DNA of 59,876 bases from an uncultured Polyangiales bacterium (GTDB lineage: Bacteria > Myxococcota_A > Polyangia > Polyangiales > CAYWAT01), in assembly GCA_964456305.1 (NCBI GenBank), contig CAYWAT010000001.1, forward strand, positions 23,001 to 82,876. Reading direction: 5' to 3'. The translations under genes were made by a program, and so were the position numbers. Below the pieces are notes generated by a model, which worked only from the letters and a program-made list of their open reading frames with translations, was not told the origin of the DNA and did not search any database. Positions within the stretch are counted from its first letter, which is position 1, and every line of letters starts with the position of its first letter. Positions 1-59,876 of the stretch are shown here, one piece after another.

Positions 1-680
1 CCAGAGACGGTAGGGTTGACACGACCGTAGTTCGCGACCGAAGGAGGGTTAAGATAAATCGCAAACTCGGGTGTAACGGAATTTCCCCATTCGGACACAC
101 TGCGGCCACCAAGATCGCCATCAACACCGATACGGTTGGCGTTGACGTCGTAGACGTAACCCGCCAAGCCATCGAGGCGTAGCTCGACGACGGCGTCGGT
201 GCCTGAGGCGCCGCCGGGGACAATGGCGTAGAAACTGCCGTAGGTGGCGCGGTCCGAGGAGAACGCACCCGCGTTGAATTGCCAGTTATACGAGAAGACA
301 CGGCCGCCGCTTGTGCTTTGCCCAAGCACAGCGATATCCCAGACATTGCCCACCACTTGCGAGCTGTTGACGACCAGTTTGTACACGCCATTGCCCTGGC
401 TTGGGGCGATGCTTTGGCCAGAAGACAGCGTACCCATAGCGGTGCCATCAGGAGCACTGACGTCAACAGTGCCCACGCCGGTCCATTGGATGGATTCGGC
501 GTTTGCGTCGAGGATATCGACGTAGAGTTCTGTGCCTCCTCGCAGTGCTTGAGTTGTATTGAGTTCGTTCGTACCCTCGGCAAAGACCGATGAGCTCCAC
601 ACGCAGACTAGGAGAACTAAGCTGCACAAATGCACCAGAGATGCGACGTATGATGTGTTGTTGAAACTGCCCTTTTTCAT
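1..680 (-). CDS. secreted protein of unknown function (N-terminal part; gene runs off the left edge)
   Basis: The minus-strand frame is open from ATG 680..678 to the window edge; it is absent from the ORF track because it has no stop in the window. My translation starts MKKGSFNNTSYVASLVHLCSLVLLVCVWSSSVFAEG. That gives a basic n-region, a hydrophobic core and a small-residue cleavage site, typical of a Sec signal peptide. The rest is Gly/Val/Asn/Ser-rich. No family recognised. Confidence 0.6.
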   Translation of the reverse strand, partial: MKKGSFNNTSYVASLVHLCSLVLLVCVWSSSVFAEGTNELNTTQALRGGTELYVDILDANAESIQWTGVGTVDVSAPDGTAMGTLSSGQSIAPSQGNGVYKLVVNSSQVVGNVWDIAVLGQSTSGGRVFSYNWQFNAGAFSSDRATYGSFYAIVPGGASGTDAVVELRLDGLAGYVYDVNANRIGVDGDLGGRSVSEWGNSVTPEFAIYLNPPSVANYGRVNPTVS

Positions 681-897
681 AATCAGAAAAGAAGAGCATA
701 AGCTGTGCCAATCAAATGCTGTTTCTGTGATCTTTGTGCTGATGTTTTATGATTATGAAATTGCTTGATAAAAATATCTTGTCTCAGATTTATTGATACT
801 TATATCAAAGTGTAGGGTGATGTCGTTGTGCCAAAATGAAACAAGGACAATTCTTATATTCCCTGATCGAAACACAGATGTAATCCAGGTCTAAGAC

Positions 898-2364
898 CTA
901 GTTAACCTTTCCAGTTTTCACGGTCTTGTCCCAACGCATTTCGGCGCCGCGCAGCTCTTTGATGTAGGCTCCAAAGGTCACCGCGCATAAAAAGGGACCA
1001 TATCCTCCGATCAGCAGCATCAATGGTGCAAGACGGCGCAATCTCGGTCGAATCTCGGCTTCTTTCGCGCCCCAAGATACCAGCATGGCAATGGAGATCC
1101 ACGAATAAAGAAACGCACGAAACAGTGTAAGCGTTGTTGCACCGACATAAGGCGCGATCAATTCCACTAAAGGTGCGTAAAGCGGGGGCCATAGCGCGTA
1201 GATGATCACACTAAGAGAGATGATTCCAGGAAAAAGAATCCCCTCTAACCAGGTGCGCCGTGCTGACTCCCAGTCCACCACCATCGAAAGCAGGGTAACG
1301 ATCAGATAGACCACCCCGGCGATGACCCAAAAACCACGAAAGAATGACCAGGATAAAGGCTCATTGATACACAACAGTATTAATAAACCTAAGGATGTGC
1401 CGATTTGAAACAAGGGCATCAAAAAGATGGAAAACCATAAAATCCCCATCGAAAAGGATCCCATAAAAGGATGGGCATCGCGATTGAACCACAGGCGTCG
1501 GAATACCGAGGTGATTTGTACATTGCCCCGCGCCCAACGCAGGCGCTGTTTCCATAAGCCCAAAAGGTCGTCGGGTTCCTCCGCGTAAACGATGGCATGG
1601 GGTTCAAAGAGAGCCTTGCGACCGTTGAGCTGGGTACGAAAAGTAGTGAAGGTATCTTCGGCGAGGGTGTTGCTAAAAATCTCCCCACCGATGGCCATCA
1701 TATTTTCGCGACTATGCAGCTGGGCTCCGCCGGATAGGCAAGCCAAAAAGCCCAGCACATTTTGCGCACGTCGTGAAGCTCCGGTGGCGGTGATGTATTC
1801 GAAACCGATGTAACGCTGCACATAGTTAGGACGCTGACTGCCTTCTTTAATATAGGCAGTCACGGCGCCCACTTTGGGATCGGCAAAATGGCGAGCCATG
1901 CGTCCTAGCGAATCGGGGGTGTAGATCACATCGGCGTCCATGATGAGAACCGACTCGGTCCAGTCGCTGCGCCACAGATACTGCAAACCATAGTTGAGAG
2001 TGTGCGCTTTGCCCTCGCCACCAGCCACACGACGAATATGAAAGACCCGGTTGGGAAAACGCTTTGATTTTTCGATAACGATATGTGGCGTTTCATCGCT
2101 TGAGGCATCGTCCACCACAAATACGCGCAGGCGATCTTTGGGATAGTGCAGCCGCATCAAGCGCTCGATGGTGGTGCCGATGACCGCCCCTTCATTCCAT
2201 GCTGGGATGATAATGCTTACACGTGGAAAACGTTGTCCGGCCCGTTCGAGATGCGTCGCGAAGAGGGAGACCATCACCAAGAGGTATTGGTAAAGTCCTG
2301 CTAGCACTGGCACTGTGCCCAAGCACACGAGGATGATGCAGACAATGCTAAGGGCAGTGAGCAC
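898..2364 (-). CDS. membrane-integrated processive family-2 glycosyltransferase (BcsA/PgaC/NodC-like synthase, no PilZ domain)
   Basis: 488 aa. An N-terminal TM segment is followed by a GT-A domain with IIIPAWNE, VVDDASSDET, MDADV and QRLRWARG (the Q-x-x-R-W signature of processive beta-glycosyltransferases), then about five hydrophobic helices. GTG start. Confidence 0.85.
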   Translation of the reverse strand: MLTALSIVCIILVCLGTVPVLAGLYQYLLVMVSLFATHLERAGQRFPRVSIIIPAWNEGAVIGTTIERLMRLHYPKDRLRVFVVDDASSDETPHIVIEKSKRFPNRVFHIRRVAGGEGKAHTLNYGLQYLWRSDWTESVLIMDADVIYTPDSLGRMARHFADPKVGAVTAYIKEGSQRPNYVQRYIGFEYITATGASRRAQNVLGFLACLSGGAQLHSRENMMAIGGEIFSNTLAEDTFTTFRTQLNGRKALFEPHAIVYAEEPDDLLGLWKQRLRWARGNVQITSVFRRLWFNRDAHPFMGSFSMGILWFSIFLMPLFQIGTSLGLLILLCINEPLSWSFFRGFWVIAGVVYLIVTLLSMVVDWESARRTWLEGILFPGIISLSVIIYALWPPLYAPLVELIAPYVGATTLTLFRAFLYSWISIAMLVSWGAKEAEIRPRLRRLAPLMLLIGGYGPFLCAVTFGAYIKELRGAEMRWDKTVKTGKVN

Positions 2365-2444
2365 GCGACGAGGGTAACGTAGTTACTTCATGCCCTCAAA
2401 AACTCAGCTCTTATGGATTGTGAGGGGATGACAATGCTTTTTTA

Positions 2445-3584
2445 TCAAGGCGAAGGCGTGTGTAATCGCAGCCTTGTCGAAGATGTTTTGCGCTGATCTT
2501 TATATGGTTTAGGGGGTAACGTGGGCGCGGTTACAGTGCTCATCGGCGTGGCCTGATAACCGATCATATGCTCAACATCCTGTGGGCGAATGAAACGCTC
2601 TTCGAGGAAGCGCACCACAGCGATTTCGGCGAATTCGCCGACGCTTCGTTTGGGACTTATTCCTTGCAATTCTTCGATCGCGAGGCGTGGCATGTTAATG
2701 CCGCTAGCCACGGTGAGGGGCATGGTGCCGGGAATGCGCGGATTGATTTCGAGTAGGCAAGCGTTGCCCTCAGCATCGCGTCGGAACTGAACATTGATCA
2801 CGAAGCGTAACTTGAGACCTTCTGCCACTTTGGTAGCGGCGCTGATGAGTTCCTGATCTTTGACGGTACAGCTCATCACCGCAACACCGGAATCCACCTT
2901 GAGTCGCTTGCGTGGCACAGCGGCAAGGGCTTCTCCTGTGGAACTTAAGAGTACGTCGACTGAGTACTCTTCGCCGGGCAAATACTCTTGCACAATCCAT
3001 TGGTCGTTGCGTTCGATGAGGTCGAGCTCGTCCGTGCTGCGGATGATGCGAAAGCCACGTGAGCCACTGCCGCTGCGTGGCTTGAGGATAAAGGGAAGCT
3101 GCCACTGGCTGGCATCAAAGTAATCATCAAAGAGGGCCGTCTTTGGAAGGAGTGCAAGGCCTTGGCAGCGTTGAGCAAAGTCCCATTTGTCGAGGCAATG
3201 ACCCAGGCTTTGCTCATCGCCCGCGAGCAATATCATGATGCCATGCTCTTCAAAGCGAATTCGTTCTGCAGCCAGAGGAATCAACTCTGAATCTACCGTG
3301 GGCACCAAAATATGAATCCCGCGTGTTTGACATTCATTGAGTACCGTATCGACAAAGTCTTCGGATTTGCCTGCGGGTAAACGCATCCGTTGAGATGGCG
3401 GAACTAGGTAAAGACCGGCGGCATGTGCATCCATATCGGCAGCATGAATTTGCACATTGCTCTCACGTAGTGCTTTCATCAGCGAAATCGCGGCAGGTCC
3501 TCCTGCCCCGGTGACAAGCACTTTAGTTGCGGATTCACGATGAGTATTCTGCATCACGTCAAAAAAGTGCAAATCGTGCACCAA
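2445..3584 (-). CDS. ATP-grasp family ligase
   Basis: Motifs are KVLVTGAGGPAAISLMKAL (N-lobe), PFILKPRSGSGSRGF (Gly-rich ATP loop), QEYLPGEEYSVDV and LLEINPRIPG (E-x-N metal/ATP site). The start is uncertain (TTG 3584 or ATG 3554). It lies directly upstream of the GT2 gene, co-oriented. Confidence 0.75.
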   Translation of the reverse strand: MVHDLHFFDVMQNTHRESATKVLVTGAGGPAAISLMKALRESNVQIHAADMDAHAAGLYLVPPSQRMRLPAGKSEDFVDTVLNECQTRGIHILVPTVDSELIPLAAERIRFEEHGIMILLAGDEQSLGHCLDKWDFAQRCQGLALLPKTALFDDYFDASQWQLPFILKPRSGSGSRGFRIIRSTDELDLIERNDQWIVQEYLPGEEYSVDVLLSSTGEALAAVPRKRLKVDSGVAVMSCTVKDQELISAATKVAEGLKLRFVINVQFRRDAEGNACLLEINPRIPGTMPLTVASGINMPRLAIEELQGISPKRSVGEFAEIAVVRFLEERFIRPQDVEHMIGYQATPMSTVTAPTLPPKPYKDQRKTSSTRLRLHTPSP

Positions 3585-3697
3585 CTTGAATGTGTTTTAA
3601 TTGATTGCTCCAGGAGCAGGAAAACAGTGCTTATCTCTATCATGCTAATAGCTATACATGTTTTTTCTTTTTCCATTATGGAATGCTCTGTTTCAAA

Positions 3698-4465
3698 ATG
3701 AAACGCGACTGTTTCATTTTGGGTAGTCTAAAGTGCGTTGCTTATCTTGTTTTTCTGTTTTGTATGTTCTCTTGCGAGGCTTTCAGAGGAGGAAAATCAT
3801 TGCCCGTTCCTGAAGCTTGGGCATCTCATAAAATTCATTTTGCCGAACGCGACTGGTATGCACGCCATAGTGATGTGCTTGTCGCTGCTGGGCCAAATCG
3901 ATGGAGTTCGACCTCAGATTCGCTTAGCGTGAACGACCAAGATCAGCTGACAATGCGCATTATCAATCGCGATTATCGTTGGTATGCCAGTGAGATAAGC
4001 ACGCCTTGGCCTTTTGAGCATGGCGCTATGCAGGCTTTGCTGGAAGGTCCTTTGGGTGAGTTGGATGCCAATGTTATTTTTGGCTTTTTCTTATATAAAA
4101 ACGATCATAGCGAACTTGATATCGAGCTTGGGACTTGGGGGAAGTTCAGTGATTACAACGCTCAGTTTGTGGTGGCTCCCCCCATCGAAGCGTCACGCTT
4201 ACATCGTTTTGCGTTGCCCGAAGAGTGTCATAAAGCGATGACATCCATTTGTTTTGGTTCGCGTTATTTTGTCTTTCGTTGGCAGTGTGAAGGTGGTGCG
4301 ATCACGACATGGCGGCATGCGACCACCTTTGTCCCCGAGCCCAGGCAGCATCATGTACACCTCAATCTTTGGATGTTTAAAACCCGTCCACCTCAACAAC
4401 GCAAGTCCGTGGCGATTAAGATTCACGAGGTACGATTTATACCTACAGACTCTTGTACTAATTAG
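3698..4465 (+). CDS. GH16-like (concanavalin-A-fold) glycoside hydrolase lipoprotein
   Basis: The internal ATG at 3698 gives MKRDCFILGSLKCVAYLVFLFCMFSC, a signal peptide with a lipobox-like Cys. The motif NDHSELDIELGTWG matches the GH16 E-x-D-x-E catalytic signature. The ORF-track start at 3605 lies in an AT-rich divergent promoter region and is probably too far upstream. Confidence 0.55.
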   Translation: MKRDCFILGSLKCVAYLVFLFCMFSCEAFRGGKSLPVPEAWASHKIHFAERDWYARHSDVLVAAGPNRWSSTSDSLSVNDQDQLTMRIINRDYRWYASEISTPWPFEHGAMQALLEGPLGELDANVIFGFFLYKNDHSELDIELGTWGKFSDYNAQFVVAPPIEASRLHRFALPEECHKAMTSICFGSRYFVFRWQCEGGAITTWRHATTFVPEPRQHHVHLNLWMFKTRPPQQRKSVAIKIHEVRFIPTDSCTN

Positions 4466-4485
4466 TCAATATATAAGCAAAGAAT

Positions 4486-4501
4486 TGGCATGGAGTTCGC
4501 A
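4486..4501 (+). promoter_or_regulatory. candidate sigma-54 (-24/-12) promoter, TGGCAT-N5-TCGCA
   Basis: TGGCATGGAGTTCGCA has the GG (4487-4488) and GC (4499-4500) dinucleotides at the canonical 12-nt offset. Caveat: the predicted transcription start would be only about 3-4 nt before the GTG start at 4515, leaving no room for a leader. Patterns of this looseness are also expected several times by chance in 60 kb. Confidence 0.2.
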
Positions 4502-4514
4502 TCGTATATAAGGT

Positions 4515-5621
4515 GTGAATGAAGTATCATCCCGTGCCCGCATACTCCTGGTCGAGGATTCTTCCGAGCAAGCTCTGTTGGTTGAAACCTGGCTTGTTCG
4601 TCATGCTGGTTATCAAGTTATAACGGTTGCTTCCTGTGCTGAGGCCATCAAGGCACTATACAGTCAGCCCTACGATCTGGCTTTGATCGATATTGAACTT
4701 CCCGATGGCATTGGGATTGATGTCGCTCTAGCTGCAAAGAAGGCCAATGCACATATCTGCACCATGGTCATGACAGCGCACACGCAGTTTGATTACGCTT
4801 TGCAAGCTATGCGCTCACAGGTGGACGAGTTCATGGTCAAGCCACTGAATCGTGAGCAATTGATCGATTCGGTTCATTCCTTGTTGGAACGCGCTTCGAT
4901 GCGACAGAACCTTCACCGTCGCACGATTCTTGCTGTAGGGGCGCATCCGGACGATGTCGAAATCGGCTGCGGCGGGATTCTTTTGCGCCATGCATCCTTA
5001 GGTGATCGTATTGTAATTCTCACGCTTACCAGCGGTGAAAGCGGCGGCGATGTGTCCACTCGGGCTCAAGAAGCACAATGGGTTGCTAAGGAAATGGGCG
5101 CTGAACTGCGCATGGAAAATTTTCAAGATACGCGTTTGTCGTCGGGGATTGATACAATTGATGTGATTTCAAAAACTGTGCGTGAGCTTGATCCCAATAT
5201 TGTGTACACGCATTCAGAGCACGATCTGCATCAAGACCATCGCGCTGCGCATCAAGCCACCTTGGTTGCGTCCCGTTTGGTGACGAATGTGCTTTGTTAC
5301 CAGAGTCCCTCGAGTACAACGGCCTTTTGCCCGTCGCTCTATGTAGATATCGAAGAGCTAATTCCACGCAAGCTGCGCTTGATTGAAGCCTATGCGTCGC
5401 AAACAGCGAAGTGCAGTTATTTACAACCCGATTTGATTCAAGCTACGGCGCGTTACTGGGGGCGTTTTGCTGGGTATCGCCATGTTGAACCTCTAGAAGT
5501 TGTGCGGGCAATGGATTATCGCTGGTCGCGCGGGTCATCGATGCAACCCGCTGCATCGGCTTCATTTCAAGGTCGCAAGGTCGATACGTCTTTGCCCTGC
5601 ACGCGTGCTTTATCGAGATAA
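4515..5621 (+). CDS. response-regulator receiver fused to PIG-L/LmbE-family N-acetylglucosaminyl deacetylase
   Basis: The N-terminal REC has an intact acidic pocket (LLVEDS), the phospho-acceptor context [11 protein letters not shown], Thr (MTAH) and Lys (VKPL). The C-terminal part carries the PIG-L signature [15 protein letters not shown] and the zinc-site motif [17 protein letters not shown] start. Confidence 0.85.
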
Positions 5622-8428
5622 GCGCCGAGCGATCCGCAGATCTTTCGGGCAAGAGCTGCGTTATTTTGTTTCGCGGCTTGCTCTAATTGAGCTCCAAGTT
5701 CCGATACCTTTGTGACGCCATACAATGTTCCTGAGCCCTTCATGTTGTGACCCACCCGACGCACTTGCTCAAAATCGCCTGCCTGAATGAGTGTTGGGAT
5801 ATTTTTAATATCGCGTTTTCTGCTCTCTAAATAGCCTGGCAATAACTCCGCCACGTCGTCATCATCGACCTGGATCCAAAAGGGCTCGTTGTGAGACGAG
5901 TCGCTTTCCTGTTGTGTGTGCGCGGCATCTGAAAAGGAGGGGTGTAATTGCTCGATATCGGTATCACGATCACCGACTGTGATCGTGTCGTATTGACTCC
6001 TCGTGTTTTGGGCAGACACGGCTTCGTCGATGAGCTCAACGAGCTGTGCAAGTCGAAAAGGCTTTGCCAGTTGTCGTGAACAACCTGCATCAAAACATCG
6101 CTTTTTGATTTCCGAAGTGTCGTGAGCGGTGGTGGCGATAAGGGGGATGTTTTGAATGTTGGGTAGCATGCGAAGTTTGGCGGCCAGGTCCCACCCCTTC
6201 ATATCGGGAAGTTCAACGTCGAGGAGAATAACATCAAGACGATGCGACTGAGCGATGCTAAGCGCCTGGTTTGCAGTTTCGGCGCTGAGCACTTGGTAGC
6301 GCCCTGTGGTTTGCAGCATGCGCTCCATGACCAGTCGGTTTTCTACGAAGTCGTCAACAATCAGCACTGTTGGAAAATTAGCAACCCATGATGCGACGGT
6401 TTCGGCGAGGACTTGGCGTTGCACGGGTTTGGTAAGGTAGTCATTCATGCCCACGCTGAAGCATCGGTCGCGATAATCTTTAAGCGCATGCGCGGTTAGA
6501 GCGATAATGGGCACGCGGGTGATCCATGCATCTTTTTCCCATTTGCGAATGCGTTCTGTGACTTCAAACCCAGTTGTATCGGGGAGATCAATGTCCATAA
6601 TAATGGCATCAAATATACCGGATAAAGCGAGCTGCTCTCCTTCCGCACCTGTTTTAGCTAAAGTGACTTTAAATCCTGATTTGCTTAGCACTTGGTTGAT
6701 ATACAGTTGATTGTCTTCGTTGTCCTCAACCACCAGAATAGCTTCTCCATTTCCTGCCGAAACTGGGTGCATGGTTGTGCCTGTGGTCGAAAAGAATTTC
6801 TTTGTCTGGATTTCTTTATCCCGACTCATTGCCTGATGAATGGCTTCTTTGAGGGGTGCGAGTCGCACAGGCTTGGGAATGGAAGGGATGCTTTGGATAT
6901 CGTGAATAGGGCTCTTAAATGTAGTTAGCGGTGCAATAAAAACCGTTGGTATATTTCGCTCGATGGTTTTTAAAAATGAGAGAATGCGTCGTTGATGCTC
7001 GTAAGAGCTGTCGACGATAAGCAGGTCAATCTTTTCATTGTGCAAAATGCTTGAAATTGCAGACTGATCATGTGCCATGGCGACATCCCAGTTCCATGAC
7101 TGGAGAATGTTTCTGAGTGATTGATTGCTTGCCAGTTTGGTATTCGCCCAAAAAGCTGCTTTTTTATGGCTCCCTTTGAAATCGATGTCATCGGCCTTGC
7201 GAGGCATGATCGATGCCTCGATGATAGGGAAAGACAACTTGACAATGAAGGATGAACCTTTGTTTAGCGAGCTCTCGAGTTCCAGAGAACCATGCATAAT
7301 ACTAATAATTGAACGCGTGATGCTTAAGCCTAGTCCTGTGCCTCCATAGGTGCGATTTGTTGCATTGTTGGCTTGGACGAAACGGTCGAAAATAGCATTT
7401 TGCCGGTCAGCAGCGATGCCAATGCCAGTATCTTCTATGCATAGTTGACACTGCCATAGTCCGTCTTGAAGATCGGTACTTTGGCTTACTCGCACAATGA
7501 CATGACCTTGAGATGTAAATTTAACCGCGTTGCCAATGAGGTTAAACAAAACCTGGCGAATGCGCGCTGGGTCGCCGATGACTCGGTCAGGAGGAAAGAC
7601 GTCCCACATCACACATAGTTCCAATTTTTTGGATTCTGCCTTTCCAGAAAAAGATTCGACGACGTCTTCGATGACTTCAACTAGAGAAAAGGGTGTTGAT
7701 TCAAGGGCGATTTGTCCTGATTCGATTTTGGAAAGATCGAGAATATCGTTGATCAGTGATAAGAGCGCTTCGGAGCTTGCTTCGACAGATCGTAGGTAGC
7801 GCGCTTGCTCATTTGAAAGGTCGGTGAGAGAAAGCAGGTCAGACATACCAAGAATGGCGTTAAGAGGAGTGCGTATTTCATGACTCATCACTGCTAAGAA
7901 ATTTGATTTCGCGCGATTGGCTTCTTCTGCATCATTTTTCGCCTGCAGGAGCTTTTCATTCATGTCGTGTATTTTTTGTGCGTTCTTTTGTGATTCTGCG
8001 ATGCTTGAGGTTAATTGGCTTAGTAAGTTCAAGTATTCTGCGAGAGGATTGTGAGCCGCAAAATCATTTTCTTGTAGACCTTTTTCTGTGAGTTCGTTCA
8101 GCGATGTAATCCATGGCGAACCAAGATAGAGATATCCTTTGCTGAGTTGCACAAACTGACCGCGTAATAGTAGTCGTTTTTGTCGTTCTTCAAGAAGATA
8201 GATTTTGCCTACATGCTGGTAAATGTTGTCGTCTGTAAGCTCGTCCTCTGCATGCACAGATTGAAAATAACAACTGATGGTTGTTCCTTGCTTAATCTGC
8301 GGAAGGGCTTTGCGTAAACTGCGACCGGTTTCTTGAATGCGTCCTTGGTTATCAATGTAGATAAAAAATGGAAATATGTTTTTGATGTTCTCGTCTTTAA
8401 GTGCGTATTTATCCTGTTTTATGTGCAT
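5567..8428 (-). CDS. cytoplasmic hybrid histidine kinase: HNOBA-like sensor, HisKA, HATPase_c, pseudo-receiver, two receivers, Hpt
   Basis: There are no TM segments. The N-terminus ([47 protein letters not shown]) resembles the HNOBA domain of soluble guanylate cyclases ([30 protein letters not shown]). H-box: [14 protein letters not shown]-boxes: DTGIGI and GGTGLGLSI. The two receivers have [19 protein letters not shown] and [19 protein letters not shown]. The C-terminal Hpt has GHNMKGSG. Its 3' end overlaps the convergent gene by 55 nt. Confidence 0.9.
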
Positions 8429-8730
8429 CTGTCTAAATCGTTCAGTGGATTTCGTCTTTGATCATTCACTGTGCTGTGTCTGCGATGATTCTTCTGATGT
8501 CTTTGCGACTTATGTAACCCTTTGATTCAACGCGATGCGGCTGACTCTGCATTTTAGGATGTGTCCTTGATGACGAATTGATGAATTTCGTATTCTTACG
8601 GATAACGATCCAGGTCAGCGTATCATGCGCATAGAGGGAAAATCTACGCTTTCTCTCTGGGCCCACTTTCCTCTTCTCATGAGTGTAAGAGGTTTGTTAC
8701 GCTTTCCATGTGTATTCTGGTGGGCAACAT

Positions 8731-10161
8731 ATGCCGCTCGTCTTGGTCGTGGATGACGATGCGTCGATGCGCATGATTTTAACCAAATGGTTAACGCGCG
8801 CGGGGCTACAGGTTGAAAGTTGCGCCGATGCGGAAAGCCTGATTTTAAAGCTGCCTAACTGTGAACCACAGGCGATTTGCCTGGACTTAGGCCTACCCGG
8901 TATCGATGGTCTTGAGGCGCTGCCGTTGATTCGCAGTTATCACAGCAAGGTCCCGGTGATCGTCTTGACGGCAGAAGAAGGTGTGCAGACGGTGGTGGAA
9001 GCGATGCGCAAAGGCGCCTTTGATTACCTGTCAAAACCGCCTCGTCAGGACAGTTTTTTGAGTTCTGTGCAACGCGCTCTGCGTTGGTTTTCTCTTGTGG
9101 ATCAGTCTTCTGTGTCGCCCTCAGATCCGGTGCATCATGACCCCGTGCATATGATTGGTGTGTGCATGGCAATGCAACGGGTCATTAGTAAGGTTAACAA
9201 AATCGCGCCCACCAATATCACCGTGCACATTCAAGGTGAGAGTGGGACGGGCAAAGAGCTGATCGCGCGGGCTATCCATGCGCGCAGCGAACGCGCGAAG
9301 CATCCTTTTGTGGCTGTAAACTGCGGTGCGATTCCGGAGACGCTGCAAGACTCGGAATTCTTTGGCCATGAGAAAGGCGCGTTCACCGGCGCTGCACGCA
9401 GTAAATCGGGACGTTTCGAGCAGGCCCATGGCGGCACTCTCTTTCTCGATGAAGTGGCTGAGTTGTCTGCCTCTATGCAGGTCAGACTATTGCGGGTGCT
9501 GCAAGAGAGACGCTTTGAACGTGTGGGTGGATCCCGTTTGATTGAATCCAATTTTCGACTTCTCACTGCGACGCATCGCGATTTACAAGCGATGGTAGCG
9601 CGGGGCGAATTCCGCCAAGATCTCTACTTTCGCATCGCGGTTATGGAGGTTGAGTTGCCGCCCTTGCGCGCGCGCGAAGGTGATATCCCTGTTTTGATTC
9701 GAGGGCTCTTAGAGCGTATCGCCCACGAGCGCGGCATTGAAATCCTGACCGTAGAGGATGAGGCGTTGGCCAAGCTCGAAAGCTACGCATGGCCGGGCAA
9801 CATTCGCGAGCTTTACAATGTGTTGCAACGCGCTTCCGTGCTTGCTGAGGACAATTGCATTCGTGTGTGGGACTTACCGCCTCGCGTGCTCGGTCATACG
9901 ACCTTGCCCGAGGCAAGTCCGCAGCCGAAGAAGGAACAACAATCTTTGCAGGACCCAGTGTCCTTGTCCGCTGTGATGTCTTCGTCTTATCCGCCGATGA
10001 ACCTCGAAGAGCTCGAGCGCTGGGCAATTCAGATGGCCCTCAAGAAAACCGGCGGCAATCTCAGTGCTGCAGTCAAGCGGTTGGGCATTGGTCGCACCAC
10101 GCTCTACCGCAAAATCAAGCAGTACAATTTGAAAACCATGCCTCAAGGTGATGCTACATGA
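8731..10161 (+). CDS. sigma-54-dependent response regulator (NtrC/Fis family enhancer-binding protein)
   Basis: REC ([23 protein letters not shown]), AAA+ domain with Walker A GESGTGKE, the sigma-54 contact loop GAFTGA, Walker B LFLDEV, and a C-terminal Fis-type HTH ([20 protein letters not shown]). ATG 8731 is preferred over GTG 8710 because a GGTGGG lies upstream of it. Confidence 0.9.
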
Positions 10162-11510
10162 CGCGTAAATATTTTGGAACGGATGGCATACGTGGACTTG
10201 CCAATCGCGAACCGATGACTGCACATACCGTGCAACGTCTGGGTCGCGCGTTGGCAGCTCGTTTGTCGCACCCAACGCGCAAACCGCGTGTGGTGATCGG
10301 TAAAGATACCCGTCTGTCTGGCTACTTGTTTGAGACGGCTTTGGCCTCTGGGGTTGTCGCCCAAGGGGGCGATGTATGGTTGACCGGACCCTTGCCCACG
10401 CCGGCGATTGCCTTTTTGACCGCATCGATGCGCGCCGATGCTGGGGTGGTGATCAGCGCGTCGCATAACCCGCATCAAGACAATGGCATCAAGCTCTTTG
10501 GTCCCGATGGATTTAAGCTCAACGATGCGCTCGAGTCTGAGATAGAAGCGTTGATCGATTCCATCGAGGCGGAGAACCAAGGCGCTGACGCTGATGATAT
10601 TGGCAGCGCGACTCGCGTCGATGATGCGGTGGGGCGTTACGTCGTTTTTTGCAAACACACCTTTCCGCGTCACCTCTCTCTCGATGGTATACATTTGGTG
10701 GTGGATTGCGCACATGGTGCGGCTTATCGAACGGCGCCTCTGGTATTTGAAGAACTGGGCGCAACCGTCACTGTGTTAAACGCATCGCCGAATGGCAAAA
10801 ACATCAATCAAGATTCGGGTGCACTGCATCCCGAGGGCTTGTGTGAGGCGGTGCGACAAGAAAAGGCTCATCTTGGCATTGCGCTGGATGGTGATGCCGA
10901 CCGCTTGATTCTGGTCGACGAGCAGGGCGAGCTTCTGGATGGTGATACCGTACTCGCTATTTGTGCACGTGACTTACTAAAGCAAAACCGTTTACCGCGT
11001 CGCACCGCAGTAGCTACCGTGATGTCTAACCTGGGGCTGGAGCACGCATTGCGCAGTGCCGGCGGTAAGCTGATTCGCACCCAGGTTGGGGACCGTTATG
11101 TGGTGGAGGCCATGCGTGAGGGCGGTTTTCATTTGGGCGGTGAGTCTTCGGGGCATCTTATTTTTCTCGATCGCTCGAGCACAGGCGATGGGATTATTGC
11201 TGCCCTTGCGGTGCTTGAGGTGATGATTCGCAGCGAGAAAAGTTTGGGTGAATTACGCAAATGTATTTCTCAGTTTCCTCAGGTGCTACTCAACGTACCG
11301 GTCGCAAACAAACCTGCTCTCGATACCCTCGCTGAGGTACAAAAGTCCATTCAAGACGCGCAGCAACAACTGCGTGACGAAGGGCGCGTATTGGTACGCT
11401 ATAGCGGCACGGAGATGAAGGCGCGCGTGATGGTGGAGGGCGTACAAGAGGAACTGCTTCGCCAACATGCCGACAACATCGCCGAGTCACTGCGTCTTGC
11501 CTGCTCATGA
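10158..11510 (+). CDS. glmM: phosphoglucosamine mutase
   Basis: YFGTDGIRG at the N-terminus, the active-site phosphoserine motif [13 protein letters not shown], the metal loop DGDADR and the sugar loop GGESSGH. The start overlaps the stop of the upstream activator (ATGA, 10158-10161). Confidence 0.95.
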
Positions 11511-11540
11511 TCACCATGCTTCGGGTGGAGCGTACGTTGG

Positions 11541-12893
11541 ATGATGTTGATCAAGGTTCAACGTAAAGCCTTATGGGTGAGCACAGCAGCAATGTTATGT
11601 GCATGGTCCAGCTTGGGAGCGGCAGAGTCTGTGGCATCGCTCGAAGGTGTGCGCGAACGTTTGGCTCATGGTGAAAAAAAATCCGCCTATCGCATGCTCA
11701 AGCGTCTCGTTGCAGAGGGGAATCGCGAGCCCGACGCCTTTCTATTTTTAGGGGTGCTGACCCGCGAGCAAGGCAGTGAGCATTACGACGCGGCTATCGC
11801 TTGGTTTGAACGCGGTCTTGGCTATGACCCGCATTATCCTGCCCTCTTGCTTGAGCTTGCGGTAACCTATTCCTGGGCTGACCAATACGCGAAGTCGATT
11901 GCAACCTACGATCGATTGCTAGGTTTGCAGCCAGACCACCGCGATGCGCAGTTGGGCAAAGCACGGGTGTCCGTGTGGGCCGGTAAGCATGAGGATGCTT
12001 TAGCGATTTATCAGCAGGTCGTGCAGCAGGAACCCAAGCATATCGAGGCTCTACGCGGGATTGCCTTGATTCATCGCATACGCATGCGTTTCGATGAATC
12101 GCGTCGCTACTACCATACGGTGCTGGCGCAAGCGCCTGAGGATGAGGAATCCAAAGAAGGTTTGCGGGAGATTGCGCAGGCTACGCGTTGGCAGCTAGAA
12201 GCCGGTGCTATTTTAGCGGGCAGTCCGTCTCAGTCGCTGCAGTTTGGTGGTCTTGCTAGCGTCGCCTATAAACTGAACCCCGAGGTGACGCTGCGTGCGC
12301 GTTACGTTGCCACAGCACAGCAGGTGTTGCTCGGTCGTGCCGATGAGCTGGGCGATGTAAGTGTGCAGCGCGAGATTCAAAATCTGCAGCATAACGCCGA
12401 AATCAATGCCAGTTTCAAGATCATCGAGTCCTTAACTCTATCGCCGCAATATGGCGTACGCGTCGTTGAGGAGAACGTCACGCATTTGGTTGGGCTGCGC
12501 CTTGATTGGAAGTTTCATCCTCAGTTGGTTTTATTAGGCGGCATGCGACCGGGTTTTTCACACGACGCTGTCATCGAAGCTCTGCTCGATACGGGCATCC
12601 AGTATATTCCCCTCGAGCATCTTTGGCTCATGGTGCAGGGTTTTGTCTTTGTGAATACAGAGTCGCAGCGTAACTGGTCAACATTATTCACCACCTGGAT
12701 TGATTTTTTGAATCCTGTGGCTTTTAAAGTTGGCGCTGGAGTAGGGCAGATACAGTCGGATATTAGCGTGCAATTCTTGGCTGCGATCAATGTATTGATC
12801 ACACGCGATTTTGAAGTCGCAATTAACTATGAAATGCAGCAAATTTTTATCGAGCGTCACATGGGGCAGCTGTCCTTGATATTGAGGATCTAA
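11541..12893 (+). CDS. TPR-repeat protein with C-terminal beta-barrel-like half (small BcsC/PgaA-like outer-membrane export candidate)
   Basis: A signal peptide (AAMLCAWSSLGAAES) is followed by about 200 aa of TPR-like repeats (AIAWFERGLGYDPHYPALLLELA.., YDRLLGLQPDHRDAQLG..). The next roughly 230 aa have alternating hydrophobic/polar strands typical of an OM beta-barrel. The function is inferred from architecture and context only. Confidence 0.55.
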   Translation: MMLIKVQRKALWVSTAAMLCAWSSLGAAESVASLEGVRERLAHGEKKSAYRMLKRLVAEGNREPDAFLFLGVLTREQGSEHYDAAIAWFERGLGYDPHYPALLLELAVTYSWADQYAKSIATYDRLLGLQPDHRDAQLGKARVSVWAGKHEDALAIYQQVVQQEPKHIEALRGIALIHRIRMRFDESRRYYHTVLAQAPEDEESKEGLREIAQATRWQLEAGAILAGSPSQSLQFGGLASVAYKLNPEVTLRARYVATAQQVLLGRADELGDVSVQREIQNLQHNAEINASFKIIESLTLSPQYGVRVVEENVTHLVGLRLDWKFHPQLVLLGGMRPGFSHDAVIEALLDTGIQYIPLEHLWLMVQGFVFVNTESQRNWSTLFTTWIDFLNPVAFKVGAGVGQIQSDISVQFLAAINVLITRDFEVAINYEMQQIFIERHMGQLSLILRI

Positions 12894-12900
12894 ATAACAA

Positions 12901-15126
12901 ATGCTGGCGAGTCGACTTAAGCTTGGGCGTATCGGTTTTGCATTCAGCATCATGTCAGTGCTGCTTTTGTTAACAAATGCCAACGCCTTATCTCAAGACG
13001 AAAATCATCAAGTGCATCGATCGGCATCAGAGACAGAGTCTTTTCGCTTGATGCCCATAGAGCGGCCACTGGTGCTCAAGGGAAGTGAGAGTAGTGCAGA
13101 ATTTTCTATCAACATATCCGATGGTGTCGTTGTTGAACGCGATATAATTCTTTCCTTGCGAGGTAATGTTTCAGAGTTGATTGATGCAAATAAGTCGACA
13201 TTAACAGTGGAGGTCGATCGTCGACCTTTGCGTACTGTTTGGCTATCACGAATTCTGGTTAAGTCATCGGATGACAAAGACAGTGGGCGATCCTTTGCGC
13301 TTGTCATCTCCCTGCGTGATCTCAGTGCTGGATTGCATAACCTGCGTGTGCGCAGTCACTTGCTGATCGATGATGACCCTTGCTTAGACAAGTACGCGGA
13401 TGAGGCATGGATTAAGCTTTCACCGAAGAGCAAGGTATCGGGATATCGCCAGGTCATGCATCGCAAAGACTCAGGTGACCTTAGCCAACTGCAGTCCATA
13501 TGGTCTCGTGATAACTTGTCCATTGCTCTGAGTCCCCCTGCAGCGTTAACCCCCAAGAACGCTCTCGCGGCAATCGAATCCGATCATATGATTCGCGGCA
13601 TGGGCTTTACGCCTCGCTATGAGGCCTCGCCTACGATGGATACGGATGCCAATGACTATGCGGGTGTGTTGCGTTTACGCGTATTAAAGCAAGCCGACGA
13701 TGTTGCCGAGTCTCTGGTTGGCGCTTTGCAAAATGCCCCCAAAGATGCGCATGCGCTTGTTCATTTGGTCGGTTCCGAGCTCACGCTGCTGGCTCGTTCC
13801 GATGCCCACTTGCAGGATGCGGTGCGCATGGTGGCGCTGCCGCAGGTACGGGCGATGTGCCTGGCGTCGCATCCTTGTCTTTTGGGACCGCGCATGCGTA
13901 GGCGTCTGGGATCGGCGCAAGAACAAAGCTTAGGTCGGCGTCATAATACGGGTGCTGATGACCCAACCCAGGTTTTGACCCTGGCTGATGTGGGCTTTCC
14001 GCGCGGTTGGGTGGCCAAAGGGGCGGGCAAGCACACCTTGCGTTTTGTATGGCAGCGACCTTTTTATTGGACTGTCGATCAGTACCCCAATCTACAACTC
14101 TTTGTGCGCTGGTCGCAGGGTGCGCCTTGGCATGAAAAGGGCACTGTTTTGTCTGTTCAAATCAATGGCGTGCCCATTTCCTCGTGGCACTTCGCGCAGC
14201 AGAATAAAAAAGACGGCGTATTTGATTTGCGCCTGCCTGAGGAGCTTTGGCAGGATGAGGCTTGGGTGTTTGAAATCGTCGCACAGCTACGCGCTAATGA
14301 CGACGTTCCCTGTACCGTGACCCGTGATGAGGAGCTCTGGCTCTCCCTTGCTCCAAGCAGTCATCTTCGCGTTGCTCGCAGTGAACGGCAGGGTGAGGGG
14401 TTGGCCGCCTTTTTCCAGCAGGCTAAGAAGCATAAACGCAAGCCAGTCTTAGGCTGGCGCGGACGCTTGGAGTGGCCGACCCTCTTTTTATGGGCATCTG
14501 CACTGTATCCCTTTGCGGTGGAAATTCCGGCGTTGCCATGGCGTTGGGAAGAAGGCAAAAAAAATCAGCGTGCCATGCGCATCATCGCCTTTGGTCATCA
14601 TCATGATACGCGGGGGAGTTTGCGTCGTCGTCGTGCCGGCAACCCGGCTGCACAATTTTGGGTTGATGTGGCTGGCCGCTTTGGGATGCCCTTAGTGCGC
14701 GTCGATGAAAGCGTTCGACTTGTCCATCATCAAGGCAGTAAGCAGAAGGGCGCATGGTTAGAGATCAATTTTCCACATCCGCAGATCAGTTCGGATGACG
14801 ATAATGCATGGGCTGGTTTTCCGCCGGACTACACACAGCTCGTCGGTCGCGAAGTGCTGTGGATAGAGGGTCAGTGGCATAATCTCGAGGACCCCTCGTC
14901 GCAGGCCAAAACAAAGACGGTGCATTATTCTAAAAACTCGCCTTTGGCTGCCCTTAGACAGAAGGCCCATCTTCCCAGTGACGAAGAAAACTTGCTCACG
15001 CGCATTAATCTCATTTGGGCATCATGTTCGGTGATTTTGCTTGTCGGCATTGCTATCTATTGGTGGCGTCGACCTCGGAACAAAGACGATGTTCATGTGT
15101 CTTCTGTGGAAGAGCATTCAGGATGA
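12901..15126 (+). CDS. BcsB-like periplasmic synthase subunit with C-terminal membrane anchor
   Basis: It has a signal peptide and a single C-terminal TM helix (LIWASCSVILLVGIAIYWW). Two internally repeated halves each show the BcsB-type pattern. Examples are LKGSESSAEFSINISDGVVVERDIILSLRGNVSELIDANKSTLTVEVDRRPL, DDPCLDKYADEAWIKL, LSVQINGVPISSW and DDVPCTVTRDEELWLSL. Compare E. coli BcsB: LRGINPNGSIEFGM..LNLEYTPSPSLLPVQSQLKVYLNDELM and QDVCEKPASTTLWLDV. Recognised from memory, not searched. Confidence 0.65.
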   Translation: MLASRLKLGRIGFAFSIMSVLLLLTNANALSQDENHQVHRSASETESFRLMPIERPLVLKGSESSAEFSINISDGVVVERDIILSLRGNVSELIDANKSTLTVEVDRRPLRTVWLSRILVKSSDDKDSGRSFALVISLRDLSAGLHNLRVRSHLLIDDDPCLDKYADEAWIKLSPKSKVSGYRQVMHRKDSGDLSQLQSIWSRDNLSIALSPPAALTPKNALAAIESDHMIRGMGFTPRYEASPTMDTDANDYAGVLRLRVLKQADDVAESLVGALQNAPKDAHALVHLVGSELTLLARSDAHLQDAVRMVALPQVRAMCLASHPCLLGPRMRRRLGSAQEQSLGRRHNTGADDPTQVLTLADVGFPRGWVAKGAGKHTLRFVWQRPFYWTVDQYPNLQLFVRWSQGAPWHEKGTVLSVQINGVPISSWHFAQQNKKDGVFDLRLPEELWQDEAWVFEIVAQLRANDDVPCTVTRDEELWLSLAPSSHLRVARSERQGEGLAAFFQQAKKHKRKPVLGWRGRLEWPTLFLWASALYPFAVEIPALPWRWEEGKKNQRAMRIIAFGHHHDTRGSLRRRRAGNPAAQFWVDVAGRFGMPLVRVDESVRLVHHQGSKQKGAWLEINFPHPQISSDDDNAWAGFPPDYTQLVGREVLWIEGQWHNLEDPSSQAKTKTVHYSKNSPLAALRQKAHLPSDEENLLTRINLIWASCSVILLVGIAIYWWRRPRNKDDVHVSSVEEHSG

Positions 15127-15133
15127 ATCTGCA

Positions 15134-15292
15134 ATGCCAGGCATGAATATCGCAAGCCTATTAAGGCGACTTCGTCTGCTTCAGTCTAAGAAAAGACGGC
15201 TAAGAATGATTGCATTAATTATTATCTCTATTGACTTGCTAGCCGCTATTGCGCTTTGGATTCTTCGCACTCAGTCAAGGTATATGTTTTAG
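15134..15292 (+). CDS. small single-pass membrane protein (52 aa), hypothetical
   Basis: The ATG lies 7 nt after the BcsB-like stop. The product is MPGMNIASLLRRLRLLQSKKRRLRMIALIIISIDLLAAIALWILRTQSRYMF, a basic segment plus one TM helix. Its stop abuts the next ATG (TAGATG). Small membrane subunits are common in synthase operons. Support comes from position only. Confidence 0.3.
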   Translation: MPGMNIASLLRRLRLLQSKKRRLRMIALIIISIDLLAAIALWILRTQSRYMF

Positions 15293-15856
15293 ATGAGCGA
15301 ATGGCGTCCATGTCGACTCGTCCCTGTACCCTCGCCTGTGTTCGATGATGACATCCCCACAGCGCTTGAGGTTCAAGAGGTCGCCCGCCAATTGCTTGTC
15401 TTCTTACACGACCAAGGGCCCTTGTTGCCTGCCAATCCTAATCTGTTGATCGCTCTTTGGGATCGCTCTTTAAACACGCCCTCTGAAAAGGCGCTGCGTG
15501 AAGCCATCGCCCTGTTGATTCGTGAAAAATATGCCCATAAGTGCATCGTTGGGCATGACTCCCATCTTTTGTTGGCGGGGGATGTCGATATATCTCAAAT
15601 GCCTTCTGTCGTAGCGGCTCCGGCGCCTCCTCCTGCACGTCGGCGTCAACCTAGCCTCAGTCAGACAAATTACGAAGAACAAGACATTCAAGAAAAACCG
15701 CCTGAGGATGAATCATTAGAACGAAAATTTGAGTTAGAGGTTTCCATTGATGTCGAGAAAGAACGCATTCTTTTGTATCGATCCTTGATCGCCTTGGGCA
15801 TTATCGCAGGGTTGGTACTGTTGCGTGAAGTGGCACTTTTTTTCTTTGGTCTATAA
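15293..15856 (+). CDS. hypothetical tail-anchored membrane protein
   Basis: 187 aa. A soluble N-terminal domain is followed by a Pro/Ala-rich linker (AAPAPPPARRRQP), an acidic segment and one C-terminal TM helix (LIALGIIAGLVLL). No family recognised. Confidence 0.5.
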   Translation: MSEWRPCRLVPVPSPVFDDDIPTALEVQEVARQLLVFLHDQGPLLPANPNLLIALWDRSLNTPSEKALREAIALLIREKYAHKCIVGHDSHLLLAGDVDISQMPSVVAAPAPPPARRRQPSLSQTNYEEQDIQEKPPEDESLERKFELEVSIDVEKERILLYRSLIALGIIAGLVLLREVALFFFGL

Positions 15857-15868
15857 GAGGTTTTAGTC

Positions 15869-16243
15869 ATGAAAATGTCAAAAAAATACATGGAAGAAAC
15901 AGCCGTTTTTATATCCAGCCGAGGTTATGAACTTAAGAAAGAAAACGACGAAATGAACTCTGTTCAAGATGATGGTCAAGGCGAAGAAATCGACGGTCGA
16001 GTGCGCTTTGTTCTTAGTTCAGAATCGCAAAAAGAATTTATTCTTGAATGTGTTTCTTATGCCAGTGGAGTAGAAAACTATTTTCTTGAGATCAAAAAAT
16101 ACTTTCAGCTGCGATGCTTTAGTTTCCCCTTAGACTCGTGGAAGTATTTCCCCGATCGCGTTGAGTTTAAGTTTTATGCGATTGACGAACCTCCCTTAGG
16201 ATTGAGCTTTATCCTCGACCTGCCCGAGTTAACAGCGGTCTGA
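15869..16243 (+). CDS. hypothetical protein (AT-rich gene)
   Basis: 124 aa with no recognisable motifs. By eye the gene is markedly AT-richer than its neighbours. The ATG is 12 nt after the upstream stop. Confidence 0.45.
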   Translation: MKMSKKYMEETAVFISSRGYELKKENDEMNSVQDDGQGEEIDGRVRFVLSSESQKEFILECVSYASGVENYFLEIKKYFQLRCFSFPLDSWKYFPDRVEFKFYAIDEPPLGLSFILDLPELTAV

Positions 16244-16289
16244 ATTTTAGTTGCTCTCGATATGAGGGCTCGTAACGACGGCGCTTTAC

Positions 16290-16305
16290 TGGCATATAGA
16301 TGGCC
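16290..16305 (+). promoter_or_regulatory. candidate sigma-54 (-24/-12) promoter, TGGCAT-N5-ATGGC
   Basis: TGGCATATAGATGGCC has GG (16291-16292) and GC (16303-16304) at the canonical 12-nt offset. It lies about 48 nt upstream of ATG 16352, which is preceded by a purine-rich AAAGAG. The -12 element is weak, and the match could be chance. Confidence 0.25.
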
Positions 16306-16351
16306 AAGCGATTTCATCGCTCTGTTTCATCTAGAAAGAAAGAGTCTCAAA

Positions 16352-16984
16352 ATGAACGCATCTTTAACCCGCATTGCAATAATCTTCGCCTGCTTCAGCT
16401 TAGCCCTGGGTTGTGGCGATGACGACTCATCATCAAACCCTAACGATCCCGGTCAGTGTGAGACAAGTTTGAGCCCGACAGGCAGCTCAGTGCGAACACA
16501 GGTGGTGATTAGCTCGGTTGACTTCCAAAATGACATCGTTGTGCTGACCAACCTCAGCGATACATCTGTGCCTTTAAATGGATGGCAATTCTGTCATCGC
16601 ATCCGTTCATACGGAAGCATTCCTACACATAATCTCGCGGCTGGTGCATCCATCACACTGCATCTAACCGATGATGGTACGGCAACCGATACCGATCTTT
16701 TCCTCAATGATCCTAGTCTTGATTTGGACTCTGCTGATGAACTTGCACTCTACAGCACCGCTAATGATTTTGACGATGATGTGAATATGGAGAGCTTTGT
16801 TGCCTGGGGTACCGATCCTTCCTTAGCTCCGGACGACTCGCGTGTGGGCGTTGCCGTGGATGCGCAGCTTTGGACTGCAGGCAGCTTCGTGAATACCTCA
16901 GCGGTGACGGCGGCGGGTGTCGTTGCACGCGGTGATACCACCTCTGCAGCGGGATACATCGCACAGCCGGCGAACTGTTTTTAG
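16352..16984 (+). CDS. lipoprotein with lamin-tail-domain (LTD)-like fold
   Basis: The internal ATG gives MNASLTRIAIIFACFSLALGCGDD, which contains a lipobox (LALGC). VVISSVDFQNDIVVLTNLSDTSVPLNGWQFCH resembles the LTD pattern (vvInEv..d.veL.N.s...vdLsGw.l). Confidence 0.55.
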   Translation: MNASLTRIAIIFACFSLALGCGDDDSSSNPNDPGQCETSLSPTGSSVRTQVVISSVDFQNDIVVLTNLSDTSVPLNGWQFCHRIRSYGSIPTHNLAAGASITLHLTDDGTATDTDLFLNDPSLDLDSADELALYSTANDFDDDVNMESFVAWGTDPSLAPDDSRVGVAVDAQLWTAGSFVNTSAVTAAGVVARGDTTSAAGYIAQPANCF

Positions 16985-17050
16985 GCGCTGCCTCAAGGTC
17001 CGAAGCTGTTGCCGCATAGCCCCTATCTTAGCTTAGCTTCAATGGCGACA

Positions 17051-17085
17051 AGGGTGTGCTGATCCTAGGAAGATGTGCACACCCT
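17051..17085. promoter_or_regulatory. perfect 9-bp inverted repeat AGGGTGTGC-N17-GCACACCCT (possible activator binding site)
   Basis: Read directly from the sequence: 17051-17059 is the exact reverse complement of 17077-17085, and the spacer contains the palindrome CCTAGG. No T-run follows, so it is not a typical intrinsic terminator. It lies about 110 nt upstream of the sigma-54-like motif at 17169. Confidence 0.35.
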
Positions 17086-17168
17086 AAGCTGTGTGGACAT
17101 ATAGAATACACATCGCATCGATTAAATACGTATTCTTTACTGGCTTTTCTACATCATGTGATCTAGGG

Positions 17169-17185
17169 TGGCGCCAACTTTTGCA
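17169..17185 (+). promoter_or_regulatory. sigma-54-like motif TGGCGC-N6-TTGCA (spacing one nt longer than consensus)
   Basis: TGGCGCCAACTTTTGCA lies 50 nt upstream of the ATG at 17235 of the PKS. Both half-sites are good, but the GG-to-GC offset is 13 rather than 12 nt, which usually abolishes sigma-54 function. Confidence 0.2.
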
Positions 17186-17234
17186 GGTGTTGTTAACATC
17201 TGCGGAGTTTGAGCCGTCCTTTCATCCTCAACTC

Positions 17235-20200
17235 ATGGTGTTGCCTATGGAGAGAGATGCGTTCGCGCAAAAGCCTCACGATGTTCAACAGAAAGAGGCT
17301 ATGCAAGGCCGCTTAGGTTTTGCACAAGGAGTCGAAGAAGACCTCGAAAATTCTTCGAGCATAGCTGTTATCGGCATTGGTTGTCGTTATCCCGGTGCCA
17401 GTAATCCCAAGCAACTTTGGGAAAACATTCTTGCTCGGCGTCAGCAGTTTCGACAAATGCCTGATTGTCGTCTGCCTCTATCTGAGTATCACCATCCTGA
17501 CCCTAAACATCCTGAGAAAATCTATAGCACGCGCGCTGCCGTGATGGATGGTTTTCACTTTGATTGGGCGACACGACGCATCCCTAAATCAACCTATGAG
17601 CACGCCGATATCGCTCACTGGCTTGCTCTCGATGTCGCCTTAGATACGCTCGACGATAGCGGTATACAGCAAGCGCTTCTTCCACGCGATAAAACAGCGG
17701 TGTTTCTGGGAAATACCCTGACAGGCGAGCAGTTTCGTTCCATTTCAATGCGCCAGCGATGGCCCTTTGTCGAGAAGGCTGTGCGCACTGGATTTCGGAG
17801 CCAAGGATTAACGGGCTCTTCCTTCGATGCTGCCATTGAAGCGACTGCCGAAGCCTTTTTATCGGTTTTCCCCGAAACAGACGAAGATACCTTAGCAGGT
17901 CTGCTTTCTAACACCATTGCCGGGCGTATTTGCAACTACCTCGATCTCCAAGGTGGAGGCTATGTGGTGGATGGTGCTTGCGCCTCGTCGCTGCTTGCCG
18001 TGATTAATGCCTGCGAGCGACTTTCGTTGGGTGAAGTGGACATCGCGTTTGCGGGCGGTGTGGATATCAGTCTCGATACCTTTGAGTTGATCGGCTTTGC
18101 CAAAGCTGGCGCCTTAACGCCTGATATCATGCGTGTTTACGATGAGCGCGCCAATGGCTTCATCCCCGGTGAAGGCTGTGGTTTTGTGTTGCTCAAGCGC
18201 TTTCAAGATGCCTTGCGTGATAACGATTACGTATACGCATTGCTGCGGGGTTGGGGCGTTTCCTCTGATGGCAAGGGCGGTATTACCGCGCCTGCGAGTT
18301 ATGGTCAGTCTCTAGCCCTTGAGCGTGCGTATATCAAAGCGGGTTATTCGCCGCAGTCGCTCAACTTTATCGAAGGTCATGGTACCGGGACACGTGTGGG
18401 CGACAAAGCGGAGCTCAAAGGCATTCAACTTGTTCTCGATCGTTTTAATGGAAAGCAAAATCTAGATTCTAATCAAGAACAAGAACGCCATGTTGGGGTA
18501 ACCTCCTTCAAGTCTTTGGTCGGACACACCAAGGCAGCGGCGGGCATCGGTGGCCTTATTAAAGCGATTTCTGCGGTCAATCGACGTGTGGTTCCACCCA
18601 CTGCAGGCTGTGCTTCTCCCAGTCCCGTTTTTAGTAACGAAACTCCTTCTCTTTATCCTGTATTAGAAGGGGTTGTTCATCCTCCTGAAGCGACGCTTCG
18701 TGCAGGGGTTTCTGCCATGGGTTTTGGCGGTATCAATGCTCATATTACCCTGCAGTCTGCTCGTTCGCCGGCAGCGCGTTTGTGTCCTGATATCGACGAG
18801 CAATGTCTTCTTGCCTCGGCGCAAGACAGTGAAGTCTTTGTGCTGGGTGCTGCAACATGGCCTCTGCTTATCGATGCATTGGGTGCTCTTCGCAGTCGTG
18901 TGGAAGGCTTGAGCTTGGCTGAGCTGATTGATCTCAGTGCGCATCTTGTTCGCACCTATGAGCCTTCTGTGTGTACTGTGGCTCTCGTAAGTGATAGTCC
19001 AGCAGCTCTGGTTGATGCCATCGATGCGCTCTGTCAGCAGTTACTGGATGCGCCGCCTTGTTGTGAGCAGCATCGTCCCTTTGCCTTTTGGCATTCTCAC
19101 GATCGCAAGCAGTGGGCTTGTGAGCGACCTGATGTGCACTCTGCTGCGCGTATTGCCTTTGTGTTTCCAGGCCAAGGAAGCCAAGCGCTTAACTGCGCTC
19201 GCATTTTGGTGAAGCGTTATGTCTGGGCAAAAAGACTTGTTGAGCAAGCGGATGCTTGGATCGCTGAAGTGGGCGGTTCTCCTATTGCTTCTTGCCTTTA
19301 TCCACCAGCTCTGGGTGAGTTAGGCGATTCACAATCGCAGGAGCATGCGGCGCGTTTACAGGGTCCTGCCTATGCGCAAAACGCCATCGTGCTGAGCGCG
19401 CTTTTATGGACGCGTTATCTGCGTTCTGAGTTGGGCGTGGAGCCTGTTATCACTGCTGGACATAGCTTAGGCGAGCTGGTGGCTTTGTATGTTGCGGGGG
19501 CCTTGGATGAAAAAGCACTGGTTCAGCTCACTGCGATTCGCAGTCAGTACATGGCCGCCTGTGGTGAGGGGGCGATGGCTGGTTTTGGTTGTGATGCTGA
19601 GACCGCAGAGTCTCTGCTTGCCTATAGCGATGCCTATGCTGTGGTAGCCAATCGCAATAGTCCCCGGCAAACTGTGCTTTCCGGACAGTTCGCGGCTATC
19701 GATCAATTGCTCGAAGTTGCCAAAGAGAAGGGCATCGCGGCGCGTAGGCTTGCAGTTACAGGCGGCTTTCATTCGCATTTGGTGGAGTCCGCTGGCAAAG
19801 CCTTAGCAGCAGATGCGCGCGTCGCGGCAGAAGCAAAACTCTCGTTGCCTCTGGCCAGCAGTATCGCGACAGTAGGCAAACTGAAGGGCGATATCGATGT
19901 GCGGGCGCATGTGGGCAAGCAGGTCGCGGCTCCCGTCGATTTTATTGCCGCCACTGAAGTGCTTGCCGAAGACAGCGATGTGATCCTCGAATTGGGGCCC
20001 GGCCAGGTCTTGTCGCGACTCATCGGCGATACTCTTGCCGGTCGTGAACAGTCTCCCTTGTGCATGCCTATCGAACCCACCGCGGGCCAAGGGTGGGCGC
20101 ATGCTCAGCTTCTCGCAGCCCTTTCTATATGCGGTCATGCCTCTGCGTTGGATAAAAGCTTTGGCGCGCGTTTGCATCGACCTTTTGTCGATGTGGCTGA

Positions 20201-23200
20201 ACGACGTTTCATTGAAAGTCCTTGTGAACGTCCCATGACGGTGACCCAGGCTCACTTGCAGGCGAACGATGCAACGGCTGGCTCTGCGCAGACTTCCATA
20301 AGCGGTATCTTTGACGACGCCTGGGCCGAGTTGGATCCTCAGACGCGTCAGGCTTATCAAGACGAGCGCGCCACTCTCATCGATCAACTGCAAGGCGTTT
20401 TAGCACGCGATGTACAGCAGTTTATCGGGCAATATCGACGAGATACGCAGGGTGGCATGAGCGCAGCTAAGACATCGCCCCTTTCCTTGGCCTCGTCTTC
20501 GTCTACAGAGGAGCAGATAGACTCGGTATCGGTGGCGGTGCAATCCGCGGATCTCGCGGCCATGCTCTTGCAGCTCGTCGCTGAAAAGACCGGCTTCCCG
20601 CTGGAGTCCCTGTCGATGCAGCAGCGATTGCTAGATGACTTGCGCCTCGATTCGATCAAAGCCGCTGAGTTTATCGTTGAAGCAGCGACTCAGGCATCCG
20701 TGGATACCACCGCTCTCAATCCCATGAATTTTGCCAACGCATCCTTGGACGAAATTCGCGGTGCCCTGCTGGATCTTGCGCCTGAGCATGCGGCCACCGA
20801 TGCTGCCACTCAAGAGACGACAGAGTCATCGATGACCTTTCCGGCAACGCCGTGGACGCGCAACTTTGATCCCATCTGGGAGCCTGAACCTTTAGAGGCT
20901 GATTCCAGTCTCTCCCAGTGGGCTGATACCTCGGTGCTTTTATGTGCCGATGCCTCGTCGACGATGGCTGATGCCCTTGCTGAGGCCCTGGGCGCAGAGG
21001 GAGTGCCCGTCCGTAGATATCGCTGGGGAGATTCGCCAGAGCCTCTTAGCGCAGAGCGTTTCAGTGATGTGATCGCCTTCGTGCCCGCTGATCGCGAGGC
21101 GGAGGGTGAAGTCATGAAGGCGATCGAAGCCTGGGTTGTTCTGTTATGTGAGCTTGCCCAGCTTGCGGGTTCCAAACAGACAACGCCGCTGCGATTGCTC
21201 TGGGTTCAGCAAAGCTCGGCCTGGGCGCCGGAGGGGCGTGTGTGGTCTGCCGATGCCTTTATCTGCAGCCTGGCCTTGGAGCGTCCGCATCTATGTGCGC
21301 GATCGCTGTTAGTACATACCCGTCTGTCTTCTGCTGACTTGCTACGTTGTCTGAGTGCAGAGCGCGCGGCGATGTCTTTGCCCCATGCCTCTGTGATGGA
21401 GCGAGTGTGGTTTGCCCCCGATGAAATGCGTCACGTGTTGCGTTTGTCTTTGAGTCAGCCTGCCTCTTACAAGCCGCGTCGCAATTCTCTCAAGGCGGGT
21501 GATGTCGCTCTGGTCACGGGTGGGGCCAAAGGGATCACCGCCGAATGCGCGTTGGGCTTGGGCCAAGCTCTGGGTCTCAAGATGGTGCTCGTGGGTTCAT
21601 CTCCCGAAGAGAGCGTGACCCAGCAACTTAAACGCTTTGAAGATGCTAATGTCGATGCTCTGTATCTGCAGTGCGATCTCGCAGATCCCGACGCTGTCAA
21701 AGAGCTGGTGGCATCGGTGCGAGAACGCGTGGGTCACATTGATGCCCTCATTCACGGTGCGGGTCTTAACCGTCCTGGTGTTCTGATGGCGCCTAAAGCT
21801 CAGGCGGCTTTAGCTGAGATGGCGCCTAAACTTATGGGTGGGAGCACGCTACTTGCTGCTCTGGATGACGATCCGCCCCAACTGGTGGCGATGTTTAGTT
21901 CGGTCATCGGGGTGATCGGCATGATGGGCAATGCCTGGTATGCTTTTGCGAACGAGTGCTTGGACCTGCAGCTGGGTCAGTTTTTAGCGCGTCATCCCGA
22001 GGTCGAGGGGGTTAGCCTAGGCTATTCCGTTTGGGAAGATGTGGGCATGGGCGTCAATCTGGGGTCACTGGAGACGCTGAAAAAGCTGGGTATTGACACC
22101 GTGCCCGTTAAGGAAGGGGTGCAGCGTTTCCTGCGCTTGCTCAGCCATGACTCCCAGCATCGGCAAGTTGTGATTGGGGGGCGTATGGGAGCGGTTGAGA
22201 CCGGAAAACCCGTCGCGCTGCCTCCGCCTCAACGCAAGCATCAGTTTCTTGAGCGTGTATTGTATGTGCATCCGCAGCTCGAAGCCTTGGTCGAAAGCAC
22301 CCTCGATTTCGAGCGCGATGCCTTTCTGCACGACCATGTTTTTCAGGGAAACTGCTTGATGCCAGCCGTGGTTGTGATGGAGGCGATGGCCCAAACGGTG
22401 GCTTACCTTTTGGGGCGCGATTCGATCACCCCTCTCGAAGTACAAGACCTGGTGTTTATGCAGCCCGTGACTGTGCCTGAAAACGGGCGTCGGACCATTC
22501 GCATTCATGCCATGGTTAAGGAGGTTGAACCGGGGGACCTTCATAAAGAACGCTCGACGAAGGTGGCACTGAACCTGCGCTCAGAAGTGGATCGCTTTGC
22601 CCGTGATTGGGTAAGCGCAACTTTTTCACTTAACGAAAGCAGCACGCCTCTGTTGTCTGACAGCTTTAGCAGCAACGTGTCGTCTCTGGAAAAGAAGGCT
22701 TGGAGTCCTCTCAATCGAGGGCTTTACGGCAGTCTGCTTTTTCATGGCAAGTCTTTTGAGCGCATCGAAAAGGTTTACGAATTAAGCGAACGCAATTGCC
22801 TGTGTCGCATTGCTCAGCGTGCTGATCAGCCCTTTGTGTTGGGCGATCTCTATGCTCGTGATGCCATTCTGCAAAGTATGCTTTTTGTAACCACGCCTCA
22901 GCTTGCCTTGCCCAAAAAGATCAGTGCCTGGCGTATCCATCGTAAGGTCCCTGTGCATCAGAATTCAACTCTCGCGCGGTCTTTAAAAAGCCATGCAAGC
23001 GCCAAAGAGATCGGCATCGAATCCTGTGTGAAAGACGAGCATGGAGCGCTACTGGAAGAGCTGCAGTGGACAGCCGAATCAGCTTCTTCTGTGGTTATTG
23101 ATAAGATGCTGCCAACGCCAGATCAGCTTGAAAGTGGTTGGAGTTATTACGGTCGTGAAATTCATCAGTCCATCGAATCTGTATGCCGAGAAAACAACTT

Positions 23201-23864
23201 TGAATTGCCAGAGTTTTTTGCTCGTTTAGCGCCTGGCATTTCACGTCAGTCCAAGCGTGAAAGACGAGATTCACATCGTGCCTATCTTGAGCGCATTGTG
23301 GGATCAATGGTTGAACTCAAGTGGACGCGGCAAGGTAGACCTACCATTGCTCATCACAGCAATTATAAGTCCATCTCCCTGACGCACGATGAAGACCTTT
23401 GTGTGTACATGCTGGATGCGGAGGCAGAGCATATGGGCTGTGATATTGTGGCTCTGCAAGGCAGAACCGAGAGCGACTGGCAGGCCCTTTTGCCCTATGA
23501 ATCGCATGCCTCTTTGCGCCGCCTTCTCGATGATGGCGCGGGCGCTGATAACGCCGGATCGGTCGTGTGGTCATTGCTCGAAACATTAACCAAATGTGCT
23601 TATGATTCTGCATCGCTTGTTAAAGGCATGAGTCTGGTGAAGCGAGGTTTGAACTGGTGGATTCACGACATTAATGTCGACAAAATTAATCGACGGTTTT
23701 GCTCTGTGAATATTTCGATCAATCGTCGATCCTATGTGCTTTCTTGGTCTGTTCCCCCTCGTGATATGCCAAGACAATCATTGATACGTGCACGGTCGTC
23801 ACGAGCGGAAAACAAGACCGAAGACATGTCTGCAAGTCCATTTCGGCTTGTCGCCAAAAAGTGA
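17235..23864 (+). CDS. iterative type I polyketide synthase with enediyne-PKS (PKSE) domain order KS-AT-ACP-KR-DH-PPTase
   Basis: KS: IAVIGIGCRYPG, active-site Cys in DGACASSL (codon 17979-17981), and the EGHGTGT and GHTKAAAG His motifs. AT: GHSLGE (Ser codon 19464-19466). ACP: DDLRLDSIKAAEF (Ser codon 20652-20654). KR: VTGGAKGIT (21513-21539). DH: HDHVFQGNCLMP (22329-22364). C-terminal Sfp-type PPTase-like motifs: ISLTHDED (23373-) and GCDIV (23436-23450). The N-terminal stretch (QFRQMPDCRLPLSEYHHPDPKHPEKIYSTRAAVMDGFHFD..HWLALD) matches my memory of SgcE/CalE8-type PKSE proteins. There is no TE, ER or MT domain. The start is uncertain (ATG 17235 or 17247); the ORF-track start at 17091 is unlikely. 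Confidence 0.9.
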   Translation: MVLPMERDAFAQKPHDVQQKEAMQGRLGFAQGVEEDLENSSSIAVIGIGCRYPGASNPKQLWENILARRQQFRQMPDCRLPLSEYHHPDPKHPEKIYSTRAAVMDGFHFDWATRRIPKSTYEHADIAHWLALDVALDTLDDSGIQQALLPRDKTAVFLGNTLTGEQFRSISMRQRWPFVEKAVRTGFRSQGLTGSSFDAAIEATAEAFLSVFPETDEDTLAGLLSNTIAGRICNYLDLQGGGYVVDGACASSLLAVINACERLSLGEVDIAFAGGVDISLDTFELIGFAKAGALTPDIMRVYDERANGFIPGEGCGFVLLKRFQDALRDNDYVYALLRGWGVSSDGKGGITAPASYGQSLALERAYIKAGYSPQSLNFIEGHGTGTRVGDKAELKGIQLVLDRFNGKQNLDSNQEQERHVGVTSFKSLVGHTKAAAGIGGLIKAISAVNRRVVPPTAGCASPSPVFSNETPSLYPVLEGVVHPPEATLRAGVSAMGFGGINAHITLQSARSPAARLCPDIDEQCLLASAQDSEVFVLGAATWPLLIDALGALRSRVEGLSLAELIDLSAHLVRTYEPSVCTVALVSDSPAALVDAIDALCQQLLDAPPCCEQHRPFAFWHSHDRKQWACERPDVHSAARIAFVFPGQGSQALNCARILVKRYVWAKRLVEQADAWIAEVGGSPIASCLYPPALGELGDSQSQEHAARLQGPAYAQNAIVLSALLWTRYLRSELGVEPVITAGHSLGELVALYVAGALDEKALVQLTAIRSQYMAACGEGAMAGFGCDAETAESLLAYSDAYAVVANRNSPRQTVLSGQFAAIDQLLEVAKEKGIAARRLAVTGGFHSHLVESAGKALAADARVAAEAKLSLPLASSIATVGKLKGDIDVRAHVGKQVAAPVDFIAATEVLAEDSDVILELGPGQVLSRLIGDTLAGREQSPLCMPIEPTAGQGWAHAQLLAALSICGHASALDKSFGARLHRPFVDVAERRFIESPCERPMTVTQAHLQANDATAGSAQTSISGIFDDAWAELDPQTRQAYQDERATLIDQLQGVLARDVQQFIGQYRRDTQGGMSAAKTSPLSLASSSSTEEQIDSVSVAVQSADLAAMLLQLVAEKTGFPLESLSMQQRLLDDLRLDSIKAAEFIVEAATQASVDTTALNPMNFANASLDEIRGALLDLAPEHAATDAATQETTESSMTFPATPWTRNFDPIWEPEPLEADSSLSQWADTSVLLCADASSTMADALAEALGAEGVPVRRYRWGDSPEPLSAERFSDVIAFVPADREAEGEVMKAIEAWVVLLCELAQLAGSKQTTPLRLLWVQQSSAWAPEGRVWSADAFICSLALERPHLCARSLLVHTRLSSADLLRCLSAERAAMSLPHASVMERVWFAPDEMRHVLRLSLSQPASYKPRRNSLKAGDVALVTGGAKGITAECALGLGQALGLKMVLVGSSPEESVTQQLKRFEDANVDALYLQCDLADPDAVKELVASVRERVGHIDALIHGAGLNRPGVLMAPKAQAALAEMAPKLMGGSTLLAALDDDPPQLVAMFSSVIGVIGMMGNAWYAFANECLDLQLGQFLARHPEVEGVSLGYSVWEDVGMGVNLGSLETLKKLGIDTVPVKEGVQRFLRLLSHDSQHRQVVIGGRMGAVETGKPVALPPPQRKHQFLERVLYVHPQLEALVESTLDFERDAFLHDHVFQGNCLMPAVVVMEAMAQTVAYLLGRDSITPLEVQDLVFMQPVTVPENGRRTIRIHAMVKEVEPGDLHKERSTKVALNLRSEVDRFARDWVSATFSLNESSTPLLSDSFSSNVSSLEKKAWSPLNRGLYGSLLFHGKSFERIEKVYELSERNCLCRIAQRADQPFVLGDLYARDAILQSMLFVTTPQLALPKKISAWRIHRKVPVHQNSTLARSLKSHASAKEIGIESCVKDEHGALLEELQWTAESASSVVIDKMLPTPDQLESGWSYYGREIHQSIESVCRENNFELPEFFARLAPGISRQSKRERRDSHRAYLERIVGSMVELKWTRQGRPTIAHHSNYKSISLTHDEDLCVYMLDAEAEHMGCDIVALQGRTESDWQALLPYESHASLRRLLDDGAGADNAGSVVWSLLETLTKCAYDSASLVKGMSLVKRGLNWWIHDINVDKINRRFCSVNISINRRSYVLSWSVPPRDMPRQSLIRARSSRAENKTEDMSASPFRLVAKK

Positions 23865-23870
23865 GGTTTT

Positions 23871-25349
23871 ATGGAATCAACAAATCCCGATCAGCGTGTC
23901 CCGGTACGGCGTTACTCAGAACCCTTTCGTTCGCGTCGCATCCAGTCTCCTGCCTTTGCGAAGGGGCTGGCTGTTTCTTTTGAGTACCAGAACAAACCCA
24001 TTAAAGGCGTTGGGCAGGACTTGTCGGCTGGTGGTGTGCGGGCAACCTTTCCCACCCATGAACTAAGCAAGGGGGAGACGTTGCGTGTGGGCGAGTCACT
24101 CGATGGTGTGCGGGTGAGTTTCTTCGATCGCGCTGTATTTGAAGGCGATGCCTGTGTGCGTCACGTCAATCACGATCAGCAGGAGTGTTCCATCGGACTG
24201 GAGTTGAATGGGATGAACGTCGCGATTCACTCTATTCAAAGCGACTCGGTGCGTTTGGATCTGCGTTATCGACTCGATCTTTTGCTGCGCGATATGGCAG
24301 AACTAACAGCGCAGGTGGAGAGCGATTTTGAGCAATGGCTCCTTGATAGCAAAGCTGCGCTGAGCAAACTCCGTGACTTTCTCGATCAGGAAGAAAAATC
24401 ATGGGCGCATCTGGATTGGATCACGCGCCATCAGAATGTGAAGATCATTCTTGACGAAGCCGGCAAGAAACTCGTGCCCCTGTTTAACGATTTTCGTGAC
24501 GCGCTTAATTTCCGCGTCGCCAAATTTTCTGAGGCAGAGCACAAAAAATGGCGCCCCATCTTTAGGCAGCATCTTGGCGAATTATTTATGGCCTGTCCTT
24601 TTACGCATCGGGCATTTCATAAACCCATGGGCTACGCGGGTGATTACGAGCTGATGAGCATGCTTTACCGTGCTGAGCCGGAGGGCGATTCCCTCTTTGC
24701 TAAGGTACTGAATATGCACTCCAAGGACGAGCCGGCGGGACGTGCCACCATTAATCGTCTTGAGTACTTGGGTGGTATTTTAAGCGAGCTTGCCACCTCA
24801 ACTGAGGCGCATCCCTTAGAAGTTGCAAGCATCGGTTGTGGAGCTGCACGCGAGCTCGTGCATTTATTGACGCGTAAGCCTGAATTGGGTCCCAAACTGA
24901 AAATCGCTCTGGTGGATCAAGATTCTCGCGCCCTCGATTTGTGTGAGCGCACCCTAACGCCACTGAGTCGCAAAACAGGCGCCCGTTTTAGTTTTATCGG
25001 CGATCCTATCCAAAGCTTGATTCAGGAGAAGAATCTTGGCGATTGCTTAGGAAAAAGGGATCTAATTTATTCCGCAGGCCTGTATGATTACCTAGAGGAC
25101 GATGTTTTCGTGGCGCTCACTCGAGTGCTCTACGATGCACTAAAGCCTGGAGCGAAGCTTGTGATCGGAAATATGGCCAACCATAACCCCACCAAAGAAT
25201 GGATGGCGTATGCCATGGACTGGTATCTGATTCATCGTTCTCCCGATGAGCTCATGGAACTGGGAACGCGCGTTACAAGCGATAGCAGCAAGGTGTTCGT
25301 AGATTCAGAGCCAGAGGGGGTGAACTTGTTTGTGCACCTGCGTCGATGA
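23871..25349 (+). CDS. PilZ domain fused to class I SAM-dependent methyltransferase (possibly PhcB-like)
   Basis: The N-terminal PilZ signatures are QRVPVRR (RxxxR) and, downstream, DLSAGGVRA (D-x-S-x-x-G), ending in a beta-barrel-like CSIGLEL. The C-terminal methyltransferase has motif I LEVASIGCGAARE, the post-I acidic site IALVDQD, motif II DLIYSAGLYDYL and motif III LKPGAKLVIGN. It starts 6 nt after the PKS stop. Confidence 0.8.
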   Translation: MESTNPDQRVPVRRYSEPFRSRRIQSPAFAKGLAVSFEYQNKPIKGVGQDLSAGGVRATFPTHELSKGETLRVGESLDGVRVSFFDRAVFEGDACVRHVNHDQQECSIGLELNGMNVAIHSIQSDSVRLDLRYRLDLLLRDMAELTAQVESDFEQWLLDSKAALSKLRDFLDQEEKSWAHLDWITRHQNVKIILDEAGKKLVPLFNDFRDALNFRVAKFSEAEHKKWRPIFRQHLGELFMACPFTHRAFHKPMGYAGDYELMSMLYRAEPEGDSLFAKVLNMHSKDEPAGRATINRLEYLGGILSELATSTEAHPLEVASIGCGAARELVHLLTRKPELGPKLKIALVDQDSRALDLCERTLTPLSRKTGARFSFIGDPIQSLIQEKNLGDCLGKRDLIYSAGLYDYLEDDVFVALTRVLYDALKPGAKLVIGNMANHNPTKEWMAYAMDWYLIHRSPDELMELGTRVTSDSSKVFVDSEPEGVNLFVHLRR

Positions 25350-27979
25350 ACACCAAGGATCAGGATACCGCCGAGCAGTCGCTATACCAAAGCTACACCT
25401 CAACCTGGGGTATTAGCGCTGCTCGCATTTCCTGCATCCTGACGGGCACGCTCATCCTTATGGGATGGGTGTTGGAGTGGTCTGCGCACCCCGATAAGAT
25501 ATGGGATTTTCTGGTGGTGCGCATCGCCGCAGCCTCGACCGATTTTGCCTTGTTGGGGCTGACTTTTTTGCCGGGTGCCAAGCGTTATTCAAAAGCGCTC
25601 TTTCTCGCGCCGATTTTTGTCGTGGTGATTGCGGTGCAGGTGATGATTCATCGTTTGGGGGGCTATGTTTCGCCCTATTACGCTGGGTTGAATCTTTGCA
25701 TTCTGGGCTTTGCCATCACCGTTACGCTGCCGCTGAAAGAGACCATCATTGTTTGCTGTTCGGTGGTGCTTTGTTGGCTGCTTGGCGGGTTGTTTAACCT
25801 CGATGAGTTTTCCTTTGGCGCCTTTTTTAATAACGTATTCTTTTTGAGTGGCACTGCCGCAATCGCCATTGGCTCGACTTTGATTCGCAATCGGGTCGCG
25901 GAAAAAGAATTCCAGTCTTATTACGAAAACCGGAAATTAACCGAGCTCGACAAGCATAAAGACCACTTCTTCGCCAATGCCTCTCACGAGTTACGAACAC
26001 CGCTGGTATCGTTATCGTCAACGGTACAGATGATGCTTGAAGGCGGTGTGGCTGATCCCACCCAGCATAAGTTACTCGTATCTAGCCAAGAGGCGCTCGA
26101 GGATATGCTGGAAAACGTCAATGATATTTTGCTCAAAACGCGGGCAAGAAAAGGTACCCTCGATGCGCGTTGGGCGCAGATTCAAGTAGCTTCTTTTATC
26201 GATCGCTCCCTGTCGGTCTTTCGACCTTTGGTTAAAAAGCGAAACATCGAGCTCGTCTTTCACAGTGGGGTAGAAGACGAGCTAAGTGCTTATGTAGACC
26301 GGCGTCATCTCAAAAAGATCGTCAATAATCTTTTGGGTAATGCCATCAAGTTTACTGAGCGCGGCAAGATTGAAGTGACCTTGTCTGCGGATGCCAAAGT
26401 TTGGCGCCTTAGCGTGAAGGATACCGGCAAAGGCATTCCGGAAAGAGACCTGCCGATGATTTTCGATCCTTTTGTGCAGGCCAGCAATAATGAGCAACGC
26501 GAAGTACAAGGCACAGGTCTGGGCTTGTCGCTTGTCAAAGACTTGGTCGAACTGCATCAAGGGCGCATCGACGTAAGCAGTGTGTTGGGAGAGGGTAGCT
26601 GTTTTACGGTGACGTTGCCTCTAGGTGATGCACACGTCGACTTCGCCAAGCTCGATGCCTCCGATGTGGCTGACGAACAAGACGAGCGGGTGAATCTCAA
26701 GCTACGCGCGAAAGAGGACGTCGATTTGAGCCCCTTTGCTAAGCATGAGCTGGGTTTGCCTAATTTGCTCATCGTCGAAGACAATCCCCAGGTTCTACAG
26801 GTTCTTGCCTATGCATTGCTGGGCAAATACAACCTCAACTTTGCTTGGGATGGGCAAGAGGGGCTTGAGCGTATGCGTGAGCTCAACCCCGACCTGGTCA
26901 TCAGCGATATTATGATGCCGCGCAAAAACGGCTATCAGCTTGCCGAGGAGATGAAGCAGGACCCACAACTTCGTAAGATTCCGCTGATTTTATTGACCTC
27001 TAAGGTAGAAAAAGACGCGCGCATTTTGGGCTTTAAAAAAGGCGCTGATGAATATCTGTCAAAGCCCTTTAATCATCAAGAAGTGCACACACGCATAGAA
27101 GGCCTGTTAGCGCGCAAGAAAATCGAAGCCGAAGCGATTCATGCCGAAAAGCTAGTGTCGATTGGTCAGATGGCGGCGGGAATTGCCCATGAAATTAACA
27201 ATCCCATTAGCTGCATTAACAGTGCTGCCCCGATGATGACAAAAATTATCGACAAAATGGTGGCTAAAGGACTGGAAAGTAACAAAGAAGTAGATTTGAT
27301 GCGTGAGTGTCTCGAGGATATCTCTGAGAGTGGGCGTCGTGTTTATGAGCTAACCTCGGCCTTGAAAGGGCATATTCACCCTGGTTCGGACCGTTTCGAG
27401 ACACAGGATATTCACCCTGACTTAGACCGCACGCTGCGTATTCTTAAGTCGGCTAATAACGTTCCGAATATCGAATTCCAAACAGACTATCAGCTCTCAA
27501 GCCATGTTTCTTGTCAGGTGGGTCATCTCAATCAAGTCTGGATGAACCTGATGCAAAATGCGGTTGATGCGATGGAAAACGCACGTGCTAAGCGCGATCA
27601 AGAAAGTCATGAAGAACGCAACTCTCGCATTGTTGTTCGTACCTATGAAGATGCCAATTTTGCCTTTGTTTGTATCGAAGATAACGGTCCTGGAATCCCC
27701 CTGCACTTACAGGAGAGGATTTTTGATCTGTTTTTCACCACCAAGCGTTTGGGCAAAGGTACAGGTATGGGACTTTACATGTGCAAGCGCATTATTGAGG
27801 AGCATGGTGGGTCTTTGTCCCTCGAGAGTGATGCAAGCACGGGTACGCGTTTTATTGCGCAGCTACCCTTGAATGTAGCCGATGACCGGTACCAGAGGAG
27901 CGATGTGGTTTTGAATCAGACAACGGTGGATAACCTGAAATCTGTCCAATATCCCCATGTTGTGTCATCCTACGACTAG
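25346..27979 (+). CDS. polytopic membrane sensor with two complete kinase cores separated by a receiver (TM6-HisKA-HATPase-REC-HisKA-HATPase)
   Basis: About six closely spaced hydrophobic helices have no sizeable periplasmic loop. Kinase 1 has H-box SHELRTPL, N-box LLGNAIKF, and the DTGKGI and GTGLGLSLV G-boxes. The receiver has LLIVEDNPQ..LVISDIMMPRKNG..SKP. Kinase 2 has H-box AAGIAHEINNPIS, N-box LMQNAVDA, and the DNGPGI and GTGMGLYMC G-boxes. The start overlaps the upstream stop (ATGA). Confidence 0.85.
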   Translation: MNTKDQDTAEQSLYQSYTSTWGISAARISCILTGTLILMGWVLEWSAHPDKIWDFLVVRIAAASTDFALLGLTFLPGAKRYSKALFLAPIFVVVIAVQVMIHRLGGYVSPYYAGLNLCILGFAITVTLPLKETIIVCCSVVLCWLLGGLFNLDEFSFGAFFNNVFFLSGTAAIAIGSTLIRNRVAEKEFQSYYENRKLTELDKHKDHFFANASHELRTPLVSLSSTVQMMLEGGVADPTQHKLLVSSQEALEDMLENVNDILLKTRARKGTLDARWAQIQVASFIDRSLSVFRPLVKKRNIELVFHSGVEDELSAYVDRRHLKKIVNNLLGNAIKFTERGKIEVTLSADAKVWRLSVKDTGKGIPERDLPMIFDPFVQASNNEQREVQGTGLGLSLVKDLVELHQGRIDVSSVLGEGSCFTVTLPLGDAHVDFAKLDASDVADEQDERVNLKLRAKEDVDLSPFAKHELGLPNLLIVEDNPQVLQVLAYALLGKYNLNFAWDGQEGLERMRELNPDLVISDIMMPRKNGYQLAEEMKQDPQLRKIPLILLTSKVEKDARILGFKKGADEYLSKPFNHQEVHTRIEGLLARKKIEAEAIHAEKLVSIGQMAAGIAHEINNPISCINSAAPMMTKIIDKMVAKGLESNKEVDLMRECLEDISESGRRVYELTSALKGHIHPGSDRFETQDIHPDLDRTLRILKSANNVPNIEFQTDYQLSSHVSCQVGHLNQVWMNLMQNAVDAMENARAKRDQESHEERNSRIVVRTYEDANFAFVCIEDNGPGIPLHLQERIFDLFFTTKRLGKGTGMGLYMCKRIIEEHGGSLSLESDASTGTRFIAQLPLNVADDRYQRSDVVLNQTTVDNLKSVQYPHVVSSYD

Positions 27980-29275
27980 GTGGAATACGAAGCCATGCCC
28001 ACACAAAACGACCCCGTTCAATCGCAGTTAAGACCGACGTCGAAGCAAATTCCTACCTGGCGTGAGTATCTCATTCTGCTGGTCGACGATGACTTGCAGG
28101 TCTTACGCCAGTTGCGCCGTGTGTTGGAAATCGAGGGGGAGTTTAATGTCATCACAGCGAATAGCGCTGAGGAGGGCCTTGATCTCATCAAAAACCAACC
28201 CATTAAGCTCGTGATTTCTGACCAAAAAATGGAGCCAGGTATGGGTGGCGTGGAGTTTCTGGCGAAGGTCAAAGAGATCAATCCGGACATTCTTACCGCT
28301 ATTTTATCAGCCTATTCAGAACCCGAACTTATTCTTAAGTCGGTTAATGATTCAGGCGCGTTCCAATACATGGTCAAGCCATGGAATGATGACGAGCTCA
28401 TCATGAAGGTGGACCAGTGCCTGCAGTATTACCAAGCCCAGTCGCAGATACGCAAAATGGCAAAAGCCAATCAAGAGCTGGTCGCGCGCTTGGCCACGCA
28501 AGAGAAGTTTTCCCTGATGGGTGGCTTAAGTACCACTCTTTACACGCGTTTTTTTCATGCCCTGCGTTATGCCTACAAGTGCTCACAAAAAAGGTTGAGC
28601 AAGCTCAAGTCAGGATCCGATGAAGAGACGCGTGAGCAGTTTGCTCGTGAGAGCCTCTGTGGCATGAGCATGGCGTTGTCGCAGTTTCGTCTAATGGCTG
28701 AGGTATACAACCAAAAGCCTTACTTTGAGCAAGCCGACCTCAATTGTGTGATCAGCGACTGCATTGAAGAGGGCGTCGAAAAAGCCAAGTTGCAGGCTAA
28801 TATCGAGATCAAGGTGGAGCAGGATATCAGCGAGCTACCCAATCTTTGGATCGACCGCGAGCTTTTTGTCTGTGCCTTGCGCAGTGTGTTTGAGAATGCT
28901 GTGCGCTTTAATAAGCCCGAAAATCCGCGTATTGTATCGATCACAGCGAAGTGCATTAAGCAGCCGCGTTGGCTGGTTCAGTTGCAGATTCGAGACCACG
29001 GCAAGGGTGTATCTTTGCCGATGGCGGAAAAAGTCTTCGAGCCTTTGCATGGCGCTTCGTCGCCGCCTTCTTTTGAGCATCTGCAGCCCAATGCGTTGGG
29101 GGCCTATAACTTTACGCCCTACAATCACGTGGGGCTTGGGCTTACAGTCGCGCGCTGGTGCTTGGCGCGACACGAGGGAACCCTAGAGCTCCTCAACCCA
29201 GGCGAAGCAGGTGCAATCTTTCAAATCGAGCTACCCATGGTGCTCTCAAAAGTTGCCGATCAGGTAGGCGTATAA
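27980..29275 (+). CDS. receiver domain fused to a kinase-like HATPase domain with degenerate H-box (PhcR-like architecture)
   Basis: REC: LILLVDDDLQV..LVISDQKMEPGMGG..VKPW. The C-terminal half has an N-box-like FENAVRFN, DHGKGV and GLGLTVA. The dimerisation/His region (GGLSTTLYTRFFHALRYAYK) lacks a canonical H-E-x-x-x-P-L box. The GTG start immediately follows the upstream stop; ATG 27995 is an alternative. Confidence 0.75.
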   Translation: MEYEAMPTQNDPVQSQLRPTSKQIPTWREYLILLVDDDLQVLRQLRRVLEIEGEFNVITANSAEEGLDLIKNQPIKLVISDQKMEPGMGGVEFLAKVKEINPDILTAILSAYSEPELILKSVNDSGAFQYMVKPWNDDELIMKVDQCLQYYQAQSQIRKMAKANQELVARLATQEKFSLMGGLSTTLYTRFFHALRYAYKCSQKRLSKLKSGSDEETREQFARESLCGMSMALSQFRLMAEVYNQKPYFEQADLNCVISDCIEEGVEKAKLQANIEIKVEQDISELPNLWIDRELFVCALRSVFENAVRFNKPENPRIVSITAKCIKQPRWLVQLQIRDHGKGVSLPMAEKVFEPLHGASSPPSFEHLQPNALGAYNFTPYNHVGLGLTVARWCLARHEGTLELLNPGEAGAIFQIELPMVLSKVADQVGV

Positions 29276-29364
29276 AGCAGGGCCAGGATAGGCCTTTGCT
29301 GATGGGGCATCCAGCCGTATAAGGCTTTGAGCAGTTTACTATTTTTCAGCGCTGCCTTTTTATT

Positions 29365-31005
29365 ATGCCTACCGATCCCTCTCTTTCCTCGGGCAACGCT
29401 TGCCTATCCTTTGACGACTTTGCGCTTGATGCGCGTCTTCTTGATGCCACCCGTAGTTTAGGTTTCGATAAACCCACACCTATTCAAGCGCAGTCCATTC
29501 CACATTTGCTTGCGGGCAAAAGCGTCATTGGTCGGGCTCGCACGGGTTCGGGCAAAACCGCTGCTTTTGGTTTGCCCTTGATGAATCTGCTCAAAGAAGG
29601 GAGCAGGTCGGTTCAAGCGTTGATCTTGGCGCCCACACGTGAGCTTGCCCTGCAGGTCAAAAATTCCCTAGCCAGTTATGCCGAGAACTTGCCTGTCGAT
29701 GTTGTGGCTATTTATGGCGGCGCCCCTTACGGTCCTCAGCTCCAGGCGCTGCGCCGTGGTGTCAGTGTAGTGGTGGGAACACCCGGTCGGGTGATCGATC
29801 ATCTTGAGCGTGGCTCCCTGGACTTGTCTCAGGTTAAGTTGCTGGTGCTCGATGAAGCTGACGAGATGCTGCGCATGGGATTTGTTGATGCGGTCACGCG
29901 TATCTTTGATGCTACCCCTGACAATCGCCAGGTGGCTTTGTTTTCTGCAACCATGCCGCAGCCCATCAAGAAAATCGCGCAGCGTTATATGTCAGCGCCC
30001 CTGGAAGTGCAGGTTGAGGAGCAGGCGTTAAGCACGGCGCATATCGAGCAGTTTTATGTGCTGTTGTCGCAGTCTCATAAAGCCGATGCGTTATTGAGAA
30101 TTCTCGGCGCTCAAGATTGGGAGACCGCCATTATTTTTGCCAAGACTAAGGTAGCCTGTGCAGAGGTGATGGACTTGCTGCGCACACACGGCTTTGCTGT
30201 GGAGGCACTGCACGGGGACTTGAATCAGGACGCGCGTGAGGGTGTTCTGAAGCGTATCCGTGCCAAACGTTCCAACGTTTTGGTGGCGACCGATGTGGCG
30301 GCTAGAGGTCTTGATGTGGATCACATCACCCATGTGATTAATCTCAGCCTGCCCATGGATCAGGAAACCTATGTGCATCGTATAGGTCGCACGGGGCGAG
30401 CAGGGCGCAAGGGCACTGCAGTTACTTTCGTGACTGCTGCGGAGAGGCGTAAGCTGCATTCTCTTAGAAAAGCGCTGTCTCTGGAGCTGAAGCATTTTCC
30501 TTTGCCCTCCGATGCGCAGGTCGCTGAGTACAAAGCTGATAAGGTTCATCAACGCATCATGGCTTCTGTTGAGAATGCCTCCTCATCCTCGACGATGCTG
30601 CGTGATCGCAGCCAGCGTCTTTTGGCAGAGTGCTCGCCTGATGTATTGGTGGGAGCTTGCCTGCGGATCTTAGGCAAGCAGACCGGCTTGGATTTCGATC
30701 GCGACCATAGTGCCGACCCCCCTGCCTGGAGTCAGGAGCAAGATGGTTTGGGTGAAGGCAATAGAGTGTCACGTCGAGGCGGCGCGGTACATCGACGCTC
30801 ACCCAAGGCAAAAAAAGCAGGTCATGCACGTAAAGGGTCGGGACCTGCATGGAAAACAAAAACACGTGCTAAACCCAGCGATGCGAATCCCAAAGCCAAA
30901 CCCATACGCTTCAAAAAAACCGCCAAGAAAAAAGTTCAAACCACCCATAAGTCAAAAACCTCGAGGGTGGTCAGGAAGCGCATCGTGACTCCCAAGAAGG
31001 GCTAG
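29365..31005 (+). CDS. DEAD-box ATP-dependent RNA helicase with basic C-terminal tail
   Basis: Q-motif region (FDDF..GFDKPTPIQ), Walker A ARTGSGKT, PTRELA, the DEAD box (VLDEADEML), SAT, and HRIGRTGRAG. The C-terminus is Lys/Arg-rich. Confidence 0.92.
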   Translation: MPTDPSLSSGNACLSFDDFALDARLLDATRSLGFDKPTPIQAQSIPHLLAGKSVIGRARTGSGKTAAFGLPLMNLLKEGSRSVQALILAPTRELALQVKNSLASYAENLPVDVVAIYGGAPYGPQLQALRRGVSVVVGTPGRVIDHLERGSLDLSQVKLLVLDEADEMLRMGFVDAVTRIFDATPDNRQVALFSATMPQPIKKIAQRYMSAPLEVQVEEQALSTAHIEQFYVLLSQSHKADALLRILGAQDWETAIIFAKTKVACAEVMDLLRTHGFAVEALHGDLNQDAREGVLKRIRAKRSNVLVATDVAARGLDVDHITHVINLSLPMDQETYVHRIGRTGRAGRKGTAVTFVTAAERRKLHSLRKALSLELKHFPLPSDAQVAEYKADKVHQRIMASVENASSSSTMLRDRSQRLLAECSPDVLVGACLRILGKQTGLDFDRDHSADPPAWSQEQDGLGEGNRVSRRGGAVHRRSPKAKKAGHARKGSGPAWKTKTRAKPSDANPKAKPIRFKKTAKKKVQTTHKSKTSRVVRKRIVTPKKG

Positions 31006-31189
31006 GTCGCTCTCAATTTGCTTTGAGCCTGAGCGTGCCCGGACCGCAGCGACGAAGGCGTATTAAAGATACGTCGACCTCCGGCTCTGCCGCACTCTGC
31101 TGCCCTGCTTCCGCAGGCGCTTGCCTCGCTCGCACGCATCGTGAGGACCGGCCGAAAGCCAGGATCAGAGTGAAGTGAGAGCGAGCCAG
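31002..31189 (+). repeat. MITE-like palindromic element, long form, copy A (188 nt)
   Basis: It is about 90 percent identical by eye to 46460..46647 and shares both about 45-nt arms with 45865..45993 and with the reverse complement of 55396..55523. The termini are inverted (CTAGGTCGCTCTCA ... TGAGAGCGAGCCAG). It fills the whole gap between two convergent stop codons (31003-31005 and 31192-31194). Confidence 0.85.
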
Positions 31190-31191
31190 AC

Positions 31192-32859
31192 TTAAATCTC
31201 GAAGGGTCCAAAGTGGGGTTGCCAGCGTAGAAAAAGAGCGACGGTATGGGCCCGAAAGTCGTAATCGGCGAGTGTACCTATGGTGCCGAGGTCGGTGTTC
31301 AACAGCTCCGAGGCGTTGAGCACAAAATCATAACGCAGGTCCACAAAGAGCTCGGCAAATACACGAACGCTAAGCTCGATATTGGTGCTGAATCGCAGAT
31401 CGCGACGTCTCGCTTCCCCTGTGCGCAATCTGCTCTCATTCGCCAAAATCCAGCCTTGCGAGAAGGTGTCCCGGTAAAAACGCCAGCTGAGCCCTAAGGT
31501 TGAACTTAGACGAATCCGGTTAGCCCAGCGCAGATGAAGATGCAGATCGGCTGTGGGGGCATCGTAAGCTAAAGGGACGCTCAAAAAGGGGGTGCAACGG
31601 TTGGCGCAAAGGCGCCCAACCAAATCGCTTGTGTTGCCGGGGTCAATCGTGTCGCTTTGGGTGCCTTGGGTGTAGCTATGATAAGCGATGCCAAGACCCA
31701 CCGACGCGCGTGTGTTTCCTTGGCTGTCCCAGTGATAGAGCTGGCGTAGGCCGACACTGATGCGATGTCCGCGCAGAAAGGCAAAGTCGATGTTGAGATC
31801 GCGTACTCCCATTGCCGATAAGCTTAGGTCGCTTTGCCAGTGATCATCGGGGAGAAACTGCAACGCTAAGCGAGAGCCTCCTTCGATACTCGCTGCTGTG
31901 AAGGTACGCAGACCGCCGAAGGTGAGAGTGCCGAGCAGCTCTGCGTGCATGGATAGTGTGGACGAGAGTGCGTAGCGAAGTCCGGTGCTGAGTGACTGGA
32001 GCTGCAAGCTAAACGCGTCGAAACGCTGTTGTGGGTAGATACGTTGAGATATTCCGTAGCGCAGTTCCCACTGGCTTTGCGAGCTGAGCTTGCGGTAGAG
32101 GGATAGAGCGAGTGATACGCTCGCCAAACCACCGCCTGAAGAGTTATCATCGTCGATAAGGCCAGCGTTTCCTGAAAGCCCTACTTGGCTGACATTGCTG
32201 TCGTAACCGCCGCCCATCTCGGCGAATAATCCTAGTGACCAAGGGCCTTGCTTGGTTTTTGTATCGTGCTCCGAGGAAGTCGTGGCGTCTGATTCTGCGG
32301 TATCAGCGTTTTCATCCGTTCTTGTGCTTTGCAATTCGTCGTCGACGGTTTGCCACAGCGTCTTGAGCGTTGGCTTGGCAAAGGCTGCATCTTTTGTCTT
32401 TTGCAGGAGACGTTGCGCCTCTTTGTGCTGGTCTAAGATAAGATGGATCTCTGCGATACGCAGCTGTGCAAGAAGGCGCATGTCTGGGTCGAGCGCCGCC
32501 GTTTTCTCAAAGGCATGTTTAGCTTGAGAGTATTGGCCAAGTTCAAGCAAACAAGAGCCTCGGTTGTAATGAATGCGTCCTGGCGCAACCGTTGGGTTGT
32601 CAGCAAGGGCCTTTTCAAAGAGCGCCAGCGCATTGGCGTAGTCGCCCTTTTCGAATGATTGAACCGCAGCGTTTATCGTGTCTGGTGCATTGTTATCCTG
32701 AGCGACCGAGCCCTCATCCGTCTCTGCGGATTTGCTTTCACCCTCGGGTGCAGCGGGTTCTTCGTACTGTTGAGCGTTCCCTTTTATTGGGCACAAGGTA
32801 AACGCACCCAGCACCAACAGTTTAAGCGTGCAGATGAAACGATATGTGTAGCCTATCAT
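31192..32859 (-). CDS. TPR-repeat plus beta-barrel outer-membrane protein
   Basis: Signal peptide (LKLLVLGAFTLCPIKGNAQQ) and TPR-like repeats (FEKGDYANALALFEKALADNP.., LELGQYSQAKHAFEKTAALDP..). A roughly 330-aa C-terminal region has alternating strand patterns and frequent aromatic residues. It is the last gene of the ECF sigma operon. Confidence 0.55.
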   Translation of the reverse strand: MIGYTYRFICTLKLLVLGAFTLCPIKGNAQQYEEPAAPEGESKSAETDEGSVAQDNNAPDTINAAVQSFEKGDYANALALFEKALADNPTVAPGRIHYNRGSCLLELGQYSQAKHAFEKTAALDPDMRLLAQLRIAEIHLILDQHKEAQRLLQKTKDAAFAKPTLKTLWQTVDDELQSTRTDENADTAESDATTSSEHDTKTKQGPWSLGLFAEMGGGYDSNVSQVGLSGNAGLIDDDNSSGGGLASVSLALSLYRKLSSQSQWELRYGISQRIYPQQRFDAFSLQLQSLSTGLRYALSSTLSMHAELLGTLTFGGLRTFTAASIEGGSRLALQFLPDDHWQSDLSLSAMGVRDLNIDFAFLRGHRISVGLRQLYHWDSQGNTRASVGLGIAYHSYTQGTQSDTIDPGNTSDLVGRLCANRCTPFLSVPLAYDAPTADLHLHLRWANRIRLSSTLGLSWRFYRDTFSQGWILANESRLRTGEARRRDLRFSTNIELSVRVFAELFVDLRYDFVLNASELLNTDLGTIGTLADYDFRAHTVALFLRWQPHFGPFEI

Positions 32860-32871
32860 CGCTAGCTAATT

Positions 32872-33393
32872 CTAGCGTGCCCTCATGGGTCGGCGAACAG
32901 CCCCTGATCTTACCGGTCGACGTTCCCGCATTCTGCGCTGCATCGCTCCGGATTCTCGCTGTCTTCTGTCTGTGTTGTCTAGCCCGGGACGTCGTCTTTG
33001 CATACCCCTGTCAGGTCGTTGTCTGATTGCTCTAAGACGCCTGCCAATGCGCTCGCGTCGCTGTGAGGGATGAAGTTCCCGATACCTGCCGGACCCTCGT
33101 TGGGTACGGACGCGGCTGATGATGTCATCGATGGGCTCATGTGGATCCACGATGCCGATGCGTGATTTGATTTTGAGCTTGCGATACCTGCGTCGATTGC
33201 GGCCTTCGGTGTCAGGGCCTTTGTCTTGGGCGGGTCTTGCATGTACAAGCGGCACTTCTGCGGGTTCTGTGCTTTGGGCTTGTGTTGGGGCGGGGCCTAC
33301 GATGTTCACAAGACAGAGAAGTGCGCCGAGGCAGAGCAATGGTATGAACTCTTTGCCGCTCATGTATTTGGCTATGTGAGCCTTACCCGGCAT
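32872..33393 (-). CDS. secreted, extremely arginine-rich protein, unknown function
   Basis: Signal peptide (FIPLLCLGALLCLVNIVGPAPTQAQS) followed by a sequence dominated by Arg (RNRRRYRKLKIK.., RRERIGRRLRAIRQRPDRGMQRRRPG.., QRRMRERRPVR). The start is uncertain (33417, 33393 or 33363). The coding status rests on operon position and the signal peptide. Confidence 0.45.
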   Translation of the reverse strand: MPGKAHIAKYMSGKEFIPLLCLGALLCLVNIVGPAPTQAQSTEPAEVPLVHARPAQDKGPDTEGRNRRRYRKLKIKSRIGIVDPHEPIDDIISRVRTQRGSGRYRELHPSQRRERIGRRLRAIRQRPDRGMQRRRPGLDNTDRRQRESGAMQRRMRERRPVRSGAVRRPMRAR

Positions 33394-34096
33394 CGTTATT
33401 CTCCGGTGAAACCACATGCAAAATAACCTCGTGAATCAGCGGTTCATCATCCACCCAAGCCGTTGCAAGCACACGGTAGCGACCTTCGTGACTTGCGCGG
33501 ATAGCGGTTACAACTTCGTTGGCGCCCTCCTTTAAAGTGCCTGTCCACGTAAAGCTGGTTTCGGCTAATGCGCGTCCCTCCGACCAAAAGGTTAGGCCTT
33601 CGGGGAGCTCGATATGAAACTCAGCATCTTCGATGGAAACCTCTGAGCGAAACTCGAAGCGAATGAGCGCAACTTTGTCTTTGGGAAGGGTTGTTGCAAC
33701 GGGGGCCTGCTCCTCTGTTTTGACAGTGTCGGACACAGTTGCTTTGTTGGCCTGTGCAGAAGCGTATTGAGCTGATGGACTCGCCTGCGTTTGGAGTTCT
33801 GGTGCGTGTTGGCTGTTAAAAGCTTGGTAGGCGAAAATCGCCATCGCAGCGCTTGCAAAACCCGCCATCGCACCTGTTGCGACGGGGCGATACGCAAGCC
33901 ACTCGCGCAGACCTGCCAAAAAAGGCGGTGGATCGGGCTCGCCAACCTGTCGCAGCGCGCTGCTTAGATTCATCGCAAAGGTATCGGCGTCGGGCTCTGC
34001 TGTTTGACCCAGCTCTGCAAGTTGACGACGGAGCTCGGTTTCTGAGTCCTGGTGTTGGGAGACTGATATGTTGTCCTGCGATGTCACGGCCTTCAC
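33383..34096 (-). CDS. single-pass membrane protein, probable anti-sigma factor
   Basis: It lies immediately downstream of the ECF sigma gene. It has a cytoplasmic N-terminus, one TM helix (GAMAGFASAAMAIFAYQAF) and a periplasmic domain of about 130 aa. There is no HxxxCxxC zinc motif, so the assignment is by position and topology only. GTG start. Confidence 0.45.
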   Translation of the reverse strand: MKAVTSQDNISVSQHQDSETELRRQLAELGQTAEPDADTFAMNLSSALRQVGEPDPPPFLAGLREWLAYRPVATGAMAGFASAAMAIFAYQAFNSQHAPELQTQASPSAQYASAQANKATVSDTVKTEEQAPVATTLPKDKVALIRFEFRSEVSIEDAEFHIELPEGLTFWSEGRALAETSFTWTGTLKEGANEVVTAIRASHEGRYRVLATAWVDDEPLIHEVILHVVSPENNDAG

Positions 34097-34163
34097 TCTA
34101 CCTGTTCTCTTAATAGGACGTAAGCCTGTTCAAAAAAGTTCCCTAGTGCTTGCTATTTATCAC

Positions 34164-34766
34164 TTAAGGCGGGTCTTGCTCTTTTGCCTGTTCGAGCAGT
34201 ACTCGCAGTTTAGCGCGTGCACGTGCCAGACGGGAGCGTGCTGTGCCTACCGGGATGCGCTCGATATCAGCCGCTTCCTGGTAAGATAAGCCTTCGATAT
34301 CGCAGAGAATAAGCGGTACGCGAAAGCGTTTGGGCAACGCACGAATATGCAGCCAAAGCTGTGCCTGCCGTTCTCGCGCCAAAAGCTCTTGGTCGGGGAG
34401 CTTTGTATGAGAATGTTCCAGATTGGTATGTTCTCCTCGAAGGGCCTCTTCTTTGGCTTTGTGGGATCGACGTTTGCGCTCGGCATCGATGCAGGCATTG
34501 CGCGTGATACGGAAAAGCCAGGTCCTAAAGGATGAATCAAAGCGGTACGCGCGTATGGAGCGATAGGCTTTAATCAACGCTTCTTGGGCGACATCATCGG
34601 CATCGAGGGTGCTGAAGCCTTTCGCGAAGCGGCGTAGCTGCGGCAAAAACTCCCGCACCAGAGCCTCAAAGGAGGCTGTATCGCCCTCTTGCGCACGCTC
34701 GATCAGCGCAGCGATTCGCCTGTTGTTGGCTTCGTTGTCGGAGTTTTCGGGAGCCTTCCAGCCCAT
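34164..34766 (-). CDS. ECF-type RNA polymerase sigma-70 family factor
   Basis: Region 2 (ALVREFLPQLRRFAKGF..DADDVAQEALIKAYRSIRAYRFDSSFRTWLFRITRNACIDAER) and region 4 (LPKRFRVPLILCDIEGLSYQEAADIERIPVGTARSRLARARAKL). The internal ATG at 34766 is preferred to the ORF-track start at 34874. Confidence 0.85.
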   Translation of the reverse strand: MGWKAPENSDNEANNRRIAALIERAQEGDTASFEALVREFLPQLRRFAKGFSTLDADDVAQEALIKAYRSIRAYRFDSSFRTWLFRITRNACIDAERKRRSHKAKEEALRGEHTNLEHSHTKLPDQELLARERQAQLWLHIRALPKRFRVPLILCDIEGLSYQEAADIERIPVGTARSRLARARAKLRVLLEQAKEQDPP

Positions 34767-34826
34767 AGTTTTAGCGTGTGAACATAGAGCAGTTTTGCAG
34801 GTAACAAAATAAAAAAGACCGTTGCG

Positions 34827-34853
34827 GGAACCTTTCTTGATGTCGTCTCGTCT
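34827..34853 (+). promoter_or_regulatory. candidate ECF-type promoter GGAAC-N17-CGTCT
   Basis: GGAAC (34827-34831) and CGTCT (34849-34853) lie in the divergent region between the ECF sigma gene and the EF-hand lipoprotein gene, about 90 nt upstream of ATG 34944. That ATG has an AAGGA Shine-Dalgarno sequence. Motif match only. Confidence 0.3.
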
Positions 34854-34943
34854 ACCCCCTGAAGACCCGGACAAAGACTTTCAACGCAAAATCAACATCT
34901 GGGACTTAGATGAAACAAATAACGAAGACAGAAAGGATTACTC

Positions 34944-35705
34944 ATGAAGTACACAATTTCTTTTTCCCTTAGCGTTTTGCTTTTTGCTCTCGCTGCTTGC
35001 AGTTCCGAGTCTGCCGAGATCGATGCAACCACCTCGGCCCTTGTAGAGGACATGGGCGATGAAGAGGTGGGTGAAAGCGAAGCATCCAGCGCTGTGGATG
35101 ATGTGATCGATGACGCGCAGCCAGGGATGCTGTGCGACGAAGATCGAATTCGTCTGATCGCAGAGCGCCTTGTGGAAAAGCGTGAAAGCTATGTCGAAAC
35201 ACGCGAGAACCGCGGCGGCAAGGCGATGCGGAAGATGCATCGCAAAAAGGTGCGCCATAAGGTACGTCACAGCCCTGTTCGTCGAGCGATAACCCGCGTG
35301 CTTTTCTCTTACGATGCCGACGGCGAAGGACTCAGCGACGAAGAGCTTGATACCGCGGTGAGCGATATCGCTGCCTGTTGTGAATCTCGCAAAGCATTGC
35401 TGCTGGAGGCGTTTGATACCGATGATGATGGTGCTCTTGATGAAGACGAGCGTGCTGCTTTACGCGAGGATCGTCGTACCAAGCGCCAAGAACGCGTTGA
35501 AGCGCGTCGTGAAGAAATCTTGAGCAGCTATGACCTTGATGGCGATGGTGCCTTGAGCCGTGAAGAGCGCCGCGAGGCACGCCAAGCCCGCCTGGCTGAA
35601 CTGGGCATCGATCCCAGTGATGGCATTAGCGAAGATGAAAAAGCCGCCTTCCGTGCTGCTGTGCAAGAGCGTTTCGATGCCTTTTGCTCTGCCGAGACGT
35701 TCTAA
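34944..35705 (+). CDS. lipoprotein with multiple EF-hand calcium-binding loops
   Basis: Lipobox (LLFALAACSS). Three or four D-x-D-x-D-G EF-hand loops: YDADGEGLSDEELD, DTDDDGALDEDERAAL and DLDGDGALSREERREA, plus an acidic N-terminal segment. Confidence 0.7.
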   Translation: MKYTISFSLSVLLFALAACSSESAEIDATTSALVEDMGDEEVGESEASSAVDDVIDDAQPGMLCDEDRIRLIAERLVEKRESYVETRENRGGKAMRKMHRKKVRHKVRHSPVRRAITRVLFSYDADGEGLSDEELDTAVSDIAACCESRKALLLEAFDTDDDGALDEDERAALREDRRTKRQERVEARREEILSSYDLDGDGALSREERREARQARLAELGIDPSDGISEDEKAAFRAAVQERFDAFCSAETF

Positions 35706-35744
35706 GACGTAGCGTTTTTCCTTCTACCAAAGCGATAACCCAGA

Positions 35745-35786
35745 CCCTTCGGTTCCTCAGACAGAGAGCCGAGGGGTTTTATTTTT
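35745..35786 (+). terminator. rho-independent terminator of the EF-hand lipoprotein gene
   Basis: CCCTTCGG (35745-35752) pairs with CCGAGGGG (35769-35776). This gives 8 bp including one G-U pair and a 16-nt loop, followed by TTTTATTTTT. Confidence 0.5.
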
Positions 35787-36161
35787 GCCCGAGCCAGCGA
35801 AACGCGATTGCATCGGCATATCACTGATAAACAAATGCCCGGCCGGATTGAGCACGCGCGCCGCTTCTTCAATCAAACACTGCCGTTCGTCTGAATAAGG
35901 ACAAGAAGTTAAGACCACGATCAGAATCACGAGATCAAAGGTTTTATCCTCGAAAGACAATTGAGAGAGCGCTTCAATAGATCGCACGTCTGCTCGTGGG
36001 TGCTTCTGTCCTGCTTTTTCGGCGACTGCTAGCGAGGTGTCGACACCAGTCATTCGGTATCCTAGTTCCTCCAGGTCCGGTAGAGGTCTGCCGAAGCTGC
36101 ATCCAAGATCGAAGGCACACGCATCGGGTGTTGTTGCGTCGAAGCATGTCGCCGAAAGCAA
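35757..36161 (-). CDS. short class I SAM-dependent methyltransferase, possibly a truncated remnant
   Basis: Motif I AFDLGCSFG lies only about 18 aa from a TTG start, followed by MTGVDTS, FDLVILIVVL and LNPAGHLFI. The reading frame stays open for about 40 codons upstream without a usable start codon. The C-terminal 10 codons run through the terminator hairpin of the convergent gene. Confidence 0.45.
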   Translation of the reverse strand: MLSATCFDATTPDACAFDLGCSFGRPLPDLEELGYRMTGVDTSLAVAEKAGQKHPRADVRSIEALSQLSFEDKTFDLVILIVVLTSCPYSDERQCLIEEAARVLNPAGHLFISDMPMQSRFAGSGKNKTPRLSV

Positions 36162-36306
36162 GTGAGAAAAGCCAGCAGAACCTGCTTTGCTATCCCGAAA
36201 GGCGCGAAGTGCGGTGGACTGTGGAATCGATTTGCGTGTGTCGTACGTAACGGTTTTCGTCGAAAGTTAAACTAGATGTATGTGACTGAATGGGTGCTGG
36301 GTTTAT

Positions 36307-37461
36307 CTACTTTAATCGTGATTGCATTGCTTTCATCAGTTCGTCAGCAACGCGTTGCCATGTCATGCATGCAAGGACATGTTTCCTGCCCTGAGCTCCA
36401 AGTTCGTTACGCTGCTCTGGCGAAGCTAAGAGTGTTTTCAGAGCTTTGCCGAGTTCGATGTGGTTGCCGGGCTGCACAAGGACTCCGGTTTTGCCATCGA
36501 CGATTGCATCGGGCACACCGCCGGCATGTGCGCCTACCACGGCTTTGCCACAGGCACTGGCTTCGAGAAAAACCAGACCAAATCCCTCAATGTCGCTGCC
36601 TTCATTACGTGCTGGCATTACAAAAAGGTCACAAAGATTGTAGTAAGTGGGTAGTTCGTTGTGTCTGGCATCATGCACAAAGCGAACATGCGATGCGACG
36701 CCTAACGAGTGTGCAAGCTTTTTGAGAGCATCGCTTTCTGGGCCCTTGCCAACCACGAGATAACAAAGGGTAGGAAAATGGGTGATTAAGTGAGGAAGTG
36801 TTTGAAGAACGGTATCTACACCTTTACGCGCAACTAGACGACCGATGCTTAGCAAAATCAGTTTGTTTTCGAGTTTTAATCGATGTCTAAGAGTAGAGCT
36901 TGGTTGTGGACAAAAGCGTGCCGCGTCAACACCGTTGTTAATGACCTGAATGTTGTTTGTGGGTATTCCCTGTGAGTGTACTAACTTGGCGGTGTAGCGA
37001 CTTACGGGGCAAATCAACGTAGAGTGCTGTAGCGCACGATAGCGCATCGTATCGTAAACGTGCTGCGCTGCAATGAAGTGCGAAAAAGGCTGATGAATGA
37101 CTTCTTTGCCATGGGCAGCGCAAAATAAAGGCAGTTTTTGCCTACCATATTGCGCTGCTAAAGCCCCAAAGGCAGCTGACCAATGTGTAACGAAAATCGC
37201 ATCGAAATGCTGGGAGTTCAGGAGGCGGCGAAGCGATAGAATCGCCGAGAGTGCCATGCCGTCCCTTACCTGGCCCATGCGGTGGATTACAAAGGGTACC
37301 GTTGTGTCTTTCCACGTTAATGTTTTTATCTTGCTTAATCGTGGTGCTACGGCCGTGAATACCTCGCATCGTTGGGCAAGTTCGCACGCCAACTCCAGCG
37401 AATAATTTTGCATTCCACCCACATGCGGCGGAAAATTCGGCGTTATGAAAAGCAACCTCAT
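36307..37461 (-). CDS. GT4-family (group 1) glycosyltransferase
   Basis: MRLLFITPNFPPHVGGMQ at the N-terminus, GRLVARKGVD, and the E-x7-E region EGFGLVFLEASACGKAVVGAHAGGVPDAI. Confidence 0.88.
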   Translation of the reverse strand: MRLLFITPNFPPHVGGMQNYSLELACELAQRCEVFTAVAPRLSKIKTLTWKDTTVPFVIHRMGQVRDGMALSAILSLRRLLNSQHFDAIFVTHWSAAFGALAAQYGRQKLPLFCAAHGKEVIHQPFSHFIAAQHVYDTMRYRALQHSTLICPVSRYTAKLVHSQGIPTNNIQVINNGVDAARFCPQPSSTLRHRLKLENKLILLSIGRLVARKGVDTVLQTLPHLITHFPTLCYLVVGKGPESDALKKLAHSLGVASHVRFVHDARHNELPTYYNLCDLFVMPARNEGSDIEGFGLVFLEASACGKAVVGAHAGGVPDAIVDGKTGVLVQPGNHIELGKALKTLLASPEQRNELGAQGRKHVLACMTWQRVADELMKAMQSRLK

Positions 37462-37665
37462 AGAAGCAGATAGCCCTTCAGACTAAGCAACTGAAGTGCA
37501 TGCTGCAGTGGTAGTCGTGCAAGCACATTTGTAAAGTTATCCTGTTTTTGCGGCACAAAACATTTGGTGTGGACCGAGCACAGAGGTTGTGGTGCACGAT
37601 AGTGAGGGCTTTTCTCTGTCTGTGCAGACGATCGAAAGGCTGGTGTGCGAAATCCTAGAGAAGTC

Positions 37666-37692
37666 TTAAGGGCTTGTATCGACTGCTAGCAT
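37666..37692 (-). pseudogene. remnant of a VapC (PIN) toxin gene: 8 codons then stop
   Basis: One nt after the antitoxin stop (TGAAATG) an ATG opens MLAVDTSP followed by a stop. MLAVDTS is the typical N-terminus of PIN toxins and includes the first catalytic Asp. I could not follow a PIN frame further downstream (37470-37665). Confidence 0.35.
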
Positions 37693-37693
37693 T

Positions 37694-37936
37694 TCAGCGA
37701 TCACCGTAGATTTCGTGGCGTAAGTCTTGCCAAGACAGACTCTCAAGTGGGTTAGGTGCGCCTGCCTGACCCGCAGATCGATCGATGAGCCGATAGGAGG
37801 AAGACTTTTTCTCGGCAGCTTCGAGAACGTGTCGCAGGCCCTCTTCGATGAGCGCACGCAAGGGCTGTGCTGTGCGGCGCGCATGCTCTTTGGCGCGTTG
37901 TAGCAAGGGGTCAGCAATTACCACAGTCGTTTTCAT
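37694..37936 (-). CDS. VapB-like type II antitoxin (orphan)
   Basis: MKTTVVIADPLLQRAKEHARRTAQPLRALIEEGLRHVL has the ribbon-helix-helix-like N-terminus typical of VapB-family antitoxins. No intact toxin gene follows. Confidence 0.55.
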   Translation of the reverse strand: MKTTVVIADPLLQRAKEHARRTAQPLRALIEEGLRHVLEAAEKKSSSYRLIDRSAGQAGAPNPLESLSWQDLRHEIYGDR

Positions 37937-38095
37937 AAAATACACTCTAACTATAGATAGAGATGTGGCTAATCCATATTGATGGGCATAACCCTACCCT
38001 GAGTGAAACTCTTTTAGAGCTGCTGTGGCTGGTGTCAGCGTGGATCGTTTCGACTCGCTACTTCTAAATCCAGCCATCATATAAATAATAGTTGA

Positions 38096-38116
38096 TGTGC
38101 ACGATTTTCGTGTACA
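38096..38116. promoter_or_regulatory. inverted repeat TGTGCACG-N5-CGTGTACA, possible vapBC operator
   Basis: 7 of 8 positions are complementary. It lies directly upstream of the antitoxin ATG (38127) and overlaps a TTGATG -35-like hexamer. Type II TA operons are usually autoregulated at such sites. Confidence 0.3.
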
Positions 38117-38126
38117 CATTTAATGT

Positions 38127-38345
38127 ATGAAGAATGTAACTCTAAGTGTTCATGAAGGGGTACTCAAGGCAGCGCGGCAGCGGGCACAGCAAGAAGGAAA
38201 GAGCCTTAACGAGGTATTTCGTGAGTGGATTCAGGACTATGCTTGCCGAGGTCTCCATTCCAATAATTTTACAAGGCTTATGGAAGACCTGAGTTATGCC
38301 AAGTCAGGTGGAACATGGAGCCGAGACGAACGTAATGAGCGCTAA
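38127..38345 (+). CDS. vapB: ribbon-helix-helix (CopG/VapB-like) antitoxin
   Basis: 72 aa. MKNVTLSVHEGVLKAARQRAQQEGKSLNEVFREWIQDY has the RHH pattern. The gene overlaps the downstream PIN gene by 11 nt. Confidence 0.7.
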   Translation: MKNVTLSVHEGVLKAARQRAQQEGKSLNEVFREWIQDYACRGLHSNNFTRLMEDLSYAKSGGTWSRDERNER

Positions 38346-38763
38346 GCAATTCATCGATACCAACGTTTTTATTTATAGCTTCGATGAAGAGCAGCCGAAA
38401 AAACGGGCTAAAGCACTTAGCCTAATTCAGGGGGCCTTGAGTAAACGCACGGGAATTATCAGCACACAGGTTGTTCAAGAATTTCTCAATGTTGCAACAC
38501 GCAAGTTCGTCAAACCATTGCGAGAATCGGATGCCCGTCGTTACTTGCAGACAGTGCTTGCACCCCTGTGTGAGGTTTACCCAAGCATGCAGCTTTACGA
38601 AGCGGCTCTAGGCATAAGCACAGAGACTGGCTTCTCTTTTTATGATTGCCTTATCGTGGCTGCAGCCGTTAGTGCAGATTGCGATACTCTCCTGACAGAA
38701 GATCTCCAGCATGGCCGCAACATACGCGGCCTCAGTATAATCAACCCCTTTCACGACGCTTAG
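38335..38763 (+). CDS. vapC: PIN-domain ribonuclease toxin
   Basis: FIDTNVFIYSFD (first acidic residue), QVVQEFLNV (E), YDCLIVAAAV (D) and LLTEDLQHG (D). The ATG at 38335 overlaps the antitoxin stop. Confidence 0.85.
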   Translation: MSAKQFIDTNVFIYSFDEEQPKKRAKALSLIQGALSKRTGIISTQVVQEFLNVATRKFVKPLRESDARRYLQTVLAPLCEVYPSMQLYEAALGISTETGFSFYDCLIVAAAVSADCDTLLTEDLQHGRNIRGLSIINPFHDA

Positions 38764-38821
38764 ACCTTGCTTTGGAAAGTTGTATGTGGTTGAGCGATTG
38801 TGCTTGGGCAGGATGTGTGAT

Positions 38822-38974
38822 CTAAGCGTAGGATGGGATTCCTTTTCTTCGGTCGGGGAGGCTGTTTTTGTGTTTAGCTGGAGTTGTTTGTTGTTTGTCA
38901 GGTAGCGCTGAGCTGCAATTGCAAAGCACCACGTATACGCCGATAAGCAGAATGAAATGTATTATACGCGCCAT
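38822..38974 (-). CDS. possible 50-aa small lipoprotein
   Basis: My translation is MARIIHFILLIGVYVVLCNCSSALPDKQQTTPAKHKNSLPDRRKGIPSYA. It is hydrophobic with a Cys after a signal-like core. It is below the ORF-track length cut-off. Weak support. Confidence 0.2.
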   Translation of the reverse strand: MARIIHFILLIGVYVVLCNCSSALPDKQQTTPAKHKNSLPDRRKGIPSYA

Positions 38975-39054
38975 GGTATGCGACCATCCTGGCACGGTGC
39001 AGGTACATCACACTTAGTCTTTCGGTGATGTACTTTCTTCTCTAATCTAAAGGC

Positions 39055-39609
39055 CTATCGAAAGATAATACCATCGGGGTAGGTTCCGCGGATGGGGTAG
39101 TTGTTATCGGGATTGCGAATCCAGTTTAGTCCCGAGAGCAATTGCTCCAGGTCGGGGCGCACAAAGGGGTTGTTGGAGATGTCGATCACATGCACGTTGC
39201 CCTCTTCGTTAACGACGATGAGGCCAGGCTCGGCGAAGGGGCGGTCGGTTTCTTGTTCTGACCGCGGGTGCGAGATGTAAAGTCCAAGGGACTGCATCTG
39301 AGCAATACTCAAGTCGTAACCCACCTCGACATTCATCTCCAACTGGCCTGCCGCATGCGCCTGTGCTTTTTCCTGCGTGTCGGCGGAAACCACAACCACA
39401 TCCACGCCGGCCTCCGAAAATTGTGACGCGAGCCCTTTGAGCTGCTTGAGATACTTGGTGCAGAGAGGACAGTGCTTGCCGCGATACACGATGATCGCTT
39501 GCCATTCTTTGCCTGCGCGCGGGCTGCCAAGCTCGAGCGTATTGCCACTGAGGCAAGGCACTGTGGTTTTGGGAAAAGCCTCTGCGGCGTTTAACTTATG
39601 TGAGCTCAT
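39055..39609 (-). CDS. AhpC/TSA (redoxin) family thiol peroxidase-like protein
   Basis: Thioredoxin-fold pattern with a CPLC motif (YRGKHCPLCTKYL) and VDVVVVSAD. It is divergent from an AraC regulator gene. Confidence 0.75.
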   Translation of the reverse strand: MSSHKLNAAEAFPKTTVPCLSGNTLELGSPRAGKEWQAIIVYRGKHCPLCTKYLKQLKGLASQFSEAGVDVVVVSADTQEKAQAHAAGQLEMNVEVGYDLSIAQMQSLGLYISHPRSEQETDRPFAEPGLIVVNEEGNVHVIDISNNPFVRPDLEQLLSGLNWIRNPDNNYPIRGTYPDGIIFR

Positions 39610-39829
39610 TTTTTCTCCATGGAGCAGGGGGGGCGTGATTCGCCTGTCGTTGCAACCCTGTCACCGTTCTGGTGAATTCAGTCGCTCAAGGCAAGGAACT
39701 ACCTGCGACGCTAAGGCGTCTCTTCAAACTCTGTTTCTCGCATTTCTCTTACGTGCTCCAAGAAGAGCGTGAAAAGGGTTGATTAGTCGTTGATGAAATC
39801 CCTTTTATCGGGTTCAACTTCAACTAAGA

Positions 39830-40720
39830 GTGAGCGTGCGATATCAAGATCTCTATCCTTCAGAGCCTTTGCTCAATAGTGATACCTTTGCCCGTGCGTC
39901 GGCTTTGGCGTTGCTCACCTTGGAGTATTTCGAGGCTTCGTCTGGAGCGATGCCTGCGGAGGTATTTCACCAGCATCACGTCTTGCTGAACTTGCGAGAG
40001 GAACCACAGCGGGTCGAAAATTGGCGAGATGGCAACCATCGTGACTTTACCTTTCGTAAGGATGATGTGGTTGTTACTCCGGCGGGGGTCCGTTCGGGGT
40101 GGCGTTGGCATGGTCAGTCAAAAGTAATCGTTGTCACGTTGCTTCCCGAGCAACTCGAGTGCTTTGCTCAGCGCGAAATGGGCACACTGCTGACAAGGCA
40201 ACAGCTCCAGGATGTACCCACCTTTACCGATCCCGACTTGTGTTGGATGGGACGAACATTGCGCGACGCTTTAGCCCTTGCCGAAAGGGGTTCCGAAGTT
40301 TTGTTTGAGGCGATGGCGCGGGCCTTCTTGGTGAAACTGATTCAGCGTTATGGCGAACAGTCCTCAGAGGCCCTTGTCTTTTCCAGTGCGTTCAACGCCA
40401 AACAATACCAACGTGTTTTATCTTATGTTGCCCAGCATTACGGTGAGACCTTCGGGGTCGATCACATGGCCCAGGTTGCCGGACTAAGTCCGTCGCATTT
40501 CTCCCGCGTCTTTAAGTGCGTGGTTGGTGAAAGCCCGATGCGCTTTGTGATGCGTTATCGCATTGATGAAGCCAAGCGACGACTTGCGATGCTCGAGCTT
40601 TCGTTGAGCCGGATTGCCACGGACTGTGGTTTTGCTGACCAGGCTCACCTCAGCCGGTTGTTCAAACAAGTCACAGGGACGACGCCGAGTGCTTACCGCG
40701 CAAGCTTGCAATCCGACTAG
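39830..40720 (+). CDS. AraC-family transcriptional regulator (cupin N-domain)
   Basis: The C-terminal double HTH has GLSPSHFSRVFKCVVGESPMRFV and CGFADQAHLSRLFKQVTGTTPSAYR. GTG start. Confidence 0.88.
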   Translation: MSVRYQDLYPSEPLLNSDTFARASALALLTLEYFEASSGAMPAEVFHQHHVLLNLREEPQRVENWRDGNHRDFTFRKDDVVVTPAGVRSGWRWHGQSKVIVVTLLPEQLECFAQREMGTLLTRQQLQDVPTFTDPDLCWMGRTLRDALALAERGSEVLFEAMARAFLVKLIQRYGEQSSEALVFSSAFNAKQYQRVLSYVAQHYGETFGVDHMAQVAGLSPSHFSRVFKCVVGESPMRFVMRYRIDEAKRRLAMLELSLSRIATDCGFADQAHLSRLFKQVTGTTPSAYRASLQSD

Positions 40721-40854
40721 AGATCTTTTTAGAGCGCGACATGGCGCAGGATGATCCAAAATTCGCGCAGTTCTATTCAATACCGCAGACCGGTATGAGC
40801 ATAGGTTGAGTAAAATAAGAATACAGTCGCGGTGAGGCAAGAGGAGGCACAACC

Positions 40855-41778
40855 ATGACCATCGAACGCATTAACCTTCAAAACACACCTACCGTCGAGA
40901 GCGTCGATCATGAGGACGTCGTCTTCAGGCGACAGGACTTTACATTACAAGGACGACTCTACCGTCCTGCGAAGCGTGCGGAAAGGCTGCCCGGTGTGGT
41001 TGTTGCGGGAGCATGGACCACTGTAAAAGAGCAGATGGCTGGGACCTATGCCAGAGCGCTTGCCCAGCAGGGGTTCGCAGCTCTGGCCTTTGATTTCACC
41101 GGATGGGGGGCATCCGATGGGGAACCGCGTTATGTCGAAAACCCTGCAGTCAAAACCGCGGATATCGCTGCTGCGGTGGACTTTCTTGCGCGTCGCGATG
41201 ACATCGACCGTGAACGAATCTTCGGGTTGGGGATTTGTGCCTCGTCCGGATACATGGCTGCAGTTGCTGCTGATAACCCAATGATGATGCGGCTCGCCCT
41301 CGTCGCCCCTTGGCTTCACGACCCAAGAATGGCCGAAGCAACCTACGGCGGGCCAGAGCAGGTGAAGACGCTTATCGAGCTTGGAAGAGATTCGCAGCGG
41401 GCTAACGATGCACAGGTCATTGTGGCTGCCAGTACAAAGGATGAGCGCGCGCTGATGTTTCAAGCTCCGTACTACACTGAAGCCGATCGTGGCCTAATAG
41501 CCGAGTACGATAACAGGTTTAGTGTTTCCTCGTGGGAGCCGTGGCTGACCTACGACGCACAGGCTGTGGCCGACCGTCTCTTGGTGCCGACGCTCATCGT
41601 GTGTTCCGAGTCTGCTGCCCTTCCTGCAGGTGCGCATGCCTTTGCAAAGCGCACGAAGGCGCCCGCGACCGAGCTGTGGTTGGATGATGTCAGCCAGTTC
41701 GACTTTTATGATCGGGCAGATGTTGTGACAACATCGATAGCCGCTGTGGTCGATCATTTTGAAGGGCGTGCGCAATGA
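40855..41778 (+). CDS. alpha/beta-fold hydrolase
   Basis: Oxyanion region (VVVAGAWTTVKEQ), a nucleophile-elbow-like GLGICASSGY and a C-terminal His region (SQFDFYD). The architecture resembles a dienelactone-hydrolase/DUF-type esterase. The substrate is unknown. Confidence 0.65.
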   Translation: MTIERINLQNTPTVESVDHEDVVFRRQDFTLQGRLYRPAKRAERLPGVVVAGAWTTVKEQMAGTYARALAQQGFAALAFDFTGWGASDGEPRYVENPAVKTADIAAAVDFLARRDDIDRERIFGLGICASSGYMAAVAADNPMMMRLALVAPWLHDPRMAEATYGGPEQVKTLIELGRDSQRANDAQVIVAASTKDERALMFQAPYYTEADRGLIAEYDNRFSVSSWEPWLTYDAQAVADRLLVPTLIVCSESAALPAGAHAFAKRTKAPATELWLDDVSQFDFYDRADVVTTSIAAVVDHFEGRAQ

Positions 41779-41831
41779 GGCACGGCCACATGACTGTTGG
41801 TTGAGTCTTTGGTGTGCCGGTGAATTCTGGG

Positions 41832-41905
<74 letters not shown>

Positions 41906-41998
41906 AAAAGATGTGTGCGGCTTAAGGCAAGATGGAGCTTGCTTCAACTGCCTAGCTGTCGAATGATGACGTGGATGGACCCAGGCTGAGCTTAGGGT

Positions 41999-42385
41999 TT
42001 AGAGTTCGTCGCTTTGATCTTCGACATCGAACTCGTCTTCAAGCGATGCTTCATCGTCGTCATCCACATCGCCCTCGTCGTCCACATCGTCTTCGTCATC
42101 ACCATCATAGGCAGGGTATTTGAGGTCGATGCCTGCCTCGGCCAATTGGGCTTCGAGGAGCTCAAAGAGTTCATCCGCGTCTTCTCCCGACCATTCATCG
42201 AGGATTTCGCCTAAGAAGTCGTGAAAGTCTGCATTATCAATACGGCGTTCGATTTCTTCGATCTGCTCGTCGGAAAATGCCTCAGTGATATCTTCGCGTA
42301 ATGTTTCGTAGTCTTCTTCGCTCACCGCATCGCTAGATGACAATCGGATTTGTCGGAGCGCGCGTTTGTCGAGATAGATTTCCAT
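41999..42385 (-). CDS. highly acidic hypothetical protein
   Basis: 128 aa. The C-terminal third is almost entirely Asp/Glu (DGDDEDDVDDEGDVDDDDEASLEDEFDVEDQSDEL). No family recognised. Confidence 0.5.
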   Translation of the reverse strand: MEIYLDKRALRQIRLSSSDAVSEEDYETLREDITEAFSDEQIEEIERRIDNADFHDFLGEILDEWSGEDADELFELLEAQLAEAGIDLKYPAYDGDDEDDVDDEGDVDDDDEASLEDEFDVEDQSDEL

Positions 42386-42501
42386 GCCTAATCAGCCTAC
42401 CTATATGAGAATCTTGAGTCGTATTAAGGGGTGTCTTGACGTATTGTCAATAACATCCATCAAAATGGACTCATAATGCAAATATTTCACGCGATCGTCG
42501 G

Positions 42502-43188
42502 GTGGGGTGTTGGGTGATGTTTTCCTTTCGTTACGGCCACCTACATCGTCGGGTACATTGTCTCACAGGTCTAGGCTGCATGATTCTGGCGATGGCTTGG
42601 CCGAAGCAGGCTGAAGCCGAGTCTCCGGAGCTTATTCCCACGCCCGAGCAACAAGAGGGGATTTGGTTGGGTGAGTTTCAGCTCAAACCGGTGATACCCC
42701 TCTCCGATAGCTCTGTGTGTCCGGCGCAGAGCGCCTGTGTGCTGGGCAGTGGCGGCGGCTTTGGGGGCAGTGTTGAGCTGCGTTGGTTTCAGCGCGTGGG
42801 GCTGCTGCTGGGGTATGAAATCTGGATTCTCGATGGCGAGGGCGTTTGGGAGCTGAGTACGATGCAAAGCTTGCATGTGGGAGTGCGTTATGTGTTTTGG
42901 GATCGCAGCATTTGGCATCCTTATGTCACCGCCGGCCCTACCTTTCTGCTGCTGGGCGATACCTTTGGGGTAGAGAGTGTGGGCGGAGGCGTGGATGCTC
43001 GTCTTGGTGTAGAGCTCGAACTCAGCGCCCTGCTCGCGCTCAATGTAGCCCTGCGCGGTCGCCTGTTTACCTTGTCACCCTTTACCACGGAAGGGGACAA
43101 TGTAAGGCGTGCACAAGGCTTTGACCTCAATGCCTTACTGGCGATTGAGGTGGGGATCACGGTGTTTGAATCCCCCTCGATTCCTTGA
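42502..43188 (+). CDS. small outer-membrane beta-barrel-like protein
   Basis: Signal-like N-terminus (GLGCMILAMAWPKQAEA) and alternating strand patterns (VELRWFQRVGLLLGYEI, LHVGVRYVFW, LGVELELSALLALNVAL, LNALLAIEVGITVF). The start is uncertain (GTG 42502 or ATG 42517). Confidence 0.5.
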   Translation: MGCWVMFSFRYGHLHRRVHCLTGLGCMILAMAWPKQAEAESPELIPTPEQQEGIWLGEFQLKPVIPLSDSSVCPAQSACVLGSGGGFGGSVELRWFQRVGLLLGYEIWILDGEGVWELSTMQSLHVGVRYVFWDRSIWHPYVTAGPTFLLLGDTFGVESVGGGVDARLGVELELSALLALNVALRGRLFTLSPFTTEGDNVRRAQGFDLNALLAIEVGITVFESPSIP

Positions 43189-43278
43189 GTCGCTGCTTCT
43201 CGATAGCCTGTATTCTTGAAGAACACCTATATTGTTTGAGATCTTCATCGAATGGTGAGATAGTGAATTCTAGTTTCT

Positions 43279-44418
43279 ATGGCTTCTCTGGGCTCCGACG
43301 ATATTACCGGCGCGAACATTCACGATGCCATTGCCCTTTATGCAGAGCAGCATGCGAGGGCATCTCAGTCATTGGCTTCAACGTTGCCTCCCGCGGCCTC
43401 ATGCGAGGGCATCAAAGCCAGCTTATATGGCACAACAGATGTGGGCTTGGTGCGGGAGCACAACGAAGATAGCCTACTTTTGATCGATGCCACCGAGGGT
43501 GAAGACTACACCATGGCGTCGCAGGTTAGCGCCGATGTGGATATCGGGGGGCGCGGGCTGGTGTTTGCTGTTTGCGATGGCATGGGCGGTGCTGCTGCCG
43601 GTGAGGTTGCCAGCATGATGGCGGTGCAGACCCTCAAGGAGCGCTTCTTTCAGGGACGCATTCCTCGTCATCGGGATGCCTTTGCTAGACGTATCGTTCA
43701 GAGCATTCAGTACGCAGGACACTGTATCTACCAGGAGGCCAACGAAGACCACTCCCGGCACGGCATGGGGACCACCGCAACTGTGGCTGGGTTGATCGAT
43801 AAAGTGCTTTTTGTTGGGCAGATTGGTGATAGTCGCGCTTACGTTTTACGTCGCGGTCGGCTCAAACAAATCACCAAAGATCAAACCTTGGTTAATCAAC
43901 TGCTCGAAAGTGGCCAGCTCACCGAGGAAGAACTCGAGGACTTTGGTCACTCCAACATCATTCTGCAGGCTTTGGGCACCACCGAGGAGATCAAGGTGGA
44001 CCTGACCTTTCTGGAGTTGCGACGAGGCGATCGGCTCATGCTCTGCTCGGATGGACTGTCGGGGCTGGTACACGACGAGGTGATTAAGTACATCCTCACG
44101 ACGCATCGCGACCTCAAGCAATGTTCGGAGAAGCTCATCTCCCTTGCGAATGCCGCAGGCGGGTATGACAATATTACTATCGCGATAGCCGATTTCGACG
44201 GCGAGGAGCTCGAGATGCCGGATGAACAGATTCCGGTGATGTATCAGCAATACCCTCTGCCTGTGGACGTCGAAGACGACGAACCGGTGACCTCAAAAGC
44301 CGTGCGTCTCAAGTCCATTCCCATCGAGGCATCGTCGGCTCCCTTGATGCATGAGTTCCGTTCGGCCGAGTCGAGCGATAAAGATGCTGCTGGCTGGTGG
44401 TTTCCCGGTAACTTTTAA
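43279..44418 (+). CDS. PP2C-family Ser/Thr protein phosphatase
   Basis: GLVREHNEDS, FAVCDGMGGAAAGEVAS, GTTATV, GDSRAY, LMLCSDGLSG and GGYDNITIAI are the canonical PP2C metal-binding motifs. Confidence 0.87.
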   Translation: MASLGSDDITGANIHDAIALYAEQHARASQSLASTLPPAASCEGIKASLYGTTDVGLVREHNEDSLLLIDATEGEDYTMASQVSADVDIGGRGLVFAVCDGMGGAAAGEVASMMAVQTLKERFFQGRIPRHRDAFARRIVQSIQYAGHCIYQEANEDHSRHGMGTTATVAGLIDKVLFVGQIGDSRAYVLRRGRLKQITKDQTLVNQLLESGQLTEEELEDFGHSNIILQALGTTEEIKVDLTFLELRRGDRLMLCSDGLSGLVHDEVIKYILTTHRDLKQCSEKLISLANAAGGYDNITIAIADFDGEELEMPDEQIPVMYQQYPLPVDVEDDEPVTSKAVRLKSIPIEASSAPLMHEFRSAESSDKDAAGWWFPGNF

Positions 44419-44445
44419 ACTATCCTGGCGACACCTGTATTTGTC

Positions 44446-44673
44446 ATGCGATTGCTTGGTCAAAAAATAATGCCTTGGGTAACAGCTATCTGTCTTTGTG
44501 CCTTGAGCGCCTGCGCAACTACCCAGCCTTGGGAGCGCGAGTACTTGGCTCACCCCACCATGAATCCTCACGAGGAGCGTGAGCGCGAGGCCTTGCGCGA
44601 ATATTTGGTGACCTGTCGTGAGGGTGCCATGGGTGGCATTAGTGGTCGCGCTGGTGGTTTAGGTTGTTATTGA
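44446..44673 (+). CDS. DUF4266-like small lipoprotein
   Basis: Lipobox (CALSAC), QPWEREYLAHPTM and a C-terminal Gly/Cys tail (GRAGGLGCY). As I recall the family, it usually precedes a DUF3570 gene. Confidence 0.65.
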   Translation: MRLLGQKIMPWVTAICLCALSACATTQPWEREYLAHPTMNPHEEREREALREYLVTCREGAMGGISGRAGGLGCY

Positions 44674-44677
44674 GCGT

Positions 44678-45868
44678 ATGCACCGACTCATTCAAGTTGC
44701 TGCGCTTAGCTGCTGTCTTTGGCTGTTCATCGCTTCCTTGGCGGTGGCGCAGTCGTCGCGCTCGCCATGGCGTCTTGGGGTGGATACGCAGCTTTATCTC
44801 GACAGCGATGATGTACGCACAATAACGCCGCAGGCCTTTCTCAACTACGCCCTCGATGATGAAGGAAGTGCGATTTCTATGCGCGCCCTGATCAGCCATA
44901 TCCACAATGGCTCGGTAGATGTGAGGGCTCATGGTCAGTCGCCTTATTCCGAGGTGCGCAGCGAGTTTAATGTGGGCTTCAGCAAGGCGATTAAGGGATG
45001 GTTGCCTGCGCTGAACTATCGTTTTTCCATCGAACCCGATTATGTTTCGCATGGATTGGAGGCACGCTTGAGCCGCTCCTTGGCAGGCGGGGATGCCTCC
45101 TTTTCGGTGGGGCTGCAGGCAAGCTTTGACGCGGTTGGGCGACGTGGGGAGCGCTTTGATTTTTGGCGTCACCGCTTTGATGGCTTGGGCGAATCGCTGG
45201 CTAATTATCGCAGTGACCTGAGCTATAGGCAGAACCTTGGTGAAAAAGCCCTGCTACGTTTCAAGCATAGTCTGACCATCCAGCGCGGGTACATGGAAAG
45301 CCCTTACCGTTACGTGCCCTTGTTTTCGCTTAATCGTGTGCTTGAGCTCGCCAGTCAGGGCGAGGTCATTGATGGCGATAATTTTGACGAACACCGTCTT
45401 GATGCCCGTCCTGCCGAGCAGTTGCCGGATACTCGCATCGGCACGGCCCTAGCGGTGGGGGGCATGCAGTACATCGATGCCATCCATGCAGCGTTGCTAT
45501 TGGACTACCAGTTTTACATCGATACCTGGGGTGTGGCTGCGCATGTGATCGAGCCTGCCATGCGCTTACAGGTGCATGAAGACTGGCAGGTGAAGGCTTT
45601 CTTGCGCTTCTATACTCAAGGCTCGGCCTCCTTTTGGGAGCCTTTATATATCGTTGCGGACACCCAGGCCCTGCCGCGCTGGCGCAGTAGTGACCGGCAT
45701 CTATCCGCCTATATTTCGGGCACCCTAGGCGCACGCGTCGATTGGCAGCATGGACCTTTTGCCGCCTATGCAGAGACCCAGGGCATGTACTCGCACTTTG
45801 ATCACTATCTCTTTTTGACGGGGCGTTGGGCTTTTATTGGGCAGCTGGGGTTACGATGGACACGCTAG
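44678..45868 (+). CDS. DUF3570-like predicted outer-membrane beta-barrel protein
   Basis: Signal peptide (CCLWLFIASLAVAQS), beta-strand-rich sequence and a C-terminal aromatic-rich strand (GQLGLRWTR). It starts 4 nt after the DUF4266-like gene. The family call is from memory of the conserved pair. Confidence 0.6.
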   Translation: MHRLIQVAALSCCLWLFIASLAVAQSSRSPWRLGVDTQLYLDSDDVRTITPQAFLNYALDDEGSAISMRALISHIHNGSVDVRAHGQSPYSEVRSEFNVGFSKAIKGWLPALNYRFSIEPDYVSHGLEARLSRSLAGGDASFSVGLQASFDAVGRRGERFDFWRHRFDGLGESLANYRSDLSYRQNLGEKALLRFKHSLTIQRGYMESPYRYVPLFSLNRVLELASQGEVIDGDNFDEHRLDARPAEQLPDTRIGTALAVGGMQYIDAIHAALLLDYQFYIDTWGVAAHVIEPAMRLQVHEDWQVKAFLRFYTQGSASFWEPLYIVADTQALPRWRSSDRHLSAYISGTLGARVDWQHGPFAAYAETQGMYSHFDHYLFLTGRWAFIGQLGLRWTR

Positions 45869-45993
45869 ATCGCTCTCAATTTGCTTTGAGCCTGAGTGCG
45901 CCCGGACCACAGGAACGAAAATGTATGTATAGATACCTTGAGAGACGCGGACCGGACGTAGACCAGGATCAGAGTAAAGTGAGGGCGGTCTAG
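45865..45993 (+). repeat. MITE-like palindromic element, short form, copy B (129 nt)
   Basis: It runs from CTAGATCGCTCTCAATTTGCTTTGAGCCTGAG... to ...CAGGATCAGAGTAAAGTGAGGGCGGTCTAG. The terminal inverted repeats are CTAGATCGCTCTCA / CTAGACCGCCCTCA (12 of 14). The arms are shared with copies A and C, and the core is shared with copy D. Its first TAG is the stop of the upstream gene, and its last G begins the GTG start of the next ORF. Confidence 0.85.
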
Positions 45994-46463
45994 TGCGCTG
46001 GGGGATTGTGTTCGCTGCTTTGATTTGTGGGGTGGCTTGTTATCAGCAGGAAGCCTTTTTGGTTCAAAATCCCGATGCCGATTTTTATCGCCTGGAGGTG
46101 CAGCCCTACCTGGCGCCCGCCTGCGCGTCCTCTTCCTGTCATGGCCGGGTGCAGCGACCTCTGCGTCTGTACTCCGCAGGTGGATTGCGACTAGACGATG
46201 CGACTGCCGCCAGTGATCCCTTGAGTGACGACGAGCTGCAGGCGAATATGCGTGCCTTACTAGGCTTAGATCCTGAGCGGATTGGCTCCGTCAATCACCT
46301 GGTGTTGACGAAACCTCTGTCAGAAAAAGCCGGCGGCGTTGAGCATGAGGAGGGTGAGATCATCTGGGCCTCGCCTGAGGATCCTGGGTATCTCTGCCTC
46401 TCGCGTTGGCTGATGGGTGATGAGGGCAACGAAACGCGCCAGGCGTGTGCCCAAGCACGCTAG
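45993..46463 (+). CDS. hypothetical lipoprotein with C-x4-C-H motif
   Basis: Lipobox-like AALICGVAC, then PACASSSCHG (Cys-x4-Cys-His, not a canonical CxxCH haem site). 156 aa. It is bracketed by two copies of the repeat element. GTG start. Confidence 0.45.
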   Translation: MRWGIVFAALICGVACYQQEAFLVQNPDADFYRLEVQPYLAPACASSSCHGRVQRPLRLYSAGGLRLDDATAASDPLSDDELQANMRALLGLDPERIGSVNHLVLTKPLSEKAGGVEHEEGEIIWASPEDPGYLCLSRWLMGDEGNETRQACAQAR

Positions 46464-46647
46464 ATCGCTCTCAATTTGCGTTGAGCCTGAGCGCGCCCGG
46501 ACCACAGCGACGAAGGCGTATTAAAGATACGTCGACCTCCGGCTCCGCCGCACTCTGCTGCCCTGCTTTCGCAGGCGCTCGCTTCGCTCGCACGCATCGT
46601 GAGGACCGGACGAAAACCAGGATCAGAGTGAAGTGAGGGCGGTCTAG
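46460..46647 (+). repeat. MITE-like palindromic element, long form, copy C (188 nt)
   Basis: It begins CTAGATCGCTCTCA and ends TGAGGGCGGTCTAG. It is about 90 percent identical to copy A by eye. The first TAG (46461-46463) is the stop of the upstream plus-strand ORF. The last CTA (46644-46646) is the reverse-complement TAG stop of the convergent helicase gene. Confidence 0.88.
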
Positions 46648-48671
46648 GTATCGAGTTTGTTTAAGATAGCCTGGGCCATTGAGGCGATTTCATCGTGTTG
46701 CATAGCTTTGGCCATCACCGGAACGTAATCACGCACGGATTCTTCGGGCAGATTTTGCAGAAATCGAGTGGGAGTTAGAGGCGTAAGTGTGCCGCGCAGG
46801 CTTTTGCGGCGTGGGCACATGCAATAGAGGAGGTCTTGTGCGCGTGTCATCCCTACGTAAAAGAGTCGCCGTTCTTCATCGACACTGATCGGCGAAGCAT
46901 CGTTGGCTTTGGGGTTCGTGCTGCGGGAATGAGGGATTTGTCCTTCGACGCAGCCGATCATGAACACCACCGGAAATTCCAGTCCTTTCACGGCATGCAG
47001 GGTGGAGAGGGTCACGCGGTTGTGTTGGCTTTCTTCTTCCTGGTTGATGCGCAGCGTAAGGCGCGTCAGGAAGTTCTGTATCGACGGTTTGGGCTCGGCA
47101 TGATTGCGTTCGTAACGCTCTATTGAACGCAACAAGAACTGGATATTGTCGTGACGCTTACGTGCTGAGGCGCCGTAGTCTTGTTCAAAGCGAGCGAGCG
47201 TAAAGCCGGCCTCGCGCAGCAGCGTTTCAGCGCAGGCATGCACCGCTTCACCCTTAAGGAGTCGCTGGCGCGCGCTCTCTAAAATCGAAAAGAGATATCC
47301 TGCGCTCTGCCTCGCAGCGGGCGGCAGTCCTGGGACCTGGGTCGCTTGACCAAGAGCGCGATACAAACTGATGTCTTGGGCCTGCGCATGCTGATTGAGT
47401 CGCTCTACGCTCTGAGGACCGATGCCGCGTGAGGGGTATTGCAGCATGCGGCGTATCGATAGCGCATCGCCTGGATTCACCAGGGTGCGTAGGTAAGCGA
47501 TGGCATCTTTGACCTCTTTGCGATCAAAATACTGCATGCCGCCGAGGAGTTGATAGGGCTGGTGGTTGATTCTCAGCTCTTCTTCGATGCGCCGGGCTTG
47601 TTGATTCGAACGATACAGAACGGCGATGTCTTGGTAACGGTAGTTGCACTGGTTGATCAAATTGCGAATCTCTGCACTTACTGCGCGCGCTTCCATCTCG
47701 GCATCATCGACGACGCAGCGACGCACGAAGGAGTCGTTGTCGCTGCGGGTTGCTCTTAGGGTCTTGAGGTATTTTTTATTGGGTACCTGCTGCATCAACC
47801 CATTGGCCGCTGCCAAAATGGGAGGACGGGAGCGGTAGTTGTCTTCGAGTTTAATCACCCGGGTGTTGGGGAAATGACTCTCGAAGTCGAGGATGTTACT
47901 AACTTCGGCGCCTCTCCAGCTGTAGATCGACTGGTCGTCATCACCTACCACGCAGACATTGCGCATGGGGTTGGCGAGCAGACGAACCAGTTCGAGCTGC
48001 GCATGGTTGGTATCCTGAAACTCGTCGATGAGCAGGTGACGAAAGCGCTCGCTCCAACGCCTTTGGATATCTGGATAGTGCCGGAGGATGCTCACGCATA
48101 AGCCCACCAGGTCATCAAAGTCCACGGCACGCAGCGCTCGCAAGGCCTCTTGGTACGCTGAGTAGATTGCTCGAGCCGCATTTTCGTAGTCACTGCGCGC
48201 GGCAGGCAAGGTCTTGGCGTCGAGTAGGCGTCCTTTCCATAAGGAAATCTGGGCCTGCACGGCGGTGGCATCCATGCGCCGATCCTGCACCTGTTCGCGC
48301 AGCAAACTACGCACTAAACCGACACTGTCACTCTGGTCAAACATGGTGAATCCCCCTCGTCCCCAGGCATGGTGCAGTTCTGCGTTAAGGAAACGCACGC
48401 CAAAGCGATGAAAGGTGGATAGCCAGAGTTTCTCGCAGGCGTCTTTAGGCATCAGCTTGCGCATGCGCGCCTGCATCTCTTCGGCGGCTTTGTTGGTAAA
48501 GCTTACCGCCATGATGCTTTCAGGGCGTATGCCTGAGTTGACCAGCTGTGCGATGCGCTGGGTGATCACCCTTGTTTTGCCGCTGCCCGCACCGGCTAGC
48601 ACCAGCAGGGGTCCTTGGCTGTGCAGAACGGCGTTGCGTTGATGCGTGTTAAGAGACTCGAGGGAAACCAT
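46644..48671 (-). CDS. uvrD: UvrD/PcrA/Rep-family ATP-dependent DNA helicase
   Basis: LNTHQRNAV, Walker A AGAGSGKT, FTNKAAEEM, LIDEFQDTN (motif II), VGDDDQSIYSWRGA, YRS, TLHAVKGLEFPVVF and RRLFYVGMTRA. The internal ATG at 48671 is preferred to TTG 48707. Confidence 0.92.
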   Translation of the reverse strand: MVSLESLNTHQRNAVLHSQGPLLVLAGAGSGKTRVITQRIAQLVNSGIRPESIMAVSFTNKAAEEMQARMRKLMPKDACEKLWLSTFHRFGVRFLNAELHHAWGRGGFTMFDQSDSVGLVRSLLREQVQDRRMDATAVQAQISLWKGRLLDAKTLPAARSDYENAARAIYSAYQEALRALRAVDFDDLVGLCVSILRHYPDIQRRWSERFRHLLIDEFQDTNHAQLELVRLLANPMRNVCVVGDDDQSIYSWRGAEVSNILDFESHFPNTRVIKLEDNYRSRPPILAAANGLMQQVPNKKYLKTLRATRSDNDSFVRRCVVDDAEMEARAVSAEIRNLINQCNYRYQDIAVLYRSNQQARRIEEELRINHQPYQLLGGMQYFDRKEVKDAIAYLRTLVNPGDALSIRRMLQYPSRGIGPQSVERLNQHAQAQDISLYRALGQATQVPGLPPAARQSAGYLFSILESARQRLLKGEAVHACAETLLREAGFTLARFEQDYGASARKRHDNIQFLLRSIERYERNHAEPKPSIQNFLTRLTLRINQEEESQHNRVTLSTLHAVKGLEFPVVFMIGCVEGQIPHSRSTNPKANDASPISVDEERRLFYVGMTRAQDLLYCMCPRRKSLRGTLTPLTPTRFLQNLPEESVRDYVPVMAKAMQHDEIASMAQAILNKLDT

Positions 48672-48820
48672 GGCGGGGGTTGTGATGCAGCTGTTTGTAT
48701 CCCGCAATCGATGTCAGCTCGCGCTGTCGGTTTTTGCGTAACATGTGCAGCGAGGGTCTAAGTTTGCTGAGATTATGGCCCTATGATAAGATACCGCACA
48801 TTTTAAGATGGAGCGTGTCC

Positions 48821-49771
48821 ATGCAGGGTTCTCGTCTTCCTTCGTTTTCATCCTTACTCAAATCACGTGATGTTGAAGATCCAGTCAATCTTTACGTGCA
48901 TCGCCCCCTTGCATACGCCTTCGTCAAGCTCATCTACCGCAGCTCCATCACGCCCAATCAGGTTACCGCCTTTGCTGTCATACTGGGTGCGGGCGCTGCA
49001 GCCTGCTGGTTTTGGGGCAGCTCCTGGGCAATGATTGCGGGTGGTCTATTGCTTTGGGCGTCGGGCATTATCGACGGTGCGGACGGCATTTTGGCGCGTG
49101 CCAAAAACATGCAATCGGAATTCGGTCGTGCTCTAGACGGTGCTGCTGATGCTGTGGTGGCGGTGTTGTCGATTTGCGCTGCTCTGTATCATTTGTGGGT
49201 GAAGCATCATGACCCCATGCAGTTTGTCTTGGCGGTTCCAAGCATTGGCTTCTCCATCATGCATCTCTATTTGTACGATTTTTACAAAGAATCTTACCTG
49301 CGTGCGACCCGTCCCTCCAGCACCGGCGAAGGCTTGGATGTTAGCGCTCTTGAGAAGCACATCGAGGCCATGGCTCAGACGCATTCGCGTTTCACTTATA
49401 TTGTCATGCGTCATTTTTATTTGCCGGTGATCCGCATCGAGCATCGTCTGGTCGGTTGGACCAACCCCTCTGCGCAGCGCGATCGCAAGAAAAGCAGCCA
49501 TTCCCCGCTTAAGGCAGAGATTTATCGGAAGCATAATCTGGCTCCCATGCGTTTATGGACCTTGGTATCATGGGCGCCACATACGTACCTGATGGCGATT
49601 TGTGGTATGTTTGATCGCCTTGATGTCTATCTATGGCTACGTCTTATTCTTATGAACGCGATTTTGCTTATTCTCATCGTCTGGCAGCGACGCGCCACCG
49701 AGCATACCGTTGAGGAATTGCAAGCGCGTGCGAAAAGCCCCATGTTACCTTCGGCAATGGCGCATTCCTAG
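48821..49771 (+). CDS. CDP-alcohol phosphatidyltransferase-family membrane protein
   Basis: Signature D-G-x2-A-R-x8-G-x3-D-x3-D, read as IDGADGILARAKNMQSEFGRALDGAADAV, with multiple TM helices. The ATG at 48821 is preferred because the ORF-track start at 48695 overlaps the divergent helicase gene. Confidence 0.8.
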   Translation: MQGSRLPSFSSLLKSRDVEDPVNLYVHRPLAYAFVKLIYRSSITPNQVTAFAVILGAGAAACWFWGSSWAMIAGGLLLWASGIIDGADGILARAKNMQSEFGRALDGAADAVVAVLSICAALYHLWVKHHDPMQFVLAVPSIGFSIMHLYLYDFYKESYLRATRPSSTGEGLDVSALEKHIEAMAQTHSRFTYIVMRHFYLPVIRIEHRLVGWTNPSAQRDRKKSSHSPLKAEIYRKHNLAPMRLWTLVSWAPHTYLMAICGMFDRLDVYLWLRLILMNAILLILIVWQRRATEHTVEELQARAKSPMLPSAMAHS

Positions 49772-49802
49772 TCATTAGCCAGCGAAAGGAGGATCACTGC
49801 CT

Positions 49803-50513
49803 ATGTTATTTCGAATTACTCCAGAGGCGCTGGATGCCTCTCAAGGTCGTTGGCCTGCCGCGTCGCATGACTCTACTCAGCCCTCGCGTCGTCGCCCTCA
49901 GTCCATTCGTGTGTTTCACAATGGCTGGATTGAAAAGTGGCTCAGCAAAGCCCATCCCATTGCGCCCCTTGTCTGGTTTGGTCCCCTCGTTGCTTACGGT
50001 CTGTATGTGGGTGCCACCTCTGCACGATTAACCGCCTTGGGCTCTGTAGGGTTGTTTTTAGCAGGTTGGTTGGTATGGAGTTTCATGGAGTATTTGCTGC
50101 ACCGTTTTGTGTTTCACATGCGCGCCGATACCCCCAAGAAAAAGCTGCAGATGTTCATGGCGCATGGTTATCACCATGAGTTTCCCAACGACAAAATGCG
50201 TTTGGTGGCCCCGCCTTTGATGAGCTGGTCCATCGGCTTGCCCTTCTTTGCCATCTATTACATTGTACTCGGACCTGACTACTGGGCCATTTTTACCGCT
50301 GGCAATGTGGTGGGGTACATGGCTTATGATTGGATCCACTATTACACCCACCACTTTCGTCCCAAGCGCGGCCTGGGCAAATGGTTACGCACCTACCATC
50401 TTTTGCATCATCATCAGTCGCCCAACGCTCGATATGGGGTGAGCAGTCCTTTGTGGGACATCATTTTTGGCACCTATCGGCCTATCTCGGACCGACTACC
50501 GCGTAAAAAATGA
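49803..50513 (+). CDS. fatty-acid hydroxylase / sterol-desaturase superfamily di-iron membrane enzyme
   Basis: Histidine boxes HRFVFH, HGYHHEF, HYYTHH and HLLHHH in a polytopic membrane protein. Confidence 0.8.
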   Translation: MLFRITPEALDASQGRWPAASHDSTQPSRRRPQSIRVFHNGWIEKWLSKAHPIAPLVWFGPLVAYGLYVGATSARLTALGSVGLFLAGWLVWSFMEYLLHRFVFHMRADTPKKKLQMFMAHGYHHEFPNDKMRLVAPPLMSWSIGLPFFAIYYIVLGPDYWAIFTAGNVVGYMAYDWIHYYTHHFRPKRGLGKWLRTYHLLHHHQSPNARYGVSSPLWDIIFGTYRPISDRLPRKK

Positions 50514-50905
50514 GCGCTTCCTTGCTTGCGTTGTCCGAGTCCGATGACGCGCTGACGCAATGCGCCCTTGGTTTTGTATTCACGGCTATTCTAAAGCGCG
50601 AACATTACCATTCTGAACAAGTTCTCGGTGATGATAGCGCTGAGCCTCTGCGGCAGGCTATCGCAGAAATCATGCAAGCGTATCATTCCGCCCATGCGCA
50701 GGCGCATCATGCCTTTGTTCGGTTGCTTGCAGCGCGTTACCTCAAGCGTCCATCTGGGCTATTGGATAAAGATCGTTGGTCGCAACCCTGGCAGGATAGT
50801 TACGCTACTGCTTCATCGAGCACACGTTGGTTGCTCGCGCACGCTTGTGAACCAACAGAATCAGTCGCGGCGTTGCCTTTGCTATCACACATGTCTGAGG
50901 GTTGA
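50510..50905 (+). CDS. hypothetical protein
   Basis: 131 aa. The start overlaps the upstream stop (ATGA) and the stop overlaps the next start, so the gene is translationally coupled within the lipid-enzyme operon. No motif recognised. Confidence 0.45.
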   Translation: MSASLLALSESDDALTQCALGFVFTAILKREHYHSEQVLGDDSAEPLRQAIAEIMQAYHSAHAQAHHAFVRLLAARYLKRPSGLLDKDRWSQPWQDSYATASSSTRWLLAHACEPTESVAALPLLSHMSEG

Positions 50906-51402
50906 CCGTCTTGACCAAACGCGCCTATCCCTTGCAACCCTCGCGTGTGATCAAAGCGCACCAATCACCCAAGGTCGCTAGCTTCGAGTCACTTACACAA
51001 GAAGATGGCAATGCGCTGGCATCGTTGCTTGCTGACTTGCAAAAGCAGCACTTAACTTGGCAGCATAATCTTCAAGAGAATTTGCCGGTAATGATCCGAG
51101 AGATCGTACAGCGGGTTTTTAAGCATGAGATTCGGGATCGCGGATATGTGATTGCCTTAGTTGCTGAGGCTATCGATGCGTTGGGTGGCCCCGCCCGGGT
51201 TGATGTGCGTATTCATCCCGATGATCGCCCTGGTATTGAAGCGATTCTTCATACACAAAGGCTGCATGCAGCGATCAATCTGATTGCGGATCCTTCGTTG
51301 GCGTCGGGTGATTGTTGGGTAAGCGCTGCTGATGGAGATGTTGATGCCTGCATTCATACCCGTTTACAGGCCTTGGAGGATCTACTCCGCACTGGTCTTT
51401 GA
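50902..51402 (+). CDS. FliH/SctL (YscL/HrpE)-like protein
   Basis: The C-terminal pattern VDVRIHPDDRPGIEAIL...LIADPSLASGDCWVSAADGDVDACIHTRLQALEDLL matches the conserved end of FliH/SctL stator proteins (v.v.v.P.D...l......D..l..GGc.ve...G.iDa.l..rl..l). TTG start. No other flagellar or T3SS gene is in the window. Confidence 0.45.
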   Translation: MTVLTKRAYPLQPSRVIKAHQSPKVASFESLTQEDGNALASLLADLQKQHLTWQHNLQENLPVMIREIVQRVFKHEIRDRGYVIALVAEAIDALGGPARVDVRIHPDDRPGIEAILHTQRLHAAINLIADPSLASGDCWVSAADGDVDACIHTRLQALEDLLRTGL

Positions 51403-52605
51403 GGCCTTGAGGTATGCGCACACCTGCTTTGCCGCTGCTGGGATGCGATGCTTGGCCTGGAGCAGACCAAAGATATCGAAAAAACGGCTTGTGGACCATA
51501 AGCTAAGGCTTTTGATATACCTCGGTTTGCTGCGCAGATAGGCCACCATTCCAGCAAATCCTTGAGCGATTTCTTCGCTTATACGCCGATACTGGTCTTG
51601 GTTGAGGTTGCCCTCCCAATAGCTGGGACGCTTGAGTCCACCTGCGCCGATGCCAAACTCGTCGATATGCAGCTCAGGGCGTTTGTGTTTGGAGATGCGC
51701 AGTTTTTCGCTAAGCAGTTGCTCGACTAGGTTGGACTCGTGCGTATGTAGGGCTTTGGCGATTTCATCGGCGCTGGGCATTCGGCTGCCTTGTTCCTGCA
51801 GCGGCATATGGATGGTGAGATCCATATATTGGGAGATGCCGATGGCATCGAGGGACTGAAGGTAACGTGCGAGAGTGCGCTGCTCGGTTTTGTTCATGCG
51901 ATCGACGAAGTCACCCGGGATCAGAAAATGATGACTAAAGGAGTGCGAGAGCCGGACCTGGGTTTGAAGTTTGAGGCGTCTGAGCTCCTTGCGGACGTTT
52001 CGCGCTAAGCTGAGCCAACGTTGGGGATGATAGACCACAGAGTTCATCAGCTCTGCACCGAGATGAAAGCGTAGCGGTTTGGCCTCCTTTGGCTTGATCA
52101 GCGCTGCATAGGCCTTGCCTATCATCGTCAGAGCGGGGCGGATGAGCGCATCATGGTAGCTCTCGCTCATCGGATCGACGTCGAAGAAACCCCGCCAACC
52201 GCAGTTTGCCCGCCAACTGATGTTATCGCTTTGGTGGATATCAAAGCCTGGCTGGTAGAGGGGAGCATCGAGGTGCGCTTTATAGACAACGGTAAAATTT
52301 TCTTGGAGGAGCAGGGTAATGAGCTTTTGCTGTTTGTCCCAGCTGGGGGCATGCGTGAAATCGATGCGATTGAGTCCGGTATAGGTATAGGTGGGGACCA
52401 AAATCACCTGCTGAAAGCCCAGCGCCTTCAGCTTTTTGATGAAAGGTTTGGGATTGTCGTAGCCCTTGGTCGACCATGTGGGCCAGCTGATGCCTAAGGG
52501 AATCGGTGCTGTGGATGCGTGTGCTTGGGCGAGGCTCTGATGTGGCCACATGAGAAGTAAAAAGAGCAGACTTAGAAGGTGACTTCGTTTGATGATCATC
52601 GACAT
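51382..52605 (-). CDS. secreted TIM-barrel glycoside-hydrolase-like protein (clan GH-A-like)
   Basis: Signal peptide (MSMIIKRSHLLSLLFLLLMWPHQSLAQA). Candidate catalytic glutamates are in LGAELMN and HIDEFGIG, with spacing typical of (beta/alpha)8 hydrolases. Family not identified. Confidence 0.45.
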   Translation of the reverse strand: MSMIIKRSHLLSLLFLLLMWPHQSLAQAHASTAPIPLGISWPTWSTKGYDNPKPFIKKLKALGFQQVILVPTYTYTGLNRIDFTHAPSWDKQQKLITLLLQENFTVVYKAHLDAPLYQPGFDIHQSDNISWRANCGWRGFFDVDPMSESYHDALIRPALTMIGKAYAALIKPKEAKPLRFHLGAELMNSVVYHPQRWLSLARNVRKELRRLKLQTQVRLSHSFSHHFLIPGDFVDRMNKTEQRTLARYLQSLDAIGISQYMDLTIHMPLQEQGSRMPSADEIAKALHTHESNLVEQLLSEKLRISKHKRPELHIDEFGIGAGGLKRPSYWEGNLNQDQYRRISEEIAQGFAGMVAYLRSKPRYIKSLSLWSTSRFFDIFGLLQAKHRIPAAAKQVCAYLKASKTSAE

Positions 52606-52624
52606 GTTTCGCTGAGGCTTATCG

Positions 52625-52933
52625 TCAACGTAGACATTTCCCAATGACTAAGATGGCAGTGATGATGCCTCCTAGAATGCTTAATGTGCGCGCAACGGAC
52701 TTAAGGCGTCGCTGTGTGTTTTGCTGCGGGCTTAATGTTTTGATGTCCGTCGATTTAGAGAGCGTTAACCAGTATACGAAGGCAAATGCACCGATCATAA
52801 TCAGCAAACATAGGCTGAGTATGATCACGGTCTCGGTATTGAATCCACGTGAAGTGCAATACAACGCCGCGAAGATGGCGAAAGTAAGACTAAAGGAGGC
52901 AATCAACGCTTTCCATTGATCGGGTCTTAACAC
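52625..52933 (-). CDS. small three-helix membrane protein, hypothetical
   Basis: 102 aa with three hydrophobic segments (LIASFSLTFAIFAALY, VIILSLCLLIMIGAFAFVYWL, LSILGGIITAILVIG). It lies in the operon between folE and the hydrolase-like gene. Confidence 0.4.
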   Translation of the reverse strand: MLRPDQWKALIASFSLTFAIFAALYCTSRGFNTETVIILSLCLLIMIGAFAFVYWLTLSKSTDIKTLSPQQNTQRRLKSVARTLSILGGIITAILVIGKCLR

Positions 52934-52945
52934 GGGTTTGTTTCC

Positions 52946-53524
52946 TTATCGGGGCATCGGTTCAAGCAGGACGCGTTGCAGTGCCTGGTTGCTTTTAAAC
53001 TCGCCCTGAAAGCTGATGGTTGTGACCTTGGCTTGGTGGCTATGGGGCCCCCGCGCGGTAAGGCAGGTGGGCTGCATATGAATCACACATCCGGCGCCGT
53101 GGGCGTTGAGATGCGTGATCAGTGCCTCGGCGATGTTTTGTGTGAGGGTTTCTTGCAGAATGAGCCGTTTTGCAAAGCAATGGACCAGCTTCACCAGTGC
53201 ACCAAAGCCAACGATCGTTGTGTTGGGCAGATACGCGAGATGTACATAACCCATGGCTGGCATTAAGTGATGTGGGCAGAGGGTGCTGGTTTGGATGTCG
53301 CGTACAATCACCGGGTCTTGCGCTGTGGCTGGTAGAGCATCGGCAAGAATTGCAGCAGGACTTTCGCGATAGCCTGCCAGAAGCTCGTCGTGAAAACATT
53401 GCGCCACTCGGTTGCCAGTGTCTTTGAGTTCGGGATCGCTTGCGCTGTCCGGGGCTCCTACAGCCTCGAGAAAGTCATGAATCGCTCGCGCTGCACGTGG
53501 GAGGTCGACCGAGCGCGTAGTCAT
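52946..53524 (-). CDS. folE: GTP cyclohydrolase I
   Basis: Zinc/active-site motif STLCPHHLMP (C-x-H-H), the QERLT-equivalent LILQETLTQNIA and HMQPTCLTARG (C-M-x-x-R-G-like). Confidence 0.87.
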   Translation of the reverse strand: MTTRSVDLPRAARAIHDFLEAVGAPDSASDPELKDTGNRVAQCFHDELLAGYRESPAAILADALPATAQDPVIVRDIQTSTLCPHHLMPAMGYVHLAYLPNTTIVGFGALVKLVHCFAKRLILQETLTQNIAEALITHLNAHGAGCVIHMQPTCLTARGPHSHQAKVTTISFQGEFKSNQALQRVLLEPMPR

Positions 53525-53526
53525 GC

Positions 53527-54861
53527 TTAGCCCATGTGTTGTTCGAGGAAACGGGTGGAGATGTCGCCTTGTTGGAAGTGGGCGTTGCCAAGGATTCGCT
53601 GATGCAATTTCACATTGGTGCGAATGCCTTCGATGATGGTTTCGTCGAGGGCGCGTTGCATGCGAGCGATAGTCTCTTCGCGGGTGCGGCTATGCGCGAT
53701 GATTTTGAGGATAAGGGAGTCGTATTCGCTTGGAACCCGCCAACCGCCATAAACCCCGGAGTCGGTGCGAATGCCAGCGCCTCCGGGTGGGTGGTATTCG
53801 TTGATAAGACCTGGCCACGGAGCATGGCTTTCGGGATCTTCGGCATTGATACGGCACTCGATCGCATGGCCGCGCGGGTTGATCGGTTGGTCGGGAAAAC
53901 TGATGGGCTGGCCGCTGGCAATGCGGATTTGTTCGGCCACTAAGTCGATCCCGGTGATCATTTCGGTTACCGGGTGTTCAACTTGAATACGGGTGTTCAT
54001 TTCCATGAAGGACAAGTTACCGCGCTCATCCATGAGGAATTCCAAGGTGCCCACGGAGGCATAGTCGCTCTCACGCATCGCGCGGGCGATGGTTTGTGCC
54101 ATGTCGGCGCGCAGTTCGGTTGAGACCGCCGTGCTGGGTGCCTCTTCGATCAGTTTTTGGTGGCGTCGCTGAATGGAACACTCGCGTTCGCCCAGCACAT
54201 GGGCGCCTCCTTTGCCGTCACAAAGCACTTGAAACTCGATATGACGAGGATGCTCGATAAAGCGTTCGCAATAGAGATCGCCGTTTTTGAAGGCTGCTTC
54301 GGCTTCGCTCTTCGCTTGCGCAAAGACCTTTTGCATCCCCTCCGCGTTGCGCACGATTTTCATGCCGCGACCGCCCCCGCCAGCAGAGGCTTTGAGCATG
54401 ACTGGGAAACCGATGCGTTCTGCTTCGCGCACGGCCTCCGACGTTGTGCGTAAGACGCCGGTGCCTTCCATCAGAGGCAACTTGAGTTGTTTGCCGAGAG
54501 CGCGAGCTTGAACTTTGTCTCCCCATTTGCGCATGCAATCGGGAGAGGGACCGATAAAGGTGAGGCCACAGCGAATGCAAATATCAGCAAACTCAGCGTT
54601 CTCAGAGAGAAAGCCATAGCCCGGGTGGATTGCGTCCGCGCCGGTTACCTCTGCAGCAGCAATGATGGATGGGATGTTGAGGTAACTTTCGAGGGCGTGT
54701 GCTGGGCCGATGCACACCGCCTCATCGGCAAAACGCACGTGCAGGGCATTGGCATCTCGCTCGCTGTGAACGGCGACCGTGGCAATATTAAGCTCGCGGC
54801 ATGCACGCAGGATGCGCAGCGCGATCTCCCCACGGTTGGCGATCAGAACTTTTTTGATCAT
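53527..54861 (-). CDS. accC: acetyl-CoA carboxylase biotin carboxylase subunit
   Basis: MIKKVLIANRGEIALRILRACRELNI, GYGFLSEN, the ATP-grasp loop KASAGGGGRGM, EMNTRIQVEHPVTE, and full length (444 aa). Confidence 0.97.
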   Translation of the reverse strand: MIKKVLIANRGEIALRILRACRELNIATVAVHSERDANALHVRFADEAVCIGPAHALESYLNIPSIIAAAEVTGADAIHPGYGFLSENAEFADICIRCGLTFIGPSPDCMRKWGDKVQARALGKQLKLPLMEGTGVLRTTSEAVREAERIGFPVMLKASAGGGGRGMKIVRNAEGMQKVFAQAKSEAEAAFKNGDLYCERFIEHPRHIEFQVLCDGKGGAHVLGERECSIQRRHQKLIEEAPSTAVSTELRADMAQTIARAMRESDYASVGTLEFLMDERGNLSFMEMNTRIQVEHPVTEMITGIDLVAEQIRIASGQPISFPDQPINPRGHAIECRINAEDPESHAPWPGLINEYHPPGGAGIRTDSGVYGGWRVPSEYDSLILKIIAHSRTREETIARMQRALDETIIEGIRTNVKLHQRILGNAHFQQGDISTRFLEQHMG

Positions 54862-55352
54862 GAGCTTGGGGTGACGCGAAAGAGCTTTTCTCCAAACTCA
54901 ACAGGCTTGCCGTTTTCGACCAAAACCTCTGCGATGGTACCGCGCACCTCGGACTCGATTTCATTCATGAGCTTCATCGCTTCGATGATGCACAAGGCTT
55001 GGCCGGGTTTGATTTTCTGACCCTCGTGCACAAAGGGCTCGGCGTCTGGGGATGGCGAGCGATAAAAGGTGCCCACAAAGGGAGAGGTTATAAAAACGCT
55101 GTGATCATCGACGGGAGGCGCAGTGCTTTCTGCGGGTGCTGGTGCGCCCTCGCTGGGGATAGGCGGTCTCGCCGAGGGAGGGACGGGGATGCTTGCCGCG
55201 CTCATGTACGCTGCACCGGCCTCTATCATGCCACCAGCGCGCTTAAGGGTGATCTGTTGCTCACCGCGCTGGACCGAGACTTCGTGAAAATCGTAATCGC
55301 GCAACGCCTGCATCAAGTCGCGCAACTGGTTAATGTCGACGTCCAGGGTCAT
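54858..55352 (-). CDS. accB: acetyl-CoA carboxylase biotin carboxyl carrier protein
   Basis: Biotinylation motif CIIEAMKLMNEIE and a Pro/Ala-rich linker. The stop overlaps the accC start (ATGA). Confidence 0.93.
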   Translation of the reverse strand: MTLDVDINQLRDLMQALRDYDFHEVSVQRGEQQITLKRAGGMIEAGAAYMSAASIPVPPSARPPIPSEGAPAPAESTAPPVDDHSVFITSPFVGTFYRSPSPDAEPFVHEGQKIKPGQALCIIEAMKLMNEIESEVRGTIAEVLVENGKPVEFGEKLFRVTPSS

Positions 55353-55395
55353 GGGAAACAGGCCCTACGTCTTGGGATTCCTTAAGTCAACGCGT

Positions 55396-55523
55396 CAGAC
55401 TGCCCTTGCTTCACTCTGAGTCTTGGCTTTCGTCCGGTCCTCACCCCTCAAGGTATCCATATGTACATTTTCGGTTTTGCGGTCCGGGCGCGCTCAAGCT
55501 CAAAGCAAATCAAGAGCAGTCTG
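55396..55523 (-). repeat. MITE-like palindromic element, short form, copy D (128 nt, inverted orientation)
   Basis: The reverse complement aligns along its whole length with copy B (shared core ..AAAATGTA..ATAGATACCTTGAG.. and both arms). The termini are CAGACTGCCCTTG / CAGACTGCTCTTG. It lies between aroQ and accB. Its last 24 nt encode the final 7 codons and the TGA stop of aroQ. Confidence 0.8.
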
Positions 55524-55961
55524 CAGGTGTTGAACCAAGGCGCGCAGTCCAAGGGTATAGCTCTGGGTGCCGAAGCCACTAATCACGCCGATACATCGGT
55601 CTGCCAGCATGGAATGATGGCGAAAGGGTTCGCGTCGATAGACGTTGGAGAGGTGCACTTCGACGCAGGGTAAACCGCTGGCGATGATGGCGTCGCGAAT
55701 GGCGATCGAGGTATGTGTGTAGGCTGCGGCATTGATCAACAGGCCTTGGTGCTTTTCTGCTGCGCGTTGAATGTGTTCGACGATCTCACCTTCATGGTTG
55801 CTCTGCACACAGTTGATGCGCACCTTTAGGCTGCTCGCCAAGCTCTGCAGTGTTGCGTTGATGGTCTCGAGCGTATCGTTGCCGTAGAGCTCAGGCTCGC
55901 GCTGGCCCAGCATATTGAGATTGGGGCCGTGGAGGACTAAGAGCTTAGGCGACTCGCTCAT
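55500..55961 (-). CDS. aroQ: type II 3-dehydroquinate dehydratase
   Basis: [44 protein letters not shown] and [17 protein letters not shown]. Confidence 0.93.
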
Positions 55962-56527
55962 ACAGACTCGTTCAAGGCGTGATGTTGAGAGGCTTCTGTT
56001 TTAGAATGAATGCCGTAAAAATGACTAAGCCAGGCAAAGGCTCCAAACATCGCGGCGGTGTAAAAGAGATCGCCAGCAAGCGCATTGCGCAAGAAGGGCA
56101 GGGCCATGAGATAACATTGCGTCAGGCCACTCCAGTTGTGCGGGTATGTTTGGCCTAATGCCCACACGGAAAAGTTGGTCACGACAAAAAAGAGAAGCGA
56201 ACCAGTCGCCGCAGTGGGAAGACTATGCCACCAGGCCCGGTTGCCTAGGTTGCGACCAAGCCACGTTGTAAGAGCCAAGCTCAGATATACCGCCGGCATA
56301 TGCACATGCAGTCCCCAGCCCCAGTAGAGCTGATAGAGCAGGTCGCTTACTAACATGGCTCCCAATGGGATGATCCATGCAGGCCATTTAAGGCGAATAT
56401 GGGCGCCTGCAAAAAGGCCCATCGCCACCATGGGGGCAACATTGGGGGGATGTGGCAGCACTCTAAGTAAGGCTGCTCCCAAAATCATCGCGATGCTTAT
56501 GCACAGGCGTATTGCGCGAGGCTCCAT
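55958..56527 (-). CDS. polytopic membrane protein (DUF6580-like as I recall the family)
   Basis: [23 protein letters not shown] at the N-terminus and about six TM helices. The stop overlaps the aroQ start. Confidence 0.55.
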
Positions 56528-56749
56528 TGCGGCAGCAGCCTAGCGGGCAAGTTCTGGCATGTCCAACGCCTGTCTTAACGTTTGCGCCGCCAAAATTATC
56601 ACAACGATCACTGCAACGTGCCAGACTCTATGCGTTGCGTGCGACCAACGGGAGCGCCCACGAAGTGGGTAGCAAGGCCCGGCATTCATGGGAACTTCAG
56701 CAGTGCATAGTCGTTATAAGAAATCCTGCGCGCGGCGATCCTGAAGCCT

Positions 56750-58435
56750 TTATCGCTTGCGTCGCCGCCGTCGCCGCCGGCGTTGCTGCTGTTTTTCGGG
56801 GGCGTCGGGTGCATTGATGATGGTGAACTCCACGCGACGATTGAGTGCGCGTCCCGTGGGCGTGTCATCCGGTGCGACCAGGTTTTTCGAACCGTAGCCG
56901 ACGTAGTGCAAGCGCTCGCGCGGCACCTCTTTGATGGCCAGATATTCCACCACCGAGCGTGCTCGTCGGTAAGACAGATCGCGGTTGTAGTCCGGGTCAC
57001 CCATCGAGTCTGTATAGCCCTCGACGCGAATATGCTTTTGCTCGGGCAGGTTTTTCATGACCTCCGCCACGCGTGTAAGGAGCGGCAAGCTGACCTGACG
57101 AATGGTGTCTTGGTCAAAGTCGAAATAAATGCGCTCCGAGATCAAAATGCGCGTGTCGGTGACAGTAATGGTGGCTTTTTCGGGGCCAGGCTCGGGACAC
57201 CCGTCTTCGTCTTGATACCCGTCGATATCCTCGGGCTCCATGACACAAAGGTCGACGACGTCGGGCACCCCATCGCTGTCATTGTCGGTTTCGGGACAGC
57301 CATCGCGATCGTTGTGACCGTCGGCGTCTTCGGCTGCCATGGGGCACTCGTCATCTTTATCCAGGATGCCGTCTGCATCGGGACAACCGTCGCCATCGGC
57401 GAAGTTATCGCGGTCCTCGGCATCGTTGGGACAAAGGTCGTCAACGTCATTGATGCCATCTCCGTCGTTATCTGGATCGGCGCAAAAGTCGCCATCTTCA
57501 AAGCCATCGAAATCCTCGGGTCCCAGCGTGCAGGATTCGGCTTCGTGTACATAACGAAAGGCAAGCGACGCGCGCCATTCCGGTGTGCCATAGGCGTCGG
57601 AGAAACTGGTGCCGGCACCCACCTCGAGCGTGATGTTGGGCTTTGCGTACCAGCGGGCACCTGCGTCGATTTCCCAAGGGATTTCATCGCTATCGATAGT
57701 GCGTCCTGCCACCCCGACGCGCACCTGTGCTTCGGCGAGGATTTCGAAATGATCGCCCAGAGGCACGGATGCACCCAGGGCCATATGCAGCTCGTCGTCG
57801 TATTCTAAATCAAGGACAAGTGCGCGTCGTCGCATGCGATAACCCAGCTCGCTACCCAGGCGTAGAACGCCAAAGTCATACGCCAGCAACACAGAAGGCG
57901 TCGTGGTCCAATACCCGGCGCCGGTGAAATAGCGCCCATGCAAGATCGGCAAGGTGACCAGTAGGCGTCCCGAAAGCGCAAAGTCACCTCGCAGAATAGG
58001 CACCTTCATCGACAAACGAGGGTCTCCAGGGCGCACCAGCAGATCGTGATCGATGGGATCGCTGCTGGCGTCGCGGGTGCTGTTCGCGACGACCAAGGGC
58101 ACGGCTAGCCCAAACTCGATCCACTCAAAAAGACCCAGGGCCAGGAGCAGCTCGCTTTGGTTGTACAGTGTGATCAGATCCTCACCGTCGCTGCTGCGCG
58201 TTAATGAAGGGCCCGCGACGGTGGTTGATAAACCGATGCTGAGGTCGAGGTGATGTAGCACCTCTGGGCGTGGAATTGTGAGGGTTAAGCCGGTGCTTGC
58301 AGGAGGTGCGTAGAGTTGCGGGTCAAGCTCTGCATCCTGCGCTTGGGTGCAAAGAGGTTTGCTGATGCATAGGCATGCCGCAGTTACCACCAGGTAAAAA
58401 CAACATCTGAAAAATCCATAGTGCATGTTTGGCAT
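56750..58435 (-). CDS. OmpA-family outer-membrane protein with thrombospondin type-3 (TSP3) calcium-binding repeats and poly-Arg tail
   Basis: The N-terminal half is beta-barrel-like. The central part has a run of D-x-D-x-D-G-x-x-D-x-x-D-x-C-P repeats (DPDNDGDGINDVDDLCPN, DGDGCPDADGILDKDDECP, DNDSDGVPDVVDLC). The C-terminal OmpA domain has VEGYTDSMGDPDYNRDLSYRRARSVVEYL and NRRVEF. The tail is QQQRRRRRRRRKR. The internal ATG at 58435 (or 58426) is preferred. Confidence 0.85.
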   Translation of the reverse strand: MPNMHYGFFRCCFYLVVTAACLCISKPLCTQAQDAELDPQLYAPPASTGLTLTIPRPEVLHHLDLSIGLSTTVAGPSLTRSSDGEDLITLYNQSELLLALGLFEWIEFGLAVPLVVANSTRDASSDPIDHDLLVRPGDPRLSMKVPILRGDFALSGRLLVTLPILHGRYFTGAGYWTTTPSVLLAYDFGVLRLGSELGYRMRRRALVLDLEYDDELHMALGASVPLGDHFEILAEAQVRVGVAGRTIDSDEIPWEIDAGARWYAKPNITLEVGAGTSFSDAYGTPEWRASLAFRYVHEAESCTLGPEDFDGFEDGDFCADPDNDGDGINDVDDLCPNDAEDRDNFADGDGCPDADGILDKDDECPMAAEDADGHNDRDGCPETDNDSDGVPDVVDLCVMEPEDIDGYQDEDGCPEPGPEKATITVTDTRILISERIYFDFDQDTIRQVSLPLLTRVAEVMKNLPEQKHIRVEGYTDSMGDPDYNRDLSYRRARSVVEYLAIKEVPRERLHYVGYGSKNLVAPDDTPTGRALNRRVEFTIINAPDAPEKQQQRRRRRRRRKR

Positions 58436-58526
58436 GAGAGCTTGCCATGCTATTATTGCCCACCGCTGGCCTAGCGAGCGAGCTTTTTCGTCATTGTCGT
58501 TCTCTTGGTTAGGGTCCCTGTAAAGC

Positions 58527-59186
58527 ATGCCTATGATTTTCGTTGCCTGTTCTGGATTTCCCGTCCCTGTTAGCCGCTACTGGAATGAATTTCCTGCGGT
58601 AGAGATTACGGAAACTGAGCTGGGTATTCCCGGTGAAGGGACCATACGACGATGGAAACGTGAGTCGCCAGATAACTATGGTTTTTCTTTGTTGGCTCCT
58701 CAAAGTATCGGTCAGCAGGGCTTTCAAGTGGGCAAAGAGAGCAAAGCCTGCATGTCGGTGATGGCCAAGCTCTCTCAGGAGCTCGATGCTCGTGCGGTGG
58801 TGATCTGTGCTCCCGATGATTTTAAGGTATCTCGCCCCAATCGCGCCGCGCTCAAGGAGTTCGTACTCTCCTTGCCCAAGCGCTTTCCCTGTCCTTTAGT
58901 GATCGACGCTCCTTTATGGAAACCCAAGCAAGTAATGGACTTGGTGGATCATCCCAAGGTGACGGTTGCTTATGATCCTCTGAGCGACGAGCCGCCACCC
59001 TTGAATAAGTTTGCGTATTTGCGTTTGCCCGGGCCTGCCGGTAAGCGCTCCCGCTATGACGAAGTGGCGGTTGGGCGTATTGCCGAGCACTGCCTTGAAC
59101 TCAAGGCCAGCACGGTATTTTGCGTATTTCGCAACATCGATATGCACACCAATGGCAAAACCCTGCGCAAAAAACTCAAGCCCTGA
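58527..59186 (+). CDS. DUF72-family protein
   Basis: CSGFPVPVSRYWNEFPAVEITETE...IRRWKRESPDNYGFSLLAPQSI follows the DUF72 pattern (G.sgw....W...fy.vEin.tfY......W....P..F.F..K). Family recalled from memory. Confidence 0.6.
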   Translation: MPMIFVACSGFPVPVSRYWNEFPAVEITETELGIPGEGTIRRWKRESPDNYGFSLLAPQSIGQQGFQVGKESKACMSVMAKLSQELDARAVVICAPDDFKVSRPNRAALKEFVLSLPKRFPCPLVIDAPLWKPKQVMDLVDHPKVTVAYDPLSDEPPPLNKFAYLRLPGPAGKRSRYDEVAVGRIAEHCLELKASTVFCVFRNIDMHTNGKTLRKKLKP

Positions 59187-59187
59187 T

Positions 59188-59876
59188 ATGTCCTCAGTCT
59201 CGATTTCGTTCCGCCAGCATGCACTTCATTATGGACTTGTAGCGTTCGCTGTCGCGATGGGGATGGGCTGTGATGCCTGCGGAGCTACCAAATCACGCTC
59301 ATCGACGCCTTCAAAATCTTCAAAGACGCAGCAGCAAGACAAGGCGGCAGCGCCTGCGGAGAATAGTAAACCTGACCATAAACGGGCGCTCGTCTTGGTG
59401 TACGCGCAGTTTCCCGTTGATGCCGCAGGCAAGGTCGGGGTTCAACCGGGAGCGGCCCTCGCCGAGTTTATGGTCTGGCGTGAGGGTCGCTGGCACACTT
59501 CCTCATTCGAGGATGCCGATAGCAACGTGTTTCACAAAGCCATGGCCTACACGACACCTGACGGTGTTAAAGGATTGCTGACTTTTGGCGGCATGGCGGC
59601 AGCGGTTAAGTTTTGGCGCCTTGATGCGCAGGGTGCGCTTCAGGCCAAGACCCTGTGGCAAAAAGACTTTGGTGGGCGTTTCAGCCGGATGCGCGATGCT
59701 GAGCTTGCCGACCTAGACGGTGATGGTCAGCAGGAAATTGCCGTAGGGACGCACGATCAAGGCATTGTTGCCCTGCTCGATATAAAGGCTTCAGGTCGAT
59801 GGCAGACGCGTGAACTCGGTCGCCAAGCCAACACCTTTATTCACGAAATTGAGGTGGGCGATATCGATGGCGATGG
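59188..59876 (+). CDS. FG-GAP/VCBS-repeat lipoprotein (N-terminal part; continues past right edge)
   Basis: My translation from ATG 59188 (2 nt after the DUF72 stop) is MSSVSISFRQHALHYGLVAFAVAMGMGCDACG.., which contains a lipobox. It is followed by LADLDGDGQQEIAVGTHDQG and EVGDIDGDG, which are FG-GAP calcium-binding loops. The frame is open to the window end. Confidence 0.65.
   Translation, partial: MSSVSISFRQHALHYGLVAFAVAMGMGCDACGATKSRSSTPSKSSKTQQQDKAAAPAENSKPDHKRALVLVYAQFPVDAAGKVGVQPGAALAEFMVWREGRWHTSSFEDADSNVFHKAMAYTTPDGVKGLLTFGGMAAAVKFWRLDAQGALQAKTLWQKDFGGRFSRMRDAELADLDGDGQQEIAVGTHDQGIVALLDIKASGRWQTRELGRQANTFIHEIEVGDIDGD

Follow-up and report, generated by a model that had tools for sequence, protein, structure and literature searches.

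A PKSE-like polyketide synthase leads a conserved operon with a PilZ-domain methyltransferase and two kinases, probably for a cell-to-cell signal

The window, meaning the whole 59.9-kb stretch of DNA that was analysed, encodes an iterative type I polyketide synthase (PKS) that is the first gene of a conserved, translationally coupled operon, in which a PilZ-domain methyltransferase, a double kinase and a receiver-kinase come next. Judged by its ketosynthase, the enzyme belongs to the PKSE superfamily and falls in a non-actinobacterial sister clade, outside the characterised enediyne-making PKSE clade. An enediyne product is unlikely because there is no E3/E4/E5/E10 cassette, and the conserved operon with a putative signal-making methyltransferase and sensor kinases suggests that the probable product of the PKS is a signal between cells and not an antibiotic.

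Domain organization of the synthase

17235..23864, + strand: PKSE-like iterative type I PKS, 2209 aa, KS-AT-ACP-KR-DH-PPTase (Pfam; phmmer)
17355..18608, + strand: ketosynthase (KS), with Cys249 in DGACASS, HGTGT at aa 382 and GHT at aa 430
19158..20042, + strand: acyltransferase (AT), with Ser744 in GHSLGE (Pfam Acyl_transf_1, 1.8e-25; NCBIfam FabD, 3e-40)
20547..20789, + strand: single ACP, with Ser1140 in DLRLDSIKAAEF (Pfam PP-binding match weak and sub-threshold, E 0.0037)
21507..22199, + strand: ketoreductase (KR), with TGGAKGIT, K1532, S1556, Y1569 and N1573 (Pfam KR, 3.4e-24)
22227..23084, + strand: dehydratase (DH) double hotdog, with H1701 in HxxxGxxxxP and D1876 (Pfam PKS_DH_N, 1.5e-11, and PS-DH)
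23112..23759, + strand: Sfp-type 4'-phosphopantetheinyl transferase (PPTase) domain, predicted from profile, AlphaFold, Foldseek and homology to relatives
23835..23861, + strand: conserved C-terminal tail SPFRLVAKK, similar to the first strand of the E10-like thioesterase that relatives carry as a fusion

The original prediction read this domain order from a series of motifs, all of which were found in the expected succession within a single ORF (ATG 17235, stop 23864): DGACASS starts at aa 246 (nt 17970), GHSLGE at 742, LDSIKAAEF at 1138, VTGGAKGIT at 1427, HDHVFQG at 1699, ISLTHDED at 2047 and GCDIV at 2068. Pfam matches cover the KS (3e-53 and 5.5e-26), AT, KR and DH. The start codon is uncertain (17235, 17247 or 17301), with domain content unaffected. 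As had been predicted, Pfam detected no ER, C-MT or TE domain in the PKS, and the architecture is of the PKSE type, with the same order and single ACP as SgcE, CalE8 and DynE8. SgcE matches the window PKS at E 1.5e-242 (phmmer) and is ~270 aa shorter. Catalytic residues are intact, and the window PKS retains 294 of the 315 columns conserved at a level of at least 92% in the family and true PKSEs. The KR catalytic residues are conserved relative to both groups, and alignment columns show D1135, L1136, S1140 and I1141 of the ACP kept across them. The DH is the most diverged domain, with 10 of 44 conserved columns altered.

The C-terminal domain has no Pfam match of its own, and a single-sequence search returned no PDB match. 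Four lines of evidence assign it as an Sfp-type PPTase, as originally proposed. The corresponding region of relatives is homologous to it (E 1e-10 to 1e-29) and in some of them matches Pfam ACPS (P0078 above the cut-off). A profile of the region matches Sfp (1QR0, E 1e-5) with three motifs in register, and the AlphaFold model (pLDDT 85.9) has PPTases alone (PptT, PcpS, PptAb) as its top 28 Foldseek matches (E about 1e-7). The modelled fold is that common to Sfp-type (group II) PPTases; H2051, D2070, E2116 and K2120 are retained, in register with Sfp H90, D107, E151 and K155, and the SxxH, CD(I/V)x and WxxxExxxK motifs align with those of PKSEs. The domain differs from Sfp-type PPTases in that the Lys preceding the catalytic Glu is Leu, that the equivalent of Sfp Glu109, also absent in one true PKSE, is Val2072, and that it is fused to a PKS with an additional tail of ~35 aa.

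Ketosynthase phylogeny and the enediyne cassette

The window KS is 58% identical to that of Gloeothece and 47-49% identical to those of four cassette-bearing Streptomyces PKSEs, and reaches at most 36% identity to PfaA-like KS, modular KSs and FabF. In a neighbour-joining tree the window KS clusters with true PKSEs, apart from PUFA-like, modular and FabF sequences (bootstrap 100% for PKSEs together with this family); the non-actinobacterial family and the actinobacterial PKSEs are separate groups with 99% and 100% support, respectively. The earlier description of the enzyme as PKSE-like holds for its architecture and for its KS, which is much nearer to true PKSEs than to the other KS types compared, but does not extend to membership of the characterised PKSE clade. 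A widespread, uncharacterised non-actinobacterial 'enediyne-like' KS clade has been reported from metagenomes (Singh et al. 2023, PMC10308959), and the window enzyme and its 120 closest relatives, whose sources include cyanobacteria, Polyangiales, Desulfobacterota, Thermoactinomycetaceae, KSB1 and Methanoperedens, match its description. That report covers KS phylogeny and distribution only and suggests new enediynes; absent from it are several features found here, namely the fused E10-like thioesterase, FAD oxidoreductase and PilZ variants and the methyltransferase-kinase operon.

That the enzyme is instead a subunit of a secondary lipid synthase of the PUFA or heterocyst-glycolipid type is highly improbable. 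Among NCBIfam models PfaA does score best (526 bits, below cut-off), and several relatives have 2-5 tandem ACPs, like PUFA synthases. However, the PfaA match does not discriminate, because SgcE scores similarly against the same model (457 bits), the KS is 35-36% identical to PfaA-like KS adjoining PfaB, and the window enzyme has one ACP, no ER and no PfaB/C/D partners.

Enediyne clusters contain genes for E3 (DUF1702), E4 (CRTAC1/UnbV), E5 and E10, none of which occurs in the window. When SgcE2-E11 of the C-1027 cluster were searched by phmmer against all window ORFs of at least 50 aa, the PKS was the only match; applied to a second real cluster, the same method recovered E2, E3, E4, E5 and E10. 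These results confirm the originally noted lack of such genes near the PKS and extend it to the entire window. A true enediyne pathway with a split cluster, its E3, E4, E5 and E10 genes lying outside the window, would be compatible with a domain architecture identical to that of PKSEs and with the window being part of a longer contig (82.9 kb). We nevertheless give it very little credence, since all four genes lie 7-9 kb or nearer to the PKSE in each of the four real clusters examined, none lies in the 17 kb upstream or 36 kb downstream of the window PKS, and the KS is outside the clade of cassette-bearing enzymes. Neither cassette nor thioesterase was found within about 10 kb of eight relatives.

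Likewise, Pfam found no hotdog thioesterase among the window's other ORFs, and a profile of E10 and the fused E10-like domains matched nothing in the window at E<=10, which agrees with the earlier expectation that release would proceed by means other than E10. Tandem SgcE10-like thioesterase domains are fused at the C terminus in 70 of the 120 closest PKS relatives. None of the methyltransferase-linked PKSs included in that search set has them, and most methyltransferase-linked PKSs terminate with a short tail like the first thioesterase strand. An [S/N]PFxL tail likewise ends the PKS in L001, L002, L003/L063, L059 and L062, for comparison with RFPLTFKD in thioesterase-bearing relatives.

Methyltransferase and kinases downstream of the synthase

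23871..25349, + strand: PhcB-like protein with a PilZ barrel, a helical region and a class I SAM methyltransferase (neighbours, motifs, AlphaFold, Foldseek)
25346..27979, + strand: polytopic membrane double histidine kinase, a PhcS-like sensor, TM region-HisKA-HATPase-REC-HisKA-like-HATPase (Pfam)
27980..29275, + strand: receiver plus HATPase_c protein without DNA-binding domain, of PhcR-like architecture (Pfam)

The intergenic gaps from the PKS through the methyltransferase and double kinase to the receiver-kinase are 6, -4 and 0 nt. The PKS had been regarded as an orphan enzyme, a view that is not sustained, as its downstream neighbours are conserved operon partners: on at least eight independent contigs, a gene for a PilZ-domain SAM methyltransferase begins only a few bases after a PKS of this kind, and contigs that extend further also carry a polytopic double histidine kinase and a receiver-kinase. 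This linkage, seen in L001, L002, L003, L059, L060/L061, L142 and L143, involves sequences 36-43% (PKS) and 28-53% (methyltransferase) identical to those of the window; the methyltransferase is 41-53% identical to genes downstream of related PKSs. The double kinase, which has at least 4 TM segments in a polytopic N-terminal domain, is also present in L002 and L059 (52-54% identical), L060 and L142; at 46 of 126 loci it comes after the methyltransferase. The receiver-kinase type recurs in L059 and L060 and at many loci that lack a PKS. The three small proteins encoded upstream are not conserved with the PKS.

Within the methyltransferase, an N-terminal PilZ barrel (about 23895-24218), with RxxxR and DxSxxG motifs present, precedes a small-molecule SAM methyltransferase (about 24597-25346). 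Its AlphaFold model (pLDDT 92.1) matches SgvM, MmcR, DnrK and 3OCJ in Foldseek, and the best matches are natural-product C-/O-methyltransferases (SgvM, MmcR, DnrK, the CurJ C-MT and TnmH). These matches, together with the lack of an internal C-MT in the PKS, would suit a tailoring enzyme that methylates a hydroxyl or alpha-carbon of the growing or finished polyketide, yielding a specialised metabolite with the kinases as regulators. Such a role appears improbable, however, given that the methyltransferase family mostly occurs without a PKS but with a kinase, that the protein carries a PilZ domain and the JGI name PhcB, and that comparison of the relatives' loci revealed no other tailoring, transport or resistance genes conserved around the PKS.

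Relatives of the methyltransferase-kinase cassette lack an adjacent PKS in 120 of 126 loci, and the cassette also occurs in 41 GTDB genomes without any PKS. Because the cassette works without a PKS, the link may be regulatory, not chemical: the PKS product (polyene pigment, antioxidant, lipid or hydrocarbon) would be freed by an unlinked thioesterase and left untouched by a cassette that only controls the timing or activity of the PKS. Direct N-terminal PilZ fusions in some related PKSs (P0043, P0057 and P0119) fit allosteric control, and P0004, which retains its fused thioesterase and has a different signalling protein, HK-REC-SpoIIE, encoded downstream, suggests a general habit of coupling PKSs to signalling. 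We consider this scenario somewhat unlikely, as acquisition of the methyltransferase cassette goes together with loss of the E10-like thioesterase fusion, the PKS stops 6 nt ahead of the methyltransferase gene, where the thioesterase would start, the methyltransferase has a small-molecule methyltransferase fold, and no other release enzyme lies within the 59.9 kb.

A possible methyl-ester signal and its likeness to the Ralstonia phc system

The explanation that we tentatively prefer is that a 3-hydroxy or polyenoyl chain made by the PKS goes into a methyl-ester signal under c-di-GMP gating. The domain set would suit the originally proposed polyene or beta-hydroxyacyl product; the sequence fixes neither its chain length nor its degree of unsaturation. 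The C-terminal Sfp-type domain would most likely load phosphopantetheine on Ser1140 of the single ACP, and KS, AT, KR and DH, without an ER, would assemble malonyl units into a conjugated polyenoyl or 3-hydroxy-polyenoyl thioester, with the PKS, in place of primary fatty-acid synthesis, providing the acyl chain. The PhcB-like enzyme may then methylate the carboxyl of the released 3-hydroxy acid to give a diffusible methyl ester, which would also prevent the decarboxylative dehydration that yields the heptaene of enediyne systems. This ester would be sensed by the adjacent polytopic kinase, and c-di-GMP, presumably bound by the PilZ domain, would gate signal production; the PilZ fusions in related PKSs are an independent link between PilZ and this enzyme type. 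It should be noted that a SAM methyltransferase cannot cleave a thioester, which counts against the methyl-ester reading. Also counted against it are the prevalence of the cassette at loci lacking a PKS, the best Foldseek matches to C-/O-methyltransferases acting at other positions, the Val2072 substitution and the lack of PhcQ and PhcA in the window.

PKSEs sit in antibiotic clusters, whereas the window PKS lies within a signalling operon. In true PKSEs the product carried on the ACP is a C16 3-hydroxy-hexaenoyl chain, which corresponds to 3-hydroxypalmitate in polyunsaturated form, and PhcB makes the 3-hydroxy fatty acid methyl ester that serves Ralstonia as a signal. Relatives of the methyltransferase bear the JGI name '3-hydroxypalmitic acid methyl ester biosynthesis protein' (PhcB), a name that spans thousands of Verrucomicrobiota and Myxococcota proteins and may be over-propagated. 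The resemblance to PhcB is set by such KO-derived names and by operon architecture, not by alignment.

The phc operon runs in the order methyltransferase, sensor kinase, receiver plus kinase domain, and the system has been called genus-specific (PMC8578825). The last three genes of the operon described here mirror the phcB-phcS-phcR order of Ralstonia (3-OH-PAME / 3-OH-MAME, phcBSRQ), and its final gene, like PhcR, combines a receiver with a kinase and has no DNA-binding domain. The window encodes neither a PhcQ-type single receiver nor a PhcA-type LysR regulator. It also differs from the Ralstonia system in having a double kinase that contains an internal receiver as its sensor, an intact PilZ signature in the methyltransferase, and a dedicated PKS ahead of the methyltransferase.

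Domain architecture and the C-terminal domain of the synthase

The window, which has a G+C content of 52.8%, contains a very long ORF (17091-23864, forward strand) that encodes, from the ATG at 17235, a polyketide synthase (PKS) of 2209 aa. All of the motifs listed in the original prediction are present in the order given there, and the domains KS-AT-ACP-KR-DH-PPTase follow one another in a single polypeptide, as in the enediyne polyketide synthases (PKSE) SgcE, CalE8 and DynE8. Pfam places the following domains in the protein:

KS, aa 41-458
AT, aa 642-936
PP-binding (sub-threshold), aa 1111-1153
KR, aa 1425-1580
DH (N-terminal half), aa 1669-1761

As predicted, no TE, ER or C-MT domain was detected with Pfam. 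An alignment of 50 sequences (relatives plus four real enediyne synthases) contains 315 columns conserved at ≥92%. The window PKS retains 294 of these, including ACP Ser1140, KR residues K1532, S1556, Y1569 and N1573, and DH residues His1701 and Asp1876; its most diverged domain is the DH, with 10 of 44 conserved columns changed. Other relatives carry up to 5 tandem ACPs, and the window PKS has one. Simple promoter and terminator scans were uninformative. A consensus scan for sigma-54 promoters revealed neither a site upstream of the PKS nor any enrichment, and a look-alike at about 17169-17185 was rejected for its wrong spacing.

Assignment of the C-terminal domain to the phosphopantetheinyl transferases (PPTases) took a family profile and structure prediction, as the C-terminal 260 aa searched as a single sequence match nothing in Pfam or the PDB. 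Most relatives have a homologous sequence at the corresponding place (E down to 1e-29); some of these relatives match Pfam ACPS, one of them (P0078) above the cut-off. A 32-sequence profile of the region matches Sfp (1QR0) with an E of 1e-5, placing the motifs SxSH, GxDxE and WxxxExxxK in register, and the top 28 Foldseek matches to an AlphaFold model of the domain (pLDDT 85.9) are all group II PPTases. These lines of evidence bear out the PPTase that had been proposed from motifs. The domain thus has the Sfp-type fold and retains the His, Asp, Glu and Lys typical of it, but the second Mg-binding residue of Sfp (Glu109) is not kept and is Val2072 (GCDIV) in the window PKS. Across the family, E, A, Q, L, V, M and T all occur here, and one genuine PKSE has Gln; the substitution is therefore not read as inactivation. 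From its sequence, the window PKS is predicted to work like a PKSE, i.e., to be self-priming and iterative; given such a mode of action and the lack of an ER, a polyenoyl or 3-hydroxy-polyenoyl chain would be expected.

Placement of the ketosynthase and search for an enediyne cassette

In a tblastn search against plasmids, the top match of the window PKS is a PKS from Gloeothece (39% identity over 91% of the query), and genuine Streptomyces enediyne PKSEs rank next (33-36%). The KS domain is 58% identical to that of Gloeothece, about 48% to PKSE, 35.5% to a PfaA-like KS adjoining a PfaB gene, and at most 32.5% to all else on plasmids. Overall, it is nearer to PKSE and to its own family of non-actinobacterial PKSE-like synthases (47-59%) than to PUFA, modular or FAS ketosynthases (at most 36%). 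A distance-based neighbor-joining tree was reconstructed from 58 KS domains, leaving out CalE8 and DynE8, with a FabF root and 100 bootstrap replicates. PKSE and the non-actinobacterial family together form a clade with 100% support, within which the actinobacterial PKSEs (four from Streptomyces, including SgcE) are monophyletic (100%) and the non-actinobacterial family, including the window PKS, is supported at 99%. The window KS belongs to the PKSE superfamily, composed of PKSE and this non-actinobacterial sister clade, and lies outside the clade of characterised, cassette-bearing PKSEs. This placement agrees with the finding that "enediyne" KSs of non-actinobacterial phyla form lineages of their own, separate from every enediyne KS in MIBiG (PMC10308959).

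The original prediction had left it to such a phylogeny whether the KS groups with PKSE or with PUFA/FAS-like enzymes, and the outcome favours PKSE. The PfaA-like KS falls outside the PKSE clade in the observed tree and joins it in 41 of 100 bootstrap replicates. A PUFA synthase of the PfaA/HglE type is ruled against by the single ACP, the absence of PfaB, PfaC and PfaD partners in the window, and the 35-36% identity of the KS to a PfaA-like KS. PfaA is the best NCBIfam match of the window PKS, below the cut-off, and the same is true of SgcE; the match is therefore no evidence for a PUFA type and, since NCBIfam holds no enediyne-PKS model, this resource is useless as a discriminator. A PDB search with the whole protein did not return DynE8 among the 60 matches listed of 308.

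The reference PKSEs came from four real clusters on Streptomyces plasmids, including the C-1027 locus of S. globisporus, each of which encodes DUF1702 (E3), CRTAC1/UnbV (E4), E5 and the hotdog thioesterase E10 within 7-9 kb of the PKS. When SgcE2-E11 were used as phmmer queries on all stop-to-stop ORFs of the window (minimum length 50 aa), the window PKS was the sole match, and SgcE2-E5 gave nothing else at E≤1. The same procedure finds E2, E3, E4, E5 and E10 in a second real cluster, and none of these around eight PKS relatives. The claimed absence of E3/E4/E5/E10 neighbours therefore holds over the whole window, and it is very probable, at the least, that this is not an enediyne locus.

A jackhmmer search from SgcE10 revealed that, among the 120 closest relatives, 70 have a tandem pair of E10-like hotdog domains fused to the C terminus. 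These domains are missing from the window PKS and from the relatives nearest to it. No E10-type thioesterase, discrete or fused, was found in the window: SgcE10 gave no match, a profile combining E10 with the fused domains gave nothing at E≤10, and Pfam detected no hotdog enzyme or 4HBT family among the remaining ORFs. The sole alpha/beta hydrolase found with Pfam in the window lies 17 kb from the PKS and adjoins an AraC regulator.

Several relatives display other fusions and contexts. Some are megaproteins in which the domains run PilZ-KS-AT-ACP(1-2)-KR-DH-PPTase-tandem E10-like thioesterase-FAD amine-oxidase/phytoene-desaturase-like domain; an N-terminal PilZ precedes the KS in P0043, P0057 and P0119, and C-terminal extensions occur in P0016, P0025, P0043 and others. 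In P0004, the closest relative with a thioesterase, that domain is still fused to the PKS, and the next gene encodes an HK-REC-SpoIIE protein. P0004 is located in L055 (GCA_007131285.1) among ribosomal-protein, PheRS and purine genes, and its stop overlaps the HK-REC-SpoIIE phosphatase gene; P0004 is a further PKSE-like gene coupled to a signalling protein and not to a biosynthetic cluster. A distinct conserved context is seen on a Gloeothece PCC 7822 plasmid (L046), where three FAD-dependent halogenase genes directly follow the PKSE-like synthase, and in L057, where one such gene lies about 4 kb upstream. Both loci also have a carotenoid-oxygenase (RPE65) gene near the synthase, and one real enediyne cluster (L047) is likewise adjoined by a carotenoid oxygenase. 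The context of L046 and L057 hints at halogenated or cleaved polyenes.

Linkage of the synthase to a methyltransferase-kinase cassette

The synthase is the first of four closely spaced genes:

17235-23864 (+), PKS
23871-25349 (+), methyltransferase of 492 aa, 6 nt after the PKS stop
25346-27979 (+), double kinase of 877 aa, its start overlapping the methyltransferase stop by 4 nt
27980-29275 (+), receiver-kinase of 431 aa, abutting the kinase gene with no gap

The order PKS-then-methyltransferase recurs at other loci, and the methyltransferase-linked PKSs comprise at least two KS-AT neighbourhoods.

Table. Loci with the order PKS-then-methyltransferase (locus; methyltransferase identity; further genes)
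L001; 50%; contig ends, no further genes seen
L002; 45%; kinase, 52% identical
L003; 42%; no other genes
L059 (Polyangiales MAG); 53%; kinase (54%) and receiver-kinase
L060/L061; 49%; all four genes, receiver-kinase first
L142; 44%; kinase
L143; 28%, partial gene at contig end; contig ends, no further genes seen

To place these loci in context, 126 loci encoding a relative of the methyltransferase were surveyed in GTDB genomes and JGI metagenomes. Among them, a PKS adjoins the methyltransferase only where the latter is at least 41% identical to that of the window. The double kinase directly follows the methyltransferase in 46 of the 126, and a receiver-kinase is nearby in several. Contrary to expectation, none of the 41 loci from GTDB genomes has a PKS neighbour, which shows that methyltransferase and kinase occur as a cassette in their own right, not tied to the PKS. 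The survey as a whole thus shows that methyltransferase, kinase and receiver form an independent unit which this group of PKSs has joined. The PKS-less cassette is widespread in Polyangiaceae, other Myxococcota, Verrucomicrobiota, Planctomycetota and Oligoflexia (L005-L043, L068-L140).

In most methyltransferase-linked PKSs, the C terminus is a short, conserved tail (e.g., SPFRLVAKK, NPFRLVVRA). The tail, [S/N]PFxLxx[K/R]x, is encoded at 23835-23861 in the window and is also found in L001, L002, L003/L063, L059 and L062. It resembles the first strand of the thioesterase fused to relatives (RFPLTFKD) and is consistent with the remnant of a thioesterase truncated where the cassette now starts. 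The tail could be what is left of that first strand; alternatively, it could serve the next protein as a docking peptide. We consider it likely that the PKS and the methyltransferase-kinase cassette are functionally coupled. The main rival to a chemical connection is that this coupling is purely regulatory. The conserved operon and the exchange of thioesterase for methyltransferase make a PKS-methyltransferase-kinase chain the most economical reading, to which we would assign a little less than an even chance.

Candidate partners upstream (three small proteins, the BcsB-like protein, the TPR protein and the phosphomutase) were discarded, having no counterparts beside related PKSs. The exopolysaccharide-like locus upstream of the PKS (898-15126), which is likewise not conserved beside related PKSs, comprises:

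898-2364 (-), membrane GT2
2445-3584 (-), ATP-grasp enzyme
5567-8428 (-), hybrid kinase with HNOBA domain
8710-10161, sigma-54 response regulator
10158-11510, phosphogluco/mannomutase
11541-12893, TPR protein
12901-15126, BcsB-like protein with signal peptide and C-terminal anchor

Elsewhere in the window, 4515-5621 (+) encodes a response-regulator receiver fused to a PIG-L family deacetylase (GlcNAc-PI de-N-acetylase type), an output domain that seems uncommon for a two-component protein. Two strongly acidic, low-complexity ORFs, 34944-35705 (+) and 41999-42385 (-), have no match in Pfam. In one of them, the stretch D-x-D-G-x-L-S/D recurs in a manner reminiscent of calcium-binding repeats.

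Resemblance to Phc signalling

The methyltransferase consists of an N-terminal PilZ signature, a helical region and a class I SAM methyltransferase domain. The signature (RxxxR at residues 9-13, and DLSAGG) is conserved in the aligned clade, the Pfam PilZ match is sub-threshold (E 0.0037), and the structural model has a beta-barrel at residues 33-113; with both motif and modelled barrel, the N terminus is a predicted PilZ c-di-GMP receptor domain. The invariant arginines R9, R13, R20, R22 and R23 (residues 1-24, window 23871-23942) cluster in the RxxxR region. In Ralstonia, less signal is produced when PhcB carries the change R22C, which does not lie within its methyltransferase domain (PMC6989110).

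The model (pLDDT 92.1) matches the small-molecule methyltransferases SgvM, MmcR, DnrK and 3OCJ. Dozens of relatives carry the JGI KO name [quoted passage not shown], i.e., PhcB; NCBIfam has no PhcB model, and a homology search seeded with a distant family member returned Verrucomicrobiota only. tblastn against plasmids, with the whole methyltransferase or its N-terminal half as query, yielded no Ralstonia PhcB. From the JGI names and the fold, the window methyltransferase is putatively PhcB-like.

[quoted passage not shown] The window has a methyltransferase, a membrane sensor kinase and a receiver-plus-kinase protein without a DNA-binding domain in the same order. Its sensor kinase has at least four TM segments, with LvrA as best NCBIfam match, and looks like a PhcS-PhcR fusion; the third partner gene encodes a receiver and HATPase_c. 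Neither the single-receiver protein PhcQ nor the LysR regulator PhcA is present among the window ORFs scanned with Pfam; both could be encoded elsewhere in the genome.

By analogy with this system, the PKS would supply its product to the PhcB-like methyltransferase, which would produce a methyl-ester signal, and the adjacent kinases would sense this ester, with c-di-GMP input through PilZ. The full chain is plausible, and we put it forward tentatively. Phc signalling has been described as Ralstonia-specific (PMC8578825). It is conceivable, though less likely than not, that Phc-type quorum sensing exists beyond Ralstonia and its close relatives with a polyketide signal. This signal would be a 3-hydroxy-polyenoic acid methyl ester, and its dedicated source a self-priming PKSE-like synthase whose E10 thioesterase has been swapped for a PilZ-gated PhcB-like methyltransferase. 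If the chemical link is true, a physiological function can be given to these synthases, Phc-type signalling reaches far beyond its one reported genus, and a polyketide autoinducer whose synthesis is gated by a second messenger becomes directly testable. A true polyketide signal would also mean that widespread "enediyne-like" PKSs of sediment and soil have a signalling rather than an antibiotic role, and would tie c-di-GMP directly to autoinducer synthesis.

Literature searches on PilZ with enediyne PKSs, PhcB homologues, and PilZ with methyltransferases in myxobacteria returned nothing relevant, and no report was found of the operon partners, fusion variants or Phc-like link of this clade, which is known as KS sequence tags only. 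"Enediyne" KSs are abundant in marine sediments and are present in many phyla without known enediyne production; the current view of them is as a reservoir from which new cytotoxins may come (PMC10308959). We would like to caution genome-mining pipelines that the PKS alone is insufficient to call an enediyne cluster: at least one sub-group of "enediyne-like" PKSs lacks all other enediyne genes and is tied to a methyltransferase, a sensor kinase and a receiver-kinase. This cassette is of the type by which Ralstonia produces and perceives its fatty-acid methyl ester autoinducer, and has a predicted c-di-GMP receptor domain in addition.

Follow-up and report, generated by a model that had tools for sequence, protein, structure and literature searches.

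The 59,876-nt stretch of DNA analysed here (the window) carries four copies, A to D, of a non-coding repeat whose family is dispersed at tens to a few hundred copies in the source biofilm metagenome, and which is probably a non-autonomous MITE that inserts at TA, preferably within the tetranucleotide CTAG, and for that reason comes to lie on TAG stop codons. The MITE family is new; the kind of element is well known, and no new mechanism is involved.

All four copies that a sequence-only reading of the window had described were recovered at the same positions (Table 1), and a profile search of the window yielded no fifth copy. The motif GCCCGGACC is found four times, compared to 0.34 expected occurrences, and a 20-mer from the left arm likewise four times, compared to 0.00 expected; the long forms A and C are 94% identical over 183 nt. 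The consensus ends of the element are CTAGACCGC... and ...GCGGTCTAG, and the complementary left and right arms, which had been put at about 45 nt, indeed pair over this length into one long stem. With respect to the termini, the TA reported for the ends of copies B and C is present, but the terminus shared by the copies is larger than a bare TA and consists of CTAG, which has decayed at the right end of copy A and at both ends of copy D. In the preferred model (see below), the element proper, with the consensus GACCGC...GCGGTC, has G as its first and C as its last base. In place of the two alternative cores originally proposed, at least four core variants are seen across the family in contigs from the source metagenome. 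The copies, 128-188 nt in length, have stops in most frames and are non-coding; for one open frame of 69 aa inside the element no homologue was found. As already stated in the sequence-only reading, the window lacks a transposase, no such domain having been found in 45 of its ORFs.

Table 1. Copies of the repeat in the window, with the stop codons and the gene adjoining them
Feature	Position	Strand	Description
Copy A	31002..31189	+	Long form, 188 nt; left CTAG, right end decayed to CCAG
Copy B	45865..45993	+	Short form, 129 nt; CTAG left and right
Copy C	46460..46647	+	Long form, 188 nt; CTAG left and right
Copy D	55396..55523	-	Short form, 128 nt; between aroQ and accB; termini CAG...CTG
DEAD-box helicase TAG	31003-31005	+	Within left CTAG of copy A
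DUF3570 gene TAG	45866-45868	+	Within left CTAG of copy B
ORF 45993..46463 TAG	46461-46463	+	Within left CTAG of copy C
uvrD TAG	46644-46646	-	Within right CTAG of copy C
aroQ stop TGA	55500-55502	-	23 nt inside left arm of copy D
CAG codon, Gln147 of AroQ	55521..55523	-	In-frame counterpart of the junction TAG in other copies
ORF156	45993..46463	+	Real 156-aa gene between copies B and C; homologues 37-46% identical

In the contigs of the source biofilm metagenome, the summed depth amounts to 150-1086 on bins covering the element and to 3-6 on the unique flanks, i.e., the element is 30-250 times deeper than its flanks, these depth ratios not being true copy numbers. Of the contigs of run X1, 239 aligned to the B-C region and 128 to the region of copy A. 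The flanks of these metagenome contigs diverge exactly at positions 45865, 46460-46462 and 46646-46648 and have no consensus. At the sites where copy A deviates, the consensus of the loose-end contigs restores ...CTAGAC for the left and GTCTAG... for the right end. In addition, among 26 loci obtained by a scan of metagenome contigs, a single one (L028) is a true copy of the element. It is a diverged copy from an unrelated metagenome, has a G + C content of 61% as compared to 53% here, and is bounded by CTAG and located on an in-frame TAG, its left junction closing a frame with 31 open codons and a GC3 of 0.83. Near-identical element words occur in the source sample only. A scan of genome contigs with the left-arm pattern, in a collection that excludes the genome of the window, gave two chance matches in coding sequence, a scan of viral contigs gave chance matches only, and the element had no match in Rfam or in a plasmid database.

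These data bear out the claim that the repeat is a multi-copy element. A segmental duplication confined to the region has a negligible probability in comparison: copies B and C are only 595 nt apart and are both preceded by CACG before CTAG, as might be expected of a local duplication, but the element resides between unrelated flanks in hundreds of metagenome contigs and is present in another sample and lineage (L028), which rules out local duplication as the source of the similarity, and in every copy the homology ends precisely at the termini.

The relation of the copies to the neighbouring genes, whose identities were confirmed by Pfam, is equally precise. All five stop codons assigned to the element termini are where they had been claimed to be, and in-frame TAGs coincide with four element junctions, the TAGs at the two ends of copy C being simultaneously in frame with the respective neighbour genes. 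The stop codon TAA of a convergent TPR gene (31192-31194, minus strand) is located 2 nt past the right end of copy A, and the final G of copy B (45993) is at the same time the first base of the GTG start codon of ORF156, the homologues of which sit in DUF4266-DUF3570 operons with overlapping gene junctions. When the copies are removed in silico, the site of B becomes a TAGTG stop/start overlap, the site of C a single CTAG common to two convergent stops, and the site of A a 2-nt gap, so that the element-free versions plausibly look like empty sites. In the window, three of the eight CTAGs at stop codons are occupied by the element, in contrast to none of the 12 intergenic ones (Fisher p ~0.05, with 4-5 copies), and only 25 of the 265 non-coding TAs lie in stop codons. 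The earlier statement that the elements contain the stops of the genes is right as to position, but the junction TAGs are most simply considered as a pre-existing target that predates the insertion and was kept through target duplication, and not as donated by the element. AroQ alone truly terminates inside element sequence.

In the preferred model, the element would target the TA dinucleotide, strongly favouring TA inside CTAG, and would duplicate it, and the terminal G and C of the element together with the duplicated TA would generate C-TA-G at both junctions. Because of the duplicated target and these terminal bases, a TAG or TAA overlapping the target would be rebuilt as TAG on either strand; for genes on the plus strand this would happen at the left junction, and for convergent genes at the right one. 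The element would thus land on TAG stops because it inserts at TA inside CTAG. Since the encoded protein is not altered, insertions at stop codons would survive in a compact genome, while those in coding sequence or in 5' regions would be purged by selection. Of the corresponding claim, i.e., insertion at TA into stop codons with duplication of TA, the former part is supported by the TA within CTAG at both ends of B, C and L028 and by the fit to stop codons in all copies. Target duplication, and TA rather than CTAG as the duplicated unit, are what we infer and not what is seen, because neither an empty allele nor a precise-excision joint was found in the source-metagenome contigs and the nearest relatives of the flanking proteins ORF156 and AroQ are distant (37-70% identical).

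If, on the other hand, CTAG and the TAG stops were borne by the element itself and no target were duplicated, the family might represent a REPIN-like single-stranded DNA repeat moved by an enzyme of the HUH/RAYT type. A long hairpin that evolves by compensatory changes and tolerates G.T in a strand-specific manner (see below) would fit such a substrate, and the conserved terminal tetranucleotide as well as the preference for gene 3' ends and convergent junctions are reminiscent of REPs. However, four to five junction TAGs are in frame at sensible protein ends, each with a chance of about 1 in 3 if the stop had been donated, and copy C is in frame at both ends, which is automatic for a duplicated CTAG target. 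Moreover, the 45-nt arms are not REP-like palindromes, lack GTAG and fold with each other instead of on themselves, and inverted termini that contain TA, combined with a length of 128-188 nt, are the pattern of MITEs (PMC2229807), making a REPIN-like origin very unlikely.

The unit duplicated by a MITE might, in turn, be the entire tetranucleotide. If the element were mobilised by an IS5-/IS1182-type transposase duplicating 4-bp CTAG (YTAR), the element proper would be ACCGC...GCGGT and both CTAGs would be target copies. This would account for the full CTAG that flanks B, C and L028 left and right as an identical 4-bp YTAR repeat and for the outer C and G shared by about 70-80% of the junction-bearing contigs; it would predict the same empty sites as duplication of TA, and the IS5-derived MITEPsy1 provides a precedent with insertion at CTAG or YTAA and a 4-nt duplication (PMC3189936). 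Yet the outer C or G is missing at about 20-30% of the junctions, as expected if TA alone were obligatory, and the termini GACCGCTCTCAATTTGC are unlike the MITEPsy1/ISPsy2 ends GGAAGGT... (GGAAGGTCTGAAAAAGCC) in a comparison made by eye and with this IS5-group end only. Of the decayed copies, A has CTAG/CCAG, and D is flanked by the tetramers GCAG and CTGA, which would require four changes from a common CTAG but, read as G-[CA]...[TG]-A, only two under TA duplication. Duplication of CTAG appears rather unlikely, though far from implausible.

Copy D is also the place where the insertion may have altered a protein. The aroQ frame enters the left arm of this copy for seven codons (QTALDLL), and its CAG codon in Table 1 would correspond to a former stop codon. 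The junction TAG has apparently mutated to CAG, possibly as part of a compensatory change from U-A to C-G in the stem, and translation would then have reached the TGA seven codons further on. The nearest relatives of ORF156 and AroQ, at 46% and 70% protein identity, respectively, are too distant for a comparison of the junctions. The closest AroQ homologue ends in ...HLQTQT, and the QT after HL in the window could hence be native and not derived from the element; as a counterpoint, the AGACTGC terminus is common to other copies of the element.

With respect to secondary structure, the short forms B and D fold with -56.6 kcal/mol (z -6.7) and -57.7 kcal/mol (z -7.2), respectively, none of 200 shuffles being as good in either case, and the long forms A and C with about -80 kcal/mol (z about -3). 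On pairing, the arms of 45 nt give a stem of about 28 + 10 bp, and in the copy alignment 93% of the cells are paired. Changes on both sides of a pair were found for 11 pairs as compared to 3.1 +/- 1.4 in shuffles (0/500) and to at most two when the partner was slid, and RNAalifold independently found the same stem with 13 compensatory pairs. The folding and covariation check put forward with the first description of the repeat thus gave a stable stem with 11-13 compensatory pairs. It had also been noted that T-versus-C mismatches between the arms are G-U compatible in one transcript orientation only, and this is confirmed by 22 G.U cells on the sense strand as compared to six A.C cells (nine sites versus two to three). 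The strand favoured by wobble pairs is the one co-oriented with the upstream gene; only four informative copies stand behind the rule that the element strand is the sense strand of that gene.

Together, covariation of the arms and strand-biased wobble argue for a selected hairpin, and judged by these sequence patterns the selection probably acts on one strand and at the level of RNA. Alternatively, the wobble bias could reflect C-to-T mutation linked to transcription, or selection on a hairpin in single-stranded DNA. The element would accordingly be transcribed as a 3' or intercistronic segment whose arms fold into a stem kept by selection on one strand, and the stem would most likely serve as an RNA 3' hairpin, being either a barrier to exonucleases or a site for RNase III/E; this role, just like the type of the transposase, is something we infer. 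Of the terminator or stabiliser roles suggested before, that of a classic intrinsic terminator had to be rejected because the stem is not followed by a U-tract: a search for terminator-like sites yielded none at the elements, and the downstream sequences TGCGCTGG, GTATCGAG, ACTTAAAT and ACGCGTTG are without a T-run.

The missing U-tract would also be in line with a passive MITE devoid of any RNA role, in which the hairpin simply follows from the long inverted ends, the wobble bias has a mutational origin, and the position results from target choice and purging. Target geometry by itself accounts for tolerated insertions at stop codons, a C-to-T bias of the non-template strand would yield U.G pairs on the sense strand, and the orientation rule has only the few copies mentioned above in its favour. 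However, the compensatory double changes reach far past a typical transposase-binding end, spanning 28 bp of the stem and an apical GTAT...ATAC hairpin; the arms of L028 have diverged in sequence and still pair; the sense strand folds better than the antisense strand by 2-10 kcal/mol in five of five copies; and the arms and the apical hairpin persist while the cores are exchanged. We therefore consider a purely passive element a serious but less probable possibility.

A more far-reaching interpretation, which is doubtful at present, would see the family not as junk but as a specialist for stop codons as a 'safe harbour', with the hairpin as a selected, strand-specific RNA module. The G...C termini and the TA duplication would let the element colonise stop/start and stop/stop overlaps, and the stem may bring both junctions together. 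In the operon containing copy B, a ribosome that ends translation at the left TAG would open the initial 12-15 nt of the left arm, which would free a GAGGG motif of the right arm and the start codon 7 nt downstream at the right junction, and translational coupling would in this way be preserved despite an insertion of 125 nt. Where genes converge (A, C and L028), the stem would serve to insulate one transcript from the other.

In terms of annotation, the family accounts for assembly breaks every few kilobases in the source organism and for several genes whose ends seem to lie 'inside' a repeat, and it draws attention to one real protein change, the tail of AroQ. It is also a clean example of how the choice of TA in CTAG as target, together with the terminal bases of an element, turns stop codons into neutral landing sites. 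Given a complete genome and RNA data, the family could serve to test selection on hairpins at the RNA level, a question general to ERIC-like elements.

Amongst the known systems, IS630 uses CTAG as its target and duplicates the TA (Tenzen & Ohtsubo 1991, as cited in PMC6811581), RUP has been ascribed to IS630-Spn1, and bacterial MITEs generally have TA termini (PMC2229807). Like RUP and other MITEs derived from IS630/Tc1-mariner elements, the element is small and non-coding, has inverted termini, probably inserts at TA and is present in tens to hundreds of copies. It differs from them, as far as they can be likened by description, in its pairing arms of about 45 nt, which are far longer than the usual ends, in being G + C-rich and not A + T-rich, and in its several interchangeable cores. 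MITEPsy1, an IS5-derived element of Pseudomonas syringae, shares with it the CTAG (or YTAA) target and inverted ends (PMC3189936), and the IS1182-related MITEPye1 of Paracoccus yeei likewise has inverted ends and short direct repeats (PMC11578231). In contrast, MITEPsy1 and MITEPye1 have a 4-nt duplication and unrelated 18-nt ends (GGAAGGT...), and neither a long hairpin nor a link to stop codons has been reported for them.

With regard to location, the QMITE1 and QMITE2 elements of Coxiella burnetii reach 1-50 bp into the 3' ends of functional genes and are located in 3' UTRs, one such element extends EnhC in frame, and their stable stem has been proposed as a substrate of RNase III (PMC5896051). 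They thus resemble the element in their position at gene 3' ends, in the in-frame protein extension and in the stable stem, but have direct repeats of variable length (7-11 nt), a GTAG REP in QMITE2, and no CTAG/TA rule. REP, BIME and REPIN sequences, too, are hairpin repeats; they occur at the 3' ends of genes and in the space between convergent ones, and their stems show compensatory evolution. REPs, however, are palindromes of 20-40 nt with a GTAG tag that are moved by RAYTs without target duplication, whereas the arms of the element measure 45 nt, have no GTAG and pair mutually. REPs near a stop codon can reportedly affect translation of the upstream gene.

Similarities also exist to ERIC/IRU (RU-1), the longer forms of which are said to have arisen from internal insertions of about 70 bp. 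ERIC, an imperfect palindrome with a length of about 127 nt, folds end to end and has TA termini, TA duplication and variants in length; it is found at gene 3' ends, is co-transcribed and affects transcript levels, and in some cases the 3' end of an ORF is fused to a copy (PMC2759123, PMC10969869). The two are nevertheless unrelated in sequence, as judged from the printed ERIC sequence (PMC2759123), and ERIC belongs to the Enterobacteriaceae and hence to another phylum. The preference for CTAG and the proposed regeneration of TAG at both junctions, which are not described for ERIC in the literature examined, set the present family apart.

All four copies of the MITE-like inverted-repeat element, designated A to D, are present in the window where the sequence-only reading had placed them, and the left and right arms that they have in common are far above chance, with four occurrences of a left-arm 20-mer (0.00 expected) and four of GCCCGGACC (0.34 expected). 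The long forms A and C are 94% identical over 183 nt, and a search with a profile built from the copies found no fifth copy in the window. The claim that the window lacks a transposase held, as such a domain occurs in none of 45 ORFs in it.

Copies of the inverted-repeat element in the window
Copy	Position	Strand	Form
A	31002-31189	+	long form, 188 nt
B	45865-45993	+	short form, 128-129 nt
C	46460-46647	+	long form, 188 nt
D	55396-55523	minus	short form, 128-129 nt

The five stop codons said to lie within the element termini are exactly in place, namely TAG of the DEAD-box helicase gene (31003-31005), the DUF3570 gene (45866-45868), ORF 45993..46463 (46461-46463) and, on the minus strand, uvrD (46644-46646), as well as TGA of aroQ (55500-55502, minus strand). 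Pfam confirms the neighbouring DEAD-box helicase, DUF3570, UvrD, type II dehydroquinase and AccB genes, and the gene convergent on copy A codes for a TPR protein with its TAA 2 nt past the element. The tetranucleotide CTAG reads TAG on either strand. As the element starts with G and finishes with C, duplication of a C-TA-G target, be it of TA alone or of all four bases, would regenerate CTAG at both junctions; a plus-strand gene with a TAG overlapping the target would then retain it at the left junction, and a convergent gene at the right one. Removal of the element yields ...ACACGCTAGTGCGC at B, where TAG and GTG overlap as stop and start in the way usual for the compact operons of relatives, ...GCACGCTAGGTATC at C, with both convergent stops in one CTAG, and convergent stops separated by a 2-nt gap at A. 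Since these reconstructed empty sites are sensible, the stop codons most probably predate the insertions. If they had instead been donated by the element, each would be in frame in only one of three cases, and at C two would have to be in frame simultaneously.

The spread of the family was gauged on source-sample metagenome contigs aligned to the window (run X1), of which 239 fall on the B-C region and 128 on the A region. Word depth is 3-6 in the unique flanks and sums to 150-1086 in the element bins, which, as summed depth does not equal copy number, allows no more than an estimate between tens and a few hundred copies, in agreement with four copies per 60 kb. True element ends lie at 45865, 46460-46462 and 46646-46648, for it is precisely there that contigs and window part, and the flanks beyond share no consensus. 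The outer C and G are common to about 70-80% of the junction contigs, so that the element is as a rule bordered by CTAG. At the positions that deviate in copy A, the consensus of the loose ends reads ...CTAGAC at the left end and GTCTAG... at the right end, giving the family consensus CTAGACCGC...GCGGTCTAG and marking the right end of copy A (CCAG) as decayed. Copy D is one of a subfamily whose ends read AGACTGC, and TA precedes these ends in other members among the contigs.

Of the suggested IS630/Tc1-mariner-like insertion with duplication of TA, the location of TA inside CTAG at the junctions is borne out, and TA is the probable duplicated unit. According to Tenzen & Ohtsubo (1991), as described in PMC6811581, IS630 prefers TA within CTAG and duplicates TA; in turn, the IS5-derived MITEPsy1 duplicates CTAG or YTAA (PMC3189936) and sets a precedent for duplication of the whole CTAG. 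Both models predict identical empty sites. Two changes account for the flanks of copy D (G-CA...TG-A) if TA was duplicated, compared to four if CTAG was, and the outer C or G is lacking in 20-30% of the junctions, so that these sequences make TA duplication the probable mode and an IS5-type CTAG duplication the less likely one.

As to placement, CTAG occurs 71 times in the window (0.83 of Markov expectation), 47 of these sites being inside genes, and 25 of the 265 non-coding TAs of the window lie within stop codons. Amongst permissive CTAGs, three of eight at stop codons are occupied versus none of 12 intergenic ones, a tiny sample (Fisher p ~0.05). The simplest reading combines target preference with loss of insertions harming promoters, 5' leaders or coding sequence. 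Stop usage in the window is unusually TAG-rich (15 TAG, 13 TAA and 21 TGA in 49 greedy ORFs), and C precedes nine of the 15 TAG stops, which provides a CTAG-seeking element with many landing sites. CACG directly precedes CTAG in both B (45861-45864) and C (46456-46459), and CACGCTAG is likewise found at 32872 (minus strand), a stop-codon site that carries no element; the agreement may be coincidental or reflect a target preference reaching beyond CTAG.

Every copy folds end to end as one long stem, with energies of -56.6 kcal/mol for B (z -6.7), -57.7 for D (z -7.2) and about -80 for the long forms (z about -3). In an alignment of five distinct copies pairing holds in 93% of cells, and 11 pairs changed on both sides, compared to 3.1 +/- 1.4 in shuffles (0/500) and at most two with the partner slid. 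An independent RNAalifold run recovered this stem, in which it counted 13 compensatory pairs. Two features speak for selection on the fold, namely compensation over 28 bp and the swapping of cores while the arms stay conserved. Both core forms that had been described exist, but they are not the only two, as the contigs add a fourth core and an intermediate one corresponding to the long form minus 62-65 nt; the apical GTAT...ATAC hairpin is kept in all of them. The 62-65-nt segment (31078-31142; 46536-46600) is cleanly present or absent among contigs, being replaced by GAAGC, GACGC or GAGGC, and acts like a separate indel module within the core.

Also the T-versus-C mismatches are G-U compatible on one strand as proposed (22 G.U cells at nine sites versus six A.C cells at three), and folding on that strand is more favourable by 2-10 kcal/mol in each of the five copies. 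In every copy this strand is sense for the gene with the left-end stop, only four copies being informative since C has stops at both ends. This bias would argue for selection acting on RNA; it might alternatively stem from a strand-specific single-stranded DNA intermediate or from transcription-linked C-to-T mutation. A classic terminator is unlikely, because neither a terminator-site search nor the downstream sequence revealed a U-tract after the stem at the elements and because copy D is located within the aroQ-accB-accC operon. The most likely role would be one shown for ERIC and Correia elements (PMC10969869), either protection of the 3' end by the hairpin or provision of an RNase III/E site.

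In copy D, an aroQ codon, CAG (55521-55523), occupies in frame the place that the junction TAG has in the other copies, and the partner base at the opposite end has changed as well (U-A to C-G, pair 2/189). We infer a mutation of the junction TAG to CAG, since which translation has continued to the TGA seven codons on. AroQ homologues end 2-13 residues past the conserved ...LVxHL, which is compatible with such readthrough; the nearest one ends in HLQTQT, and the QT in the window could be coincidence or native sequence.

ORF 45993..46463, which lies between copies B and C, is a genuine gene. It has 12 homologues (37-46% identity), which are located in DUF4266-DUF3570 operons whose gene junctions overlap. 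Its 156-aa product, with a lipoprotein-like N-terminus, belongs to an uncharacterised conserved family with invariant C-A-x4-C-H-G, RPLRLY, KPL..AGG and PGYLC motifs, whose gene is always downstream of DUF4266-DUF3570 (window and loci L037, L038, L040 and L041); relatives have, between DUF3570 and this gene, an additional gene of about 190 aa that is missing from the window. The right arm of copy B (45977-45995) carries a Shine-Dalgarno-like GAGGG 7 nt upstream of the GTG with which the next gene begins; this motif is sequestered in the stem, and a ribosome terminating at the left-junction TAG would free it.

A scan of JGI metagenomes yielded one true extra copy, L028 (Ga0075356_1001170, 3876-4003), of 128 nt with CTAG at both borders and the intermediate core, whose arms are changed at many positions with pairing retained. 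The G + C content of its contig is 61% as compared to 53% for the window, indicating that a second lineage also carries the family, which thus crosses lineages by descent or transfer. In L028, the frame closed by the left-junction TAG is open over all 31 available codons (GC3 0.83).

Taken together, the observation is confirmed and its interpretation was largely right, with mechanistic details that we infer. The element is a bacterial MITE of a known kind but of a new family, for which the IS630-derived and the IS5-derived class are both candidates. By sequence it is not an ERIC element, bearing no likeness to the ERIC sequence in PMC2759123, and it is not known to resemble RUP; neither Rfam nor plasmid records gave a match. 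Like ERIC/RUP-type MITEs it has TA termini, an end-to-end stem and length variants (PMC2759123, PMC10969869, PMC2229807), and it likewise resembles known MITEs in its location at gene 3' ends and in that a copy is occasionally fused in frame to the end of a gene (PMC2759123, PMC5896051, PMC10969869).
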